Shown here piece by piece: positions 1 through 64,000 of a DNA stretch of 64,000 nucleotides. The first letter of the stretch is position 1, and each line of letters opens with the position of its first letter. The notes beneath the pieces were generated by a model. It worked only from the letters and a program-made list of their open reading frames with translations, made no database searches and had not been told where the DNA came from. The position numbers and the translations under genes are program-made. This stretch comes from Patescibacteria group bacterium (GTDB taxonomy: Bacteria > Patescibacteriota > Microgenomatia > Daviesbacterales > UBA10151): positions 5,333-69,332 of the forward strand of contig JAMCSY010000011.1 of NCBI GenBank assembly GCA_023379125.1, given 5' to 3'.

Positions 1-324
1 GCTCGAGTTTTGAGTCTCCACCACCAAGCATTGGGGTGACATTGGTATAGCGCGTGTAGCTGATTAGCAGATTTTTGAACTTCTTTTATCAGCTTTTGGT
101 ACTCAGCTGGCTGTCTGGCAGCCAGCTCCTCTACAAAACTATCTGAAATTGCACACGTTTTGGGAGTATCTACTCTGACATATAAACCTGGACTTACTTC
201 TCTAATCAACATATCCGATAACTTTAAATCTCACACGAACACTGATGTCTGATAAGTTTATCACTCCTTTTGCTTTTCAACAATCTGGCTTTAGCAAAAA
301 TCTCATGTTAGAATTGACCATGGG

Positions 325-1389
325 ATGCAAAGCTTCTTGCTTACAGAAATGGAAAATAAATTAAACGAGCTAAAGGCAGACCATTTGCAACAAATTAAAA
401 GAGCCCAAACTCTTCAGGAGTTGGATGATATTTTTCTAAAGTTATTTGGCAAAAATGGCCAGATTACTCTAGTCCCTAAGGACTTTCCTAGTTTACCTAA
501 AGAGGAGTTGAAAACTATCGCTCCTTTATTTAACCAAGTCAAAAATAACTTAGAACAAGCAATCAAGGAACAGCGATCAGCAGTAAGAGAAAAAAGTTAT
601 CAAAAATTAAACGAGGAAGCTTTGGACATTCAACCAGTAGCCTTGCAGCAAAGGTCGGGTTTTATACACCCAGTGATCAAAATAGAAAATGAGATCATTG
701 AGTTGTTTGAAAAACTTGGCTTTTTTAGATTTGAAGCTCCGCAAATTGATTCAGATCAGTATAACTTTGAGTTGCTAAATATACCTGCGGGCCACCCAGC
801 TCGGGATTTATGGGATACTTTATATATTGACTCACAAAAATACGGCATCAATCCTGGACAACTGCTTTTAAGAACACACACCTCTAATGCCCAAGTCAGA
901 GTGATGGAAAAAGTTAAACCTCCTTTTCGAGCCATGATTATCGATCGTTGTTTTCGCTACGAAAATATTGATCCGCGGCATGAACACACTTTGGAGCAAT
1001 TTGAAGTGGTCTTAGTGGAAAAGGGCTTAAGTATGGCTAACTTACAATATCTATCCGAATACTTCCTAAAGAATATTTTTGGCCAAGATATTAAAGTCAG
1101 GATGAGACCTAAATATTACCCCTTTGTGGAGCCAGGAGTAGGTGTAGATGGGGAGTGTATTTTTTGCTATGGAAAAGGCTGTAAAATTTGTGGCGAAGGT
1201 TGGTTAGAACTAGCCGGTGCTGGCATGATCCATCCAAAAGTTCTAAAAAATGGTGGCATTAATCCTCAAGAGTTTTCTGGTATTGCCTGGGGTTTTGGTC
1301 CAGAAAGAATGGCTATGCTCAAATATGGTCTTGCTGATATTAGGATATTTAATAGTGGCAATTTAACTGAATTGGAGAAAATTAAATAA
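325..1389 (+). CDS. pheS: Phenylalanyl-tRNA synthetase alpha subunit
   Basis: 354 aa; class II aaRS motifs (FRFEAPQIDSDQYNFELLNIPAGHPARD, GFGPERMAML); stop overlaps pheT start (TAATG). Confidence 0.9.
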   Translation: MQSFLLTEMENKLNELKADHLQQIKRAQTLQELDDIFLKLFGKNGQITLVPKDFPSLPKEELKTIAPLFNQVKNNLEQAIKEQRSAVREKSYQKLNEEALDIQPVALQQRSGFIHPVIKIENEIIELFEKLGFFRFEAPQIDSDQYNFELLNIPAGHPARDLWDTLYIDSQKYGINPGQLLLRTHTSNAQVRVMEKVKPPFRAMIIDRCFRYENIDPRHEHTLEQFEVVLVEKGLSMANLQYLSEYFLKNIFGQDIKVRMRPKYYPFVEPGVGVDGECIFCYGKGCKICGEGWLELAGAGMIHPKVLKNGGINPQEFSGIAWGFGPERMAMLKYGLADIRIFNSGNLTELEKIK

Positions 1390-3074
1390 TGAAAGTTTCT
1401 ATTAGCTGGTTAAAGGAATTGGTCAAACTTGATAACTCTATCCAGCAAGTTGAGCACCTACTACCCTTAAGAACTATTGGAACCAAAGAAATCGACGAGA
1501 ATTTTTTTGAGCTGGATATGAAAGGCTATAACCGCAGTGATCTACTGTCCATGCGTGGAGTTGCTTATGAAATCGCCGCTATCACCGATGCCACAGTTAC
1601 CTTTAGCGAGACTTTGGACCAAGATTTTATCTGGTCAAACAAAAATTTACCACAAGTTAATGTTGAGGTTTTAGACCCTGACTTAGTCCCTGTCTACGCC
1701 ATTGCCAAGATTGAGGGTCTTGAGGTACAAAACACTCCATCCAATTCAGACTCCGCTAAACAACTTACAGATTGTGGAATGAGGGCAATTAATAATGTGG
1801 TAGATGTGACAAATCTAGTGATGCTGGAATATGGCCAACCTTTACATGCTTTTGATGCTAAGTCAGTCCAGGATGAAAAAATTATTGTCCGTCTAGCCCA
1901 TCCTCAAGAAAAATTGACTACCCTTGATCATAAAGAAAGAGTCCTGGAAAAAACTGATCTTTTGATTTGTGACCCAGCTAAAGCTTTGGGAGTAGCAGGA
2001 GTGATGGGGGGAGCAAATAGTGAGATTTCAGATTCACCATGCACAATTTTGCTTGAGGCAGCCATTTTTGATCCAGTGAAGATTAGGCAAACCTCGCAAA
2101 GACTTGGCCTACCATCTGAAGCCAGCAAAAGATTTCAGCATGGTTTAACTAAAACCAGATTACTTCAAGCTTTAGATGAAGCTATTAGGCAATATCAGGA
2201 TCTAGGTGGTAGACTGACTGCTTTAGCCATTGTTTCTAATTATGAGGACCAGGTTAAACAAGTACATTTGTCCCAGGCAAAAACTAACTCTCTAATTGGA
2301 GTAGTCATAACCAGTCAGCAGATCGAAGATTATTTAGCAAAATTACATTTTAAACTAAAAGTAACTTCAGCAGGTAATTGGGAAGTTAATGTACCTTATT
2401 GGAGATTAGATATCGAGATCGAGGAGGATTTAGTTGAGGAGGTAGCCAGAATGTATGGGTATGAAAATATTCCAGCTCAGCATCTACCTAATTTAAAACT
2501 TAACACTTTAGATCAGACTGATTTAAGAAAAATTGATCAGCTAAAACAAGAGACTGTGACACAGGGTTTAACAGAAATTATGACTTATTCATATTTTACC
2601 AGTGAGGTAATTAATAATCTCCACATTAATCAAGACAGTTTGGTCAAAATTGCTAACCCCATGTCTGCCCAAACAGAATATTTAAGAACAAGACTTTGGC
2701 CAAATTTATTGGAAAAAGCTGCAGAAAATTTAAAAGAAAGAGACAGTTTAGCCATTTTTGAAATTGGTAAAACATACCATCCACAAAACCAGGGTGTACC
2801 CAAAGAGAAAAAAACTTTAGGGATTTTACTGGTTAACCAAACAAATAACCCCTTGGCTGAACTAATCACCATTATCAAACAAATTCCCAGCTTAGTTGAT
2901 CTTACGGTTGAGCAGATTAGTGCAGATAAGAATTTTCATCCCCAGCGCTACTTACAAATTAAAAATAATAGGGGAGAGGTGATTGGTCTGGCTGGAGAAA
3001 TTCATCCCAGAGTAGTTAATCAGTTTGGAGCTGAAAAACGAATTGCAATTATGGAAATTTCTTTAGATGATTAA
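1389..3074 (+). CDS. pheT: Phenylalanyl-tRNA synthetase beta subunit (short form, 561 aa)
   Basis: Bacterial-type N-terminus MKVSISWLKELV; B3/4 and B5-like regions; immediately downstream of and translationally coupled to pheS; about 240 aa shorter than typical bacterial PheT. Confidence 0.8.
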   Translation: MKVSISWLKELVKLDNSIQQVEHLLPLRTIGTKEIDENFFELDMKGYNRSDLLSMRGVAYEIAAITDATVTFSETLDQDFIWSNKNLPQVNVEVLDPDLVPVYAIAKIEGLEVQNTPSNSDSAKQLTDCGMRAINNVVDVTNLVMLEYGQPLHAFDAKSVQDEKIIVRLAHPQEKLTTLDHKERVLEKTDLLICDPAKALGVAGVMGGANSEISDSPCTILLEAAIFDPVKIRQTSQRLGLPSEASKRFQHGLTKTRLLQALDEAIRQYQDLGGRLTALAIVSNYEDQVKQVHLSQAKTNSLIGVVITSQQIEDYLAKLHFKLKVTSAGNWEVNVPYWRLDIEIEEDLVEEVARMYGYENIPAQHLPNLKLNTLDQTDLRKIDQLKQETVTQGLTEIMTYSYFTSEVINNLHINQDSLVKIANPMSAQTEYLRTRLWPNLLEKAAENLKERDSLAIFEIGKTYHPQNQGVPKEKKTLGILLVNQTNNPLAELITIIKQIPSLVDLTVEQISADKNFHPQRYLQIKNNRGEVIGLAGEIHPRVVNQFGAEKRIAIMEISLDD

Positions 3075-3514
3075 CTAGCCTTTCGAACTGGATCAGAGCT
3101 ACTAGAGCCTTGAGAATCTTCCTGAAAAGCTTTGCCTGATAAAACCGGGTCCAGAATATCATCAAGCTTTCTTCGGTCAGTTACTTCTCTAAATCCATGA
3201 CGTCCAACTCTGACAGTTTTTTTACTAGTCTCTTGTGTAATTTCATCATAAATCTCTTTATGGTCAGACTCTAGTCGATCGTAGAATCCACTAAGTGCTT
3301 CTTTGTATTCCGCTTCAGTTCTCAATTTACCTGTTACATACCTGGCTGCAATATTCTGTAGTTGTAAGAATGCTACTTGTCTTGCAGTTAGCTCTCCGCT
3401 TTCTATTTTCTGCAAGTTACTATTAATGAATCTGCGAGCCAATACTACTCTTTCATCGTCGGACCCAGTAATTATTGTAGAATCCATGGGGTGTGACTTT
3501 GCTTCTGGGCTCAT
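3071..3514 (-). CDS. Hypothetical protein (147 aa, charged, no recognisable motif)
   Basis: ORF only; overlaps pheT stop by 4 nt; family-1 repeat lies directly upstream of it. Confidence 0.4.
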   Translation of the reverse strand: MSPEAKSHPMDSTIITGSDDERVVLARRFINSNLQKIESGELTARQVAFLQLQNIAARYVTGKLRTEAEYKEALSGFYDRLESDHKEIYDEITQETSKKTVRVGRHGFREVTDRRKLDDILDPVLSGKAFQEDSQGSSSSDPVRKAS

Positions 3515-3597
3515 AGTTTGGATAATTATACTACCTTAAATTTAGTTGTCAATTAAAATTTTGTAAGAAACTATCAACAGTCCAGATAACGATTTTT

Positions 3598-3746
3598 ATA
3601 AGCTTGCGCAGACTAAAAACCTGCGGTTTTCTCAGCTTATTCAAGCTTTCAACCGCTTCATCACTAATTCAGCAAAAAGCTTGAAACCTTGCTTCGTCTA
3701 CATCACCTGCACTAAAAAGTGTGGGGTTTTAACGAAGCGGTTATAA
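3598..3746. repeat. Structured intergenic repeat, family 1, copy 1 (begins ..TTTATAAGCTT, ends ..ACGAAGCGGTTATAA)
   Basis: About 75-80% identical to copies at 11578-11721 and 47087-47244. Contains the hairpin CGCAG-N9-CTGCG and an outer stem CTTCGT..ACGAAG. Its 3' end overlaps the PBP stop codon. Confidence 0.7.
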
Positions 3747-6338
3747 AGCCACTGTTACTCCAATCGAGGTTGTAAATGTTGCTCCAACATTATCTTCTAG
3801 AGTTGCTGAAATGGTGTGTGAACTATGGTCTCCCTGAGGAAATTCAATATGCAAAGCATAAGGTTCAGCTGTTTGCGTTGATTTTTGAGCTCCGTCAACT
3901 GTCCAAGTTACTTTTTTCACCCCGTTGGGAGAATTGACTGAGGCCAGCACGTCAAAAACCCTGGGGACATTGGCACCATTACCTACATTCACAATCTGAA
4001 TTGCTCCACCACTACCAGCGGAAAAACCTGGAATATTTGAACAACCCATTCCCATACCTACAAACAGCGGATTTGCTGCTGTTAACACCCATTGATCGAT
4101 TCCTGCTTGCCAAGTGTTAGCTCCAGTTGGATCGTTCTCTTGGAGCACAATCACATCCTTTTGATCTCCAGGTTCACCATCTCCAGCTAGACGATGAGGA
4201 TTATTTTGGCAAACTTTTTTGTTTTGATAGGCAGGAGACTGAGCAGTTGGTTCGGTACCTTTAATAAAATATTCCTTGCGAGTAGGTGATCCATCATGCG
4301 GTAATCCTCCCATTAATCCGTCAATATCCATTGATACCACATCATCAGGTTGGTTAAACTGCTCGTCTGGTTTACCATCCAGCACAGCTGTCATAATATC
4401 ATGCCAGATTGGAGATGCCCCAGTGATACCGGAAGAAATCTGCTGATTCATTGGCTCATTATCATTATTACCCACCCAAACTCCAACTACATAAGAGGGA
4501 GTATAACCAAAGGCCCAATTGTCTTTTTTCTCATCAGTAGTCCCAGTCTTGGCAGCCACGGTGTGATTTTTAATTACCAACACTGAATTAGGACCAAACT
4601 CAGCTGTTCTGGCACCATTATCAGACAATATATTAGAAATAATATAGGTAATACCAGAATCCAAAATTTTCTGTCCCAGGGAGGGTTTATATTCATAAAG
4701 CACTTTGCCACTAGCATCAGTTACCTTCAAAATGGAGATAGGATCTTGCTTGACACCTTGGTCGGCCAATACTTGATAAACAGAGACCAAATCCAATAGC
4801 TTGACCTCTCTACCTCCCAGTGTCAAAGACAAACCCACTTGATTGACAGTTTGATCAGTCGGCTCCCAGGTTGACAAACCCATTCGATAACCTAAGTCCA
4901 GATCATCTTTGATTCCCACCATCGCTAACATCTTGACTGCAGGGATATTAAAGGAGTTAGCTAGAGCATAACGCACTTGGACTGGACCATGGAATTGCCC
5001 ATCATAATTAACCGGTACATAAGCGGGATTACCTGCCCCCCCAGGAAATTCAGTTTTGACATCCATTAGAACTGTGGCGGCAGTATAACCTTTTTCTAAA
5101 GCTAGAGAGTAGGTGATTGGTTTGGTTGCCGAACCAGGTTGCCTTTCGTTAATGGCCACATTAACATTAGGTTCAAAAGTACAAGAAACTCCTTCTGTAC
5201 AACCAGCTGGCTCTGATTGACCAAAATAGTCTTTTGAACCAACCATGGATAAAATTTCTCCAGTTTTTGCATCAAGTACCACAGCAGCACCATTACCAAC
5301 ATCATATTTAGTCAAGCCATCAATTTGATCTTTGACTATTTGCTCAGCCTTTTGCTGAATTCCATAATCAAGGGTAGTAGTCACCTTTAAGCCACCTTGT
5401 TCCACCATCTTGTCCCCAAACTGCTCAATTAGTTTCTGCTTAACATACAGCACAAAATGAGGAGCTTTAAAGCCTAGCTCGTTTTGTGAAGTACGATATG
5501 TTAGTTGTTCATTATAAGCATCATCTGCTTGCTTTTGTGTGATATAGCCATTGGCTACCATTGCACTTAGCACCTCTTTTTGCCTCACCTTGGCCAGCTC
5601 TGGATGTGTTCCATATGGAGAATAAACAGACGGCAACTGAGGTAGACCAGCTAGTAAAGAAGATTGAGCTAAATCTAAATCTTTGGCATGAATACCAAAA
5701 TAGAGATTAGCTGCTGCTTCAATACCATAGGCTGTTCCACCATAAGGAATCTCGTTAAGGTACATTTCCAAAATTTGATCTTTACTGTAAACTCGTTCTA
5801 CTTGGATAGCTAAGATAAACTCTTTAATCTTGCGCACTAAAGTCTGTTCATTACCCAGTAAGGCATTTTTGACAAGTTGTTGAGTCAGTGTGGAGCCACC
5901 ACCTTCAACTTGACGATGTAACACTAAATCAAATAAAGCACGAGCTATGCCGGTAATTGAAAATCCACCATGCTGGTAAAAGTTTTTGTCCTCGATGGCA
6001 ATTGTTGCCTGTTTAATGCTATCTGGCATATCAGCTAACTTAACTGGAGTTCGATTCTGATTTTGGAAAATATCGTACAGCAGCTCACCATTACGATCGT
6101 AGATTTTTGTGGACTGTGCTACATTGCGATTACTTAATTGATCAGGGGAGGGAACTTGAGTAGCAAAATAAACTATCCCCGCAATAGTTATCAGAATAAT
6201 GCCTAAAATTAATACCAAGATTACTGTGGAAAGTTTGGACAAAATTTTAGCTTTATCCAAAGAGTGATCAGATATCCGTCTGAGTCTGCGAAAAGGCATA
6301 TCACCACTTAGTATAGCAGCAAGAAGGTTCAGCCTCAA
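3741..6338 (-). CDS. Class A penicillin-binding protein (bifunctional transglycosylase/transpeptidase) with C-terminal extension
   Basis: 865 aa; N-terminal TM; GT51 motifs EDKNFYQHGG, GGSTLTQQLVKN, RKIKE; transpeptidase SxxK (SATK), SxN (SFN), KTG (KTGTT); about 230 aa of extra Gly/Asn-rich C-terminal sequence after KTG. Confidence 0.9.
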   Translation of the reverse strand: MRLNLLAAILSGDMPFRRLRRISDHSLDKAKILSKLSTVILVLILGIILITIAGIVYFATQVPSPDQLSNRNVAQSTKIYDRNGELLYDIFQNQNRTPVKLADMPDSIKQATIAIEDKNFYQHGGFSITGIARALFDLVLHRQVEGGGSTLTQQLVKNALLGNEQTLVRKIKEFILAIQVERVYSKDQILEMYLNEIPYGGTAYGIEAAANLYFGIHAKDLDLAQSSLLAGLPQLPSVYSPYGTHPELAKVRQKEVLSAMVANGYITQKQADDAYNEQLTYRTSQNELGFKAPHFVLYVKQKLIEQFGDKMVEQGGLKVTTTLDYGIQQKAEQIVKDQIDGLTKYDVGNGAAVVLDAKTGEILSMVGSKDYFGQSEPAGCTEGVSCTFEPNVNVAINERQPGSATKPITYSLALEKGYTAATVLMDVKTEFPGGAGNPAYVPVNYDGQFHGPVQVRYALANSFNIPAVKMLAMVGIKDDLDLGYRMGLSTWEPTDQTVNQVGLSLTLGGREVKLLDLVSVYQVLADQGVKQDPISILKVTDASGKVLYEYKPSLGQKILDSGITYIISNILSDNGARTAEFGPNSVLVIKNHTVAAKTGTTDEKKDNWAFGYTPSYVVGVWVGNNDNEPMNQQISSGITGASPIWHDIMTAVLDGKPDEQFNQPDDVVSMDIDGLMGGLPHDGSPTRKEYFIKGTEPTAQSPAYQNKKVCQNNPHRLAGDGEPGDQKDVIVLQENDPTGANTWQAGIDQWVLTAANPLFVGMGMGCSNIPGFSAGSGGAIQIVNVGNGANVPRVFDVLASVNSPNGVKKVTWTVDGAQKSTQTAEPYALHIEFPQGDHSSHTISATLEDNVGATFTTSIGVTVAL

Positions 6339-6393
6339 GTAAAACTATGATCTAGCTATAAATAGAAAAACTATCTTTGCCCAATAGAGTGAC

Positions 6394-7068
6394 TCAAGGT
6401 CGTTGAAAGATCGCTACAAACATTGGAATCTTTCTGATTGCTCCTTCAATGACATCAGAGCCCGCTTGCTCTTGTAGACTAATTAATTTGAATCGTTTAT
6501 ATACAGTTAACAACTCATCTTTGGAATATTGTTTTTCAAACTCACCGGTTCGTGGGAAAATACAGCTGTTTGGTTCAGGCCCAGGACTAGTTCTGACAAG
6601 ATCTGTCGTCCCAACTCCATAAAAAAGATAACAACCACCCGGCAGAAGTTTTGTATAAGATTGTTCAATAACCTGTGATCTACCGGGTTGGGGAATACAA
6701 ATTGTTACATTACTGTCAATGATTGCTTGGAAGCTATGTTCTGCAAAAGGCCATTTGTTAGTTATGTCCAGTTGAACAAAAGTTACCTGAGCATTTGCCA
6801 AAGCAGCTCTTTGTCTGGCTACTGATAAACTACCTTCTTCAATAAAATCCACACCTGTTACTTGAAATCCTAACATAGCCAAACCAATACTATTTCTGCC
6901 TTTACCACAGCCTAAGTCAAGAACATGAGTTTTCTCTGGCATAAATCCCTGAGCAATTAAGAAATTAGCAAACTCTACAACACAATTTGAAGGTGTTTCT
7001 GAATGGATCTTAGTAAAAGTACCTCCAGCAGTATGTTCTTCCTGCCAAACTTCTTTTTGGGGCCTCAT
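6394..7068 (-). CDS. Class I SAM-dependent methyltransferase
   Basis: 224 aa; motif I VLDLGCGKGRNS; Rossmann-fold spacing. Confidence 0.6.
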   Translation of the reverse strand: MRPQKEVWQEEHTAGGTFTKIHSETPSNCVVEFANFLIAQGFMPEKTHVLDLGCGKGRNSIGLAMLGFQVTGVDFIEEGSLSVARQRAALANAQVTFVQLDITNKWPFAEHSFQAIIDSNVTICIPQPGRSQVIEQSYTKLLPGGCYLFYGVGTTDLVRTSPGPEPNSCIFPRTGEFEKQYSKDELLTVYKRFKLISLQEQAGSDVIEGAIRKIPMFVAIFQRP

Positions 7069-7110
7069 GGCAGAAATTATACTACGAGATTAGTTTTGGA
7101 TAATTTATTG

Positions 7111-7183
7111 TCCTGAGGGTAGGAGTTGAACCTACTTAAAACGGTTTTACAGACCGTCGCCTCAGCCGTTCAGCCACCTCAGG
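7111..7183 (-). tRNA. tRNA-Tyr (anticodon GUA), class I with 5-nt variable loop, C1:G72, A73, CCA not encoded
   Basis: Minus-strand sequence CCTGAGG-TG-GCTGAACGGCTGAGGC-G-ACGGT-CTGTAAA-ACCGT-TTTAA-GTAGG-TTCAACT-CCTAC-CCTCAGG-A folds into a cloverleaf by hand. It has a 7-bp acceptor stem, D-loop with GG, anticodon loop with U33-GUA-A37, and T-loop TTCAACT. Confidence 0.65.
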
Positions 7184-7331
7184 TATCTTCACAATTTTAG
7201 GATCTCTGATCGCAAAAGGCAAGCCTAGTGCTAGTCAATAACAATCTCCCATACTTACCAATTTCATACATAGACTCAATTGACTCGCAAGAGGATATCT
7301 CATACTATTTAAGAGGAAGCTAAATCTGCTC

Positions 7332-8423
7332 ATGGACTTCAGAAAAATCTTTAATTCTCCGGTGCAATTAGAAAGTGGTTTTACCCTTGTTGAATTACTC
7401 ACAGTCATTACAATCATTGCTGTTTTAGGAATTGCAGGAGCACTGGTTTATAACTCAACTCAACAGAAGGTTAGAGATGCCAAACGAGCCTCTGAGATCA
7501 AAACAATTGCCTCAGCTGTAGCCACTTCTAAAAATTTCACAACCAATTCTTATCTTTATGCGGCCACTGACGAAAATAAAGATTTCCAAAGTGGAGTACC
7601 TGATGACCCTAATGCCTCTCGACATTACTGTATGTCAGTTAGCACTACCAATTTTGACCCTCCGAGTGTTTGTGGTAGTAACTGGAGTACTGGCTGCCCA
7701 ACCACATCTCAGTGTGGTGGAGCAACTTATGTTGATTTACCAACTGCTCTAAATAGTCTGGCAAAAACTAGCCCAGCAGTTTTATCCTGGACTATTTGTG
7801 CCTCTTTGGAAAATAGTAGTACTCCTTATTGTTTAAGCAACTATACCCTGGGAGGGGATGATCTAAAACCTGTCATTTACCTCTATCCTCCACAAGAAGA
7901 AAATATCACAGTTAAACTAAACTATTTAGGAGCGATCGTCACTAGCACACCGCTTTACGATACTGCTATTCCCGGTTGGTCAGTTAAAGCTACTCCTGAT
8001 GGTAAAATTACTGATCCAGTAACAGGTAAAAGTTATCAGTACATTTATTGGGAAGGCAAGCCTTTAAGCACAAGTTATGATTTGACAACAGGTTTTGTAG
8101 TTCCAGGCAATGAGTCTGCTCAATTTCTAACTGACGAACTACGTAAAATAGGTTTAAATGATGATGAGTCGCAGGAGTTTATGTCTTTTTGGTTACCAAG
8201 GATTCAGGGCAATAAGTATAATCTGATTCATTTTGCTTCAACTGAATATACCAGTCGTGCCCAGTTGAATGTTGAACCACAACCAGAAAGCCTACTCAGA
8301 GTCTTTATGGTTATCAAACCATTAGAACAAACTTCTACCATTACTCCCCAGACATTTACCAAGTTTCAAAGAAAAGGTTTCACCGTGGTAGAATGGGGAG
8401 GCACGATAGTTTCACCATTTTAA
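7332..8423 (+). CDS. Large type IV pilin-like protein (prepilin leader + 330-aa Cys-containing C-terminal domain)
   Basis: 363 aa; MDFRKIFNSPVQLESG|FTLVELLTVITIIAVLGIAGALV class III signal peptide; downstream RDAKRASEIKTI motif typical of T4 pilin N-domain. Confidence 0.65.
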   Translation: MDFRKIFNSPVQLESGFTLVELLTVITIIAVLGIAGALVYNSTQQKVRDAKRASEIKTIASAVATSKNFTTNSYLYAATDENKDFQSGVPDDPNASRHYCMSVSTTNFDPPSVCGSNWSTGCPTTSQCGGATYVDLPTALNSLAKTSPAVLSWTICASLENSSTPYCLSNYTLGGDDLKPVIYLYPPQEENITVKLNYLGAIVTSTPLYDTAIPGWSVKATPDGKITDPVTGKSYQYIYWEGKPLSTSYDLTTGFVVPGNESAQFLTDELRKIGLNDDESQEFMSFWLPRIQGNKYNLIHFASTEYTSRAQLNVEPQPESLLRVFMVIKPLEQTSTITPQTFTKFQRKGFTVVEWGGTIVSPF

Positions 8424-8447
8424 CTGCGGGTGCTATGATATTTTGGC

Positions 8448-9755
8448 ATGACTGACAGCCCGGATACTCAAGAAAACAATTCTCAAAAACGTATTACTAC
8501 AACTCGTCGAAAATTGTTAGTTGCGACAGCAGCTGCTACACCGACTCTTTTGGCTGCTGGTAATTTAGTGAAAGCTTTTGTCCAGGAGGCAAATAAAGCA
8601 AATACTCCGTATAAAGCACCAACAAAAAATCCTCCCACTGCCACGCCAGCTACTCATACTCAATCAGAAAGAGTGATTGCAACAACCCCAACTGTCTCTG
8701 CTAATATTACAGAAAAAGCACCTATGGAGAATCCCTTGCAGCAGGTGCTTAAATTGCCTCTAGAATCTAGTGAGAGACAAAGCGCAGAGGCAGATATTGT
8801 GACCAAGGCGCAAAGCTTGCAGCAAATCGATCAAGCTTTGTGGGTTGTTAATAATATGAATTTAAGAGCTCAATTAATCGAAAAAAGGTATCAACTAAGA
8901 TCACAACGCAAGGATAATCTAAAACCTCTAAATCAAGCAGAAACTAAATGGGCCCTAGACCACGAACTTCACCCAGAAGATATTGCAATTGCCCAAGAAG
9001 CCTACACTAAGGCCAGCACAATTATTGCCAACTTACTGACTGATAAAAGTCACCCTTTTCGGCCTGACATTGATCTACAAATCCAAAGAGGCAGACTACC
9101 TCAATCTTCTCAACAACTCCTCTTAGCCCAACAAATGATGATCAATAGTGGTGGTATGGCTACTTTGTTATCCACAGAAACTGGAGTGGGCAAACAATTC
9201 CAGATTCACAAAGCAGGAGAAAGTAGGATTGTTTCCGTGGCTTTAAGCAATATTGGCCAAACTCCAGCCATCCAGGTAAACAAGCTTTATAGTGAAGAGA
9301 AAAAGCAATCTCAATATCAACAAATGGCTGATATTTTTCAGCACACCACAGGTTTAGTAATTTCATCTGAGCAAATTCCTGGATCTGGAGGTCAAGCTCC
9401 TGGGGACATAAGTGGGGGAGCAGTTTCCGTGCAAATGTTACCAGACTCGATATTGGATATTGAGCAAGATGTTTACCGGGCTACTGGAAAATACTTGAAT
9501 TGGGCAGACCCAGTAGAGAGTGTGGCTCTGGCTTATATTTTCTTAGCCAAGGGCTGGTTGGTTGGACAAGGAGCTCGCTTTGGGTATTGGCGGGGGACAG
9601 TCATAGACCCAAAACAGGGTAACGATGTGGCAGAGGCAATGCGTCAAGATGCTCTAGCTAAGTGGAATCAAGATCAACAGCAACAAAAGAAAATACTCGA
9701 CGCTGCAAATAGCTACTATGCGAAGATTATCGCACTTAATATTTCTAGTTACTGA
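8448..9755 (+). CDS. Hypothetical secreted protein with Tat-like signal (TRRKLLVATAAATPTLLAAG), Gln-rich C-terminus
   Basis: 435 aa ORF; RRxLL twin-arginine-like N-terminus followed by hydrophobic stretch. Confidence 0.45.
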   Translation: MTDSPDTQENNSQKRITTTRRKLLVATAAATPTLLAAGNLVKAFVQEANKANTPYKAPTKNPPTATPATHTQSERVIATTPTVSANITEKAPMENPLQQVLKLPLESSERQSAEADIVTKAQSLQQIDQALWVVNNMNLRAQLIEKRYQLRSQRKDNLKPLNQAETKWALDHELHPEDIAIAQEAYTKASTIIANLLTDKSHPFRPDIDLQIQRGRLPQSSQQLLLAQQMMINSGGMATLLSTETGVGKQFQIHKAGESRIVSVALSNIGQTPAIQVNKLYSEEKKQSQYQQMADIFQHTTGLVISSEQIPGSGGQAPGDISGGAVSVQMLPDSILDIEQDVYRATGKYLNWADPVESVALAYIFLAKGWLVGQGARFGYWRGTVIDPKQGNDVAEAMRQDALAKWNQDQQQQKKILDAANSYYAKIIALNISSY

Positions 9756-11572
9756 TAAGCCCGAGCTTGTAATCTAAATAATGAAGCATATTTACCATTA
9801 AGTTTCATTAACTGCTCATGATTACCAGACTCTGTAATCTTGCCTTTATCTATCACATAAATCCGATCTGCATTTCTGACAGTAGAGAAACGATGGGAAA
9901 TAATAATGACACTTTTCTCGCGAGAGAGTTTTTCCACTCGACTAAAAATTTCTGCTTCTGCCTTAGCATCAATTGCTGATGTAGGCTCATCTAAAACCAA
10001 AACAGGAGCATTTCTCAAAAAAGCTCTGGCTAAGGCAATCCTTTGCCATTGCCCAGTAGAAAGTTCAGCACCTTTTTCCCAATTTCTACCTAACATTTGC
10101 TGATAACCAGCGTCTAACTTTGAAATCATCTCATGAGCCCCAGCAGAAGTAGCAGCAGTAATAATTTCTGGTAGTTCAATATGGCGATGGATATCACCAA
10201 AATTAATATTTTCTTCAACAGTATGCTCGTACCTGTTAAAATCTTGAAACAGTACTCCTACATTTTGATACCAACTTTCCAAGTTAATTTCTTTCAGGTT
10301 TTGACCATTAATCAGAATCTCACCTTGAGAAACATCATAAAAGCGGGTTAGCAGCTTTATGGCAGTAGTTTTTCCAGCTCCGTTTTCTCCCACAAAAGCA
10401 ATCTTTTCTCCAGGCTTAATTACTAAAGAAAAATCTTTTAGTGAGTTCTTTTTGCTATCCGGATAAGTAAAGTCAACATTTCTAAACTCAATTAAGGGAG
10501 CTTTCTTCAAGCGAGGCAAAATTGTTGCATGAGGATCAGAGGTAATAATCGGCTCTGTATCCAAGACATCAAAAATGCTTTGAATATACAGACTGCTTTC
10601 ATAGATATCGTTTAAATTCCGAAACAGCCCACCTAAAGAATTTTGAAAATTACCAATTATTCCACCGTAAAAACCAATATCACCAACTGTGAGTTTTTTC
10701 ACTAAGACTTGTACTATGACATAAAATTGAATCCCGATTAAAACTCCAGCTGATAAAATTCCGAATAAAGCACTTGATAGGTACTCCTTTTTGGCAATCT
10801 GGGTATTTTCCCGATAAAATTTTTCTTGAGTTTCTTTAATCTCTTTCAAAAACTTATCCGCCAGCTTAAACAGTTTAATCTCTTTGATCCAATGGCTGCT
10901 CTGTAAAATATAGGACAGGTAAAAAAAGCGTTTTCTTTCCGGTGTGTTTTTACTCCAGATTCCCCAAGATAACTTGGAGTGATAAGTTTGCTGGATAAAC
11001 TCGGGCACAGCAATCGCTAAAATTAGGGGGATCAGTAACCAGTTTAGCCTAGCTACAATCCCCAACGTGACACCAATTTGAATTACTCCTTGCATCACTA
11101 ACAAAGCACTGTCCACAACCCGTGGGGGACGAAAATTCGCACTGTCGCGAACCTTGTCTAGCAAGTCATTAAAATCACTGTTTTCAAAGTACTGCACATC
11201 TAAGTGCGCAGTCTTTTTATATAAAACTTGATTTAAATAAATGGGGAACTTGGTCCACAGCAGGCGATGGACAAAATTTTGAGTATTAAAAGCTAGATCA
11301 GAAATAAAATATACTGCTAAACTTAAGCCTAGTAGTAAATAAAGCTGGTTCCAATTAATCGCTGATTGATTTAAAGCACTCACCACAAAATTAATAATTA
11401 GCTTGGCGATATAAGCATTTAAAAAAGGAGTCACTGACGGGACAAGTACGACTACTGCCGAACCAATAAACATCCGCCGGTCAACCTGCCAAGTCAATTT
11501 AAGCAGTCTAAAAGTGGTAATAAAAGTATCTTTAAATTGAGCTGTTTTATTAATATTTCCTGTTTTTTCCAT
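9749..11572 (-). CDS. ABC transporter, fused permease/ATP-binding protein (type I exporter, MsbA-like)
   Basis: 607 aa; six N-terminal TM segments; Walker A GENGAGKTT, signature LSTGQWQRIALARA, Walker B VLVLDEPTSAID, H-loop SHR. Confidence 0.85.
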   Translation of the reverse strand: MEKTGNINKTAQFKDTFITTFRLLKLTWQVDRRMFIGSAVVVLVPSVTPFLNAYIAKLIINFVVSALNQSAINWNQLYLLLGLSLAVYFISDLAFNTQNFVHRLLWTKFPIYLNQVLYKKTAHLDVQYFENSDFNDLLDKVRDSANFRPPRVVDSALLVMQGVIQIGVTLGIVARLNWLLIPLILAIAVPEFIQQTYHSKLSWGIWSKNTPERKRFFYLSYILQSSHWIKEIKLFKLADKFLKEIKETQEKFYRENTQIAKKEYLSSALFGILSAGVLIGIQFYVIVQVLVKKLTVGDIGFYGGIIGNFQNSLGGLFRNLNDIYESSLYIQSIFDVLDTEPIITSDPHATILPRLKKAPLIEFRNVDFTYPDSKKNSLKDFSLVIKPGEKIAFVGENGAGKTTAIKLLTRFYDVSQGEILINGQNLKEINLESWYQNVGVLFQDFNRYEHTVEENINFGDIHRHIELPEIITAATSAGAHEMISKLDAGYQQMLGRNWEKGAELSTGQWQRIALARAFLRNAPVLVLDEPTSAIDAKAEAEIFSRVEKLSREKSVIIISHRFSTVRNADRIYVIDKGKITESGNHEQLMKLNGKYASLFRLQARAYQ

Positions 11573-11577
11573 AATTT

Positions 11578-11721
11578 ATAAGCTTCCCCAGACTGAAAAG
11601 TCCGGGGTTTTTCTCTGGCTAGCTTTCAAGCGCTTCGCTACCCGTTTGCCGGTAAAGCTTGAAGCCTACTTCGTCTACATCCACGAGCTGAGAGCTCGTG
11701 GTTTTGACGAAGCGGTTATAA
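11578..11721. repeat. Structured intergenic repeat, family 1, copy 2
   Basis: Contains the GNRA-loop hairpin CCCCAGACU-GAAA-AGUCCGGGG. A nested hairpin CCACGAGCU-GAGA-AGCUCGUGG is enclosed by the outer stem CTTCGTC..GACGAAG. Lies in the divergent region between the ABC exporter and tyrS. Confidence 0.7.
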
Positions 11722-11796
11722 TCATACCAAATATATCCCAAAATTAATTCCAAAACAGTCTGTGATTATAAGCATTTTTAGGATATAATCATAAAC

Positions 11797-12921
11797 ATGA
11801 CTACTGATGAGAAGCTGAGCTTGATTACTAGAAATTTGGAGGAAGTTTTAACAACTGACGAGTTGAGGAAACTATTAGAGTCAGGTACCCCTCTAAAACA
11901 CTACATCGGCTTTGAAATCTCTGGTAAGATCCATGTTGGCCAGGGGATTTTAAGCATGATGGTGATAAAAAATCTCCAAGAGGCAGGAGTAGATATTACA
12001 GTCTATTTAGCTGATTGGCACACCTGGCTTAATAAAAAACTAGATGGTAATTTGTCCACTGCTTCTAAAATGGCCTTGCAATATTTTGCCGAAGCAATGA
12101 AAGCTTGCGCTCTGGTAGTTGGTGCAGATCCAGAAAAAATAAAGTTCCTTTTAGGAAGCGAATTTTATAAGGCGAAAGGTCTAGATTATTGGTCCACAGT
12201 TATCAGAGTATCAAAAGAAACAACTCTCGCTAGAATGCTCAGATCTACCACGATTATGGGAAAAAAGGAAGAAGATATTACTGATTCAGCAATGTTGATC
12301 TATCCAGCGATGCAGTCAGCAGATATCTTCACGATGGGCGTTAATTTAGCACATTCTGGGACAGATCAACGGAATGTACATGTAATTGCTCGAGAAAATG
12401 CGGTTAAGCTAGGTTTTGATAAACCAATTGCCCTACATCAACATTTACTCTTAAGTCTATCCAAACCTGATGTTTGGCCCATCCCAGAGGGGGACAGAGA
12501 AGAATTAGCTCAGTCCATGAAAATGAGCAAGAGCAAACCCGATAGTGCCATTTTTATTCACGATAATCCAGATGAAATCAGAAGAAAGATTAAAGAGGCT
12601 TTTGCTCCAGAAGCAGAGGCTAAATATAATCCTATTTTGGATTGGACTAAATATTTAGTTTTTGGGTTACAAAGCGAGTTTACTATTAAAAGAGCGGAGC
12701 AATATGGTGGTAATGTTACTTATTCTTCATATGAGCAGCTTGAAAAGGACTACCAGCAAAAGAAACTTTATCCACTGGATTTAAAGAATGCTTTGGCTGA
12801 GTGGTTGATTAAAAAATTGGAGCCAGCCAGAACTTATTTTGAGGACCCTCAAAGACAACAAGCTTTAGCAGAAATAGAAAAGTTAACTTTGACGAAGCGA
12901 TATAATATTAAAAATGGATGA
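11797..12921 (+). CDS. tyrS: Tyrosyl-tRNA synthetase, archaeal/eukaryotic type
   Basis: 374 aa; HIGH-region YIGFEISGKIHVGQG matches archaeal TyrRS YIGFEPSGKIHLGH rather than the bacterial form; KMSKS present. C-terminus GGNVTYSSYEQLEKDYQQKKLYPLDLKNALAEWLIKKLEP closely resembles recalled M. jannaschii TyrRS. Confidence 0.75.
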   Translation: MTTDEKLSLITRNLEEVLTTDELRKLLESGTPLKHYIGFEISGKIHVGQGILSMMVIKNLQEAGVDITVYLADWHTWLNKKLDGNLSTASKMALQYFAEAMKACALVVGADPEKIKFLLGSEFYKAKGLDYWSTVIRVSKETTLARMLRSTTIMGKKEEDITDSAMLIYPAMQSADIFTMGVNLAHSGTDQRNVHVIARENAVKLGFDKPIALHQHLLLSLSKPDVWPIPEGDREELAQSMKMSKSKPDSAIFIHDNPDEIRRKIKEAFAPEAEAKYNPILDWTKYLVFGLQSEFTIKRAEQYGGNVTYSSYEQLEKDYQQKKLYPLDLKNALAEWLIKKLEPARTYFEDPQRQQALAEIEKLTLTKRYNIKNG

Positions 12922-13021
12922 TTTAGTCAGAAAATATCGTTGGGTCTGGATTATTTTAACCATTGTTGGCACTGTTGCCATCTTAATTTTTTCACTCTTA
13001 CCACTTTTCTCAGCCTACTAG
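12914..13021 (+). CDS. Possible small membrane protein (35 aa, MDDLVRKYRWVWIILTIVGTVAILIFSLLPLFSAY)
   Basis: ATG overlaps tyrS stop (ATGGATGA); single TM helix; below the ORF-track length cutoff; unverified. Confidence 0.25.
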   Translation: MDDLVRKYRWVWIILTIVGTVAILIFSLLPLFSAY

Positions 13022-13039
13022 TAAAAGTATAATGCCCTC

Positions 13040-15067
13040 ATGCAGCTTGATACACCTCTTTCTGCCTTAATGGGCATTGGTCCAATTTTACTATCTAGGT
13101 TAAAAAAACTAAACCTTAATACTGTTGAAGATTTATTGAATTATTATCCCTTCCGCTATGAAGACTACTCACACATTTCTAGTGTGATGCAAGCCCAAAG
13201 TGGAGAAAAATTAACTTTATCAGGAGAGGTTTGGTCAATTGGTAATACTTATACTAAATTCAGAAAAGTCTTAACTAAAGCAATTTTTAATGATGGCAGC
13301 GGACCAATTGAGATCATTTGGTTTAACCAACCTTGGCTTATCAAAAGTATTACAAGTGGTGATAAACTGCAGATTTCTGGCAAAATCAAGAAAACTCGCT
13401 CGAAAATCCAAATTATTTCACCACAGTGGGAAAAACTTCAAGCTTTTTCCAATCAACAATATAATATCCACACAGGTAGGTTAGTTCCAGTTTATTCAGA
13501 AACTTATGGTCTAACTTCAAAGTGGCTAAGAGCCAAAATTTCTCAACTTTTACCCAATATGTTACCAAAAATAATAGATTACCTGTCAGAAGAAGTAAGA
13601 CAAGACATGCTAAGTCTGCCTGAAGCAATTACCCAAATACATTTTCCTGCTAATCTAGATGAAGCAAAGAATGCTTACCAGAGACTTGCTTTTGACGAAC
13701 TATTCCTGATTCAACTTGCTACTCTCCGACAGAAAGCCAGTTGGCAAAACAAAACAACCACTTACCCAATTGAAATTAACTCTGTAAAACTAGATCAATT
13801 TATCAATGATCTACCCTTTAGATTAACTAACGCTCAGCTGCGCGTGATCAAAGAAATTAGCCATGACCTAAGTCAGGGTACGCCAATGAATCGTTTAGTG
13901 CAAGGAGAGGTAGGGTCGGGCAAGACCGTCGTGGCCGCCGCTATCATATTTTTAACCTACCTAAGTGGACTCGGCTCAGTGGTGATGGCCCCTACAGAAA
14001 TTCTAGCTTTCCAGCATTATCAAACTTTAGACAAGCTATTAGGCCCATATGGGATCCAAATTGGTTTGTATACAGGTAGTAAGAAGTTTACCAAGCAAAA
14101 CATTAAACCAGAAGTAATCGTCGGTACACATGCTTTACTCTCCGATCAACTGAGCCTAGCAAATATCGGCTTGGCAGTAATTGACGAGCAGCAGCGGTTT
14201 GGTGTTGAGCAAAGAACAAAACTCCGACATAAGGCAAAAGTTCCACATTTTTTAACAATGACCGCTACACCAATACCACGTACAGTCGCCTTGACGCTTT
14301 ATGGTGATTTGGATTTGTCAGTGATTGATGAACTACCAAAGGGTAGAAAAGTTGTTCGAACATATTATGTACCCGAAAGCAAAAGAGCCGATTCTTATCG
14401 GTTTATTGAAAATGAGGTAAAAAATGGTTCACAAGTATATATCATTACTCCACTTATTGAGCAGTCAGAAACACTTCTTTCAGCTAAGGCTGCTAAAGTT
14501 GAGTTTGAAAGATTAAGCAAAGACATTTTTCCCAAGCTACGACTTGGCTTATTACATGGTCGGCTAAAATCCAAAGAGAAGGAAAAAGTGATCGCTGATT
14601 TTAAATTGCATAATATCGACATTCTTGTGTCAACATCTGTTGTGGAAGTAGGGGTTGATGTTCCTAATGCAACAGTCATGGCAATCGAAGGTGCGGACAG
14701 GTTTGGACTTGCCCAATTACACCAGCTTCGCGGCAGAGTAGGGAGAGGTGAAAAAGAATCGTTTGCTTTCTTGTTCGCTGAGGATAGTACTTACCCAGCA
14801 ATTTCCCGCTTAAAAAACCTGGAGAAAATTCACGACGGTCTACAACTATCAGAGTTAGATTTGCAAATTCGCGGCAGTGGGCAAATCTACGGGACAATGC
14901 AAAGTGGTAGTTGGGAGTTAAAAATCGCTTCTTTGACTGATCTAAATTTGCTAGAGAAAACGCGCAATTTTGCGCAAAAAATCTTGCAAGCAAGCCCCAA
15001 TCTTGACAAATACCCTCAACTTAAGGCAAAATTGACCAAGACTTTAGCAGAAGTTATGCCTGATTAA
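13040..15067 (+). CDS. recG: ATP-dependent DNA helicase RecG
   Basis: 675 aa; wedge/OB N-domain; helicase motifs GEVGSGKT, DEQQRFGV, MTATPIPRT, QLHQLRGRVGRG. Confidence 0.9.
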   Translation: MQLDTPLSALMGIGPILLSRLKKLNLNTVEDLLNYYPFRYEDYSHISSVMQAQSGEKLTLSGEVWSIGNTYTKFRKVLTKAIFNDGSGPIEIIWFNQPWLIKSITSGDKLQISGKIKKTRSKIQIISPQWEKLQAFSNQQYNIHTGRLVPVYSETYGLTSKWLRAKISQLLPNMLPKIIDYLSEEVRQDMLSLPEAITQIHFPANLDEAKNAYQRLAFDELFLIQLATLRQKASWQNKTTTYPIEINSVKLDQFINDLPFRLTNAQLRVIKEISHDLSQGTPMNRLVQGEVGSGKTVVAAAIIFLTYLSGLGSVVMAPTEILAFQHYQTLDKLLGPYGIQIGLYTGSKKFTKQNIKPEVIVGTHALLSDQLSLANIGLAVIDEQQRFGVEQRTKLRHKAKVPHFLTMTATPIPRTVALTLYGDLDLSVIDELPKGRKVVRTYYVPESKRADSYRFIENEVKNGSQVYIITPLIEQSETLLSAKAAKVEFERLSKDIFPKLRLGLLHGRLKSKEKEKVIADFKLHNIDILVSTSVVEVGVDVPNATVMAIEGADRFGLAQLHQLRGRVGRGEKESFAFLFAEDSTYPAISRLKNLEKIHDGLQLSELDLQIRGSGQIYGTMQSGSWELKIASLTDLNLLEKTRNFAQKILQASPNLDKYPQLKAKLTKTLAEVMPD

Positions 15068-15192
15068 CTATTTTATCAGGATAGAAAAGTTGCATATAGA
15101 ATTAATAAATAAGGAGGTCTCGGTGATGGACGATCCGGCGGTGAACATTTTTTAAGCTGCAGGAAGATATGTCCGGATCCGTCCAAATCTAG

Positions 15193-15393
15193 GTGTCTCA
15201 AGAACCAAAAAGAAAACATAGTAAAATGCGCAAGCGGACAAGACGCGCTTCGATCATGTTGAAAAACATGGGACTTGTTTTATGCACGAATTGCCATGAG
15301 CCAACTTTGTCACACCAAGTGTGTAAAAGTTGTGGTTTCTATGATCAAAAACAGGTTAACATTAAAACTGAGGTTAAGGTAACTAAAGCCTAA
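15193..15393 (+). CDS. rpmF: 50S ribosomal protein L32
   Basis: 66 aa; PKRKHSKMRKRTRRA N-terminus and CxxC..CxxC zinc ribbon (CTNCHEPTLSHQVCKSCG). Confidence 0.8.
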   Translation: MSQEPKRKHSKMRKRTRRASIMLKNMGLVLCTNCHEPTLSHQVCKSCGFYDQKQVNIKTEVKVTKA

Positions 15394-15434
15394 AAAGTCA
15401 TTCCATCAGTCAATAGTCCAGTCAAAATCAACTA

Positions 15435-15842
15435 ATGAAAACCTCCAGTGACCCCCGCCACAAAAATCGTATCAGGCTAATGAAATCTTTATTTGCTTGG
15501 GACTTTCACAATCAAGATGACGACCTGGATAATTCAGCTAAAGATGTCATCAATCATATTGAATTGATTAATAGTGAGATTGGCAAAGCAGCTGCTCAAC
15601 GACCCTTGAAAGAGATTAATAAAATCGATTTAGCCATTTTACGGTTAGCAGTTTATGAATTGTTAGTCCAACCAAAACTTCATAGCCAAACTAGAGAAAA
15701 AAATGTTCCCTATAAAGTTATCACTGATGAGTCTGTTGAACTGGCTAAAGAGTTTGGTTCAGAGTCTAGTCCAAGTTTTGTAAATGGAGTCCTAGGGAAT
15801 ATTATTTCCGAGCATCATCTTGACGAACTGGGCTCAATTTAG
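15435..15842 (+). CDS. nusB: Transcription antitermination factor NusB
   Basis: 135 aa; signature AILRLAVYELL. Confidence 0.75.
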   Translation: MKTSSDPRHKNRIRLMKSLFAWDFHNQDDDLDNSAKDVINHIELINSEIGKAAAQRPLKEINKIDLAILRLAVYELLVQPKLHSQTREKNVPYKVITDESVELAKEFGSESSPSFVNGVLGNIISEHHLDELGSI

Positions 15843-15894
15843 GGCTTGCATTTTTCCCAACTAATAGATTTTAATAATCTAAGTATTTAAATTT

Positions 15895-16131
15895 ATGGCC
15901 GATCAAAAACAAATCATTGAAGCTATTGCCCAAGCCTTAACTTTACCAGAAAGTGATATTGACCTGGATTCTTCTCTGCAAGATGATCTAGGGCTAAATC
16001 CAGTAGAGATCGCTGATTTACTGGGAAGTCTATCAAAGGAGTTTAAAATCTTCTTTGAACAATCAGACGTGACAGGCTTAAAAACAGTGGGTGATTTAGT
16101 TGTTTTAATAGAAGATAAGTTGTTAGAATAA
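15895..16131 (+). CDS. Acyl carrier protein-like protein lacking the phosphopantetheine-attachment Ser (DLGLNPVE instead of DLGADSLD)
   Basis: 78 aa, acidic, aligns by eye with ACP helices II-III; Ser36 equivalent is Asn; conserved acpP-rnc neighbourhood. Confidence 0.55.
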   Translation: MADQKQIIEAIAQALTLPESDIDLDSSLQDDLGLNPVEIADLLGSLSKEFKIFFEQSDVTGLKTVGDLVVLIEDKLLE

Positions 16132-16155
16132 TCCTGCACTACCTTCTTTAATTTT

Positions 16156-16866
16156 ATGAGCGCAAATCTTGATGAATTTAGGCAGATACTGGAAAAATTA
16201 GGCTTAACGCCGACTAAAAACCCCTGCTACCAGACAGCTTTTATCCATCGTTCATATCTGAATGAGGCCAAAAATATTTCTAAATCTAATGAAAGGTTAG
16301 AGTTTTTAGGCGACTCTGTACTTTCTTTGATTGTTTCTACAGATCTTTATCAATCTCACCCTCAGGATGAGGAAGGTGAATTAACTAACTTACGAGCGTT
16401 TGTAGTCAAGACAGATTCTCTGGCAAAGGTCGCTCGTAATTTAGGACTGGGTAAGTTTTTAATGCTCTCAAAGGGAGAGGAGCTTTCGGATGGCCGAAAC
16501 AACACCCAAATTTTGGCTAACACTTATGAATCAGTTCTGGGAGCGGTATATTTAGATTTAGGACTCAACAGTGCCCGTAAATTTGTTGAGTCTACCTTAT
16601 TATCGTTTTTCCGCGAGGAAGTCGAAAAAGGGGCCCCTAAGGACCCTAAAAGCCAACTCCAGGAAGTGGCTCAGAATATTCTACAGTCAGCACCAAAATA
16701 CAAAATTCTACAAACTAGTGGCCCCGACCATGCTAAACATTTTACTGTTGGGGTGTTTTTACAAGGTCATCAAGCAGGAGAAGGTAGTGGCCCCAGTAAG
16801 CAACAGGCCGAAGAGATGGCTGCTCAACAAGCTTTAGAATACTTAGCTCAGCAATCCAAGAGTTAG
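16156..16866 (+). CDS. rnc: Ribonuclease III
   Basis: 236 aa; signature ERLEFLGDSVL; C-terminal dsRBD. Confidence 0.9.
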   Translation: MSANLDEFRQILEKLGLTPTKNPCYQTAFIHRSYLNEAKNISKSNERLEFLGDSVLSLIVSTDLYQSHPQDEEGELTNLRAFVVKTDSLAKVARNLGLGKFLMLSKGEELSDGRNNTQILANTYESVLGAVYLDLGLNSARKFVESTLLSFFREEVEKGAPKDPKSQLQEVAQNILQSAPKYKILQTSGPDHAKHFTVGVFLQGHQAGEGSGPSKQQAEEMAAQQALEYLAQQSKS

Positions 16867-17055
16867 TTAATCCTTAAGCTTGCTTTCATGAGCGTGCCTA
16901 TGGTAGTATGTGACAACGTTTAACTAATCTGGATTATGTTAGACAATGTCATAATTAAAGATAGTTGTAGACTTAAATGTTTAGCGGAAGGTGGCAAGTA
17001 ACTTTTAAGGTAAGACTTGAATAAGGCAGTTAGTACCCAAAAAGTTAAAAATTAT

Positions 17056-17550
17056 ATGTCTGTAAAAATAAGGTTAATGCGTATTGGCAACAAGAAACGC
17101 CCTTTTTATCGGGTGGTAGCTGTTGATGAGAGAAAAAAACGCGGGGGAGAATACATCGAAGCACTGGGGACTTATAATCCTCTAACTAAACCAAAAGAAA
17201 TTAATATTCATCAAGACCGTTTAGATGCTTGGAAAAAACAGGGAGCCATTTTCTCTGATGGGTTTTTAAGAATCATTGGACAAGCTCCACAAAGGCCACC
17301 ACGTAAACCCAAAAAAGTCAAGAATACACCTGCCGAGAAAGTAGCTACTGAGCCAGAACCTTCGGTAAACACTGAGTCATCCGCCAATGAGGAAACAGTA
17401 GTAACTCAACAAAATCCAGCAGAGGGTACAGCAGCAAGTTCTACAGCCGCAGAGTCAGCTAATCAGACTAGCGATGAGGGGCACGAGGCAAGTCCTGATA
17501 CAAGTAGCGAGGTCAAGCAAAGTGACGAAGTAAAAGAAAAGGATAAATAA
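17056..17550 (+). CDS. rpsP: 30S ribosomal protein S16 with about 80-aa low-complexity acidic/Ser-Thr-rich C-terminal extension
   Basis: MSVKIRLMRIGNKKRPFYRVVAVDERKKRGGEYIEALGTYNP matches S16; ORF-track start at 17017 is probably spurious, ATG at 17056 preferred. Confidence 0.8.
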   Translation: MSVKIRLMRIGNKKRPFYRVVAVDERKKRGGEYIEALGTYNPLTKPKEINIHQDRLDAWKKQGAIFSDGFLRIIGQAPQRPPRKPKKVKNTPAEKVATEPEPSVNTESSANEETVVTQQNPAEGTAASSTAAESANQTSDEGHEASPDTSSEVKQSDEVKEKDK

Positions 17551-17796
17551 GTGCAAGAACTGTTAGAGTATATCGTTAAAAATTTAGTCAGTAATCCAGA
17601 TCAGGTTAAAATTGATCAAGAAGTAAGTGATAACACCGTCAATTTAAATCTGACAGTTGCACCAGATGATATGGGAAAAGTTATTGGCAAAGCAGGCCAG
17701 ACAATTCGCTCAATCCGTCGATTGCTAGTGACTGTTGCTATGTCTACTAATTCTGGAACTCGAGTGAGCCTGAACTTGGTCGAGGAAGCAAAATAG
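17551..17796 (+). CDS. KH-domain RNA-binding protein (YlqC/UPF0109 family)
   Basis: 81 aa; GxxG KH loop VIGKAGQTIRSIRRLL; conserved position between rpsP and trmD. Confidence 0.75.
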   Translation: MQELLEYIVKNLVSNPDQVKIDQEVSDNTVNLNLTVAPDDMGKVIGKAGQTIRSIRRLLVTVAMSTNSGTRVSLNLVEEAK

Positions 17797-17799
17797 TTA

Positions 17800-18480
17800 T
17801 TGTTGATGAAAATCAACATCGTTACTTTATTTCCAAAACAGTTTATGCCATTTCTGGAAACTTCAATTGTTGGCCGAGCTGTCAAACAGCATAAAGTTGA
17901 ATTCAATTTAATTGATTTACGTCAGTTTGGTGAGGGAAAACACCAGATAGTTGATGATCGTCCTTTTGGCGGAGGACCAGGTATGATTTTGAAAGCTGAT
18001 ATCTTAGCCAAGGCAGTTAAATCATTGCCTTACAAACCATATACTCTTCTTATGTCAGCCTCAGGCAAGCCTTATAATCAGCAGCTAGCTCAACAGTTTT
18101 CTCAACTTCCAGAACTATTGATCATTGCTGGGCACTACGAAGGTGTTGATCAAAGATTTGTCGATAAGTATGTTAACGAAGAAATTTCGATCGGTGATTA
18201 CGTATTAACTGGCGGCGAGATTCCCACTATGGTAATTGCTGATTCGATAGTCCGTCTCATCCCTGGAGTACTTAAAAAAGCTGAGGCAACTGAACAAGAA
18301 AGTTTTAGTCACAACCTCCTCGAATATCCCCAGTACACCAGACCAGAGAATTTTGAAGGGGCAAAGGTACCTCCAGTACTACTATCTGGTCACCATCAAC
18401 AAATTAAACAGTGGCAAAAACAACAATCAGAAGAAAAAACTACTCACCTCAGACCTGACCTGCTCACCAAAAATCACTGA
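17800..18480 (+). CDS. trmD: tRNA (guanine37-N1)-methyltransferase
   Basis: 226 aa; MKINIVTLFP..VDDRPFGGGPGMIL SPOUT motifs. Confidence 0.9.
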   Translation: MLMKINIVTLFPKQFMPFLETSIVGRAVKQHKVEFNLIDLRQFGEGKHQIVDDRPFGGGPGMILKADILAKAVKSLPYKPYTLLMSASGKPYNQQLAQQFSQLPELLIIAGHYEGVDQRFVDKYVNEEISIGDYVLTGGEIPTMVIADSIVRLIPGVLKKAEATEQESFSHNLLEYPQYTRPENFEGAKVPPVLLSGHHQQIKQWQKQQSEEKTTHLRPDLLTKNH

Positions 18481-19163
18481 AAGGGATCAGCTTTACCCAA
18501 GGGAACAGACACATTCTCACTGGTAGTGTTTATTACTAGAGGAGCACTTCGACTATAGAGTTGTTGCAATACCGTCTTATCTTTTTCGTTAAGCTTAGCT
18601 ACTGGTTGTTCCGGATTAATCTTGGAGGCAGAAACTGTTTTGTAATAGGCATCAATAGGCAAAGTAATTTCTGCTCCATCACCCTGATTAGAAAATCTAA
18701 TTGCCTCAACTGTTACTGCCCGCTGAAAATTATCTAAATTACTTAAAAACAGTCCTAGCTGTGGTGGTTGGCCCAAAGCAGTTAAGTTTAATACATAGCT
18801 ACTGTTGTCTCCAGTTTGTTTGAGTTGACCAAAATTAAGATTTTTAGTGATCAGTGCAGATTGACTCATTAATCCTTGTATTGAAACCACAGTTTCTGGG
18901 ACAGCAGGGGAGGTAGGTAAAACATTCAGTAGGATCTGTAAATCTTTTGACATTTGATCTGAATCTAAACTATTCAGATCATTAATTTTAGTTTCCAATC
19001 GCGTACTTCGATCATTAAGGGCACTAATTTTTTTCTGAGTATCAAGATAACTTAACAGTTGTGGAACAATCACCAGACCCACTACTGAGACTGAGACAAC
19101 CAGCACAACTATGGGAATTACTAAAAAACTATATTGTTGAAAAGTAAATTTTATTTGGTCCAT
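18474..19163 (-). CDS. pilO: Type IV pilus assembly protein PilO-like
   Basis: 229 aa; N-terminal TM then coiled coil; positioned after pilM-pilN. Confidence 0.5.
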   Translation of the reverse strand: MDQIKFTFQQYSFLVIPIVVLVVSVSVVGLVIVPQLLSYLDTQKKISALNDRSTRLETKINDLNSLDSDQMSKDLQILLNVLPTSPAVPETVVSIQGLMSQSALITKNLNFGQLKQTGDNSSYVLNLTALGQPPQLGLFLSNLDNFQRAVTVEAIRFSNQGDGAEITLPIDAYYKTVSASKINPEQPVAKLNEKDKTVLQQLYSRSAPLVINTTSENVSVPLGKADPFQ

Positions 19164-19708
19164 TAATTTGTTTTAATTTTTAAGGTAAAACGATAGACAT
19201 TATCTTTCCCCATTGATAAACCATCAAAATCAACCAGCGAGATTAAGTTTTGATTTTTTGACTGATCAGCTAAATCATGAAAAAGTGCATCCATATCCGC
19301 AAGAGAAGTAGTATTTAAAGAGATAATCAGATTATTACTTTTATCTAAAGACAAATCCGTTACTTGCATTCCTGGTGGAAGTAAATTCATAATCAGGCTA
19401 TAGATCTGTTTACGCTTTTGATCACCACCTAGAATGCCTTCGATCGAAGTCAAACGATCCTTGATTAACCAAGCCTGGCTATCTTTATCAGACATGGCCA
19501 ATACTTGATTCTGATCATTAGAGACGCGATCGTTGGCACTATTTAGTGCAGATTGTTGAGTAAGGCGCAAAGCAACTGTAGCTCCTCCTAAAATAACTAC
19601 AAAAACCAGCACACCAAAACTGACCTTTCTTAACAGATCAAACTTGAGATTCTGCTTTTTCTCTTCAAGTAAATCGGTTGGGAGTAAATTAACCGCTAAT
19701 TTATTCAT
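19163..19708 (-). CDS. pilN: Type IV pilus assembly protein PilN-like
   Basis: 181 aa; VNLLP N-motif then TM; start overlaps pilO stop. Confidence 0.55.
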   Translation of the reverse strand: MNKLAVNLLPTDLLEEKKQNLKFDLLRKVSFGVLVFVVILGGATVALRLTQQSALNSANDRVSNDQNQVLAMSDKDSQAWLIKDRLTSIEGILGGDQKRKQIYSLIMNLLPPGMQVTDLSLDKSNNLIISLNTTSLADMDALFHDLADQSKNQNLISLVDFDGLSMGKDNVYRFTLKIKTN

Positions 19709-19726
19709 GATGTTTCCTCACTTGAT

Positions 19727-20755
19727 TTACTCACTGCGCAAGGCTAAACCAACGGCAATGGTATAGTGAGTAGCATTTTCCAAAAGTTTAGCTTGAATTG
19801 AAGCATCTTTTTCAATAAAGTACCAAGGATCAGCTTCTTGAATTTCCAAGCCTAGTTTATTAGCAAAAAAGATTACTAAGCCAGGTAGTTTAGCTCCACC
19901 TCCAGTTAACACCACTCGTTTAATTTGATTCTGGGGGAACTTATTCTCAAAAGCCTGAACAACCCTACCAGATTCAGTCACAATCAGATCCACTAAAGGC
20001 TCTAGGACCTGATAAATTTTGCCACCTAATTGGTCTTGTAGTAAACCATATACTTTTTTATACTCCTCAGCTTGCATCATCTCAAAGTTTAAGTATTGGG
20101 CAATAGCTCTGGTTAAAGCAATTCCGCCGGTTGAGATAGAACGCGTTAACAAAATCATCCCCTTTGAGACCACTGCAAAGTCAGTTGAGGAAGCTCCAAG
20201 CTGCACAATCATAGTGGTTGGAGCATAAGGATTTCCCCCAACTAAAGCCCTAGTAGCCGCAATTAACTCAGTTTCCATCGCCATCGGTTTCAGTTGAATT
20301 TTACTCAAGACTTTGAGGTATTTTGCGACAGTATTTTTAGGTGATGCCACCACAAAAACTGTCGTATTATTGCGTTGCTTACTGCGGTCCATCACTTGCC
20401 AGTACAAATTAACCTGATCTGCTGGTAAAGGTACAAATTCTTCAGCTGAGTATTTAATAGCTGAAGCTAGTTCATCATCAGATAGATAAGGAAGATCACC
20501 AATTACCCGAGTGAAAATTCGTGATTCCGGTAAAGCCACTACAACTTCCTGCGGGGCTTTTAAAGCTTCCATTAAACTCTTAATTGATTTACTGACAGCA
20601 TCCAGATCTAAATCAAATTCTGAATTCATCCCAGGTTGGGGAGTGGGAGTAGAACCAAAAGAGACTAAACGTGGAGTCTTGGCTTTGTGAGATAAAACTA
20701 CTGCTTTAATGGAAAAACTTCCAATATCTATTCCAGTTACATAATCGGCAGCCAT
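19727..20755 (-). CDS. pilM: Type IV pilus assembly ATPase-fold protein PilM
   Basis: 342 aa; actin-like GIDIGSFSIKAVVL, VQLGASSTDFAVV. Confidence 0.8.
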   Translation of the reverse strand: MAADYVTGIDIGSFSIKAVVLSHKAKTPRLVSFGSTPTPQPGMNSEFDLDLDAVSKSIKSLMEALKAPQEVVVALPESRIFTRVIGDLPYLSDDELASAIKYSAEEFVPLPADQVNLYWQVMDRSKQRNNTTVFVVASPKNTVAKYLKVLSKIQLKPMAMETELIAATRALVGGNPYAPTTMIVQLGASSTDFAVVSKGMILLTRSISTGGIALTRAIAQYLNFEMMQAEEYKKVYGLLQDQLGGKIYQVLEPLVDLIVTESGRVVQAFENKFPQNQIKRVVLTGGGAKLPGLVIFFANKLGLEIQEADPWYFIEKDASIQAKLLENATHYTIAVGLALRSE

Positions 20756-20851
20756 ATATAATTTGGATGTTCACACTCATAGTACACGACATTATTTGAG
20801 TGTCTATATCTATTTAAATATGTCTAATCTCAAAATGCAAGAATTGAAAAA

Positions 20852-22651
20852 CTACTTTTCTTGATAGCTACCCTTAATAATACTAAAGGAGCCAGATGGC
20901 CCGGATGAGAAAAACGAAGAAGCCAACCCAGTGTCATAATCAACTACTACGTTGTTTGACAGATTAATTTTCCAAGCTGTAAGCTCTGTCATGTGATTAT
21001 TATTACTGATAACTACCATGCCATAAGGTGCATATAAAACACCTTGATTACCACTATTGGCTACACTGACCGCAGTTGAGCCGTTAGTCCTACTATCATA
21101 AGTAGTTAGGGTAAGCAGATAGCTACCAGCAGTCCCTGAACCCAGCAATCTGCAGCTATTACTCAGAGTAATCACACCATCCACTACGATTACCCCAGAA
21201 GAAGCACCATAAGAGCTATCTAGATTAAGCACCACATTATTACTTAGATTCAAGTAACCAGTAATCCAAACTGGATCTTTGATTGTCACCATACAGTTGT
21301 TAGTAAAAGTAACATTACCAACATATTTACCTGGACCAAGCGTAGTACGACAACTTGAGATATTACCGGTATAAACACCCGCTGCTGTGGCTGCATCTTT
21401 CCAGGCTTGGATATTGGCATCAGATACAGGCATTGCTTTGGCAGGAGGATCAGCAGATCCAGGATAATAATTACCAGCAGAAATGCCGTTGGCAGTTTGA
21501 TAATAAGCACCACCATTAATTAGTAATGAATTTAACGTATTAGCATGAGCATCGCCTTGAACAGTCGATCCATTAGTTCCAGTAATATTAGTTCTGGTAC
21601 CACCCATGAAGGTTTTAAAATCCAAATCGACTAAAGTAGAGTTCCAGATGGGAGTAGTAGCTTGCCAATTTGCTGACCATTTAGCCGCACCTCTAGTATA
21701 ACCTTGACTAGAGTCTGCTGACCAACTCCAATAGTTTGTAGCATTGGAGGTTGTATCTAAAAGGATCCAGTACGTGTTACCAGAGTTTACCTGGGGAGAG
21801 CTAGTAAATGTGACCTCAACAAAACCATAGTTACCTGTCACCAAGCTAGCAGGTAAGGTACCTGAGGCAATCACATTATTTTTATCTGGGGAGCCATTTT
21901 TATCTTTAGTAATTCTGACAGTAATGTCTGGTGGGGAACCGACTTTTTTCAAATTGAGAGAAATTTTATTTAAATAGTCACTAACAGACGGCTTGAAGCT
22001 TTGGGCTACATCCAGCTGATCGTTGCCAGCCACGTTTTTCCCAAAGACAAAATCAGTACAGCTTGGGGTTGTACAAACGCTTTCTTGATCAGGTGCAGGA
22101 GCGACACCTCCTGCTACATACGCATCACCTGTGACAATCGAGTTATTACTCATTGAAACATTACCATTGGAGTAGATTGAACCATTCACTCGTGCTCCAT
22201 TGGACATTTGTAACCCTCCCTCACCAACCTGGACACCATAATTAAAAGAAACTCCTAAACCTTTTGAAGCGGACACTTTGATTGTTCTAGTAACTTTCGG
22301 CTCAGCTTTGGATGGGATATAGCCTGTAGCCTCAATTACTTTAGTGCCTACATCGGGGGTAGTCACAGTTACCGAATATGACCCTTCACCTAACTGAATC
22401 TCACTGTCACCGTTATATGAACCACCAGTTGCATTAAGTGACGCCAGAGCTTTATCGACACCAGCCTCAGCTAAATTAGTTGCTTGAGTCTCTTCCACTG
22501 AATACTTTGCATTATTTGAATATATCTGTGATCCTCCAATAATGACTAAAGTATTAACCAAAACAAGTCCAATCACAATCACACCTAAAATAAGAATCTG
22601 CCCTGATTCTATCGTTGGACAAAATGATTTGTTTAGTTGTCGTTTATTCAT
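20852..22651 (-). CDS. Large pilus-associated protein with PilX_N-like N-terminus (putative tip/adhesin; Asn/Gly/Ser-rich beta-rich body)
   Basis: 599 aa; N-terminal TM + QATNLAEAGVDKALASL (PilX_N-like); repetitive NG/NS-rich sequence. Confidence 0.5.
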   Translation of the reverse strand: MNKRQLNKSFCPTIESGQILILGVIVIGLVLVNTLVIIGGSQIYSNNAKYSVEETQATNLAEAGVDKALASLNATGGSYNGDSEIQLGEGSYSVTVTTPDVGTKVIEATGYIPSKAEPKVTRTIKVSASKGLGVSFNYGVQVGEGGLQMSNGARVNGSIYSNGNVSMSNNSIVTGDAYVAGGVAPAPDQESVCTTPSCTDFVFGKNVAGNDQLDVAQSFKPSVSDYLNKISLNLKKVGSPPDITVRITKDKNGSPDKNNVIASGTLPASLVTGNYGFVEVTFTSSPQVNSGNTYWILLDTTSNATNYWSWSADSSQGYTRGAAKWSANWQATTPIWNSTLVDLDFKTFMGGTRTNITGTNGSTVQGDAHANTLNSLLINGGAYYQTANGISAGNYYPGSADPPAKAMPVSDANIQAWKDAATAAGVYTGNISSCRTTLGPGKYVGNVTFTNNCMVTIKDPVWITGYLNLSNNVVLNLDSSYGASSGVIVVDGVITLSNSCRLLGSGTAGSYLLTLTTYDSRTNGSTAVSVANSGNQGVLYAPYGMVVISNNNHMTELTAWKINLSNNVVVDYDTGLASSFFSSGPSGSFSIIKGSYQEK

Positions 22652-22661
22652 TGCTCTAGAC

Positions 22662-23228
22662 CTACATATTTCTTAAAGTCACTGAAACTTTGGATGTCCT
22701 TTGTGAACTAACTTGACCTGTTTGGGCTAAGACTGTCAAAGAAACCTCGACCACACTGGCTGAAACAGGCGTTACTTGATTACCATTCTTATCATAAAAC
22801 TTATATTGGACATTATCGAGTAGGGTAGTAAGTACCTGATTAGTTGACTTACGACTACTTTGTGGATCGGGAAAAATTTGCATTCGCAGAATGTTGGGAT
22901 TTGTGGGATCGGTTGAAAAAACTACATAGTCATAAGTATCTGGAATAATTTCAGTAGGACCTTCCGAGGCCAGTTTCAAAACCAAAACATGACTACTGGT
23001 AACAAAACTAGGAGTTGCTTCTGGATATCCAGTAGCTACTGCTGAGGCCTGTCTAATCATTGAAGTTAAATTATCCATCGTGTCATTAATGTTTACTCCC
23101 TCGTTAATTACAGCACCTTGTTTGAAAAAGAATCCATTTGAATTAACCAATATACTTATTAAAAAAGTCCCCACCACTAAACCAATCGCGGAGACAATTA
23201 TGACTTCTAGTAAAGAAAAACCTTTCAT
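22662..23228 (-). CDS. Minor pilin (prepilin-type N-terminal cleavage/methylation domain)
   Basis: 188 aa; MKG|FSLLEVIIVSAIGLVVGTFLI. Confidence 0.65.
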   Translation of the reverse strand: MKGFSLLEVIIVSAIGLVVGTFLISILVNSNGFFFKQGAVINEGVNINDTMDNLTSMIRQASAVATGYPEATPSFVTSSHVLVLKLASEGPTEIIPDTYDYVVFSTDPTNPNILRMQIFPDPQSSRKSTNQVLTTLLDNVQYKFYDKNGNQVTPVSASVVEVSLTVLAQTGQVSSQRTSKVSVTLRNM

Positions 23229-23234
23229 AAGCAG

Positions 23235-23666
23235 TTATTGTGCTAATCCACCTTGACTAACAATTGTAGATAAATCTACCGTTTTGTCATCGCCAGATTC
23301 ATTCCAAGCCACACTGACTGTAACTATTTTTGCTTTTTCACCATTTATACAAGCAGGCTCCTGACAATCATTAACTGTGTAGCTGGCTGTTGACTTGGGT
23401 AAACTAGTTAAATCAGGGTCAGTGAAATTATTTGTGCCATTGGAGAGTGAATCATAAGAAAGTTTACGTAAATACTCCAATTCTCGAGTAGCAATATCCT
23501 TAGCAATTGAGGAATGACGACTACGGTTAATTGAGGACACAGATGAGGGTAAATTAGCTACTAGTAGAGCCAAGGCAGCAATAATAACTGTCACTAGAAC
23601 TAACTCAATTACTGAGACTCCTTGTTCAAGATATTTTTGATGTTTATTTTGGGCAGTAAAAACCAT
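23235..23666 (-). CDS. Minor pilin (prepilin-type, PilV-like)
   Basis: 143 aa; QG|VSVIELVLVTVIIAALALL. Confidence 0.6.
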   Translation of the reverse strand: MVFTAQNKHQKYLEQGVSVIELVLVTVIIAALALLVANLPSSVSSINRSRHSSIAKDIATRELEYLRKLSYDSLSNGTNNFTDPDLTSLPKSTASYTVNDCQEPACINGEKAKIVTVSVAWNESGDDKTVDLSTIVSQGGLAQ

Positions 23667-23696
23667 CTTTTTGTTATAAGTATTAGGTCTATTCTT

Positions 23697-24665
23697 TTAT
23701 TTGGTTAAATCACCATTGGAAAAGAGTACATAATCCATAAATGGAGGTAATACATCTTTGTCCTGAAAAATCTGCAGCACTCTTTTTGAATCACCAGACA
23801 CTCCTTCAGATTTAAAAATATGGGCCTGTAAAGGAATAGAATATCCAGAAGGAGGTTCTATCCCCACTGGCTGGCTATAAGCAGTAGAAAAAAGCATTCT
23901 GGCCCTAATCATTAAGGGTGTATCTGCATCATTGTGTTTGATTCCGGCTGCCTGTGACATATTTAAATTAACCTGACAGTAAAATTGCTCAGTTGTAGTG
24001 CCGTCATTAACTGGAATTGGAGCCACAGACGAGCCCCAAACATTACATCCAGAAAAACCAGTAGTATTTGTTCTGGCAGCTGCGCAAGTAGGGTCATTTT
24101 TACAATAGGAGTCGTAATATTTCCTCACAACGTAGTAACCACCGGTGGTATCGCGAAAAGCCATCGTTAGTTCCAATCCAGGTTGCTGTTCCAAATTACT
24201 ACTATAATCTTGCAGATCACCAAAATACAAAGTTAACAAATTACTTTTGCAAAGCATTGGTTTACCGTCTGTGGCCATATAGCCACAGTTTAAATCAGAC
24301 GTAGTAGGATCCACTAACCAAAATTGAGCTACCTCGTCTTTATTCAGTGGAGGAACTGCGAGTGCTGTACCTGTCACAGGAATATCAACTTGCCACTTCA
24401 CATTAGCTAAAGCAGTATTGCCAAAATTTGTGGTAAAAGTATTACTGGAAACACCTGCTCCAACGCTTTCCTGTAAAGCCTTTTCTAAACCTGCCTCTGC
24501 AGCAGCAAAAGCTCGTGAGGAATTTTCTGCTTTGGTAGAATTCGAAATTTCCGTAGTACTACGGCTGATAATCGATAGAGCAATTGCCAATATCACAACC
24601 ATCACTAGCAGCAAAATTACTACTACTTGGCCTGTTTGATTGAGTTTTAAATAATTTTTAATCAT
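23697..24665 (-). CDS. PilX_N-domain pilus assembly protein
   Basis: 322 aa; N-terminal TM + AFAAAEAGLEKALQE motif. Confidence 0.55.
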   Translation of the reverse strand: MIKNYLKLNQTGQVVVILLLVMVVILAIALSIISRSTTEISNSTKAENSSRAFAAAEAGLEKALQESVGAGVSSNTFTTNFGNTALANVKWQVDIPVTGTALAVPPLNKDEVAQFWLVDPTTSDLNCGYMATDGKPMLCKSNLLTLYFGDLQDYSSNLEQQPGLELTMAFRDTTGGYYVVRKYYDSYCKNDPTCAAARTNTTGFSGCNVWGSSVAPIPVNDGTTTEQFYCQVNLNMSQAAGIKHNDADTPLMIRARMLFSTAYSQPVGIEPPSGYSIPLQAHIFKSEGVSGDSKRVLQIFQDKDVLPPFMDYVLFSNGDLTK

Positions 24666-24713
24666 CCCCTGATTCCATCGTATAACAAAACTACTTACAG
24701 CGGCAATTTATTG

Positions 24714-25430
24714 CTAAAACTGTGAGCCTCTGACCATTACTGATGTCTCAAATTGCACACCACTACTATTAACACTTGATTCGAATACTTGACCAGCTGA
24801 GATAGCTTCCTTCACCGCATATCTGATTAAAATCACATCACGATAACCCGAGCTAGAAACTGGCGTAAAAATATTTGCACCCGAAGACTCTTGTACAAAA
24901 GATACTCCATTTTTTAGATCATTAGGATCGCTGAGGTTGATTAAAGTACCAGAAACTGGTGATGTGCACAATTCACTATCTGAGTAGGGAAGTGAGGTAT
25001 CGGAATGAACAGGGATATCAGTAAAATCTTCCCGTGAGATATAGCCATTAGTGCTGACGGTGGGAGAGTGATAGGCAAATTTTGTATACAGTCCACTGGT
25101 AGAGCTGTCTGATGAAAGACCATGCACAACAATAGTTTGACCATCACCACTGATACACATGACTTGCTGAGATTCTCTAATTGTTAAACTCAATTTATCC
25201 ATTACTGATTGACCATTTTGTTTAACCTGATTTAAAGTCTGGACTTTGTTTTCTCCCCGCAGAGTCTGTAGCAAAATATCAGAAATAATAATCATAATCA
25301 CCCCTAAAACAGCAACAGCAACTAACATCTCCACTAAGGTAAACCCAGTATTTACACATTTTAATCCTGTATTATTCTGTCCCCTGTGTAAAAACTTCAG
25401 ACCAGATTTGATACTCCTGTTAATTTGCAT
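24714..25430 (-). CDS. Minor pilin (prepilin-type, PilW-like)
   Basis: 238 aa; NTG|FTLVEMLVAVAVLGVIMIII. Confidence 0.65.
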   Translation of the reverse strand: MQINRSIKSGLKFLHRGQNNTGLKCVNTGFTLVEMLVAVAVLGVIMIIISDILLQTLRGENKVQTLNQVKQNGQSVMDKLSLTIRESQQVMCISGDGQTIVVHGLSSDSSTSGLYTKFAYHSPTVSTNGYISREDFTDIPVHSDTSLPYSDSELCTSPVSGTLINLSDPNDLKNGVSFVQESSGANIFTPVSSSGYRDVILIRYAVKEAISAGQVFESSVNSSGVQFETSVMVRGSQF

Positions 25431-25434
25431 CTGT

Positions 25435-26088
25435 TTATTGTTGGTGATTTGTCAAAACTGTTTGTAAATTTGATTCATGGTTACCGACAGCATCAGTCCA
25501 ACGCACCCTGACTACCACATCCTTCTCGTTATTAGGTTGTTCTGGTGGGTAGCCTGAGTCATATTTATCATAAATAAAAATTTGTCTGGAAAAGCCCGGA
25601 TCCAGCCCTGTATTGTCCCAACTGGCAGAAGAATCATGAATTTCTTGCAAGCTCACTGATAAAGGGTTAGCCAAGTAAAAATAACAACCCAGAGTACCAG
25701 AAACTGCTTTATCAGTATCAGGCGGTGTAATACTACATAAATGATCAGAGGGATCACTTAACACTCGATTCCATAATTCCGAAAAGGGGCAACTGGAGCC
25801 AGTACAAGACCCTCCACCAGTGAAGGTATCTGCACCCCACAATTCTACTGAACCATCCCGATCTCGCACTGCCTGGATTTTTTCAATTGCATCCTGAGCA
25901 TATTTGGTTGCCTTAGCTTGATTTTGGGCAAACTGACTATTATGCAGGCTGTTGATTACAGCAATCGCCAAACCCGTTAAAACTACAGCTGTAATTGCCA
26001 AAACGATTAGGATTTCCACCAGACTCTGCCCCTGTTGAGCTGTTTTCATCTCTTTTTTCCCAGAAAGTTGCCTTTCTAAAAAAGGCAT
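25435..26088 (-). CDS. Pilin-like protein (prepilin-type N-terminus)
   Basis: 217 aa; QQGQ|SLVEILIVLAITAVVLTGLAIAV. Confidence 0.6.
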   Translation of the reverse strand: MPFLERQLSGKKEMKTAQQGQSLVEILIVLAITAVVLTGLAIAVINSLHNSQFAQNQAKATKYAQDAIEKIQAVRDRDGSVELWGADTFTGGGSCTGSSCPFSELWNRVLSDPSDHLCSITPPDTDKAVSGTLGCYFYLANPLSVSLQEIHDSSASWDNTGLDPGFSRQIFIYDKYDSGYPPEQPNNEKDVVVRVRWTDAVGNHESNLQTVLTNHQQ

Positions 26089-26183
26089 TACCTTATTTCA
26101 CTATATGGTGAGGTCTGCAATCTTGTCAATGAATTCCAACTTCTTAATCAGGATTTGGGGCTGTTATCCTAACAAAAAAAGGA

Positions 26184-26870
26184 TTATGGGCAATCTGTGG
26201 CAGAGATACCACCACCCTTGTCAACTATAACGCAAGCCGTATATCCTGCACCGTGAGTTTGCCCCAGCTTGATGGTTGCCTTAGTCCAATCATAAGTAGT
26301 AGGTGACCCACAGCCAATGACAGCATCGGCAGTAATGTTGCTGTATTGGATTTTAAAGTCATTAATGGGCTGGTCATAAGTAAGTACCGAATTACTACAC
26401 GTTACGTTTAATACATTAATTGAGGTAGGAAAGGCATACGCAGCCAAAGGTTGTGGTGTAGGCAAAGGGGGATTGGTAGTATTGGCACATTCTGGCACTA
26501 CTTGAAAACTATAACTAGGCGGGGTACCCCCAGTTACACTTAATACAACATCCCAGCTCGAAGCTTTGTTTTTGGCATCAGCACTAAAGCCACCTTCATA
26601 AGTTGGATCACAAACCACACCACTGGCTGCATTATTTTGAGCTGTCCTGAGTGCTGTTTGTAGCTGAGTCGAGGTATTGTACAAATCTTGAGTATTATTA
26701 AAAACAGTGTACTGAGGAATTAAAATAACAGCAATCGAAGCCATAATACTCACCACAACTAGTAATTCAATTAAAGTAAAACCAATACTCGTATGTCTTA
26801 ACTTTGCCGGTGACTTTCTTTGGCAAAATGTCAAACTTAGATTGATAACAAAAGTAGTAATTTGTGGCAT
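26184..26870 (-). CDS. Pilin-like protein (prepilin-type N-terminus)
   Basis: 228 aa; SIG|FTLIELLVVVSIMASIAVILIP. Confidence 0.65.
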   Translation of the reverse strand: MPQITTFVINLSLTFCQRKSPAKLRHTSIGFTLIELLVVVSIMASIAVILIPQYTVFNNTQDLYNTSTQLQTALRTAQNNAASGVVCDPTYEGGFSADAKNKASSWDVVLSVTGGTPPSYSFQVVPECANTTNPPLPTPQPLAAYAFPTSINVLNVTCSNSVLTYDQPINDFKIQYSNITADAVIGCGSPTTYDWTKATIKLGQTHGAGYTACVIVDKGGGISATDCP

Positions 26871-26908
26871 TAACTAAAAAATAACATGGTTATATCATTA
26901 AAGTCATC

Positions 26909-27388
26909 TTAGGGACCAAGTTCTATATTACACTGAGTTGTACCAGCAGAGAGGCAATTTTGAGTCTGACAACCAGCAACTGTTGTAGGATATGACTGAT
27001 CACCCTCTTTGAGAGCGCATAAATAAAAAGTAGTACAGTTGCGATCATAAGTTGTACAACCACTTGGCAAAGAAAAATATTTATAAACCCTGTTGGTGCT
27101 AGGCGAAGGATCAGCGGGAATATTTGGTAAGTAGACAGGCACCATCTGTGCAGCAAACTCTGATGTTCCGGGATAAGAATGATTAACATTGCGATAAAGC
27201 TCCAGTGCTTGTTTCATCGAACCCAAATCTTTCATCCGTGATTGATCACGAGTGTTCTTCATGATATTAGTATAAACTACCGCGCCCACAGCCACCAAAG
27301 TAGCAATAATCGTCATCACAGCGAGCAATTCTACCAGAGTTAGTCCTTGCTGAAGTTTGTTGTTTAAATGTGTTTTATGGATAATCAT
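26909..27388 (-). CDS. Type IV pilin
   Basis: 159 aa; QQG|LTLVELLAVMTIIATLVAVGAVVY + NTRDQSRMKDL. Confidence 0.65.
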   Translation of the reverse strand: MIIHKTHLNNKLQQGLTLVELLAVMTIIATLVAVGAVVYTNIMKNTRDQSRMKDLGSMKQALELYRNVNHSYPGTSEFAAQMVPVYLPNIPADPSPSTNRVYKYFSLPSGCTTYDRNCTTFYLCALKEGDQSYPTTVAGCQTQNCLSAGTTQCNIELGP

Positions 27389-27885
27389 TGAGGTACTACC
27401 CCAAAATTATAATTAGTAGTATCTGGAGAACAGACAGTTGAGCTTGAGGGAATACTACCTTCTAGCTTGGCACAAAGGTAATATTTGGTACAGTAGTTGC
27501 TCGAGGAGTTGTCACAACCAGCTGCACCTGAAGCATTTTGGGGAAAGTAAGCATAACTTGGCGCTGATTGCGGATCATTGGGCACCTTAGACATATAAGT
27601 CTTCGTTCCATCCGGATTGGTAATCGCTCCTCCGCCGATTAAAATAGTTGCAGGGTAGTAGTTCTGATCTGCATGATATTGTTCAATTGCTGCTTGAATA
27701 TTTCTTAAATCAGACTCTCTTTTAGCATCACGTCCATTCCTTTGTACTGAAGAAAAAGAGATTACAGAAATTGTTGCCAATACCGCAATGATGGAAATTG
27801 TCACTAATAGCTCGATTAAAGTAAAACCGAGGATTTTAGAAGTAGGCATTAACTTCAAGTTAGCATATCTTAGTCCGAGCATCAA
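27385..27885 (-). CDS. Type IV pilin
   Basis: 166 aa; ILG|FTLIELLVTISIIAVLATISVISF + GRDAKRESDLRNIQAAIEQY. Confidence 0.7.
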   Translation of the reverse strand: MMLGLRYANLKLMPTSKILGFTLIELLVTISIIAVLATISVISFSSVQRNGRDAKRESDLRNIQAAIEQYHADQNYYPATILIGGGAITNPDGTKTYMSKVPNDPQSAPSYAYFPQNASGAAGCDNSSSNYCTKYYLCAKLEGSIPSSSTVCSPDTTNYNFGVVPQ

Positions 27886-29469
27886 GTGAGAGTTGACTTA
27901 TTTGTAGGGAAGCTAATAAAGTTGATAAAGTTATTTATAATTAAAGTGATCACCAGACTTATTACTCGTTATCAACTTATTTTTCTCTTTCTCAGCTTGG
28001 CAATCTTTATTGCAATATGCCTCAGATTTTTGCTAGTTTACCCAGCTGTTTGGCCTGATGAGGCAATTTATGCTGATATTGCCAAGCATTATTTAGCACA
28101 AAACCGTTTGGGAACTGATCTTTGGGGAAACACTATTCCAGGCATTCATGACCATGCTTACTGGTACCCACCAGTTTTTTTCTTTTTGATAAATCTTTGG
28201 ATTAATATTTTTGGAGTTAATATTCAAACGCAAAGACTGCTGTCTGTTTTAGCTGGAGGAAGCCTCCTGGTGGTTGTCTATTTGCTCACTAAGCAACTTC
28301 TACAGAAACATTCTAAAAAATCTTTGTTTCTTGTGTTATTTTCTATTTACCCTGTTTTTCTACTCATCAGCAACGCTCGGTACCTTAATGGGGCAAAGGT
28401 CAGCAGACCAGAGATTTTTCTGCTTTTCTTTGGCCTGGTTGCTGTCTATCTTTACCTTTCTCCTACTTTACATAAATATAAAACTTTACAGCCTATATCT
28501 GTTGGTTTTTTAATGAGTTTATCTTACTTAACTCATTTTATTGCTTTTTTCTTTCCACTCGCTGTTGTTATTCATCGTCTTGTCATACACAAAAAAATGA
28601 TCTTGCGGGATAAATTCTTCTATTTATTCTTAGTAGCTTTTCTTATTCCTATCATCTTATGGTTAATTAGTATCTACCCTGATTACAATATCCTATATGA
28701 ACAAGTGAGGTTAGCGATTGATCAAAAAGTAAATACTGGAACCACAATGTGGATCCATATGTATTTAAAGCTCAATAATCTACCCACTCTAGTAAATTAT
28801 TTTATTTATATATTTTTAACTTGGGAATTCTGTTTTGCAGTCTTGGTCAAAAAACAGGCTACCTATTATTTCTGGGCTATTATACTAGTCCTAAGCTGGG
28901 TATTTTCGCTTTATGGTCGGATGTCCTGGTATGTTTTAATTCCTTTGCCTTTTTTAGCGATCACACTATCAATTTACGCTCATGATAATATTCAGCAGAT
29001 TAAAAAACCATTCTTGTCAGCACGTAACTATTATCAGCTGTTGATTATTAGTGGGGTGTGTCTGGTATTAGTTTTAAGTATCGTTGATTTAGTCAGTAAT
29101 TATGATATTCAGTATTCTAATCAAGATTACTATACCTTCGGACAACAACTAAGCAATTTTATCCCTCAAGACAAAAAAGTATTATTAATCTCTTTACCTG
29201 ATGCCTATTTTAGTCTAGAAAAGCAAGGGTATTCCTTGTATGAATTTCCAGTCTTACCAACTTCCCGACAAAATATTGCTGAGCTTGTTAATCAAGCAGA
29301 CTACGTAGTTTTAAATTATCGCCTTGGAACAAGTGATTTTATTGATTATATTAATCCCTATTTACAACTCAACACTCTTGCTAGTACGCGTATTGGCACA
29401 ACATCGGGATATCAAGCCACCGTTATTGAATTAAAAAACAAGAATGAAAGAACCGAACCCCAACAGTAA
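27886..29469 (+). CDS. GT-C fold glycosyltransferase, PMT/ArnT-like (GT39/GT83-like), polytopic membrane protein
   Basis: 527 aa, more than 10 predicted TM segments; first-loop WPDEAIYADIAKHY resembles the DE catalytic motif of PMT_2/ArnT family. Confidence 0.55.
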   Translation: MRVDLFVGKLIKLIKLFIIKVITRLITRYQLIFLFLSLAIFIAICLRFLLVYPAVWPDEAIYADIAKHYLAQNRLGTDLWGNTIPGIHDHAYWYPPVFFFLINLWINIFGVNIQTQRLLSVLAGGSLLVVVYLLTKQLLQKHSKKSLFLVLFSIYPVFLLISNARYLNGAKVSRPEIFLLFFGLVAVYLYLSPTLHKYKTLQPISVGFLMSLSYLTHFIAFFFPLAVVIHRLVIHKKMILRDKFFYLFLVAFLIPIILWLISIYPDYNILYEQVRLAIDQKVNTGTTMWIHMYLKLNNLPTLVNYFIYIFLTWEFCFAVLVKKQATYYFWAIILVLSWVFSLYGRMSWYVLIPLPFLAITLSIYAHDNIQQIKKPFLSARNYYQLLIISGVCLVLVLSIVDLVSNYDIQYSNQDYYTFGQQLSNFIPQDKKVLLISLPDAYFSLEKQGYSLYEFPVLPTSRQNIAELVNQADYVVLNYRLGTSDFIDYINPYLQLNTLASTRIGTTSGYQATVIELKNKNERTEPQQ

Positions 29470-29475
29470 AATTAG

Positions 29476-31404
29476 ATGAATACAACAAAAATACTAGCCA
29501 CAATCAAAAATAAGTGGGTACATTTATTTTGCCTAACATTACTAGTCCTAATATGTTATTTAGGAATTTTACAAAATGGTTTTGCTTGGGATGACGAGGA
29601 TTTTTTTCTGAACTGGCCGACAATCAAGGACAGCCAGGAAATTTCTGCTGTTTTAAGTATACCTGACCTGCTAGCAGGTTCTTTACCTTCCAATCATCAA
29701 GGTGTTTATCGTCCAATTAGAAGTGTATACTATCTGGCTAGTTACAAAATCTGGGGAGAAGACGCTTTTGGATATCACTTACAAGCCATCATTGTTCATC
29801 TGTTGGTCGTCCTCCTTATCTATTTTATTACCGAAGAAATATTCAAGCAGCGACTTCTCGCTTTTCTATCGGCAGCCTTTTTCGCTACCCATCCTATACA
29901 TACAGAGGCAATTAGTTATACTGCAGCTAGCTTAGATTCTCTGGGGATACTTTTCTTCTTCGCCGCTTTTTATTTTTATTTACGATCAACCAATTCAGTG
30001 AAAAGAAATATCCCAGCTATAATTTTATCAATCATTTATACAGGTTTAGCTTTTTTTACCTACGAGATGACTCTGGTTCTTCCAATCCTGATTGTTTTTT
30101 ACGATTATACTTTTAATTTTCTCACCAGGGAAAATTGGCGTCAGCGACTATCAGTATACAAACCTTATTTGTCTTTATGGTTATTCTATTTGGTAGTGAG
30201 ATTTCTGTGGCTACAAATAGGGGACAGAGCTGATTATTTGGGTAACGGTATGTTATTAGTTGCCCAACAGGCCAGAACTGCGATTTTGGTTATTTATGCT
30301 CACTACCTATCTTGGTTAGTCTTACCACTGCATCAAAATATCCTACCCAACATCAACCAATCCTCGAATCTGGATATCTTAGCTTTTGTTAATAAATTCA
30401 GGGCAGGTCAGCTCACTTCTGTAATAATCGACTATTCAGCTTTAATCCCTGTTTTCTTTCTAATAAGTGGAATACTAGCTACGTTATTCTTACTAAAAAA
30501 GCATAAATTAGTAGCTTTCAGTCTTGGCTGGTTATTGATTTCACTTACTACCGTTTCCAGTATTCTTCCTCAAGGTGCACCAATTGCCGAGCGCTATCTC
30601 TATATTGGATCCTTTGGTTATACACTCATTCTAGCTTTTTTAGTAATCTATATATCTCATCTGACTCCAAGAGTGTTAAGGATGGTCATCAAGGGCTATA
30701 TCTCCCATACCTCTTTTTTATCATATAGTCTTATAGTTTCAGCTAGTCTTGCAATCGTTGTCTCCTACACATACCTAACTATTAATCGCAACTTTGATTG
30801 GCATAATTACCAAAGTCTGTGGGAAAGTGTAGTTCGAGAGGACCCGAATAACTCTTATGCCTATGAAGGATTAGGCTATCAAAGCTTTGAAAGAGGTAAT
30901 ATAAATGAAGCAATTAATTTATACCAAAAAACTATTAGTCTTAACCCACAACAAACCCGCGCAAGAACTAATCTGGCAAGCGCCTATATTAAGCAGCAGC
31001 AATATGACTTAGCGTTACAACAACTCCAATTGACTTTGGATATTGATACTAATAATCCAATCGCCTATGAATTATGGGGAGACATCGCAATGGTTCAAAA
31101 AAACTACAAATTGGCGATCGAAAAATATCAACAGGCGTTGCAAATTGCGCCACAGTATTCCTTCTATAATGCCAATTTAGGATCAGCTTACGAACAAAAT
31201 GGCCAATACCAGCAGGCTTTGACCCAGTACCAAACAGCCATCTCTCTTAACCCCAACAGTGCTGACTATTATTACCATATCAGCAATATTTATTATCACT
31301 TAGGTCATCAGGATTTGGCAATTCAAGCTATAAATTTATCTTTGGAGTTTGACCCTAATAATAATATAGCTAAAGAATTAAAAGAACTTTTGCAAAATCA
31401 ATGA
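29476..31404 (+). CDS. TMTC-like membrane glycosyltransferase with C-terminal TPR repeats
   Basis: 642 aa; N-terminal polytopic domain with FAWDDEDFF (DD motif as in TMTC/DUF1736 O-mannosyltransferases); C-terminal 200 aa has at least 5 TPR-like repeats (AYEGLGYQ.., AYELWGDI.., NLGSAYEQNGQYQQA..). Confidence 0.55.
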   Translation: MNTTKILATIKNKWVHLFCLTLLVLICYLGILQNGFAWDDEDFFLNWPTIKDSQEISAVLSIPDLLAGSLPSNHQGVYRPIRSVYYLASYKIWGEDAFGYHLQAIIVHLLVVLLIYFITEEIFKQRLLAFLSAAFFATHPIHTEAISYTAASLDSLGILFFFAAFYFYLRSTNSVKRNIPAIILSIIYTGLAFFTYEMTLVLPILIVFYDYTFNFLTRENWRQRLSVYKPYLSLWLFYLVVRFLWLQIGDRADYLGNGMLLVAQQARTAILVIYAHYLSWLVLPLHQNILPNINQSSNLDILAFVNKFRAGQLTSVIIDYSALIPVFFLISGILATLFLLKKHKLVAFSLGWLLISLTTVSSILPQGAPIAERYLYIGSFGYTLILAFLVIYISHLTPRVLRMVIKGYISHTSFLSYSLIVSASLAIVVSYTYLTINRNFDWHNYQSLWESVVREDPNNSYAYEGLGYQSFERGNINEAINLYQKTISLNPQQTRARTNLASAYIKQQQYDLALQQLQLTLDIDTNNPIAYELWGDIAMVQKNYKLAIEKYQQALQIAPQYSFYNANLGSAYEQNGQYQQALTQYQTAISLNPNSADYYYHISNIYYHLGHQDLAIQAINLSLEFDPNNNIAKELKELLQNQ

Positions 31405-31435
31405 TTTCTTAGAAAGATAAGTAGTAGAGAAGAAA

Positions 31436-31858
31436 TTACTGAGCGTTCCTCTTACAGAACCAGTTTCCAGAAGTAGTAGCACCCCCACCCACACTAGTGG
31501 TTGCATTACCTGTTGAGTTTTCCAGTGAAGCACAGAAAACAAAGCCATTAGAAGAATTAAATGAGGTAGCATAATTAGCACCACCAGGAGAAGGATTAGT
31601 TGGTACTGTTTGATCAGAAAACCAAGTCCCGTTTAATGATGTTGGATAACCAGAACCAGAAACATAATTGGCTTCCATTGCTCCAGCCATGGATTGAATA
31701 TCAGCCTTTCTTTTGGCATCTCGCGCTTTATTTAAAGTTCCAGTATAAATAGTAATCCCGATAATACCTAAGATTGCCAAGATTGAAATAACAACTAACA
31801 GCTCAAAAAGTGTAAAACCTTGAGAGTTATTTTTAGTTCTAGGCAAAAATTTTGACAT
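31436..31858 (-). CDS. Type IV pilin, tandem paralog A
   Basis: Preferred start MSKFLPRTKNNSQG|FTLFELLVVISILAILGIIG (the ORF-track start at 31930 overlaps paralog B); C-terminal Cys pair; Ser/Thr-rich segment with NST/NAT. Confidence 0.7.
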   Translation of the reverse strand: MSKFLPRTKNNSQGFTLFELLVVISILAILGIIGITIYTGTLNKARDAKRKADIQSMAGAMEANYVSGSGYPTSLNGTWFSDQTVPTNPSPGGANYATSFNSSNGFVFCASLENSTGNATTSVGGGATTSGNWFCKRNAQ

Positions 31859-31859
31859 A

Positions 31860-32282
31860 TTATTGTGCATTCCTCTTACAATACCAATTACCAGAAGTAG
31901 TAGCACCTCCACCAACACTGGTAGTAGCATTACCTGTTGAATTCTCTAGTGAAGCACAGAAAACAAAACCACTCGAAGTATTAAAAGAAGTCGCATATGT
32001 GGCACCACCAGGAGAAGGATTAGTTGGAACTGTTTGATCAGAGAACCAAGTAGCATTTAACGATGTTGGGTAACCAGAACCAGAAACATAATTAGCTTCC
32101 ATAGCTCCAGCCATTGCTTCTATATCTGCTTTTCTCTTAGCATCTCGAGCTTTATTCAAAGTTCCAGTATAAATAGTAATACCAATAATACCTAATATTG
32201 CTAATATAGAGATTACTACCAAAAGTTCGAAAAGTGTAAAACCTTGAGGATTTGAATTTGTCTTGGGCAGTAGCTTTTTCAT
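31860..32282 (-). CDS. Type IV pilin, tandem paralog B (about 90% identical to A)
   Basis: Preferred start MKKLLPKTNSNPQG|FTLFELLVVISILAILGIIG; the mature N-terminal about 45 aa are identical to A. Confidence 0.7.
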   Translation of the reverse strand: MKKLLPKTNSNPQGFTLFELLVVISILAILGIIGITIYTGTLNKARDAKRKADIEAMAGAMEANYVSGSGYPTSLNATWFSDQTVPTNPSPGGATYATSFNTSSGFVFCASLENSTGNATTSVGGGATTSGNWYCKRNAQ

Positions 32283-32323
32283 TTCTTGATCTATATTTAC
32301 TTTTGCATAACTAAAATATCTTG

Positions 32324-33250
32324 TCAAGAACCAATTTTCAGGCTAGTAATATACCAATTTATTATTTTTGCACCAAATAACAAAGCAGTAAAAGCACCCA
32401 AACTCAGGAAAGGACCAAAGGGAATTGTTTGCCCAAAATGTCTCTTTTTAAAAGCCATCAGCAGCAAAGCAATCACTGCACCGCTAATAAACGCCAAAAA
32501 GATAGCTAAGACTATATTAGGATAACCAAGTGCCAAGCCTAGTAGAAAAACATACTTAACGTCACCCCAACCCATCCCACGCCCTCTTGTGATTACAATT
32601 AGGAAAAAGAAAACGAGAGCTGAAATTACTGCTGCACCTAGGCTCCAAGCAGCATCCATCACAATTCTTTGGATATTATCAGTCAGGTAAGCAGAGTAGG
32701 GAGGCATCAAGTATTTTCCAAAAGGAATCAAAACTACTTCGTGATAAAAATTCCAAGAAACTAAAACCGTAGTTAAAATTAGATATATCAGAGAAATAAT
32801 CATAGCTGGATAAGTAATTCGATCAGGTATTATTCCCAATTTCAAGTCAGTCAAAAAGATAATTGCTAAAACTGTGACGATGAAACACCTAAATAGTAGG
32901 TCAATTAAAAGTAATAAATGTGGGATATCGGCAATAAAAATTTGCTCTAGGTGAGTAGGTAAGGTCGCTAAAAAAACCAAGGCAATCAGTATACCCATTA
33001 CTAATTCAGCTAAAAAATTACCCAGAGGGATTTTTCGATGACAAAACCGGCAGTGTCCACGCAGGATTAAAAAGGAGAAGACAGGGAAAAGGTCGTACCA
33101 TCTAAGCGTTTTTTTGCAACTTTGACAATACGACCTTTTTTTAAATGATACCTTTTCCTGGATCCGATCAGAGGTTGCTTTAGCAAAGCTTCCTAAAATC
33201 GTTCCCAGAACAAAACCCAGTAGCCACATCTTAAACCCTATTGTATCCAA
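32324..33250 (-). CDS. pilD: Prepilin peptidase (A24 family)
   Basis: 308 aa; N-terminal CxxC..CxxC (CQSCKK..CRFCHRK), about 8 TM segments, A24 architecture. Confidence 0.8.
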   Translation of the reverse strand: MDTIGFKMWLLGFVLGTILGSFAKATSDRIQEKVSFKKRSYCQSCKKTLRWYDLFPVFSFLILRGHCRFCHRKIPLGNFLAELVMGILIALVFLATLPTHLEQIFIADIPHLLLLIDLLFRCFIVTVLAIIFLTDLKLGIIPDRITYPAMIISLIYLILTTVLVSWNFYHEVVLIPFGKYLMPPYSAYLTDNIQRIVMDAAWSLGAAVISALVFFFLIVITRGRGMGWGDVKYVFLLGLALGYPNIVLAIFLAFISGAVIALLLMAFKKRHFGQTIPFGPFLSLGAFTALLFGAKIINWYITSLKIGS

Positions 33251-33290
33251 ACTGTTACGTTCTCACAAGAGAACTAACAGTACCCAAACC

Positions 33291-33851
33291 TTAATACGCG
33301 CAAGGTGTACCAGCAGCTGTGATTAAGTTAAGGTTAGAACCAACCTCATACAAAGTATCCTGATCACCACCATCTGTGGCCATCTTGCCCTTTTGTTGAT
33401 CTGATTCCAGAGCAGTATCAATTTCCCAAGAATCAGTGGAACCGACAGTATCAGATGCACAATATGTGTAGTGATAGTCTGTACTGTTGGTAGGATCGGC
33501 GGGTAAGGTAGGTATCGAGACACTCTTTTGGAGACTCAAATTTACTTTCACCCAACCAGAACCGTTAGAATTCCTCACGTTTGCATCTGTGTCATCACTG
33601 TGACCTACACAGGTGTAGTTAGAACCTGATGTACCACAAAGAATTTGACCACCGGAAGCTGTTGCCTCCTGAACTGCAACGTTAATCGCTTGCTGAAGAT
33701 TTGCTAAATCGGTTAGTCTAGCAGCATCACGGCTTCGTCTGGTTAATTCTAACGGATTAATAATCAGCACTACCACAGCTGCAAGAATTGCAATAATTGC
33801 AATGACCACCAATAGCTCTACCAAGGTAAACCCACGGGCAGTTTTCTTCAA
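33291..33851 (-). CDS. Type IV pilin (candidate major pilin), TTG start with strong SD
   Basis: 186 aa; MKKTARG|FTLVELLVVIAIIAILAAVVVLI + SRDAARLTDLANLQQAI; GAGGGGGTGAGGT 5 nt upstream of TTG. Confidence 0.7.
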   Translation of the reverse strand: MKKTARGFTLVELLVVIAIIAILAAVVVLIINPLELTRRSRDAARLTDLANLQQAINVAVQEATASGGQILCGTSGSNYTCVGHSDDTDANVRNSNGSGWVKVNLSLQKSVSIPTLPADPTNSTDYHYTYCASDTVGSTDSWEIDTALESDQQKGKMATDGGDQDTLYEVGSNLNLITAAGTPCAY

Positions 33852-33892
33852 ATTTACCTCACCCCCTCTCAGTAGTTTAGTTCATAACTTAT

Positions 33893-34113
33893 AGTTAGTA
33901 GTTCATAGATCGGCTGAACTATGAACTGCAAATAATGAACTTATTACTAATCTTATTGTTGACATAGCTGAAAGTTTTAGTCAAGTGTTTAACTTATTTA
34001 AATACATACCTAATATTATGAGTTTAGTAACATTACTTTCAACAAGAAGATACCGCGCTAACGTCAGCCAGTGGTAGATTCTTTGTTGACATAGCTGAAA
34101 GTTTTAGTCAAGT
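33893..34113. promoter_or_regulatory. Pilin upstream control region: two copies of TTGTTGACATAGCTGAAAGTTTTAGTCAAGT (inverted half-sites TTGAC-N16-GTCAA) plus a cluster of GTTCAT/ATGAAC half-sites
   Basis: Exact 31-bp direct repeat at 33956-33986 and 34083-34113; GTTCATA x2 and ATGAAC x2 between 33893 and 33950; located 100-260 bp upstream of the pilin start at 33851. Confidence 0.5.
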
Positions 34114-34132
34114 CCTTTAGTTTTAGCAAAAC

Positions 34133-35341
34133 TTACTGAATATTAGTAGTGAGCTGGTAAATGGGCAAAATAATTGATATCACTAAAAAGGCCACCCCCA
34201 CACCCAAGATTACTAAGATGATAGGTTCAATTAAGGTTGTTACATTTTTAAGTTGATTATCTGACTCTGTCTCAAAATAGTTTGCCAATCTGATCATAAT
34301 CTCATCAATTTTACCAGTCTCTTCGCCAGTCTTAATCATTTGTCCCACAATCCTTGGAAATACTGGCATAGCCAGTATTTGGCTAGAAAGAGTTAAACCA
34401 CGTTCAACTCCTTTATATGCTGTTTCTAAACCACTTTGAAAAACACTATTTCCTACAATTTCTCCGACAATTTTAATTGATTCCAAAATCGGAATGCCAG
34501 AAGAAGCAAGTAAGCCAAAAGTACGAGTAAAATTGGTTAGCGTTACTAAAGTAACAATCCGTCCAACTACAGGCAGTTTGAGAACGACTGTATCATATTG
34601 ATATTTACCGCTCGGAGATTTGATATAACGGCGAAAAGTTAAGATCCCTACCACTAAAATAAGCAGAATTATCCACCAGTAAGTCAACATGAAGTTAGTG
34701 AAGGCAAGCAATATTTTGGTCGGTAGTGGTAAATCTAAGCCAGAATCTGTATAAAGATTCATCAGCTTAGGCATCACGAAAAAGATCATAATCAGCATCA
34801 CACCAGCCATCATCAACAACACAACGATTGGATAAATCATGGCTCCTCTGATTTTGCTACGGAATTCACGATCTTTCTCCAAGTTATCAGCAAGTTGCAA
34901 AAGTACAGTATCCAACTTACCGGAGGCTTGACCAGCTCTGACTAATTTACTATAGAGTTTAGGAAATACCTCTGGGTATTTTTCCAGGGAAGTCGCAAAA
35001 TCCATTCCACCTTTGACATCATTAGATATTTCACCAATAATTTTCTGAAAGTTCTTGTCAGACTGCTGCTCTTGTAAAATATCCAGAGCTTCAGAAAGCA
35101 CTAAGCCTGCTTCTACCATCGTGGCTAACTGCCTGGTAAAAACCACCACATCTGAATAAGCCACTTTGGAGAAAAACTTTTCAACAAAATTATCTTTATT
35201 AGTATTTTTAACTTTCAGTGAAATCACAATTAATTTTTTGCGGCGGAGGAGGGTAGCCGCTTGACGATCATCGGTAGTCTCAATTTCTCCTTTGTGATAA
35301 CTGCCAGTCAAGTCTTTGGCAATGTAATTAAATATCGGCAT
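34133..35341 (-). CDS. pilC: Type IV pilus inner-membrane platform protein PilC (GspF family)
   Basis: 402 aa; two GspF repeats, 3-4 TM segments. Confidence 0.8.
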   Translation of the reverse strand: MPIFNYIAKDLTGSYHKGEIETTDDRQAATLLRRKKLIVISLKVKNTNKDNFVEKFFSKVAYSDVVVFTRQLATMVEAGLVLSEALDILQEQQSDKNFQKIIGEISNDVKGGMDFATSLEKYPEVFPKLYSKLVRAGQASGKLDTVLLQLADNLEKDREFRSKIRGAMIYPIVVLLMMAGVMLIMIFFVMPKLMNLYTDSGLDLPLPTKILLAFTNFMLTYWWIILLILVVGILTFRRYIKSPSGKYQYDTVVLKLPVVGRIVTLVTLTNFTRTFGLLASSGIPILESIKIVGEIVGNSVFQSGLETAYKGVERGLTLSSQILAMPVFPRIVGQMIKTGEETGKIDEIMIRLANYFETESDNQLKNVTTLIEPIILVILGVGVAFLVISIILPIYQLTTNIQ

Positions 35342-35346
35342 AATTG

Positions 35347-36396
35347 TTAGACTAGTTTGGCCAATAGGTCTGGACGGAAGCTGTAGTTTAAGGCTGTATT
35401 AAAATCTACCTCACCTTCTTTGACTAGATTAGCCAGAGAGGTTTCCAAACTAATCATTCCTTGTTCACCAGAAGTTTGAATTAAGTTATCAATTAAATGA
35501 GTTTTTGATTCTCTGATTAAGGCTGGCAAAGCACTGTTTCGTAGTAGCAACTCAACAGCTAGTTTTCTACCCGGAGTTATCGTGGGCACTAGACGTTGTG
35601 AGACAATTGCTTCTAGGGTAGCAGCAAGTTGCAATCTAATCTGCTGCTGCTGATTTTGTGGAAAAACATCGATCATACGGTCTATCGATTGAGCTGCAGA
35701 GTTAGTATGAAGAGTTGCTAAAACCAAGTGGCCAGTTTCAGCAATAGTAATTGCTGCCGCAATAGTTTCTGGATCACGCATTTCACCAATCAAAATTACA
35801 TCAATATCCTCGCGCAACACTGCCCTTAAAGCACTATCCCATGATTTAGTATCTAAATACATCTCTCTTTGAGAAATGATCGATTTACCCTTTGCATAGA
35901 CATACTCAATAGGATCTTCAATTGTCACAATATGAGCTGATCGTTTGGAGTTAATTTTATTAATAACCGCAGCCAAAGTAGTGCTTTTTCCTTGACCATT
36001 AGGGCCAGTTACCAAAACAAAACCTTGATGTAAATCAATTAGTTTATTAACTGCTGGAGGCAAACCTAACGTTTCCAATTCAGGAATTGCCAGAGGAATC
36101 ATGCGCAAAGATGCACCCATTTGGCCCTTTTGACGATAAAGATTTGCCCTAAAACGAGCTTTATCTTCAAAAGAGAAACCAAAATCTAATTCAAAATTTT
36201 TCTCAAATAATTGCTTTTGAGTAGGAGTTAGTAGCTGAAAAACCAAACTAGTAACATCAGGGTCAGATAACGCAGTAGAGCCTGCCACTTGTACCAGCTC
36301 ACCATGAATACGAATCATTGGTGGGTAACCAGCCAAAAGATGTAAGTCTGACGCCCGTCTTTCAATTGTAATCTCAAGTAGCTGTCTGATATTCAT
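35347..36396 (-). CDS. pilT: Twitching motility ATPase PilT
   Basis: 349 aa; ASDLHL, GPNGQGKSTT Walker A, GEMRD, His box TLHTNSAAQSIDR. Confidence 0.85.
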   Translation of the reverse strand: MNIRQLLEITIERRASDLHLLAGYPPMIRIHGELVQVAGSTALSDPDVTSLVFQLLTPTQKQLFEKNFELDFGFSFEDKARFRANLYRQKGQMGASLRMIPLAIPELETLGLPPAVNKLIDLHQGFVLVTGPNGQGKSTTLAAVINKINSKRSAHIVTIEDPIEYVYAKGKSIISQREMYLDTKSWDSALRAVLREDIDVILIGEMRDPETIAAAITIAETGHLVLATLHTNSAAQSIDRMIDVFPQNQQQQIRLQLAATLEAIVSQRLVPTITPGRKLAVELLLRNSALPALIRESKTHLIDNLIQTSGEQGMISLETSLANLVKEGEVDFNTALNYSFRPDLLAKLV

Positions 36397-36462
36397 ATAA
36401 TTTCTATAATTTAATGCACTATAATTATTGTTATCATTTCCAACTTCAAAAGCAAAGGGTCT

Positions 36463-38163
36463 TTAATCTTCAGCCACCCTTAAGACCTCTTCCAAAGCAG
36501 TAACACCTTCCAAAGCTTTGAGATAACCATCTTGTTTGAGAGTAATCATCCCTTCCTCAATAGAAACATCTTCTATTTTTTGGCTCGAAGCTCTTTCCAG
36601 AATCAGATTCATAATTTTATTTGAAACCACTAGCACTTCAAAAATACCAATCCGCCCTTGGTAACCAGTATTGCCACACTCAGCACACCCTGCACCTTTA
36701 TATAGTTTAATTGCACGCTCAGGCGAAAGCAGTTTACCAAGTACTCCTCTGATATTTTGCACTACCTCATCTGGTGGGGTATACTCTTGTTTACACGAAG
36801 GACAAATCTTACGCAAAATCCTCTGGCCAACCACACCATTGATTGAAGATGCGAGCAAGAACGGTTCCATACCCATATCTAAAAGTCTGGGCAAAGCTCC
36901 AGCTGCAGTATTAGTATGCAGAGTAGAAAAAACTTCGTGGCCAGTCAAAGCTGCTTGAATTGCCAAATCAGCTGTTTCATTATCACGAATTTCACCTACT
37001 AACATAATATTAGGATCTTGGCGCAAGAAAGATCTTAGGGCATCAGCAAAGGTTAAGCCAATTAATGGGTTAACTTGCACTTGGTTTGCACCAGGAATGC
37101 GATACTCGACAGGATCTTCAACTGTTAAAACATTAACCTTAGTGGTAGATAATCTTGTGAGAATAGAGTAGAGGGTAGTTGTTTTACCAGACCCAGTTGG
37201 TCCACAAATCAGAATAATGCCGTGCGGTCTGGTAATTTGTATATCGAGATTCTTCAAAGCAGTACCTCTTAAACCTAGCTCCTGCAGAGTTGGAGGTGTG
37301 ACTGATTTTGGTAAAAGCCTCATCACTACTTTCTCGCCATAAATAGTAGGCACTGTGGATACACGCAAATCATAAATTGCTTTTCCAGAGGTATAGCTAA
37401 AACGTCCGTCTTGAGGTAGTCTTTTTTCCTCAATCTTCAGATTAGACAGAATCTTAATTCGGGAAACTAGTGCATCATGAACTCCACGCGGCAAAACCAC
37501 TTTTTCGTGCAGAATTCCATCAATCCGATACCTTACTCGAGTGCGATCCTCCATAGGTTCAATATGAATATCTGATGATTTAGTGCGGACAGCATAATCA
37601 AGGAGTTGACTTATAATATTAGCAACAGGTGCCTCACGGATAATTTCTGCTTTTTCTTCTTGTGGTTCTTCATTTTTCTGAAAAGAGGAAACTTCTTCCA
37701 AAGCGGAAGTGACTTCAGAAGTTAAATTCTGGGCATATTGTTCATTAACTGATTTAGCAATATCCTCTGGTAAAGCCAGATAAGGCTTGATAAAAAGCCC
37801 TGATTTTTTTTCAATAAATTGAATTACCTGCAAATCCAGTGGATCTTCCATCGCCACAAACAACTTGTCAGCTTTTTTATCAAAAGGCATGAGGTGGTAA
37901 CGCCTTGCCACAGCCTCAGGTACATAATTTAACACCTCAACAGAAACTCCTTTGCCTTCTAAGCTAATAAAGGGAACTCCCAGCAGCTGAGCACGAGCTG
38001 CTCCAATTTTAGATGGAGGAACTATTTGGTGCTGGAGGATAATTTTCTCAACTGGTTGGCCACTATTAATAGCTTCTAACTTAATTGCAGAGAGTTGACT
38101 TGCGTTAATCGCTCCCTGCCTGTAAAGAATATCTTCAATCCCAACTTGAGCAGACTGTGGCAT
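36463..38163 (-). CDS. pilB: Type IV pilus assembly ATPase PilB (GspE family)
   Basis: 566 aa; GPTGSGKTTT, tetracysteine CPSCK..CAECGNTG zinc motif, GEIRD. Confidence 0.85.
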   Translation of the reverse strand: MPQSAQVGIEDILYRQGAINASQLSAIKLEAINSGQPVEKIILQHQIVPPSKIGAARAQLLGVPFISLEGKGVSVEVLNYVPEAVARRYHLMPFDKKADKLFVAMEDPLDLQVIQFIEKKSGLFIKPYLALPEDIAKSVNEQYAQNLTSEVTSALEEVSSFQKNEEPQEEKAEIIREAPVANIISQLLDYAVRTKSSDIHIEPMEDRTRVRYRIDGILHEKVVLPRGVHDALVSRIKILSNLKIEEKRLPQDGRFSYTSGKAIYDLRVSTVPTIYGEKVVMRLLPKSVTPPTLQELGLRGTALKNLDIQITRPHGIILICGPTGSGKTTTLYSILTRLSTTKVNVLTVEDPVEYRIPGANQVQVNPLIGLTFADALRSFLRQDPNIMLVGEIRDNETADLAIQAALTGHEVFSTLHTNTAAGALPRLLDMGMEPFLLASSINGVVGQRILRKICPSCKQEYTPPDEVVQNIRGVLGKLLSPERAIKLYKGAGCAECGNTGYQGRIGIFEVLVVSNKIMNLILERASSQKIEDVSIEEGMITLKQDGYLKALEGVTALEEVLRVAED

Positions 38164-38296
38164 AAGTTTATTACCTAAAAAGTTTAGGCCTTACAATTAT
38201 TATGTTCAAAGTAGGGTAGTAGTGTCAATTGCCATAAAAAATAGCTCGACTAATTCAAGCAATTTGCGCAGTCTGCTTTTGATATAATCCAAAGCA

Positions 38297-38965
38297 ATGA
38301 TAGCTCAACTAATAATTCAACCAGATATTCCTACCAGAATCCAGGCTATTGAGAAAATCTTAATTGATCAGGGGTTAAACAGAAATCACCCTAACCTGAT
38401 CTGGTTTGATGAAAATAGTAAATTAGGAGTAGAACAAACTAAAAAAATCAGGGAACATCTTTCCTTAAAACCCTATCAGGGAAAATTTCAAGCAGCTGTA
38501 CTTATAGCAGCAGAGGTTTTAAGCTTGGATGCTCAAAACTCGCTGTTAAAAATTTTAGAAGAGCCCCCTGGCGAGGCATTGATTATTTTGGGCATTGGTT
38601 TTGAATCCCAACTTCTTCCCACTGTTATTTCCCGTTGTCAGCTAACTTTCATTCATGATTCAGGAACTAATAAAAATGAGGTTTTGTTGAAAAAATACCA
38701 GGCTAAAATCATGCAGCTTTTTGCCAGTAATATTGAGACGAGATTTCAGCTAATTGAAAAAATAGAACAACGTGAGGAGTTTTTAACTGCTTTGGTTACT
38801 TATTTTCATGAGCATCGTCAAGATAAAACTTTACAGCCCTTTTTAGCAGATCTGCTTCAAGCCAGTCTTTGGCAACAACACAATGTTAATACTCGAGGAA
38901 TTTTAGAATACCTGATGCTCAAAATACCAATTATTAAAGATAATAAGATTGAATTTAGCCGCTAA
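38297..38965 (+). CDS. holB: DNA polymerase III delta'-like clamp-loader subunit, truncated (no P-loop)
   Basis: 222 aa; NSLLKILEEPP and TVISRCQ motifs present but no N-terminal Walker A. Confidence 0.5.
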   Translation: MIAQLIIQPDIPTRIQAIEKILIDQGLNRNHPNLIWFDENSKLGVEQTKKIREHLSLKPYQGKFQAAVLIAAEVLSLDAQNSLLKILEEPPGEALIILGIGFESQLLPTVISRCQLTFIHDSGTNKNEVLLKKYQAKIMQLFASNIETRFQLIEKIEQREEFLTALVTYFHEHRQDKTLQPFLADLLQASLWQQHNVNTRGILEYLMLKIPIIKDNKIEFSR

Positions 38966-39071
38966 TCATTAATATTTTGCTGCTTTTGTGGACAAAAGAA
39001 TATGCATCGCATATTTATCTGAAAAACACCTTGATTAGCCTACTATTACGGCCTAAAATCAACATTTATAG

Positions 39072-41060
<1,989 letters not shown>

Positions 41061-41084
41061 AAGCTCCTTGGTAGAATAACTGTA

Positions 41085-41831
41085 ATGGATAAATTCCCAA
41101 AAGTAGCAGCAATAGTTTTGGCTGGAGGAAAGGGGACTAGAATGAACTCCGATCTCCCCAAGGTCTTGCACAAGATTCAAGGCAAACCAATCGTTTCCCA
41201 CACTATTTTAGTTTTGGAAAAAATTGGCTTAGGGCATATCAACGTCGTGACTGGATATAAAGCTGAACTAGTTAAGAAAACTTTAGGGAAAAACCTAAAT
41301 TATTCTTTACAAAGTGAACCTCTTGGCACTGGCCATGCTGTACTTTCTGCATTACCTTCAATACCCAAAAACATTACAGATATTATTGTCATTAATGGTG
41401 ACGACTCTGCTTTTTATAGGCCTGAGACGATTTCCAATATTATCCGCCAACACCAACAATTAAACATGGCTATGACTATCGTTACCACGATTAACGAAGA
41501 AGCTGCAGTGTCTGGGAGAGTAATTCGTAATCAGTATGGCAAAATAATTGGGGTTAAGGCAAACTCTAAGCTAACTCCTGCAGAATTAGCCTCAAATCAT
41601 GAAATGGTCTGTGGGCTATATTTATTTAAGCGTCATTTTTTAGAAGAGCACTTACCAAAAGTTGAGTTTAGTCCCAAAGGAGAGTATAATATAACGGCCT
41701 TAATTTCTACAGCTATAGGCCTATCTGAATTACATGATATCAGATTAGAAAATCCCCAAGAGTGGCAAAGTATTAATACTCAAAGGGAATTGCAAAAAGC
41801 TCGGAAATTATGGAAAAGTTTCAAAGGATAA
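41085..41831 (+). CDS. Sugar-phosphate nucleotidyltransferase (GlmU N-domain/RmlA-like)
   Basis: 248 aa; AAIVLAGGKGTRMNSDLPKVLH nucleotide-binding motif. Confidence 0.65.
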   Translation: MDKFPKVAAIVLAGGKGTRMNSDLPKVLHKIQGKPIVSHTILVLEKIGLGHINVVTGYKAELVKKTLGKNLNYSLQSEPLGTGHAVLSALPSIPKNITDIIVINGDDSAFYRPETISNIIRQHQQLNMAMTIVTTINEEAAVSGRVIRNQYGKIIGVKANSKLTPAELASNHEMVCGLYLFKRHFLEEHLPKVEFSPKGEYNITALISTAIGLSELHDIRLENPQEWQSINTQRELQKARKLWKSFKG

Positions 41832-41834
41832 CTA

Positions 41835-42872
41835 ATGACAGAAAACATCGATATCAGACAAAGAGCTGACTTTCATGTACATCTTGGAAAAAGAACCGAG
41901 GAAGATGTTCTGGCTGAAGCAGTACGCAATCATGTTTCAGTGATAGCTCTGTTAGACCGTGGTGAAGTAAGGATTAATAGGCTGCAGAGAGCTCAGGAAC
42001 TAGGCAGAGAAACAGGTGTAACTGTAATTCCAGCAATTGAGAGTTTTACTGCTTTCCCTTATCAAGATCAAGAAATATTAATGGAATTTATCGGCCTAGA
42101 TTTCGACTTAGATCATTCCATAATCAAACGAACTTTTGATCCATTTAGCGAAGTCCAGATGGCCAATCTCAGCAGAAAAGTGGCTTTCCAAAAAAACTAC
42201 ATCGAATCAGTAGGTTTCTCCGTTAATCATACAGACTCTAACAACAGAAGCTGGCTAGAAATCAGTAGTGGTCGTGTTGCTGAAACTGCTATTGAGATCT
42301 GTAAAATTGCAGCTGGAGACCCAGCTAACGAAGATTTATTATTATCCCTGCAAGGACAATTTAGACATCATTTTCTCATTCGACCACAGGATGCTCCTAC
42401 TAACCCCGAGGATCCATCTCAAACACAACTCTCAGTCGCTAAAGCTTTATATTGGCAACACTTTGCTCCTGGTCGACCAGGATTCAAACGTTGGTACCTA
42501 CCATTTGAGGAGATTAGGGACACTATTCACCAAGGCCAAGGTGTAATTGTGGTCGCTCATCCAAAATTTGAACATAAACCTGGAGAAGTTAGAATCCAAG
42601 ACATTTTACCAGAAATTCTCGAGGCAGGCGTTGACGGTGTTGAAGGTTGGGACGCTGGTAAGCTTGACCGTCATTTAGCAAGGATTGCTTTATCTCAAAA
42701 TAAGCTTGTTCTGGGTGGGAGTGGAAAAGACGCTAGTAGATATAAAAATCGAGAAATTGGTCTAGGTGATAACAGTGATCCAGAAAATCCTGCTCCTATG
42801 TTCATACCTCCCAGACTACTTAACAAAATTAGAGAATATAAAGCTAGCCATTCTGTGCCTAGTAGTAGATAA
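41835..42872 (+). CDS. PHP-domain (metal-dependent phosphoesterase) family protein, tentative
   Basis: 345 aa; N-terminal ADFHVHLG His motif, further His/Asp residues spaced as in PHP domains; weak. Confidence 0.35.
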   Translation: MTENIDIRQRADFHVHLGKRTEEDVLAEAVRNHVSVIALLDRGEVRINRLQRAQELGRETGVTVIPAIESFTAFPYQDQEILMEFIGLDFDLDHSIIKRTFDPFSEVQMANLSRKVAFQKNYIESVGFSVNHTDSNNRSWLEISSGRVAETAIEICKIAAGDPANEDLLLSLQGQFRHHFLIRPQDAPTNPEDPSQTQLSVAKALYWQHFAPGRPGFKRWYLPFEEIRDTIHQGQGVIVVAHPKFEHKPGEVRIQDILPEILEAGVDGVEGWDAGKLDRHLARIALSQNKLVLGGSGKDASRYKNREIGLGDNSDPENPAPMFIPPRLLNKIREYKASHSVPSSR

Positions 42873-42893
42873 GTTGTATACTATATCCACAAA

Positions 42894-43589
42894 ATGCTTG
42901 ATCATCAGATATTGAGGAACGCTTATCAAAACTTCATTTTAAACGTATACGGTAAGCAGATTTCTATTCCATATCGAATTAACTTACCTCCAATTAAATA
43001 TTCAGTAGATAACAAACACCGTAGAGGCAAAAGCTCTCCTCGACAGATCACCAAACAGCTAAAAATAGATGCTGAGGAGCAAGGTTTTAACTTACAAAAA
43101 GCTACTCCAAAACAGGTTAGGCAGTTCATGATCAAAAACAAACTAGGCTTAGATTGTTCCGGATTTGCTTATCAAATGATTAATAAAGTACTCAAGCAAC
43201 TACACAAGGGGACTCTCGTTCAAGCTGGTTTACCCCGTGTTACCCGAACTAATGTGGAGATATTAACTTCAAATCAATTTTCTGTGCCTGTTAGCAGTAC
43301 CGAGGACATAGAACCAGGAGATTTAATCAAACTAGCCTCAAGCCAGAAAATTCCTCATGTGGTAATTGTGATTAAAAAGACACCTTCTGAAATCGTTTAT
43401 GCACACTCAAGTGATTCCACTACAGAATCTGGAGTTCATCTTGGAAAAATAATTATCACTAATCCTAAATGGGGGATAGAGAAACAAACATGGGAGGAAA
43501 AAACTCATAATAACCAATCCTACCAAAGTTTATATATCCCTCAATATGGAGATAAGGTAGTTAGACTAAAAACTTTACTGAATCATTAA
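42894..43589 (+). CDS. NlpC/P60-like cysteine peptidase family protein, tentative
   Basis: 231 aa; GLDCSGFAYQ (catalytic Cys context) and downstream PHVVIVI His. Confidence 0.35.
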   Translation: MLDHQILRNAYQNFILNVYGKQISIPYRINLPPIKYSVDNKHRRGKSSPRQITKQLKIDAEEQGFNLQKATPKQVRQFMIKNKLGLDCSGFAYQMINKVLKQLHKGTLVQAGLPRVTRTNVEILTSNQFSVPVSSTEDIEPGDLIKLASSQKIPHVVIVIKKTPSEIVYAHSSDSTTESGVHLGKIIITNPKWGIEKQTWEEKTHNNQSYQSLYIPQYGDKVVRLKTLLNH

Positions 43590-43817
43590 CTAGGTTTAGT
43601 AAGTAATACTACAAATCTCCTAAATATTAATGTAAGTCGCTTGCTTGATAATTCCAGAACAGATATAATAAGATGTGCTTCTGAAAAAGGCTGAGTTGTA
43701 CTGAATTTACGATCATTAGACAAAATTCTCAATTGACAAAAGAAAGGCAGTAATAGACTTTTTGGCAGAAAATACTATATAACAGAACAAGATCGATCGG
43801 AAAAGTCTAAACAAAAG

Positions 43818-46343
43818 ATGAGTAGTATTGGAAAAATTGAGCCAGCGCCAATAGTGGAGGAGATGAAACGCTCCTATTTGGACTATGCTATGTCCGTAAT
43901 TGTGCAACGAGCTCTTCCAGATGTTCGAGACGGTCTAAAACCAGTTCAAAGAAGAATTGTTTACTCTATGCAAGAGCAGGGAATTCACCACAGCGCTAGA
44001 TATCAAAAAAGTGCTGCTGTGGTAGGCGATGTCCTCAAAAACTATCACCCCCATGGAGATGTACCTGTCTATGATGCGATGGTCAGAATGGCTCAGGATT
44101 TTTCCATGAGATATATGCTAGTAGATGGACAAGGAAATTTTGGCTCAGTCGATGGTGACTCTCCAGCAGCGATGCGATATACCGAAGCCAGGCTCTCTGC
44201 GATTGCTGATGAGCTCCTCCGAGACATTAACAAAAATACTGTTGATTATATTGATAACTATTCTGGCACTACTAAGGAGCCTACTGTATTACCTTCAGTG
44301 ATACCAAATCTCTTACTTAATGGTGCCTCAGGAATTGCTGTTGGCATGGCAACTCAAATCCCTCCTCATAACTTGGGTGAAGTAATCGATGCTCTAAATT
44401 ACATGATTGATCATCCTGCTAAAGAGGAAACAAATGGGCAAGCGAAACCTACCCCAGACGGAATTGTTCTACCTTCCACAAATAAATTTGAATCTGAGAC
44501 AACTGTTGAAGAACTGATGCAGTTTATTAAAGGGCCAGATTTTCCCACTGGTGCTTCAATATATGACTGCGCAGAAATTTTGGCTGCTTATGCGACAGGT
44601 CGTGGCAGAATTGTGATGCGAGCCAAAGCAGAAATTGAAGAAGCCAAAAATGGCCGTTTTGACATTATTATTTCTGAACTGCCATATCAGGTAAATAAAG
44701 CAGTTTTAGTAACTAGAATTGCTGACTTACATAAGGAAAGAAAAATCGAAGGAATCGCTGATTTAAGGGATGAATCAGACAGAAGGGGAATGAGAGTTGT
44801 AATTGAACTCAAACGTGACGCTAACCCTAAATCTGTTTTAAATAACCTCTTTAAGCATACTGCCATGCAATCTGTTTTTAACGTGAACATGGTGGCCTTA
44901 GTTGATGGAGTGCCCCATCTTTTGCCTCTCAAACATGTTTTAGAGGAATTTATTTCTCATCGGCAGAGTATTGTCACCAGGCGCTCAGAATTTGAATTAG
45001 CAGAAGCCAAAGCCAGAGCCCATATTTTAGAGGGACTCAAGATCGCAGTGGATCATATTGACGCGGTCATTGATACCATCCGCAAAAGTCAAGATGCCGA
45101 TGAAGCAAAGAAAAATTTAATCGTACGTTTCAAATTATCTGACTTACAAGCACAAGCTATTTTAGACATGCAATTGCGTCGTCTGGCAGCACTAGAGCGG
45201 CAAAAAATCGAAGATGAGCTAAGCTTGGTCAGAGAAACAATTACTTATCTGGAAGATTTACTTGCTCATCCTGAAAAAATCCTTAAAGTCATCAAGGAAG
45301 AGCTGACTAAAATTAAGGATAAATATGGTGATGATCGCCGTACCAGAGTTTATAAACAAAAAGTTGGTGAGTTCTCTGAGGAAGATTTGATTACTGATGA
45401 ACCCACTATTGTGACTATTACCGAAAGTGGTTATATCAAACGTCAACCACCTTCTACTTTTCGAGTCCAGGCACGCGGTGGTAAGGGTGTTTCCGGAATG
45501 AATACCAAAGATGAGGATGCAGTAACTCATATCTTTTATCCCAAAACCTTAGATAATATCTTATTCTTTACTGATCGAGGACGAGTTTTTCAGATTAAAG
45601 TCTGGGAAATTCCTGAAGCCTCTCGGGCTGCCCGCGGGCAAGCAATTGTTAACTTAATCAATGTTGACCAAGGTGAAAGAATTACGGCAATTTGGACCTT
45701 AAGACAAAAAGATACTGCAAAGTTTTTGTTTATGTGTACAAAACAGGGTAATGTTAAAAAAACTCCAATTGAAGAGTATGCTTCAATTAGGAAAAATGGT
45801 CTAGTGTCAATTAACTTAGACAAGGGAGATACTCTAGGTTGGGTTTGGCCCACCTCAGGTAAAGATGAGTTGATTATTGTTTCTCAAGGAGGACAATCAA
45901 TTAGATTCTCAGAAAACGATGTTCGTCCGACTCATCGGGATACTTCCGGAGTTCGCGGCATTAAATTAGCAAGTAGTGACAGTGTAGTTTCTTTGAATAA
46001 AATTGAAAACATTACCTCAAATCAATTACTTGTGGTTATGGAAAATGGCTTAGGTAAGAAAACTAATGTTTCTGCTTGGGCCAGGCAGGGGAGGGGAGGC
46101 ATGGGTGTAAAAGGAGCTCAAGTGACCTCAAAAACAGGACAAATTGTAACAGCCCAAATTGTGGATCAAGACGGAGAAACTCTAGTCTTAACTTCCAATA
46201 AAGGGCAGATTATTAAAATTGGTATTAAGGATGTCCCTACCCTACAAAGACAAACACAGGGAGTTATTCTGATGCGGATGAGAGAAGGGGAGAAGGTAGC
46301 AGCGGCAGCGGTCATTTCTCCCAGCAAAGAACCAGCTAGCTAA
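43818..46343 (+). CDS. gyrA: DNA gyrase subunit A
   Basis: 841 aa; [10 protein letters not shown], active-site [11 protein letters not shown]-terminal beta-pinwheel repeats. Confidence 0.9.
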
Positions 46344-46374
46344 CAAACTGTGAGTTTTTTGTTAAACTATATCC

Positions 46375-46590
46375 ATGAAGCGTTTTGAAAGGTATGTTGC
46401 TGCCTTTTTTATTAGTTATTTTTTCATTGGATTGCTTTTTGCTAGCCTTTATGCTCTGTTTTACCATTGGAGTGCTTTTTCCTTTTTTAGCCCTGGATTC
46501 TACATGGTTTTACTAACCTGGCCAGCTCAGCTACCCGGTTTTTTTGCTGATTTTCAATATTATGGTTTTGCTGGAAAAACTTTGCCCTAA
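46375..46590 (+). CDS. Small hydrophobic protein (71 aa, 2 TM, Phe/Tyr-rich)
   Basis: ORF only. Confidence 0.3.
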   Translation: MKRFERYVAAFFISYFFIGLLFASLYALFYHWSAFSFFSPGFYMVLLTWPAQLPGFFADFQYYGFAGKTLP

Positions 46591-46612
46591 ATAGTCCAAA
46601 AAAACTGGCTTT

Positions 46613-46894
46613 TTGACTCTTTTTGTGCTACAATTAAAGCCCTTGAGAAAGAAAACTTCTACTAAACATCCTGCCAAGATTTGTGCTGAGTGTGGCAGTG
46701 AACTAATTTTTGTGGAAGAAATCACTATGACAGTTGGCAACGCCCTTTCTCCAGTTACCAAAACTATTTATCATTGTTCTAATCAAACCTGTCAGGAAGA
46801 ATCAGAAAGAAAAGAAGCTCAGCGACGTGAGTTTAGACTACAGCAAGAAACTTTAAAACAAAATCGCCTCAACAACCGTCACAGTACTAAATGA
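46613..46894 (+). CDS. Small zinc-ribbon protein (CAECGSEL..CSNQTCQEE) with basic C-terminus
   Basis: 93 aa; CxxC..CxxxC. Confidence 0.35.
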   Translation: MTLFVLQLKPLRKKTSTKHPAKICAECGSELIFVEEITMTVGNALSPVTKTIYHCSNQTCQEESERKEAQRREFRLQQETLKQNRLNNRHSTK

Positions 46895-47086
46895 ATCCCT
46901 TCCCGCCGTAAACAACTGGGTATCCCTAAAAGGGAAAGTTCTTTCGAGCGTTCATCCACACGGTAAGCCGCAAGGTATTCTCGCCCAAAATAAAGTTCCC
47001 AATCCACACCTTCTGCGAATTTTATACATTTCCCTGCTCTATAAATAAAAGCATGGTAAAGATTTCGCACACTAAAGGTCTGCGCA

Positions 47087-47244
47087 GTTTTGACGAAGCG
47101 GTTATAAGCTTTCCAGACTGAAAGTCCGGGGTTTCCTCTGGCTAGCTTTCAAGCGCTTCGCTACCCGTTTGCCAGTAAAACTTGAAACCTACTTCGTCTA
47201 CATCCACGAGCTCTCAGCTCGTGGTTTTGACGAAGCGGTTATAA
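47087..47244. repeat. Structured intergenic repeat, family 1, copy 3, preceded by a duplicated 20-nt 3'-terminal segment TTTTGACGAAGCGGTTATAA
   Basis: Full copy is about 90% identical to copy 2. The 20-mer occurs at 47087-47107 and again at 47225-47244. Lies 8 bp upstream of nfo. Confidence 0.7.
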
Positions 47245-47251
47245 TAAACTC

Positions 47252-48094
47252 ATGCCAAAAATTGGTGCTCACGTTTCTTCTGCTGGAGGATTAGAAAAAT
47301 CTTTTGATAAGGCCTTGGAGATTGGGGCAGAGTGTACCCAAATTTTTATTTCTCCACCACAACAATGGTTGGAAAAAACTCATCCTCAAGAAGAAATTGA
47401 TAGATACACAAAAAAAGCAGCGGAAACTCAAATTGGACCAAACTTTATCCATGCCACTTATTTGACAAATTTAGCTTCGGCCAATCCTGATTTTGTGAGA
47501 AAAGCAATTTCCTGGCTTGTTTATTCCCAAAAAACAGCTGAAAAATTGAGAATAGCAGGGACTATTTTCCATATTGGTTCAGCTAAAGAAAAAACCACCC
47601 AAGAAGCAGTGCAGCAAGTTATTAGCAATATTCAGCAAATTCTCTCTCAAACTGGGCAAGTAAATCTAATTTTGGAAACATCAGCTGGAGCAGGTAACAC
47701 GGTGGGAGATAGCTTGGAAGAATTAGAGCAAATCATCTCCGCAATTAATGATCCCAGATTAAAAATTTGTTTAGATACTCAGCACATGTTTGCTTCTGGA
47801 TATGGTTTAACCACTCCTGGGGCTGTGGCAAAAGTTGCTCAGCAAATAGAACAGACAATTACCTTTACTAAGATTATCGCCGTTCATGCTAATGATTCCA
47901 AGGTGGAGTTGAATAGCCATAAAGATAGGCATGAGAATATTGGCCAAGGTTTAATTGGTCTAGCAGGCTTTCGAGCTTTAATTAACCATCCACAGTTTGC
48001 CCAAATTCCTTTCATCCTGGAGGTCCCCGGGATGGGAAACCAAGGCCCTGATAAAGTTAATGTTGATTTGTTGAAGTCTTTACGCACCAACTAG
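47252..48094 (+). CDS. nfo: Endonuclease IV (AP endonuclease, TIM barrel)
   Basis: 280 aa; MPKIGAHVSSAGGLEKSFDKALEIGAECTQIF matches Nfo N-terminus; His/Asp/Glu metal ligands spaced appropriately. Confidence 0.8.
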   Translation: MPKIGAHVSSAGGLEKSFDKALEIGAECTQIFISPPQQWLEKTHPQEEIDRYTKKAAETQIGPNFIHATYLTNLASANPDFVRKAISWLVYSQKTAEKLRIAGTIFHIGSAKEKTTQEAVQQVISNIQQILSQTGQVNLILETSAGAGNTVGDSLEELEQIISAINDPRLKICLDTQHMFASGYGLTTPGAVAKVAQQIEQTITFTKIIAVHANDSKVELNSHKDRHENIGQGLIGLAGFRALINHPQFAQIPFILEVPGMGNQGPDKVNVDLLKSLRTN

Positions 48095-48133
48095 CTTGCA
48101 TTCTTTCTAACTGGTTGATAAACTCGCCCTATT

Positions 48134-48961
48134 ATGAATGAGGCTGTTTCCCATCGAGATCAGATCTTAGGATATTCACGACAAGCTTATCAGGATTTAC
48201 AAAGTTGGTGGCAACTGCTGAGTAGATCTCTACCTGACCACAAACTACTTTGTCAGATTGCTGAGCACAATTATAGTGATGACGTGATTGCATCAACTTT
48301 TCGTCGAGCTAGTCCAACTACGATTCTACTGGAGACAGAATTTAGTGAGATTGCTGGCCCACTTTTTAATCGCCCGGTGAGAACATTTGATACTGCTATA
48401 CTTTACAGGGTAACTCCAGAGTGCAATTTCACGCACAATTTTGGTGTTTATTCCTTATATTTTCTCCCTCTTAATAAAAGGCATGTCGCAAGAGATCAGG
48501 ATTGTGAGTACGTCAGGTTAGCAGCAGGCTATCCATTTCATCATCTTTCATTGACTTTAGGTGAAGGTATGGATCAACTACGCTCGCTTGATGTTCGCTT
48601 ACGCAGTAGTCGACCCACTGAAAATGTCAGAACATTACAAATTTCTCTAGATAGTGACTCTGTTTGGACTATTGTCCAAACTGCTAGAGACAATACATAT
48701 TTTAAAAACCCATTAGACCACAAACTTCAAGACAGAGCCTCTAGTCACCGACCATCCCAACGTTTTTCTTATCAGCATCTAGCCTATGAGCACTTGTGTT
48801 CATTTGGGTATGACCGTAGTAATTACCTCAGAATGAGCCCGTGGCAAGATCTTTTATTTCCTAACAAATTCTATTCCTTTTGTCCTTATCCTGGATTTAA
48901 TGTTGGGGAAGCAATTATCAGAGCCTGTCACTTTCAGTCAGCCATCAAGCCAGCTCCCTAG
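48134..48961 (+). CDS. Hypothetical protein (275 aa; Arg/His-rich, apparently higher GC than neighbours)
   Basis: ORF only; composition differs from flanking genes by eye; convergent with recombinase. Confidence 0.35.
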   Translation: MNEAVSHRDQILGYSRQAYQDLQSWWQLLSRSLPDHKLLCQIAEHNYSDDVIASTFRRASPTTILLETEFSEIAGPLFNRPVRTFDTAILYRVTPECNFTHNFGVYSLYFLPLNKRHVARDQDCEYVRLAAGYPFHHLSLTLGEGMDQLRSLDVRLRSSRPTENVRTLQISLDSDSVWTIVQTARDNTYFKNPLDHKLQDRASSHRPSQRFSYQHLAYEHLCSFGYDRSNYLRMSPWQDLLFPNKFYSFCPYPGFNVGEAIIRACHFQSAIKPAP

Positions 48962-49884
48962 CTAATCTTCTTGATATTCCCTGAATGGAAAGCTTTATGG
49001 ATATCCTTTAAGTGTCTGTTGGTAACATGGGTGTAGATTTGAGTTGTGGCAATATTACTGTGCCCAAGCATTTCTTGAACTGATCTAATATCTGCTCCAT
49101 TAATCAGCAAATCTGTGGCAAATGAATGTCTAAGGGTATGGGGGGTTGCCTTTATTGATAACCCTACTGCTTTAACATATTTTTCTACGATTCTTTCGAT
49201 TGAGCGGGGAGTGAGTCTCATTTTTTCACCATTGTCTTCTGAATTTTCCTTTCCTTGAAACCTAATGAAAAGTGGTTGATATGGATCATGCCTACCATGT
49301 AGATACTCACCCAACCACTTTAAAGCTGAATCAGATAAAAATACTACTCTCTCTTTGGAACCTTTACCTATCACACTAAACTCAGTCCGGTTTAAATTAA
49401 TAGTGTCTCTATTCAGGCTAGCTAGTTCCGAAACCCTTAAACCAGTGGAAAAGAGTAATTCTAACAAAGCCCGGTCACGCAATCCCGCTTTGTCTAGCAC
49501 ATCTGGCGCTTCAAGCAATTTCTGCAATGCGTCTTCATCGAGTACTTTAATAGGGGAGGCTTCTGTTTCACCTAACTCCACTTTTTCTGCCGAGAGACTG
49601 TTGATATCGTGCCTGGCTAGATACCGGAGAAATGCCCTTAATGCAATCATAAAATAGTTTTGAGTCACTCTCTTGAGAGGCTTTTTTGTTTCTGGATCAA
49701 CGAATCTTCCCAAGTAAAGACGATATTTTCTGACTAGCCCCAAATCAATCTTATTTGGCTCGATATCCCCAGCAAAACCTAAAAATCTTTTTAAATAGTG
49801 ATCGTAATTTTGAATTGTTTTTTGCGAGGCATTACGTTCAATTTCTAAATATTCAAGGAAATCAGTGATGGATGAAGAGATCAT
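48958..49884 (-). CDS. Tyrosine recombinase XerC/XerD family
   Basis: 308 aa; N-terminal SAM-like domain; catalytic R..HTLRHSFAT..GHSNIATTQIYTHV. Confidence 0.8.
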   Translation of the reverse strand: MISSSITDFLEYLEIERNASQKTIQNYDHYLKRFLGFAGDIEPNKIDLGLVRKYRLYLGRFVDPETKKPLKRVTQNYFMIALRAFLRYLARHDINSLSAEKVELGETEASPIKVLDEDALQKLLEAPDVLDKAGLRDRALLELLFSTGLRVSELASLNRDTINLNRTEFSVIGKGSKERVVFLSDSALKWLGEYLHGRHDPYQPLFIRFQGKENSEDNGEKMRLTPRSIERIVEKYVKAVGLSIKATPHTLRHSFATDLLINGADIRSVQEMLGHSNIATTQIYTHVTNRHLKDIHKAFHSGNIKKIS

Positions 49885-49911
49885 CTTAAGGCTATTTTAG
49901 CACAGCCTAAA

Positions 49912-50619
49912 CTAGAGCAGAGCAAGCCCAGCAATCGCGATCAAGACTAATATTGCCCCAGCTCCAGCGAGCATCCAAGTAGGTGTAAAATTACCACTGG
50001 CTGGCAAAGTCACAGTCGCAGATTCACTGGATGAAGTATCAGTCACCGAGGGAGCTCCTTGAGCAGCTGTCGCCAGACAACTACCAGAACCAACAGTGTA
50101 GTTACCATCAGTTACACTACTTAAAATATCATTAGTTGTACCGCGTTGCACAATATTTGAATCTGTTGTTTTAGTTTTATCATTTGGGTCAAAATCAAAC
50201 TTGAGCTGGGTTGCTCCAGCTGGAGCATTATCCAGTACAGTGAAGTCAATTGTGGCTAAAGTACCGCTACCAGAAAAAGCCTGGGTGGTTGAGGAAACTC
50301 CGGTAATAGATATCTTACCGTTTTGTTGATCGATAAAGTTACTGGCTGTTGGATAATCAGGATAAAGGCTACCCGAAGTCAGCTTCACCGCCCTAAACCT
50401 AGTAGGATCATAAAAGATTACTGCATCAACTCCATCAGTTTGCACACCAGCAGTGTTAACCACCACACTAACAGTAAAGGAACAACTATGGTTAAAGGTG
50501 CCCGTTGAAGGTGAGACAGCTAAAGATGCACCTGCAGTTTGAGCTAAGACCAAAGTAGGAGAAATGCTAAAAAGAAAAATAGAGAATATAGATGATATAA
50601 AGGCAGTAATTTTTTTCAC
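49912..50619 (-). CDS. Secreted beta-rich protein with signal peptide and C-terminal LPASG + hydrophobic anchor
   Basis: 235 aa; MKKITAFISSIFSIFLFSISPTLVLAQ signal; ends TVTLPASGNFTPTWMLAGAGAILVLIAIAGLALL. Confidence 0.45.
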   Translation of the reverse strand: MKKITAFISSIFSIFLFSISPTLVLAQTAGASLAVSPSTGTFNHSCSFTVSVVVNTAGVQTDGVDAVIFYDPTRFRAVKLTSGSLYPDYPTASNFIDQQNGKISITGVSSTTQAFSGSGTLATIDFTVLDNAPAGATQLKFDFDPNDKTKTTDSNIVQRGTTNDILSSVTDGNYTVGSGSCLATAAQGAPSVTDTSSSESATVTLPASGNFTPTWMLAGAGAILVLIAIAGLALL

Positions 50620-51218
50620 TTGATTATATTTACAGTTAAGTTTTGCACTCGATCTAAAATATTATTACCTGATTTAAAGTCTATCACATATGAGTCTATC
50701 GTGCTACCCGGGGTAAAATCAAGACTGATTTTAGCTGTTCCCGGAGTCTTAGCCACAAAATTGATACTACCGATTGGACCATTGTTCACAACTCCAATCG
50801 TCTCAGCTGAGACGCCTGAAAGCACAATCCGACCATTACGACTATCTAATCGGTTGATAGGATACCTTTCATAAACTACATTTCCTCCTACAGGCATATT
50901 ATTGTTTTGTGGAACAATTGCTAGTAAGTCTGGATCATAACTTACCACGACATTTGTTTGTCTAGTAGGCTGAGTGCTATGTAGATTTATATTGACTTGG
51001 AAACTTTGGCCAACACTAACTAAGTTGTTATCAGTAGTTAAACTAATTTCGGTATTGGTGTTAATAGCCACTTCATTTTTTCCAGCAGCATTTGAGTTAA
51101 AACTTTGCCTTTGACTAGCCAAATTAACACCAAAAGGCACTGCTAAAACTAAAATACCAACAATGAGAAAAGAGGCAAGATTTTTCTTGGAGAGTAGCAA
51201 CTTTAAATTTGGATCCAT
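50616..51218 (-). CDS. Secreted beta-rich protein, paralog of 49912-50619
   Basis: 200 aa; N-terminal TM/signal; shares I(S/V)L(T/S)GVS..G(T/P)(L/I)..I(D/N)F.. blocks with its neighbour. Confidence 0.45.
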   Translation of the reverse strand: MDPNLKLLLSKKNLASFLIVGILVLAVPFGVNLASQRQSFNSNAAGKNEVAINTNTEISLTTDNNLVSVGQSFQVNINLHSTQPTRQTNVVVSYDPDLLAIVPQNNNMPVGGNVVYERYPINRLDSRNGRIVLSGVSAETIGVVNNGPIGSINFVAKTPGTAKISLDFTPGSTIDSYVIDFKSGNNILDRVQNLTVNIIK

Positions 51219-52445
51219 CTAGCTATTTCTTCTTACGATACAGTGTAGTTTTTATAATCTGTAGTTGTCAACAGTTTTTGGCATATTTTTTGCAGTTATG
51301 CAAACTAAATAGGGAAGTGTCTAAATCAAGACTTACAAGATCATCAAAATATAATCTCCAATCACGCGTTGCTTAATTCATAAACAACTAGGTAGTTGAC
51401 AACTTATGTTGGAATCAAACTTTAATATTGTGCGACATCGAGAATTTTTATTTATAATCTTACAAACGGCTTTTAAAAACCAAAAATGTTCAAGAAATCA
51501 GGTCTAAGTTAAACATAGTGAAAAAGATCAAAATATAATATTGCGTAATAGCACTAGTTAAAACGACTTTAGTACAAAGAGCGCACATCTTTTAAAACCC
51601 AACAACTAAACCTCAGCTAAATAGTTTTTCTGCTTTAGTCAATACAATCCTAAGAAGAATGTACAAATCAAGTTCTTTACACAATCAGCCATCCTAACCT
51701 ATTTTATCCAAAATAAGACTCCTAGAGGTATTTAGCCTCGAGGCCCGTAAAGGCCCCTAAAACGGCTGGAAACGGGGGAAGATGACTAGTTAGTCATCTA
51801 TAGATTAGACTGTCTCAAAGCCCTAAGTGTTAATTTTAAGAAGTTATTAATAGAGGGGCAAAAATTATCGAAAAAAATTGATAGGAAATTAGTAAAAATA
51901 GGTACAGGTTTATTAAACTTACAAAATTAATTATTTTTTATTAAATACTTTTTTAAAGCAAGTTGACCACTTCTCCGGCTACTAGGCATATACGTCGTCG
52001 TATAAGGTACATTGTGCGACATACTAGTTGGGAAGGCTTGACCCCTCTGAAGAGAGAATGGCCTCTTAATTGAGAAAACAATAAGACGGTGAGGCTAACT
52101 CACTCATGCTACATACATATCTGTGTACCACTACTAGGACTCTCCTCTCAGTAACTATACCTATAGTTTTCACGCGTGGAAACAACTTTGGGTTTTTTAT
52201 AGCAGAGAAATGTAAGAGAGTACTCTGCTCTTGGGTGTGATTGCTTTTATCATGCTCCACGAGCTACACCATATTTTATATTTTCTGGCCTCCAATAATA
52301 CCCTATAATTCTTAGTTATCCACAGTGTACTAACTATATCAGACTGTATCAACTATATTATAGGCTTATAATATTAGCACTCTTCCCTACCTTGTGTTAA
52401 CCTATTATTTTTTGGGTTATCAAATTGTTAACTAAACTACTAAGC

Positions 52446-52625
52446 CTATCCCACCCAAGAGGTTGTGATATGAGCTAAAGCTCTATCACTTTCAGGATAT
52501 GAGCTAAAGCTCTATCACTTTCAGGATATGAGCTAAAGCTCTATCACTTTCAGGATATGAGCTAAAGCTCTATCACTTTCAGGATATGAGCTAAAGCTCT
52601 ATCCCGCCCAAGAGGTTGTGATATA
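52446..52625. repeat. Perfect tandem array: 29-bp unit ATATGAGCTAAAGCTCTATCACTTTCAGG x4 plus a 21-bp partial unit, flanked on both sides by CTATCCC(A/G)CCCAAGAGGTTGTGATAT
   Basis: Direct reading; units at 52468, 52497, 52526, 52555 and partial at 52584; no intervening spacers. Confidence 0.85.
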
Positions 52626-53402
52626 GGCAATGAGGAAAATTGGGATTGCCCACTTGAGAAAACCTACCACTACTTCCCTGTTTAACCTATCCTTCAAAGC
52701 TTCTAGGCTGATACCCAAAGTAATATATAGTGTGGCTGTTAAAACCAGAGAAATCATGGCTTTTGAAATAGGCCAAAAAGATAGGGCCAAACCCACTTCT
52801 CCAATAATGAGTGAAATAATAGCTGAGTACATTAATAATCTACCAGATACACCAGCCATATCAATTGTCCAAAGTACCTGCAAAGTTAAGGGAAAGGATA
52901 GTAGAAAAACCATTAATCCATTCCACAAAAACAAAAGATCCAGTGAGTAAACTACATTAAAGAGCAAAGAAGTTGTGACAATGGTCAGAACAAAAATTAC
53001 TGTCGAGGAAACACGATAAAGCGGAATGGTTCTGATGGCGGAAATATTAAAAATATTTTGGGATAGTAGCAGAGTATAAAAAGATAAACCAAAAATTAAT
53101 GCTGCTAATATCCTCGACCAGGTACTGAGTAATAAAAAATAGTAGCCAGAAACTGATAAGGTTAAAAAAGTGGGTAGTATTAGTAAAATGATTGCCTTTA
53201 GTTTACTTAACCCCTCCCACAGTGACCAAACTGATAGAAGATAAGCAAGGACTGTCAACCCAGCAATATAATGATAACGTAAATAAAAGGGTACAAATTG
53301 GGTGCCAAATAAGCCTAAAGATAAGATAACCGCCGTAACAATAATTTTTTCTCGCTTGCTGAAGAATGGTTTACTATTTATGGAATTTAATTTTTGAGCC
53401 AT
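52599..53402 (-). CDS. Polytopic integral membrane protein, hypothetical
   Basis: About 7 TM segments; start MAQKLNS at 53402 preferred over ORF-track 53471, which overlaps ruvC. Confidence 0.45.
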   Translation of the reverse strand: MAQKLNSINSKPFFSKREKIIVTAVILSLGLFGTQFVPFYLRYHYIAGLTVLAYLLSVWSLWEGLSKLKAIILLILPTFLTLSVSGYYFLLLSTWSRILAALIFGLSFYTLLLSQNIFNISAIRTIPLYRVSSTVIFVLTIVTTSLLFNVVYSLDLLFLWNGLMVFLLSFPLTLQVLWTIDMAGVSGRLLMYSAIISLIIGEVGLALSFWPISKAMISLVLTATLYITLGISLEALKDRLNREVVVGFLKWAIPIFLIAYITTSWAG

Positions 53403-53409
53403 ATATTTT

Positions 53410-53955
53410 TCAAGCTGCTGCCATCTTGAGGACATGACAAATCGCAATAGCCAAAGCATCAGTGGCATCATCTAAATGTCCACCCTTTGGAGCAACTAAC
53501 ACACTTCTCTTTTCCCCATTGCTACCTAAGAATTTTCTCACCCCTTCATAGACCTGTTTTTTATCTGCTCTACCTGAACCTGCAACCATTAATTTAACCT
53601 GTAATCCAGTATATTCATGAACAGGAATATTATGCTGAGCAGCAGCGAGCATAACCACCCCTCTCGCCTGCCCCACAGCAATAGCTGTTTTAGTATTAGC
53701 CCCAAAAAACAACATCTCAATCACAATCATATCAGGCTGGTATTTCTCAATCACTAAGTTTAACTGGTTATAAATCATCAACAATCTCTCTTGGGCAATT
53801 CTATCTTTGGGTGTGGAGATATTATCGTAGTGGATTAAATCAAGATCATAATCAAATTTCCTACCTAAGATATCTTCTGGAACTTTGATTAAACCATAAC
53901 CAGTAGTAGCTGTACCTGGATCTATACCCAAAATAACCATCAATCTAGTATACAC
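53410..53955 (-). CDS. ruvC: Holliday junction resolvase RuvC
   Basis: 181 aa; ILGIDPGTATTGYGLI and catalytic acidic residues. Confidence 0.85.
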   Translation of the reverse strand: MYTRLMVILGIDPGTATTGYGLIKVPEDILGRKFDYDLDLIHYDNISTPKDRIAQERLLMIYNQLNLVIEKYQPDMIVIEMLFFGANTKTAIAVGQARGVVMLAAAQHNIPVHEYTGLQVKLMVAGSGRADKKQVYEGVRKFLGSNGEKRSVLVAPKGGHLDDATDALAIAICHVLKMAAA

Positions 53956-53961
53956 CTTTCG

Positions 53962-54669
53962 CTAGCTTGTTACCCCAGTTAAGTGACCATCTGGATGATA
54001 ATCAGGTACAAACGCAAAATCATCTTTTATCAGCCTATATCCATTTTGCACCGAGGAGGCATCTGATATCGTCTCAATTCTGTAGGAAGACTTACTAAGA
54101 TGTTTTCTTAACTTGGAAGCATAAACTCTTAGCGAATCATCGATCTCTTCTATCCCCCAAGTAGGCCAGATGTGTTGGCGAAAATCTCTTTTGCTGACCT
54201 TTATTCCTGGACTTTGCCAAAGTCTGTACAATATTTTCATCTCAGTTAAGTCAAGATCTAATCCTTGCACTCCTAAACCATAACCAATTCTAGTTTTTGA
54301 AAAAATTGCTGTCGGCAACTCGTGACCTCTGTTTATTTTACAGATGTATAGGGAGACAGCGCAGCGAGCATTACGGGAGACGTCTCCTCGAGAGCAAGAT
54401 ACTACCAAACGATCTTTTGAAACAAGATAACCTGCATGTTTACCTAACAGTAAAACAAGAGCATCTTTAATTCGCAATTCCTGTGATCTATCGCTTAGGT
54501 GGATTGATTGTTCAGCCAAGGAACCTATTTCTGCACTATTGGCTGCTCTGGACATCAAGCCTATTTCGTGTAACCATTCTTGGTAACAAGGGTCTAGATG
54601 AGGAGCCTCCTGAATATTATGAAACCGATTAATTATTCTCTCAAACTCTACCGACTGCATCTTCAGCAA
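53962..54669 (-). CDS. Protein with C-terminal OmpR/PhoB-type winged-helix DNA-binding domain and a non-receiver N-domain
   Basis: 235 aa; C-terminal LYRLWQSPGIKVSKRDFRQHIWPTWGIEEIDDSLRVYASKLRKHL resembles trans_reg_C; TTG or internal ATG start. Confidence 0.45.
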   Translation of the reverse strand: MLKMQSVEFERIINRFHNIQEAPHLDPCYQEWLHEIGLMSRAANSAEIGSLAEQSIHLSDRSQELRIKDALVLLLGKHAGYLVSKDRLVVSCSRGDVSRNARCAVSLYICKINRGHELPTAIFSKTRIGYGLGVQGLDLDLTEMKILYRLWQSPGIKVSKRDFRQHIWPTWGIEEIDDSLRVYASKLRKHLSKSSYRIETISDASSVQNGYRLIKDDFAFVPDYHPDGHLTGVTS

Positions 54670-54674
54670 TTTTT

Positions 54675-54806
54675 AAATGAAGCTCCACGGCCTAACGGCC
54701 GTGGTATCCTCTCAGCTTCACAGCTTTAGCTGTGATAATTTAAGCATTCATCCATTTTCCAACGAGCATGGTTTTCTGCTTTCGCTGATAAATATCCCAG
54801 GTTGCT
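54675..54806. repeat. Structured intergenic repeat, family 2, copy A
   Basis: About 85% identical to 58655-58786. Hairpins CCACGGCC-TAAC-GGCCGTGG and TCACAGCT-TT-AGCTGTGA. Lies between the yebC stop and the 53962-54669 start. Confidence 0.7.
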
Positions 54807-54830
54807 AGCCTGAATCTTGCTGCTAAACTT

Positions 54831-55613
54831 TCAAAGGATATTTTCTGGAATATCAAAATTAGCAAAAACTTTTTGAATATCATCTTGGTCTTCTAATTTC
54901 TCGGTAAAATCTAATATTTTTTGGGCTATTTCTTTATCATTAATCTGCATAGTAGTTGTAGGTTTAAACACTAACCCAGATTCCTCTACCGCAAAGCCAG
55001 ATTGAGTAATCTTATTACCCATAGTATATAGTTCTGGGCCTTCTACATAGATTAAATACTTATTCTCACCCTCTTCTGTAAAAGCATCAACATCCTCTGC
55101 TCCCAAATCAATTAGCTCCAGCATCTCATCATCTACCTCTCCACCTTTGCCCTTTACTTCATCTACCTCTCCACCTTTGCCCTTTACTTTTAATTCTCCC
55201 TTTCTTTCAAACATATAAGCTACACTTCCTTGCCCTCCCAAAGCCCCTCCACTGTGTTCAAACAGGCTTTTGACTATTTGGTTGGTTCTTAACTTATTAT
55301 CTGTCACACCTTCCACCAAAAAGGCTACTCTACCAGGACCAAAACCCTCATATAAAACTTCTTCAAGTGTTTGGCCAGGTAAATTACCCAGACCGCGATC
55401 AATAGCTCGCTGGACATTTTCCTTAGGCATATTTATCTTGCGGGCTTCTTCTAAAGCCTCACGCAGGCGAGGATTTGTATTTGGATCACCCGAATTACCC
55501 AATCTAGTGGCAATAGTGATGGCATTGGCAATTTTCGTAAACATCATCCCACGTTTAACATCAGCCACACCTTTTTGTCTTTTAATTTGCGCCCATTTTG
55601 AATGTCCCGACAT
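54831..55613 (-). CDS. yebC: YebC/PmpR-family transcriptional regulator with in-frame 10-aa tandem duplication
   Basis: 260 aa; MSGHSKWAQIKRQKG..MFTKIANAITIA; VKGKGGEVDE x2 is encoded by a 30-bp direct DNA repeat at 55128-55187. Confidence 0.85.
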   Translation of the reverse strand: MSGHSKWAQIKRQKGVADVKRGMMFTKIANAITIATRLGNSGDPNTNPRLREALEEARKINMPKENVQRAIDRGLGNLPGQTLEEVLYEGFGPGRVAFLVEGVTDNKLRTNQIVKSLFEHSGGALGGQGSVAYMFERKGELKVKGKGGEVDEVKGKGGEVDDEMLELIDLGAEDVDAFTEEGENKYLIYVEGPELYTMGNKITQSGFAVEESGLVFKPTTTMQINDKEIAQKILDFTEKLEDQDDIQKVFANFDIPENIL

Positions 55614-55763
55614 ATTGTTACTCCTAAATTACATTCAAAAAGAAGCGTATTAGCGATTCATTTTGAATGACCTGACTTATATTCCCCTCCTTTGAAATGA
55701 CGTTCAAAAGAGGTGCTTCAGCAACTCATTTTGAATGTCCCGACATATTGTTACTCCTAAATT
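55594..55763 (-). promoter_or_regulatory. Reiterated yebC translation-initiation region: three copies of TCATTTTGAATG(A/T)CC(T/C)GAC; the distal copy (55727-55763) equals RBS + ATG + the first 6 codons
   Basis: On the mRNA strand AATTTAGGAGTAACAATATGTCGGGACATTCAAAATGA gives MSGHSK-stop. The true gene has TGG (Trp) in place of TGA. Confidence 0.5.
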
Positions 55764-55900
55764 GGCATTATTTGTTGGCGATCTCTGCCATTATTACAGG
55801 ACTAATCTTAATCGTATTAGCCTCTTTTTTCAAGTCCATTCATCTAAAAAGGAGCAAACCTTTATCTGATAAAGATCCCAGCTAAGCTGAGTCACATTGC

Positions 55901-56686
55901 TTGACAAGAGATATTGCAATTACTTATACTCCTTTGCTAATGGATGATTCATCTGCCTCCCTCAAACAGCGGGCAATTACTGCTGCACTATCTGCAAATT
56001 GGGAAGAGGCTTTAGCAATTAACCAAGAAATTTTGACCAGTGAACCCAACAACGTTGATGCACTCAATCGTATCGCCCGCGCTTATTTTGAGCTGGGTGA
56101 TTTTAAATTATCCAAAAAAAACTATCAAGAAAGTCTCAAAATAGATCCTTATAATCAGATTGCCTATAAATTTATCAAAAGAATTGAGGCTTGTGCCAAA
56201 AAAGGAGTTAAATTGCCTAATGGGAAAAATGGTAAAAACCATTCTATCTTAGAAACAATTAGCAATTTATCTGATCTTTTTATTGAAGAGCCTGGTAAAA
56301 CCAAAGTGGTGAATTTACTGAAAGTTGCTGAGCCAAAAAAACTTTCTTTTTTATCTCCAGGTACACCTGTATTACTAGTACTTAGGAATCGTTGTATTGC
56401 AGTGACTGATCAGAATTCTGATTATTTAGGAGTGTTGCCTGATGATTTATCACATCAGTTAACCAGATTAATTAATGGTGGTAATAAATACCAAGCTTTA
56501 ATTAAAACTGTAAAGATTAATGCCATTGCTATTCTCATTAGAGAAATTTATCGTTCAACTCGTTTTAGGAATCAGCCTTCATTTTTGGAAAACAGTGGAG
56601 AAACTTTTAGTTACTCCTCGGATAACATTTATTTTGGCGACACAGAAGATTCTAGTGAGGATACAGAAAACGAAGAAGAAAGCTAG
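55901..56686 (+). CDS. TPR-repeat protein with acidic C-terminus
   Basis: 261 aa; N-terminal 100 aa has 2-3 TPR-like repeats (ALAINQEIL.., ALNRIARAYFELGDF.., KKNYQESLKIDPYN). Confidence 0.45.
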   Translation: MTRDIAITYTPLLMDDSSASLKQRAITAALSANWEEALAINQEILTSEPNNVDALNRIARAYFELGDFKLSKKNYQESLKIDPYNQIAYKFIKRIEACAKKGVKLPNGKNGKNHSILETISNLSDLFIEEPGKTKVVNLLKVAEPKKLSFLSPGTPVLLVLRNRCIAVTDQNSDYLGVLPDDLSHQLTRLINGGNKYQALIKTVKINAIAILIREIYRSTRFRNQPSFLENSGETFSYSSDNIYFGDTEDSSEDTENEEES

Positions 56687-57489
56687 TTAACTAAATTGCA
56701 GATTTCTGTATTACTCAAAAATACGATTCCATTTTCTTTAGACTGACTTAAGGGTTGACCAATTACCTGAGTAAAAAACGCTGTCCCAATCGCTCTTTCT
56801 CGATAATAGGTAGCAATTTGCTCACTAGTAAAACGCTGTGGCAACATCGATAAACCAGATAGCCGATAATTGTTAATTAGTTGATCTTTTAGTTCACCCA
56901 CACGGCTGGCTGTCCCAACCAGTGATAAGCCACGCAGTGAGGCACAAAACATTGGCTCAGAATCAGCTTGAGTTGGTTCCCTTCGTAAACTGCCAACTAA
57001 CTTGCCAACTGGACTTTGCTGAACTGGTTGTAATACTATTTGCCACCAATATTGCTCATTTTCATCTAATTTTGGAGGTTTGATCTGTTTACTACCCGCT
57101 TGGTAAGTCAGTGAGCGCTTACCTACTTCCCAAGCATTTAATTGTGAGTCAGGGTCTTTCACAGCAGAAGTTTGAGCATAATCTTCCAATTCTAATAAGT
57201 CGAGTTTGGTCCCAAAAAGATTTACTACCTCTTCAGGAGCAAAAATTGCCAATGCTTCCCTATCCCCTTTATAGAGTTTCTCTAAAGAAACAATTAGCCC
57301 TCGTGGAATAATTGTTTGGTAAATTTGTGCCAGCACTTCTGTTGTTAACTCGGCTGGCTTTCTAATTAAATAAACTGAATATTTAGTGGGTAAATTAAAA
57401 GGAGTTTCTCGAAAATCACTCATTGATCGAACAGCTAGAATCAACGAGATGCCAACAACTAAAAAGAATAATAAAAACCAGATAACCAT
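56683..57489 (-). CDS. Hypothetical membrane-anchored protein
   Basis: 268 aa; N-terminal TM; overlaps neighbours by 4 nt. Confidence 0.4.
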   Translation of the reverse strand: MVIWFLLFFLVVGISLILAVRSMSDFRETPFNLPTKYSVYLIRKPAELTTEVLAQIYQTIIPRGLIVSLEKLYKGDREALAIFAPEEVVNLFGTKLDLLELEDYAQTSAVKDPDSQLNAWEVGKRSLTYQAGSKQIKPPKLDENEQYWWQIVLQPVQQSPVGKLVGSLRREPTQADSEPMFCASLRGLSLVGTASRVGELKDQLINNYRLSGLSMLPQRFTSEQIATYYRERAIGTAFFTQVIGQPLSQSKENGIVFLSNTEICNLVN

Positions 57490-57494
57490 AAATT

Positions 57495-58610
57495 TTATCT
57501 GTTAGAGTGATCTGTATAAAAATCCTCACCGAGAATGATTGTAATATCCGCGCGATTGAGATCAACAGCTTCACCTAACTTGCCAGAAATTATATCACAA
57601 CTACCCTGATTAGCTGAGAAAAATAGACTACTAGAACGCTGCAAACAGCTTGGCCGAAATGCTTGAGTGGCTCTCTGCTTAGTCCAGCTTTGTTTGCCTA
57701 GTATCAAAGTATTTGCTAAATCATCCTGGCTGTTGGCAGTAAAAATCACCCGTCCTCCTAAATTAGTAATCACCCGAGCGGCTTGTTCAGCTAGTAATGG
57801 ATGAGCAGTGGAGTTATAAATTCCCACAGTCAAACCTTCTTGTTCAATCTGATTATCATACATATGAGCCATCACGTACTGATCAGTAACTGATTGTTTG
57901 AGACTCAATACACGACTACCGTCAGCCAGAACTTGCCAATTGGTAGCTTCACTTGATTGCAAATCAAGATTATCAACTTTGTCACTTCGAATTGAGCTCA
58001 AAACATGTGCTAGTTTCACAAGCTCGACCAAACTAAGATCTGTCTTGCTTTGCTGTATTAAATTCAAACTATCCCAGGGTGATTTACGAATCCTATCTAA
58101 CATTTCACTCACCGGAGTCTGAGATAAATCCTCGGTAAAAATTAAATAACCGTCAACAGGTATGGCCAAATTTAAAGCCAGAGTTTCTTTCAGCAACTGT
58201 GCTCCCATGGGAGGTTTTTCATCTTGACCCAAGCCATAAATACTGCTCACCAACCACTGACCAAAACCATGTGGTAAATCAAGATAGGCTTTATCAGGAA
58301 CAGTAATAATAGTGGCAGCTTTATCAATAGGGTTAACTGAGACTAGATAAATCTGATCACTTTTGATAGCTAAATTAATTGTGTTTGTGCCATTCCAACT
58401 GTAATATTTATCTACTGGCAGGGCATCAGGAGCATAAGGTTGTCCTAAACCCACAATAAAACTAATTAGCTTACCAATAATAATCAGCAAAACCACTAAA
58501 CCTAGGGCAAATAAGCCTAAGCCCAGTTTACTGCGCGAGGAAGACGAACGACGAATACTTTTCCTTTTATTAACTTTTTTTAAGACGGATCTAGCCATAC
58601 TAATTCTCAC
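57495..58610 (-). CDS. LytR-CpsA-Psr (LCP) family cell-envelope phosphotransferase
   Basis: 371 aa; N-terminal basic tail + TM; NTINLAIKSDQIYLVSVNPIDKAATIITVPDKAYLD resembles LCP core. Confidence 0.65.
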   Translation of the reverse strand: MRISMARSVLKKVNKRKSIRRSSSSRSKLGLGLFALGLVVLLIIIGKLISFIVGLGQPYAPDALPVDKYYSWNGTNTINLAIKSDQIYLVSVNPIDKAATIITVPDKAYLDLPHGFGQWLVSSIYGLGQDEKPPMGAQLLKETLALNLAIPVDGYLIFTEDLSQTPVSEMLDRIRKSPWDSLNLIQQSKTDLSLVELVKLAHVLSSIRSDKVDNLDLQSSEATNWQVLADGSRVLSLKQSVTDQYVMAHMYDNQIEQEGLTVGIYNSTAHPLLAEQAARVITNLGGRVIFTANSQDDLANTLILGKQSWTKQRATQAFRPSCLQRSSSLFFSANQGSCDIISGKLGEAVDLNRADITIILGEDFYTDHSNR

Positions 58611-58654
58611 CGGCTCCGTCTATTCCAGTGGTTTTTCTGCTCTTAACTCTAGCA

Positions 58655-58786
58655 AATGAAGCTCCATAGCCTAACGGCTAGGTATCTTCTCAGCTTCACA
58701 GCTAAAGCTGCTGATTGAAAGCATTTATCCATGTTCCAACAAGCATGGTTTTCTGTTCTCGCTCATAAAATTATTCCCAAGGTTGC
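58655..58786. repeat. Structured intergenic repeat, family 2, copy B
   Basis: Hairpin TAGCC-TAAC-GGCTA, with CG to TA compensatory changes relative to copy A. Sits immediately upstream of the LCP gene. Confidence 0.7.
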
Positions 58787-58905
58787 TTTTTCTTACCAAC
58801 AATTTGTGGGGGCGTAAAAACAGGAGCACTGGAAAACTTGACCGGTTGCTCACCTTTTTTCTTTTTTTTCTTTTCCCCTTTAAAATATGATCCAAAACCT
58901 GCCAT
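58771..58905 (-). CDS. Possible small Lys-rich protein (44 aa, MAGFGSYFKGEKKKKKKGEQPVKFSSAPVFTPPQIVGKKKQPWE)
   Basis: Strong SD GGAGGTGGTGA 4 nt upstream of ATG; not in ORF track (short). Confidence 0.3.
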   Translation of the reverse strand: MAGFGSYFKGEKKKKKKGEQPVKFSSAPVFTPPQIVGKKKQPWE

Positions 58906-58987
58906 CTATCACCACCTCCTATGGTTAATTACTAGTTTAGAAAAAATCTGAAGCTAAATCAAGTTGTTTTAAGATCACTGGTTAATT

Positions 58988-60703
58988 TTATTCTAGAGCA
59001 AAGTGGTTTCTGGCTAATTTATGCAGTTCAATTTCTGAGCGGTCTTTCATAAAGCTTAAGTTAGGCCAATGGGCAGCTAAAATCTGAGCCATAAAAACAC
59101 CAGCTACAATTTCTGGCATAATCACATAATCAGCACCTGATTGATAAAGCATTTCTGCATCAACAACATTGGTTGCCCTGACAATCACAATTGTTTCTGC
59201 TCTTCTCGTCTTCACCTCAGTTAACAAAACTAAATTATCATCTACTCCAGGGGCTGTTGAGACAACCAATTTAGCGTGATCTAAGTTAACAAAATCTAAA
59301 ATCTCTGGATCTCCAATATCTCCATACATGGCATGAATACCCCTACTAATCAAATTTTGAATCACTCTGGGATTAAAGTCTAAAATCAAAAAAGGTACTT
59401 TTTCCTTTTCTAAAAACTTAACTATTTCACCACCCATCAAATGACCCCCCACTACTACTGCATGTTCTGTCAGATCTGAGGCAGTTTTTTTCTCCAGTTG
59501 ATGAGTTAACTTAGTATGCTCAAAAAAAGTAACTAAGGGTTTTAAAACTGGATAAATATTACGCGAGTAGATAATCATAATTGAAGAAACAATTATCGAG
59601 ATCACGCCAATTAAGGCCATCGCTGTTAATGAACTTTCTGAGACCAAACCTGTTTTTAAACCCAGCACAATCACGATTAAGGAAAACTCTGAAATTTGTG
59701 ATAAGTTGATGGCTGTTTGGAAAATGGTATGTTTACGAAAACCAAACAGACCTAAGACAAACATAAAGATTAATGGTTTAATCAAAAGTGCATAAAGTGT
59801 AAAAACTATAATCACAGGTAAGACACTAACTACTTGGTTAAAACTAACCTGTGAACCAAGATAGACAAAAAATAAGGTGACAAAGAAATCTCTTAATGGT
59901 TTTACCTTGCCCTGAATTTCATAATGAAATGGTGAATTTGCTAAAGCCACACCTGCCAAAAAGGCTCCGATGACTACGGAAAAACCCAGCAGCAAGGCAA
60001 ATGCGACATAGATAAAACACCAAGCCAAAGCTACCAGTAATAAAAGTTCGGAAGACCTTGCTACTACTTTAAAAATACCAGCGAGGAAGGTGTTTGATAA
60101 CCACAGAGCTAAGCCAATTAACAAAATCCCTTTGACTAACAGTAAAATTAAGGGCAAGTTTTGTGATAGACCTAAACCTAAAGCCGAGGAAGAGAGTGTC
60201 ATTAGCATCAACAAAATAATTGCCACCAAGTCCTCCAGTAATAAGATGCCTACTGATAATTTGCCATAGAGCGAAGTTAGATCCTTCTTTTCTAGCAATA
60301 ACTTAACTACGACAATCGTTGAGGAAAAAGAGAGGCCTACCCCCAAATAGAAACTTTCAGTAGGTCCAAAACCCAAAGCCTTAGCGATAAAAAAGCCTGC
60401 TAACAAAGAAATCAAGATTTGTCCCAAACCCGCGACGATAATAGGTTTGCCCAAGTTTTTAATCTCTTTGAAATCTAACTCCATGCCAACTAAAAATAGG
60501 ACAAAAGCAATTCCAATATCAGGGAAAAAAGTTAGAGCAAAAGAGTGTGAAATATCAAGAACTTTAACAAAAGACAGTAAAACTCCAGCCAATAGATAAG
60601 CTACCACCAAAGGCAGCCTCATTTTACTAATAAAATAACCAAAGGCAGCAGACAAGCCAATCACTACTGCCAACTGGATAAACAAGGAATCTGTGACACC
60701 CAT
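58988..60703 (-). CDS. Monovalent cation:proton antiporter (CPA2/Kef-type) with C-terminal RCK/TrkA-N domain
   Basis: 571 aa; about 12 TM segments then VVVGGHLMGGEIVKFLEKEKVPFLILDFNP Rossmann-like. Confidence 0.75.
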   Translation of the reverse strand: MGVTDSLFIQLAVVIGLSAAFGYFISKMRLPLVVAYLLAGVLLSFVKVLDISHSFALTFFPDIGIAFVLFLVGMELDFKEIKNLGKPIIVAGLGQILISLLAGFFIAKALGFGPTESFYLGVGLSFSSTIVVVKLLLEKKDLTSLYGKLSVGILLLEDLVAIILLMLMTLSSSALGLGLSQNLPLILLLVKGILLIGLALWLSNTFLAGIFKVVARSSELLLLVALAWCFIYVAFALLLGFSVVIGAFLAGVALANSPFHYEIQGKVKPLRDFFVTLFFVYLGSQVSFNQVVSVLPVIIVFTLYALLIKPLIFMFVLGLFGFRKHTIFQTAINLSQISEFSLIVIVLGLKTGLVSESSLTAMALIGVISIIVSSIMIIYSRNIYPVLKPLVTFFEHTKLTHQLEKKTASDLTEHAVVVGGHLMGGEIVKFLEKEKVPFLILDFNPRVIQNLISRGIHAMYGDIGDPEILDFVNLDHAKLVVSTAPGVDDNLVLLTEVKTRRAETIVIVRATNVVDAEMLYQSGADYVIMPEIVAGVFMAQILAAHWPNLSFMKDRSEIELHKLARNHFALE

Positions 60704-60811
60704 AATTGTTAAAATTTAACTTCAAATATCTAAATCCTAAATAAATTCAAAATTTAAAACTGTTTAGGAAATTTGAAATTTGAGCATTGTTTAGATTTTA
60801 GAACTTGTCAT

Positions 60812-61591
60812 TTAGGATTGACACTCCTCAAGTTTATCCAAAATATCTTGTAAATCTTTGGGCAGCTTGCTTTCAAATTCCAATCTCTCCCCTGTCTGTG
60901 GATGATCAAAAGATAACTCGGCAGCATGTAAAAACTGTCTGGGGCACCACCTTTTATCTAAACGAGCAGTTTTCCTACCACCATACTTTTCATCCCCTAC
61001 AATACTGTGCCCAATATATTTTAAATGTACTCTAATTTGATGAGTCCGTCCAGTTAGTGGATGACATCGCAGCAAACTAAAGACATTATAATTGGCTTTA
61101 TTCAGCTTTCTCTGCTGAATTTTATTAAAATTTACTAAAAGATTTTGGTACTCACTTGTTAAAAATTGATATTGGCTGATTGGCTGATATTCAGTAATTG
61201 CCTGACGCAAAATACCACTATCGTCCTCCTCGTCAGCAAAAACAACAAACTTTTCTCGGTCTCCAGGATTTCGGCCAATTAAAGTTTCAATTTTACCTGC
61301 CTGCTCAACTCGGCCATGTACTAAAGCTAAATAACTTTTATCAACTGTCCGTTCTTTAAATTGGATTTGTAAAGCTTGTAGAACGAGATTGTTTTTTGCC
61401 ACTAACATTAAGCCCGAGGTATCTTTATCTAGTCTGTGCACAATACCACTTCTATCAGCCTGAATATGATAATTATTTTTTAGTAAATCTTCTAAAGTAG
61501 GCTCTTGTTGAGTTTGAGTAGCGGTAACTACTAGATTGGGTGGTTTATCGATGACGAGCAAAGCTTCATCTTCAAAAACAACTTTAAGCAT
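60812..61591 (-). CDS. RluA-family pseudouridine synthase
   Basis: 259 aa; HRLDKDTSGLMLVAK catalytic Asp motif. Confidence 0.8.
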   Translation of the reverse strand: MLKVVFEDEALLVIDKPPNLVVTATQTQQEPTLEDLLKNNYHIQADRSGIVHRLDKDTSGLMLVAKNNLVLQALQIQFKERTVDKSYLALVHGRVEQAGKIETLIGRNPGDREKFVVFADEEDDSGILRQAITEYQPISQYQFLTSEYQNLLVNFNKIQQRKLNKANYNVFSLLRCHPLTGRTHQIRVHLKYIGHSIVGDEKYGGRKTARLDKRWCPRQFLHAAELSFDHPQTGERLEFESKLPKDLQDILDKLEECQS

Positions 61592-61991
61592 TAGTGGGAG
61601 TTGGCACTTTTTGCAGGAAGTTATTCAATTCTACCAAAACCTCATCAGGATTCATTGCTGATTTAATCAAATAACCATTAGCACCTAGCTCAAAAGCTTG
61701 GTTGATCACAGTATCATGACCTAAATTTGTTAATACTACAATTGGGCCATTGGCTACCTTGGCTGGCTGCAACTTTAGCTCTCTGAGGATCTGTAGGCCA
61801 TCTCTTTTGGGTAACATAATATCTAATAAAGTTAAGTTCCAACCACCCTCTTTTAATTTATTTAACCCCACTTCTCCATCTGGGGCTACATCTACAGTGT
61901 ATCCTTCAGAGGTTAACAATTCTTGGTAAAAATCTCTCAAGAATTGATCATCCTCAACAATTAAAATTCTTTTACTTTTTTTATCATCCAT
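61584..61991 (-). CDS. Stand-alone response-regulator receiver domain protein
   Basis: 135 aa; ILIVEDD..LLDIMLPKRDG (phospho-acceptor Asp), LTNLGH; overlaps rluA start by 8 nt. Confidence 0.75.
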   Translation of the reverse strand: MDDKKSKRILIVEDDQFLRDFYQELLTSEGYTVDVAPDGEVGLNKLKEGGWNLTLLDIMLPKRDGLQILRELKLQPAKVANGPIVVLTNLGHDTVINQAFELGANGYLIKSAMNPDEVLVELNNFLQKVPTPTNA

Positions 61992-62139
61992 AGCAATACT
62001 ATATATAACACATCAGGGATCTGCTTCGCCAGTAGCTATTTTGGATACCTGGCTAGTTTAATGAATCTCCATTGACTCACACCAGTGTCATCTTCTAGAC
62101 CTCATCTTCGATAAGTCCCGTCTACAGTGGGAACCTATT

Positions 62140-62844
62140 TCATCTACGAGCTAACGCTGATGGTTCTTCGTAGGTATTATAAATAGAATTAATCCATTCG
62201 GTTTGGCATGATTGCAAATCTTGTGAGTATATTTTTTTGAAGATGTTAGAAAATGTCTGATAATCGTTATCGGGAGCAAGCTGGGATAATAAAGATAGTA
62301 AATCTGCCTTATTATATTTTTCGATCAGGAAAGCTGTAAAAAGATAAGCCTGGTTGTAATTGTGTGTTTTCTCCCACCCTCTAGTATCATGCAGTTTGGA
62401 AAAATCTTGAGCATCTTCTAACTTCAGCGTTCTTGTTTTGTACTGTCCAGCTATAAGGCCTGCCAACCCCTCACTTAGCCAACGAGGATATTGTAAATGG
62501 AAAAGTTTCCAGGCAAAGCTATGGGCAATTTCATGAGTTAAAACCAAAGGAAAATCAGAAGCGGGATGAGGAGAAATCTCAGCAAAAATATGGGGACTGA
62601 GCATTACTACTGTTTCATGATTAACAATTGATCCAACCACCCAATCTGCTGTTGTTCTATCTAACTCACTATCCATTTGGTTTCTGGTATAAATTATCTT
62701 TATTTGTATCCCAGAAACATCTTGATCAAAAAATTGTCTATTTTGTTGATAAGAATACCGCATAACCTTGTCCAAGCTCTCCAAGGAATCAACTTTAGGA
62801 TCAAACTCAATTATTTCTAGTAAAGATCCCTCTATTTTGTTCAT
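62140..62844 (-). CDS. Putative zinc metallopeptidase (HExxH: VLTHEIAHSFAW)
   Basis: 234 aa; HEIAH plus downstream Glu (LSEGLAG). Confidence 0.45.
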   Translation of the reverse strand: MNKIEGSLLEIIEFDPKVDSLESLDKVMRYSYQQNRQFFDQDVSGIQIKIIYTRNQMDSELDRTTADWVVGSIVNHETVVMLSPHIFAEISPHPASDFPLVLTHEIAHSFAWKLFHLQYPRWLSEGLAGLIAGQYKTRTLKLEDAQDFSKLHDTRGWEKTHNYNQAYLFTAFLIEKYNKADLLSLLSQLAPDNDYQTFSNIFKKIYSQDLQSCQTEWINSIYNTYEEPSALARR

Positions 62845-62872
62845 TGTGTAACAAGACTTTAGCTTATTGCAC

Positions 62873-63907
62873 CTATTTTATAAACTTTTTTAATACCCTT
62901 AGAACCTGCCTTATATATAAAGCATCTAGAGACCTCCCATTTTCAATATATTTTCTAGAAATAGGCATTAGGTGGTATCCTGCATAGGTTCTCCAATAGC
63001 TCATGTCTTTTTGGTGATTTTTTAATATATCAATTTCTCTGTCATAATTTTCTTCTGTATTAAAACTAAAATATTTTTGAGCCAAATACCCTTTCGGTAA
63101 CAATGATTCCAATATGGCTTCGTTGATAATATTTTCCAAGGGCCTCTGACCAAAAAAGCTCTGAGATAATCTTAACTTGCTCTTTTTTTCTTTGGCAATC
63201 TTATCAATCAGCTCCTCATATTGTCTGTTTTGCCAAAAACTATGAATTAATTCATGCCACAACACCATCAGGGAACGTTGGATAACCTGTGAGCTATTAA
63301 TACCTATCTCCAGAGTAACGATTCCCGGGTCAAGGTTTGCACCACCATTAAAATAATATTCACTGGAAATCAATAAAATAACTGTAACCTGTTTAATTTC
63401 AACATCGGTACCAAAGAAAATATTCAGATCGTCAATTAGTTGTTTACTTGGAAATTTCTTATTATTTTCTTTAAGAAGACAAGCCCAATAATTTAATAAA
63501 AATTTTTCTTTTCTCCATACTTTTTTAAAGCGAGGAAGGAATACTTCAGCTGCCGACTGGAAGAGTTGTAATTCTTTAGTATTAAATTTGTTTTTTGCGA
63601 CCTGCCAAACTTTACTATCTGATTCAACCAGGAATACTCTACCCCAATATTTAGGACCAAAAGAGTATTTTTGAAATAACTTTTCAATATCTCCTAAGAC
63701 TTTCTTTTCATTACTAGATAAAGGACCTGTCTCTTGTAACCAAATATCTCTGTACACAGTTCTAACACTAAAATGCCAGCTAGTTAGATTAGAGATAAAG
63801 TGAAACAAATTAGCGGACTTTGAAATTCTATAATTCAAACCAACAGAAAAATTATTCATTTCGAATATATATTTTATGTAATTTATTACTATCTTAAGTG
63901 CTAGCAA
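62873..63907 (-). CDS. Putative zinc metallopeptidase (HExxH: VLWHELIHSFWQ), paralog of 62140-62844
   Basis: 344 aa; shares the extended VL(W/T)HE(L/I)(I/A)HSF block with its neighbour. Confidence 0.45.
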   Translation of the reverse strand: MLALKIVINYIKYIFEMNNFSVGLNYRISKSANLFHFISNLTSWHFSVRTVYRDIWLQETGPLSSNEKKVLGDIEKLFQKYSFGPKYWGRVFLVESDSKVWQVAKNKFNTKELQLFQSAAEVFLPRFKKVWRKEKFLLNYWACLLKENNKKFPSKQLIDDLNIFFGTDVEIKQVTVILLISSEYYFNGGANLDPGIVTLEIGINSSQVIQRSLMVLWHELIHSFWQNRQYEELIDKIAKEKKSKLRLSQSFFGQRPLENIINEAILESLLPKGYLAQKYFSFNTEENYDREIDILKNHQKDMSYWRTYAGYHLMPISRKYIENGRSLDALYIRQVLRVLKKFIK

Positions 63908-63914
63908 CTTAAGA
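63890..63914. promoter_or_regulatory. 25-bp near-perfect palindrome ATCTTAAGT-GCTAGCA-ACTTAAGAT upstream of the HExxH gene pair
   Basis: Direct reading; centred about 10 bp upstream of start codon at 63907. Confidence 0.4.
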
Positions 63915-64000
63915 TAGTCCTTAGCTCAATCTATGCTTGATCTCTATGGGAGTCTATATAATCCCCATAAGGCATATTATGATCTATATGATCACTATGA

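What the first reader, a model, noticed from the sequence alone, without database searches (positions are those of the whole stretch)
54675..54806. Family-2 structured element (2 copies) upstream of a wHTH protein and an LCP gene, with CG to TA covariation
The segments 54675-54806 and 58655-58786 are about 85% identical. Each lies between an upstream minus-strand stop (yebC; a 44-aa Lys-rich ORF) and the start of a downstream minus-strand gene (the OmpR-type wHTH protein; the LytR-CpsA-Psr protein). Copy A has perfect hairpins CCACGGCC-TAAC-GGCCGTGG and TCACAGCT-TT-AGCTGTGA, nested in GAAGCT..AGCTTC. In copy B the first helix is TAGCC-TAAC-GGCTA. That is two coordinated CG to TA pair changes, which preserves base pairing and argues for a functional RNA or DNA structure. 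A conserved CATGGTTTTCTG block is also present. The element could be an attenuator or leader, or a protein-binding cruciform.
Basis: seen in the sequence. Interest (0 to 1): 0.6.

Follow-up and report, generated by a model that had tools for sequence, protein, structure and literature searches.

The report
Two copies of a mini-transposon
The two similar hairpin-rich segments are copies of a roughly 111-base, gene-less mobile element of the IS200/IS605 (IS608-like) type that is scattered through candidate-phyla-radiation bacteria and sometimes sits in frame inside protein genes; they are not a regulatory RNA for the genes next to them.

Summary
Nine further distinct copies were found in other Patescibacteria/CPR contigs. 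All have the same sharp ends, TTAT|CAGC...GGAGCTTCAT|, and unrelated flanks. Seven lie in frame inside called protein genes, including a transaldolase. Two 8-bp hairpins covary strongly (5 of 8 pairs each); the rest is almost invariant. The layout matches the single-strand transposon IS608 point for point:
- There are no inverted repeats and no recognisable target duplication.
- Insertion is 3' of TTAT, the IS606 target.
- Subterminal hairpins sit 16 nt from the left end and 8 nt from the right end.
- The four bases 5' of each hairpin (AANA, GANA) are complementary to TTAT and TCAT by the IS608 guide/cleavage rule.
- The same AT and AG dinucleotides follow the hairpins.

A second repeat family in the window has the same design. 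The best reading is a non-autonomous IS200/IS605-type element (mini-IS or PATE) moved in trans by a Y1 transposase. That enzyme was not found. This is a new member of a known kind and of moderate interest.

The parts
54677..54787 (-). Copy A of the element proper (111 nt, CAGC...GGAGCTTCAT)
   Evidence: Covariance-model score 128 bits.
54788..54791 (-). Copy A: TTAT immediately 5' of the element (target / left cleavage motif, 'TAM')
   Evidence: TTAT precedes all 11 distinct copies although the flanks are otherwise unrelated. TTAT is the IS606 target (PMC2993954).
54772..54775 (-). Copy A: left guide tetranucleotide AAAA, directly 5' of the left hairpin
   Evidence: Positions 1, 2 and 4 are invariant A in the 9 aligned full-length copies and only position 3 varies; L006, which was left out of that alignment, has AAAG. 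The bases are complementary to T-3, T-4 and T-1 of TTAT under the IS608 rule.
54752..54771 (-). Copy A: left subterminal hairpin (P1 / IPL-like), decayed in A, followed by AT
   Evidence: 5 of 8 pairs covary across copies. It is a perfect 8-bp stem with a GTAA loop in L014, L001 and L007.
54719..54734 (-). Copy A: central hairpin P2, CACAGC-TAAA-GCTGTG
   Evidence: The stem is nearly invariant, so it has no covariation support. Its loop and 3' arm can alternatively pair with the 5' segment CAGCNAAAGC; one compensated change supports that pairing in L015.
54705..54708 (-). Copy A: right guide tetranucleotide GATA, directly 5' of the right hairpin
   Evidence: GANA in all copies, with only position 3 varying. 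G pairs with C-3, and A with T-4 and T-1, of TCAT under the IS608 rule.
54685..54704 (-). Copy A: right subterminal hairpin (P3 / IPR-like), CCACGGCC-GTTA-GGCCGTGG, followed by AG
   Evidence: 5 of 8 pairs covary.
54677..54680 (-). Copy A: TCAT, the last 4 nt of the element (right cleavage motif, 'TEM'), 8 nt after the hairpin foot
   Evidence: Invariant in all copies.
58656..58764 (-). Copy B of the element proper (109 nt), preceded by TTAT at 58765-58768. P1 is at 58729-58748, P3 (with a bulge) at 58664-58682, guides AAAA at 58749-58752 and GATA at 58683-58686, and TCAT at 58656-58659.
   Evidence: Covariance-model score 106 bits.
46891..46993 (-). Probable old, decayed copy of the same family (TTAT|...GAATA-CC..GG-ATGAACGCT...GGGATA-CCC..GGG-AAGGGATTCAT)
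   Evidence: Covariance-model score 24.3 bits, E about 0.002; alignment. Low to moderate confidence.
62061..62112 (-). Possible decayed short copy (..TAGAAGATGA-CACTGG..CAATGG-AGATTCAT)
   Evidence: Covariance-model score 17.7 bits, E about 0.075; alignment. Low confidence.

Best explanation
The two segments are copies of a non-autonomous, gene-less transposable element of the IS200/IS605 family, IS608/IS606-like, of the kind called mini-IS or PATE.

Proposed mechanism:
- Only one strand is active, here the window's minus strand.
- A dimeric Y1 (HUH) tyrosine transposase encoded elsewhere binds the two subterminal hairpins, P1 as the left and P3 as the right, in single-stranded DNA.
- The cleavage sites are read by base pairing, not by the protein. 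The left site is the flanking TTAT, 16 nt 5' of P1. The right site is the terminal TCAT, 8 nt 3' of P3. Each pairs with the four bases just 5' of its hairpin: AANA on the left and GANA on the right.
- The element leaves as a single-stranded circle and re-inserts 3' of another TTAT, with no target duplication.

Because the element is 3n long and one subfamily has an open frame, insertions at TAT|AAA inside genes survive as 37-38-residue peptide inserts.

Shown here: the anatomy, the target motif, the absence of inverted repeats, the guide/cleavage complementarity, the hairpin covariation, and the dispersal to unrelated sites and genomes.

Inferred: the enzyme, the single-stranded intermediate, and whether the element is still active. 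Copies A and B both have a damaged left hairpin, and B a bulged right one, so they may be inactive relics.
For: 1. Dispersal. There are 11 distinct copies with identical sharp boundaries, TTAT|CAGC...GGAGCTTCAT|, and unrelated flanks, in at least 9 different contigs or samples.
2. In-frame insertions. Seven copies lie in frame in called ORFs of unrelated proteins; six of them are at Y|..H|K(I), that is TAT|element|AAA. In the transaldolase P0004, recognisable transaldolase sequence lies in the same ORF on both sides of the insert, the N-terminal match being weak on its own.
3. No terminal inverted repeats and no recognisable target duplication.
4. IS608 code. In IS608, guide position 1 pairs with cleavage-site base -3 and position 2 with base -4, A-2 is conserved, and the 2 nt 3' of the hairpin foot (RE: A,G; LE: A,T) form triplets (PMC3201880; PMC5934647). 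In this element:
   - The left site TTAT has guide A-A-N-A and is followed by AT.
   - The right site TCAT has guide G-A-N-A and is followed by AG.
   - Only the non-pairing guide position 3 varies among the aligned copies.
5. Covariation between families. Family 1 in the same window has the same architecture (16 nt and 8 nt spacings). Its right end is TTAT and its right guide starts with A in copy F1a, instead of G. One copy is followed by a 16-nt left-end fragment inserted exactly after its terminal TTAT.
6. TTAT is the IS606 target and the commonest left cleavage motif in the IS605 group. Mini-IS605/606 and PATE derivatives are documented.
7. Both hairpins covary (5 of 8 pairs each), keep a CC/GG foot and resemble each other within a copy.
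8. The active strand is the G-rich strand, which is the sense strand of co-oriented genes. This fits insertion into the lagging-strand template.
9. One element-bearing contig (L015) encodes a Y1_Tnp protein 5.5 kb away.
Against: - No cognate transposase and no full-length autonomous element with these ends was found. The window has no Y1 transposase by tblastn with three queries, which is a weak test.
- The only Y1 gene seen (L015) is RAYT-like. It scores 46.6 bits against a cut-off of 80 and is flanked by its own unrelated 27-nt palindromes.
- No empty-site allele was recovered, so insertion is inferred from unrelated contexts rather than seen directly.
- The spacings differ from IS608: 16 against 19 nt, and 8 against 10 nt.
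- The pairing of guide position 4 with base -1 is my reading of the IS608 sequences, not quoted from the papers.
- L006 has left guide AAAG next to TTAT, which gives a G-T pair.
- The central module (ATGAATGCTT...CACAGCTTTAGCTGTGAAGCTGAGAAGA) is almost invariant across genomes. Known transposase requirements do not explain this.
- A and B share about 20 nt of left flank, which simple excision and insertion does not predict.
- All 11 copies are sense to the neighbouring or host genes, which would also fit a function at the RNA level.
Confidence: 0.75

Rival explanations
1. A cis-regulatory RNA (leader, attenuator or riboswitch-like switch) in the 5' UTR of the wHTH and LCP-like genes. Alternative pairings would control read-through or translation.
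For: - The structure on the transcribed strand is conserved and covarying.
- All copies are sense to the flanking genes.
- Mutually exclusive pairings exist: the 5' segment CAGCNAAAGC against the P2 hairpin. The alternative is a perfect 10 bp in L001 and L015, with one compensated change.
- Single-sequence folds are more stable than shuffles, z -5.1 for A and -2.7 for B.
Against: - The downstream and upstream genes are unrelated across copies.
- One copy precedes a tRNA gene that appears, by inspection, to have its own promoter.
- Seven copies are translated in frame inside ORFs.
- The boundaries are sharp and carry a conserved 4-nt flank motif.
- There is no Rfam match, even at E up to 10.
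- No convincing terminator or RBS-sequestering geometry was found. Terminator-like sites were 5 found against 4.0 expected.
- The sister Family 1 copy F1b and a second family in L015 lie antisense to their neighbouring genes.
Confidence: 0.04
2. The same mobile element (PATE), but its invariant central and right part also encodes a compact guide-RNA scaffold (an omega/reRNA). This would be used in trans by a TnpB-type nuclease, with the 3' flank acting as the guide. This adds to the transposon explanation rather than replacing it.
For: - PATEs are reported to often keep omega-RNAs that are used in trans (PMC10055086).
- The non-hairpin module GCTGTGAAGCTGAGAAGA and the tail AGCTTCAT are nearly invariant while the hairpin stems drift.
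- Sense orientation in host transcription units would supply transcription.
Against: - No TnpB or OrfB gene appears among the precomputed Pfam labels of the loci fetched by protein look-up. The window and loci L001-L006 were not screened for TnpB.
- The whole element (111 nt) is shorter than typical TnpB omega-RNA scaffolds; this rests on my own knowledge.
- No Rfam IS605-orfB-type hit was found.
- The conservation could instead reflect transpososome requirements or recent spread.
Confidence: 0.1
3. A REP/REPIN-like domesticated repeat handled by a single-copy RAYT-type Y1 enzyme, rather than a derivative of a true insertion sequence.
For: - The only Y1 protein found near a copy is RAYT-like (NF047646, E 3e-12) and is flanked by palindromes, as RAYT genes are.
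- The copies are short, hairpin-rich and mostly intergenic.
Against: - The RAYT-flanking 27-nt palindrome is unrelated to P1 and P3.
- The element has asymmetric left and right ends with two hairpins in direct order, not an inverted REP pair.
- There is no GTAG-type motif next to the hairpins.
- It inserts into coding sequence.
- Its cleavage and guide layout follows IS608.
Confidence: 0.08
4. A local segmental duplication within this genome that happens to contain palindromes, with no wider family.
For: A and B are 4 kb apart, lie in the same orientation, and share about 20 nt of extra 5' flank.
Against: - Nine other distinct copies exist in other contigs.
- A is closer to L014 (89%) than to B (82%).
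- The flanking genes of A and B are unrelated.
Confidence: 0.01

Closest known systems
IS608 / IS606 (IS200/IS605 family, Helicobacter pylori) and their mini-IS605/mini-IS606 derivatives
   Same: - No inverted repeats and no target duplication.
- Strand-specific.
- Subterminal hairpins at both ends.
- The left cleavage site is a flanking tetranucleotide (TTAT, as for IS606; TTAC for IS608) and the right site is inside the element (TCAT here, TCAA in IS608).
- Guide tetranucleotides 5' of each hairpin are complementary by the same positional rule.
- The same AT and AG dinucleotides lie 3' of the left and right hairpins.
- Gene-less derivatives made of the two ends are known (PMC3201880, PMC5934647, PMC2993954).
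   Different: - The spacings are 16 and 8 nt, against 19 and 10.
- At 111 nt the whole element is shorter than the H. pylori mini-IS, which carry 100-150 bp from each end.
- No parent IS or transposase has been identified.
- The host is CPR/Patescibacteria.
- The hairpin stems are perfect 8-bp stems with tetraloops, rather than imperfect stems with an extrahelical T.
- It is often found in frame in genes.
PATEs (palindrome-associated transposable elements) of haloarchaea, Geobacillus and others
   Same: They are non-autonomous IS200/IS605-type elements without genes, moved in trans, and present in multiple diverged copies (PMC3119063 listed; PMC10055086).
   Different: PATEs are reported to often carry an omega-RNA, which has not been shown here. 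The lineage and sequence are different.
Rickettsia palindromic elements (RPEs)
   Same: They are short palindromic repeats of about 100-150 nt. They occur both between genes and in frame inside protein-coding genes, where they add a peptide segment. This comparison rests on my own knowledge of Ogata et al. 2000.
   Different: The mechanism of RPE mobility is unknown and no IS608-type end code has been described for them. The host clade and sequence are different.
REP/BIME elements and REPINs with RAYT transposases
   Same: They are hairpin repeats thought to be handled by a Y1 HUH enzyme. A RAYT-like gene with flanking palindromes occurs in one element-bearing contig.
   Different: REPINs are inverted pairs of one palindrome with a conserved adjacent tetranucleotide and are extragenic. 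This element has distinct left and right ends in direct order and a defined TTAT target.

Membership tests
IS200/IS605-family non-autonomous element (mini-IS / PATE) | No terminal inverted repeats | tested here: met
   The 5' end CAGCTAAAGC and the reverse complement of the 3' end (ATGAAGCTCC) are unrelated.
IS200/IS605-family non-autonomous element (mini-IS / PATE) | No target-site duplication; insertion 3' of a specific tetra- or pentanucleotide that stays in the left flank | tested here: met
   TTAT precedes all 11 copies and the right flanks vary (AAA in 7 of 11; TTA, TTG, AGG, ATA). Six in-frame inserts read TAT|element|AAA or ATA. Caveat: the AT of the flank and the AT of the terminal TCAT make a 2-nt duplication formally impossible to exclude, and no empty site was recovered.
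IS200/IS605-family non-autonomous element (mini-IS / PATE) | Subterminal hairpins at both ends, similar to each other, at fixed distances from the cleavage sites | tested here: met
   P1 starts 16 nt after the left junction and P3 ends 8 nt before the right end. This holds in all full-length copies. Both have 8-bp stems with a CC/GG foot and 3-4-nt loops, and both covary.
IS200/IS605-family non-autonomous element (mini-IS / PATE) | Guide tetranucleotide 5' of each hairpin complementary to its cleavage site (IS608 rule: guide 1 with -3, guide 2 with -4; A at -2; 2 nt 3' of the foot form triplets) | tested here: met
   The left pair is AANA with TTAT and the right pair is GANA with TCAT. AT follows P1 and AG follows P3. 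Only guide position 3 varies among the aligned copies. Family 1 has a TTAT right end with right guide AAAA in copy F1a. One exception: L006 has left guide AAAG.
IS200/IS605-family non-autonomous element (mini-IS / PATE) | A cognate Y1 (HUH) TnpA in the same genome, or a full-length parent IS with the same ends | tested here: inconclusive
   None was found in the window or the loci by tblastn. One RAYT-like Y1_Tnp gene lies in L015, but with different flanking palindromes.
IS200/IS605-family non-autonomous element (mini-IS / PATE) | Strand bias: the active strand lies on the lagging-strand template | tested here: inconclusive
   The active strand of A and B is the G-rich strand; GC skew of the + strand is -0.10 to -0.13 at 48-64 kb. 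All 11 copies are sense to their genes. Both measures are confounded with gene orientation, and no origin or terminus is known.
IS200/IS605-family non-autonomous element (mini-IS / PATE) | Single-stranded excision and integration by the transposase | not testable with these tools
   This needs biochemistry or genetics.
Cis-regulatory RNA (riboswitch / leader / attenuator) | Consistent association with a functionally related set of downstream genes | tested here: not met
   The neighbours include a wHTH protein, a LytR_C protein, a 65-aa ORF in a methyltransferase cluster and a tRNA with a group I intron. Other copies lie inside a beta-lactamase-like protein, a transaldolase, PMT_2 glycosyltransferases and membrane proteins.
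Cis-regulatory RNA (riboswitch / leader / attenuator) | Match to a described RNA family | tested here: not met
   Rfam 15 gave no hit at the gathering score, and no meaningful match at E up to 10, in 54400-59100.
Cis-regulatory RNA (riboswitch / leader / attenuator) | An expression platform (terminator or RBS-sequestering helix) coupled to the conserved fold | tested here: not met
   The distance to the next start codon ranges from about 17 nt (copy A) to more than 55 nt. Terminator-like hits are at chance level.
REP / REPIN with RAYT | Inverted pair of one palindrome with a conserved adjacent tetranucleotide; extragenic only; a flanked single-copy RAYT gene | tested here: not met
   The two hairpins are in direct order with distinct left and right ends, and copies occur inside ORFs. 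The RAYT-like gene's palindromes are unrelated.

The most novel reading that the evidence does not exclude
The element is more than a passive mini-transposon. Its almost invariant non-hairpin module and its constant sense orientation would mean that host read-through transcripts of each copy act as a very small omega/reRNA-like guide RNA, with the 3' flank as the guide. A TnpB-type nuclease or repressor encoded elsewhere in these tiny CPR genomes would use that RNA. In that case each insertion, including those inside genes, would also be an RNA-guided homing or regulatory module.
Probability: 0.1. Interest if true: 0.6.

Novelty: new member of a known kind. Interest (0 to 1): 0.4.

Why it matters
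- It stops a mobile repeat from being annotated as a riboswitch-like leader of a regulator gene and a cell-envelope gene.
- It documents single-strand (IS608-type) mini-transposons in Patescibacteria/CPR. I found no description of such elements there in the searchable literature.
- These elements persist in frame inside housekeeping genes such as a transaldolase, as the palindromic elements of Rickettsia do. That matters for gene calling, for protein-family alignments of CPR proteins, and for understanding how very small genomes tolerate selfish DNA.
- The guide/cleavage complementarity, and its compensating change between two families in one genome, is a compact natural test of the IS608 targeting rule.

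Tried and rejected
- Rfam search at gathering and at permissive thresholds: nothing.
- Protein-coding reading of the element. Six-frame translations are not conserved between copies A and B because the hairpin lengths shift the frame. This reading is rejected for A and B, which carry stop codons, but it led to the finding that other copies are read through in frame.
- Small leader peptide (MLVGKWMNA): not conserved in other copies.
- Known self-cleaving ribozymes such as hammerhead and hairpin: considered by eye. The hammerhead core motif is not matched and there is no Rfam hit.
- Integron attC: rejected, because the element has three separate hairpins rather than one long imperfect one, and the neighbours are housekeeping genes.
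- DGR template and variable repeats: rejected, because the differences are not confined to adenines.
- Viral-contig scans with three patterns and a phage BLAST search: no hits.
- A generic scan of the window for IS608-code-like ends was too permissive, giving 118 hits against about 100 in shuffles. It was discarded as a discovery tool, although it re-found the true ends.
The exhaustive representative search recovered three more cases.
- Looking up a window protein to walk beyond the window gave only a 3.5-kb contig.
- tblastn for Y1 transposases with recalled IS200 and IS608 sequences and the L015 protein: no credible hit in the window.

Full report
**1. Checking the observation**

The two segments are present as described. 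On the minus strand, which is the strand of all neighbouring genes, they align over about 130 nt. Within the element proper, A and B are 82% identical. Two conserved 22-23-mers each occur exactly twice in the 64-kb window, against 0.00 expected.

The gene context is also as stated:
- yebC stop, then copy A, then an orphan Trans_reg_C (OmpR-type wHTH) gene.
- The stop of a 44-aa Lys-rich ORF, then copy B, then a LytR_C-domain gene.

The window belongs to a Patescibacteria (CPR) contig. Rfam has no match, either at curated or at permissive thresholds.

**2. More copies, and what they show**

One scan of GTDB genomes and one of JGI metagenomes, using patterns taken from the invariant core, found homologues in other contigs:
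- L001, in a sugar-methyltransferase cluster.
- L002-L005, one identical short variant lying between an ftsB-like gene and a tRNA gene that contains a group I intron.
- L006, a long variant.

All share sharp ends, 5' TTAT|CAGC ... GGAGCTTCAT| 3', and their flanks are unrelated.

I then translated the element in all six frames and searched the protein databases. This recovered unrelated proteins that read straight through the element in frame:
- a PMT_2 glycosyltransferase of Candidatus Daviesbacteria (P0003);
- a transaldolase (P0004);
- four membrane or unknown proteins (P0005, P0006, P0007, P0009).

Each reads ...Y|QLKQKT...VELH|K..., that is TAT|111 or 114 nt|AAA. In the transaldolase, family-like sequence lies in one ORF on both sides of the insert: a strong match after it and a weak one (including the TTNP motif) before it. 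L006 also lies in frame in a called ORF.

In total there are 11 distinct copies (coordinates). A covariance model built from nine of them re-finds all copies at 52-145 bits and finds nothing else strong in 182 kb of held DNA.

Copy A is closer to L014, from another sample, than to B (89% against 82%). The pair is therefore not a local duplication.

**3. Structure**

On the nine full-length copies, the two 8-bp hairpins P1 and P3 each have 5 of 8 pairs with changes on both sides. Overall 96.9% of cells pair, against 88% in shuffles (0 of 500 as high) and 22-43% when partners are slid.

The other helices are almost invariant and so are uninformative. These are the P2 hairpin, the outer stems AAGCA/TGCTT and AAGCT/AGCTT, and an alternative long-range pairing of the 5' segment with the P2 loop and 3' arm. 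The alternative pairing has one compensated change, in L015.

Conservation runs opposite to a simple hairpin repeat: the stems drift while the linkers, the flank motif and the tail are nearly fixed.

**4. What it is**

The anatomy matches the single-strand transposon IS608 feature by feature.

For IS608, the papers state the following (PMC3201880; PMC5934647):
- The element has no inverted repeats and makes no duplication.
- It inserts 3' of TTAC, which stays in the left flank 19 nt 5' of the left hairpin.
- Its right cleavage site, TCAA, is inside the element, 10 nt 3' of the right hairpin.
- The sites are read by base pairing with the four bases 5' of each hairpin (AAAG and GAAT). Guide base 1 pairs with -3 and guide base 2 with -4, and A-2 is unpaired.
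- The two bases 3' of each hairpin (A,T on the left; A,G on the right) make base triplets.

In this element:
- The left flank is TTAT in all 11 copies, and the left hairpin starts 16 nt later.
- The element ends in TCAT, 8 nt after the right hairpin.
- The guides are A-A-N-A on the left and G-A-N-A on the right. That gives A:T-3 and A:T-4 at the left, and G:C-3 and A:T-4 at the right.
- Only the non-pairing third guide base varies among the aligned copies.
- AT follows the left hairpin and AG follows the right one.

TTAT is the known target of IS606 and the commonest left cleavage motif in the IS605 group. Gene-less mini-IS605/606 and PATE derivatives are documented.

**5. A second family gives an internal control**

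Read that way, Family 1 (11578-11717 and 47104-47240) has the same plan:
- TTAT, then 16 nt ending in AAAA;
- the hairpin CCACGAGCT-NNN-AGCTCGTGG, followed by AT;
- a second hairpin, CCCCGGACT-TTTC-AGTCTGGGG, whose G-T wobble works only on this strand;
- then AAGC and TTAT.

Its right cleavage motif is TTAT instead of TCAT, and its right guide begins with A in copy F1a (AAAA) instead of G; the decayed copy F1b has GAAA. This is a compensating change between the families.

One Family 1 copy is followed, immediately after its terminal TTAT, by the first 16 nt of another left end. That is expected if the right end itself offers a TTAT target.

**6. Mechanism, and its weak points**

The best explanation is a non-autonomous IS200/IS605-type element moved in trans by a Y1 transposase through a single-stranded circle.

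- The orientation fits. The active strand is the G-rich strand at 48-64 kb and is sense to the host genes in all 11 copies, which is the lagging-strand template if genes follow replication. This is confounded with gene orientation, and six of the copies were found with sense-frame peptide queries.
- The in-frame copies fit selection for read-through. They use the single open sense frame and have 3n length, so the element is not removed from the mRNA.

Weak points:
- No cognate transposase or parent IS was found.
- The one Y1 gene seen (L015, 229 aa) is RAYT-like and carries its own 27-nt palindromes.
- No empty site was recovered.
- The invariant central module and the roughly 20 nt of left flank shared by A and B are unexplained.
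- A and B have a decayed left hairpin, and B also has a bulged right hairpin, so they may be relics. Two further decayed copies are likely at 46891-46993 and possibly at 62061-62112.

**7. Rivals**

- A gene-specific leader or attenuator is not supported, because the contexts are heterogeneous, some copies are intragenic, there is no expression platform, and terminator-like hits are at chance level.
- An added omega-RNA role, as reported for many PATEs, cannot be excluded and would explain the invariant module.
- A REP/RAYT-type system is less likely, because the ends are asymmetric and insertion is target-specific.

**8. Novelty**

Searches of the held literature found no description of such elements in CPR/Patescibacteria. 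The kind of element is well known. This family, its CPR hosts and its Rickettsia-like in-frame insertions are new as far as I could check. Interest is moderate.

Noticed in passing
window 11578-11717 (-) and 47104-47240 (-), plus a fragment at 47088-47103: The second repeat family (93% identical over 118 nt) has the same IS608-like plan when read on the minus strand: TTAT|16 nt|CCACGAGCT hairpin|AT ... CCCCGGACT hairpin|AAGCTTAT. Copy F1b is followed by a 16-nt left-end fragment inserted right after its terminal TTAT. F1a ends 5 nt upstream of the ATG of the minus-strand gene 9749-11572.
   Followed up: partly
window 46891-46993 (-) and 62061-62112 (-): Weak covariance-model hits (24.3 and 17.7 bits) that look like old, decayed copies of the Family 2 element. 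The first lies directly next to Family 1 copy F1b.
   Followed up: partly
window 54792-54812 and 58769-58792 (-): Copies A and B share about 20 nt of similarity (AGCAACCTKGGRA..) 5' of the TTAT junction. No copy from any other genome shares it, and simple IS608-type transposition does not explain it.
   Followed up: no
window 52438-52611: About five to six tandem copies of a 29-nt unit, GATATGAGCTAAAGCTCTATCACTTTCAG, each containing a small GAGCT-AAAGCTC palindrome. They abut and overlap the 3' end of the DUF5656 gene (52599-53471, minus strand).
   Followed up: no
window 55129-55188: A perfect 30-nt tandem duplication inside yebC, giving a repeated KGKGGEVDEV peptide in the protein.
   Followed up: no
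window 55594-55763: Direct repeats upstream of yebC: a 37-nt exact repeat (55594-55630 and 55727-55763) and a 43-nt repeat at 77% identity (55638-55680 and 55706-55748). The first copy of the 37-nt repeat overlaps the yebC start codon.
   Followed up: no
window 53962-54660 (-): The wHTH (Trans_reg_C) protein downstream of copy A is an orphan. The only match in 5.8 billion proteins was the protein itself. It sits between yebC and ruvC, which are adjacent in many bacteria (my own knowledge).
   Followed up: partly
L015 2880-3626: A 229-aa RAYT-like Y1_Tnp gene with three copies of a 27-nt imperfect palindrome, ACCTTGAAGGGAGCCTCCTTTAAAGGT. One copy lies upstream, one overlaps the stop codon, and one lies in frame inside the gene, where it encodes TLKGASFEG.
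   Followed up: partly
L015 13610-13719 (-): A further two-hairpin repeat, antisense to its neighbouring genes. Its right end follows the same code (guide GAAA, hairpin CCGCGGAC-TCCA-GTCCGCGG, then AG and 10 nt ending in TCAT). Its left boundary is unclear.
   Followed up: no
L003 5193-5389 (-), L005 7737-7932 (-): A group I intron (Rfam RF00028, 72-76 bits) about 55 nt downstream of the short element variant. It appears to lie within a tRNA gene of this CPR organism.
   Followed up: no
window 31435-32158 and 33956-34150: A 300-nt direct repeat at 85% identity, covering two adjacent small minus-strand ORFs that look like tandem paralogues, and a 68-nt repeat (79% identical) that begins with TTGTTGACATAGCTGAAAG and is spaced 127 nt apart.
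   Followed up: no
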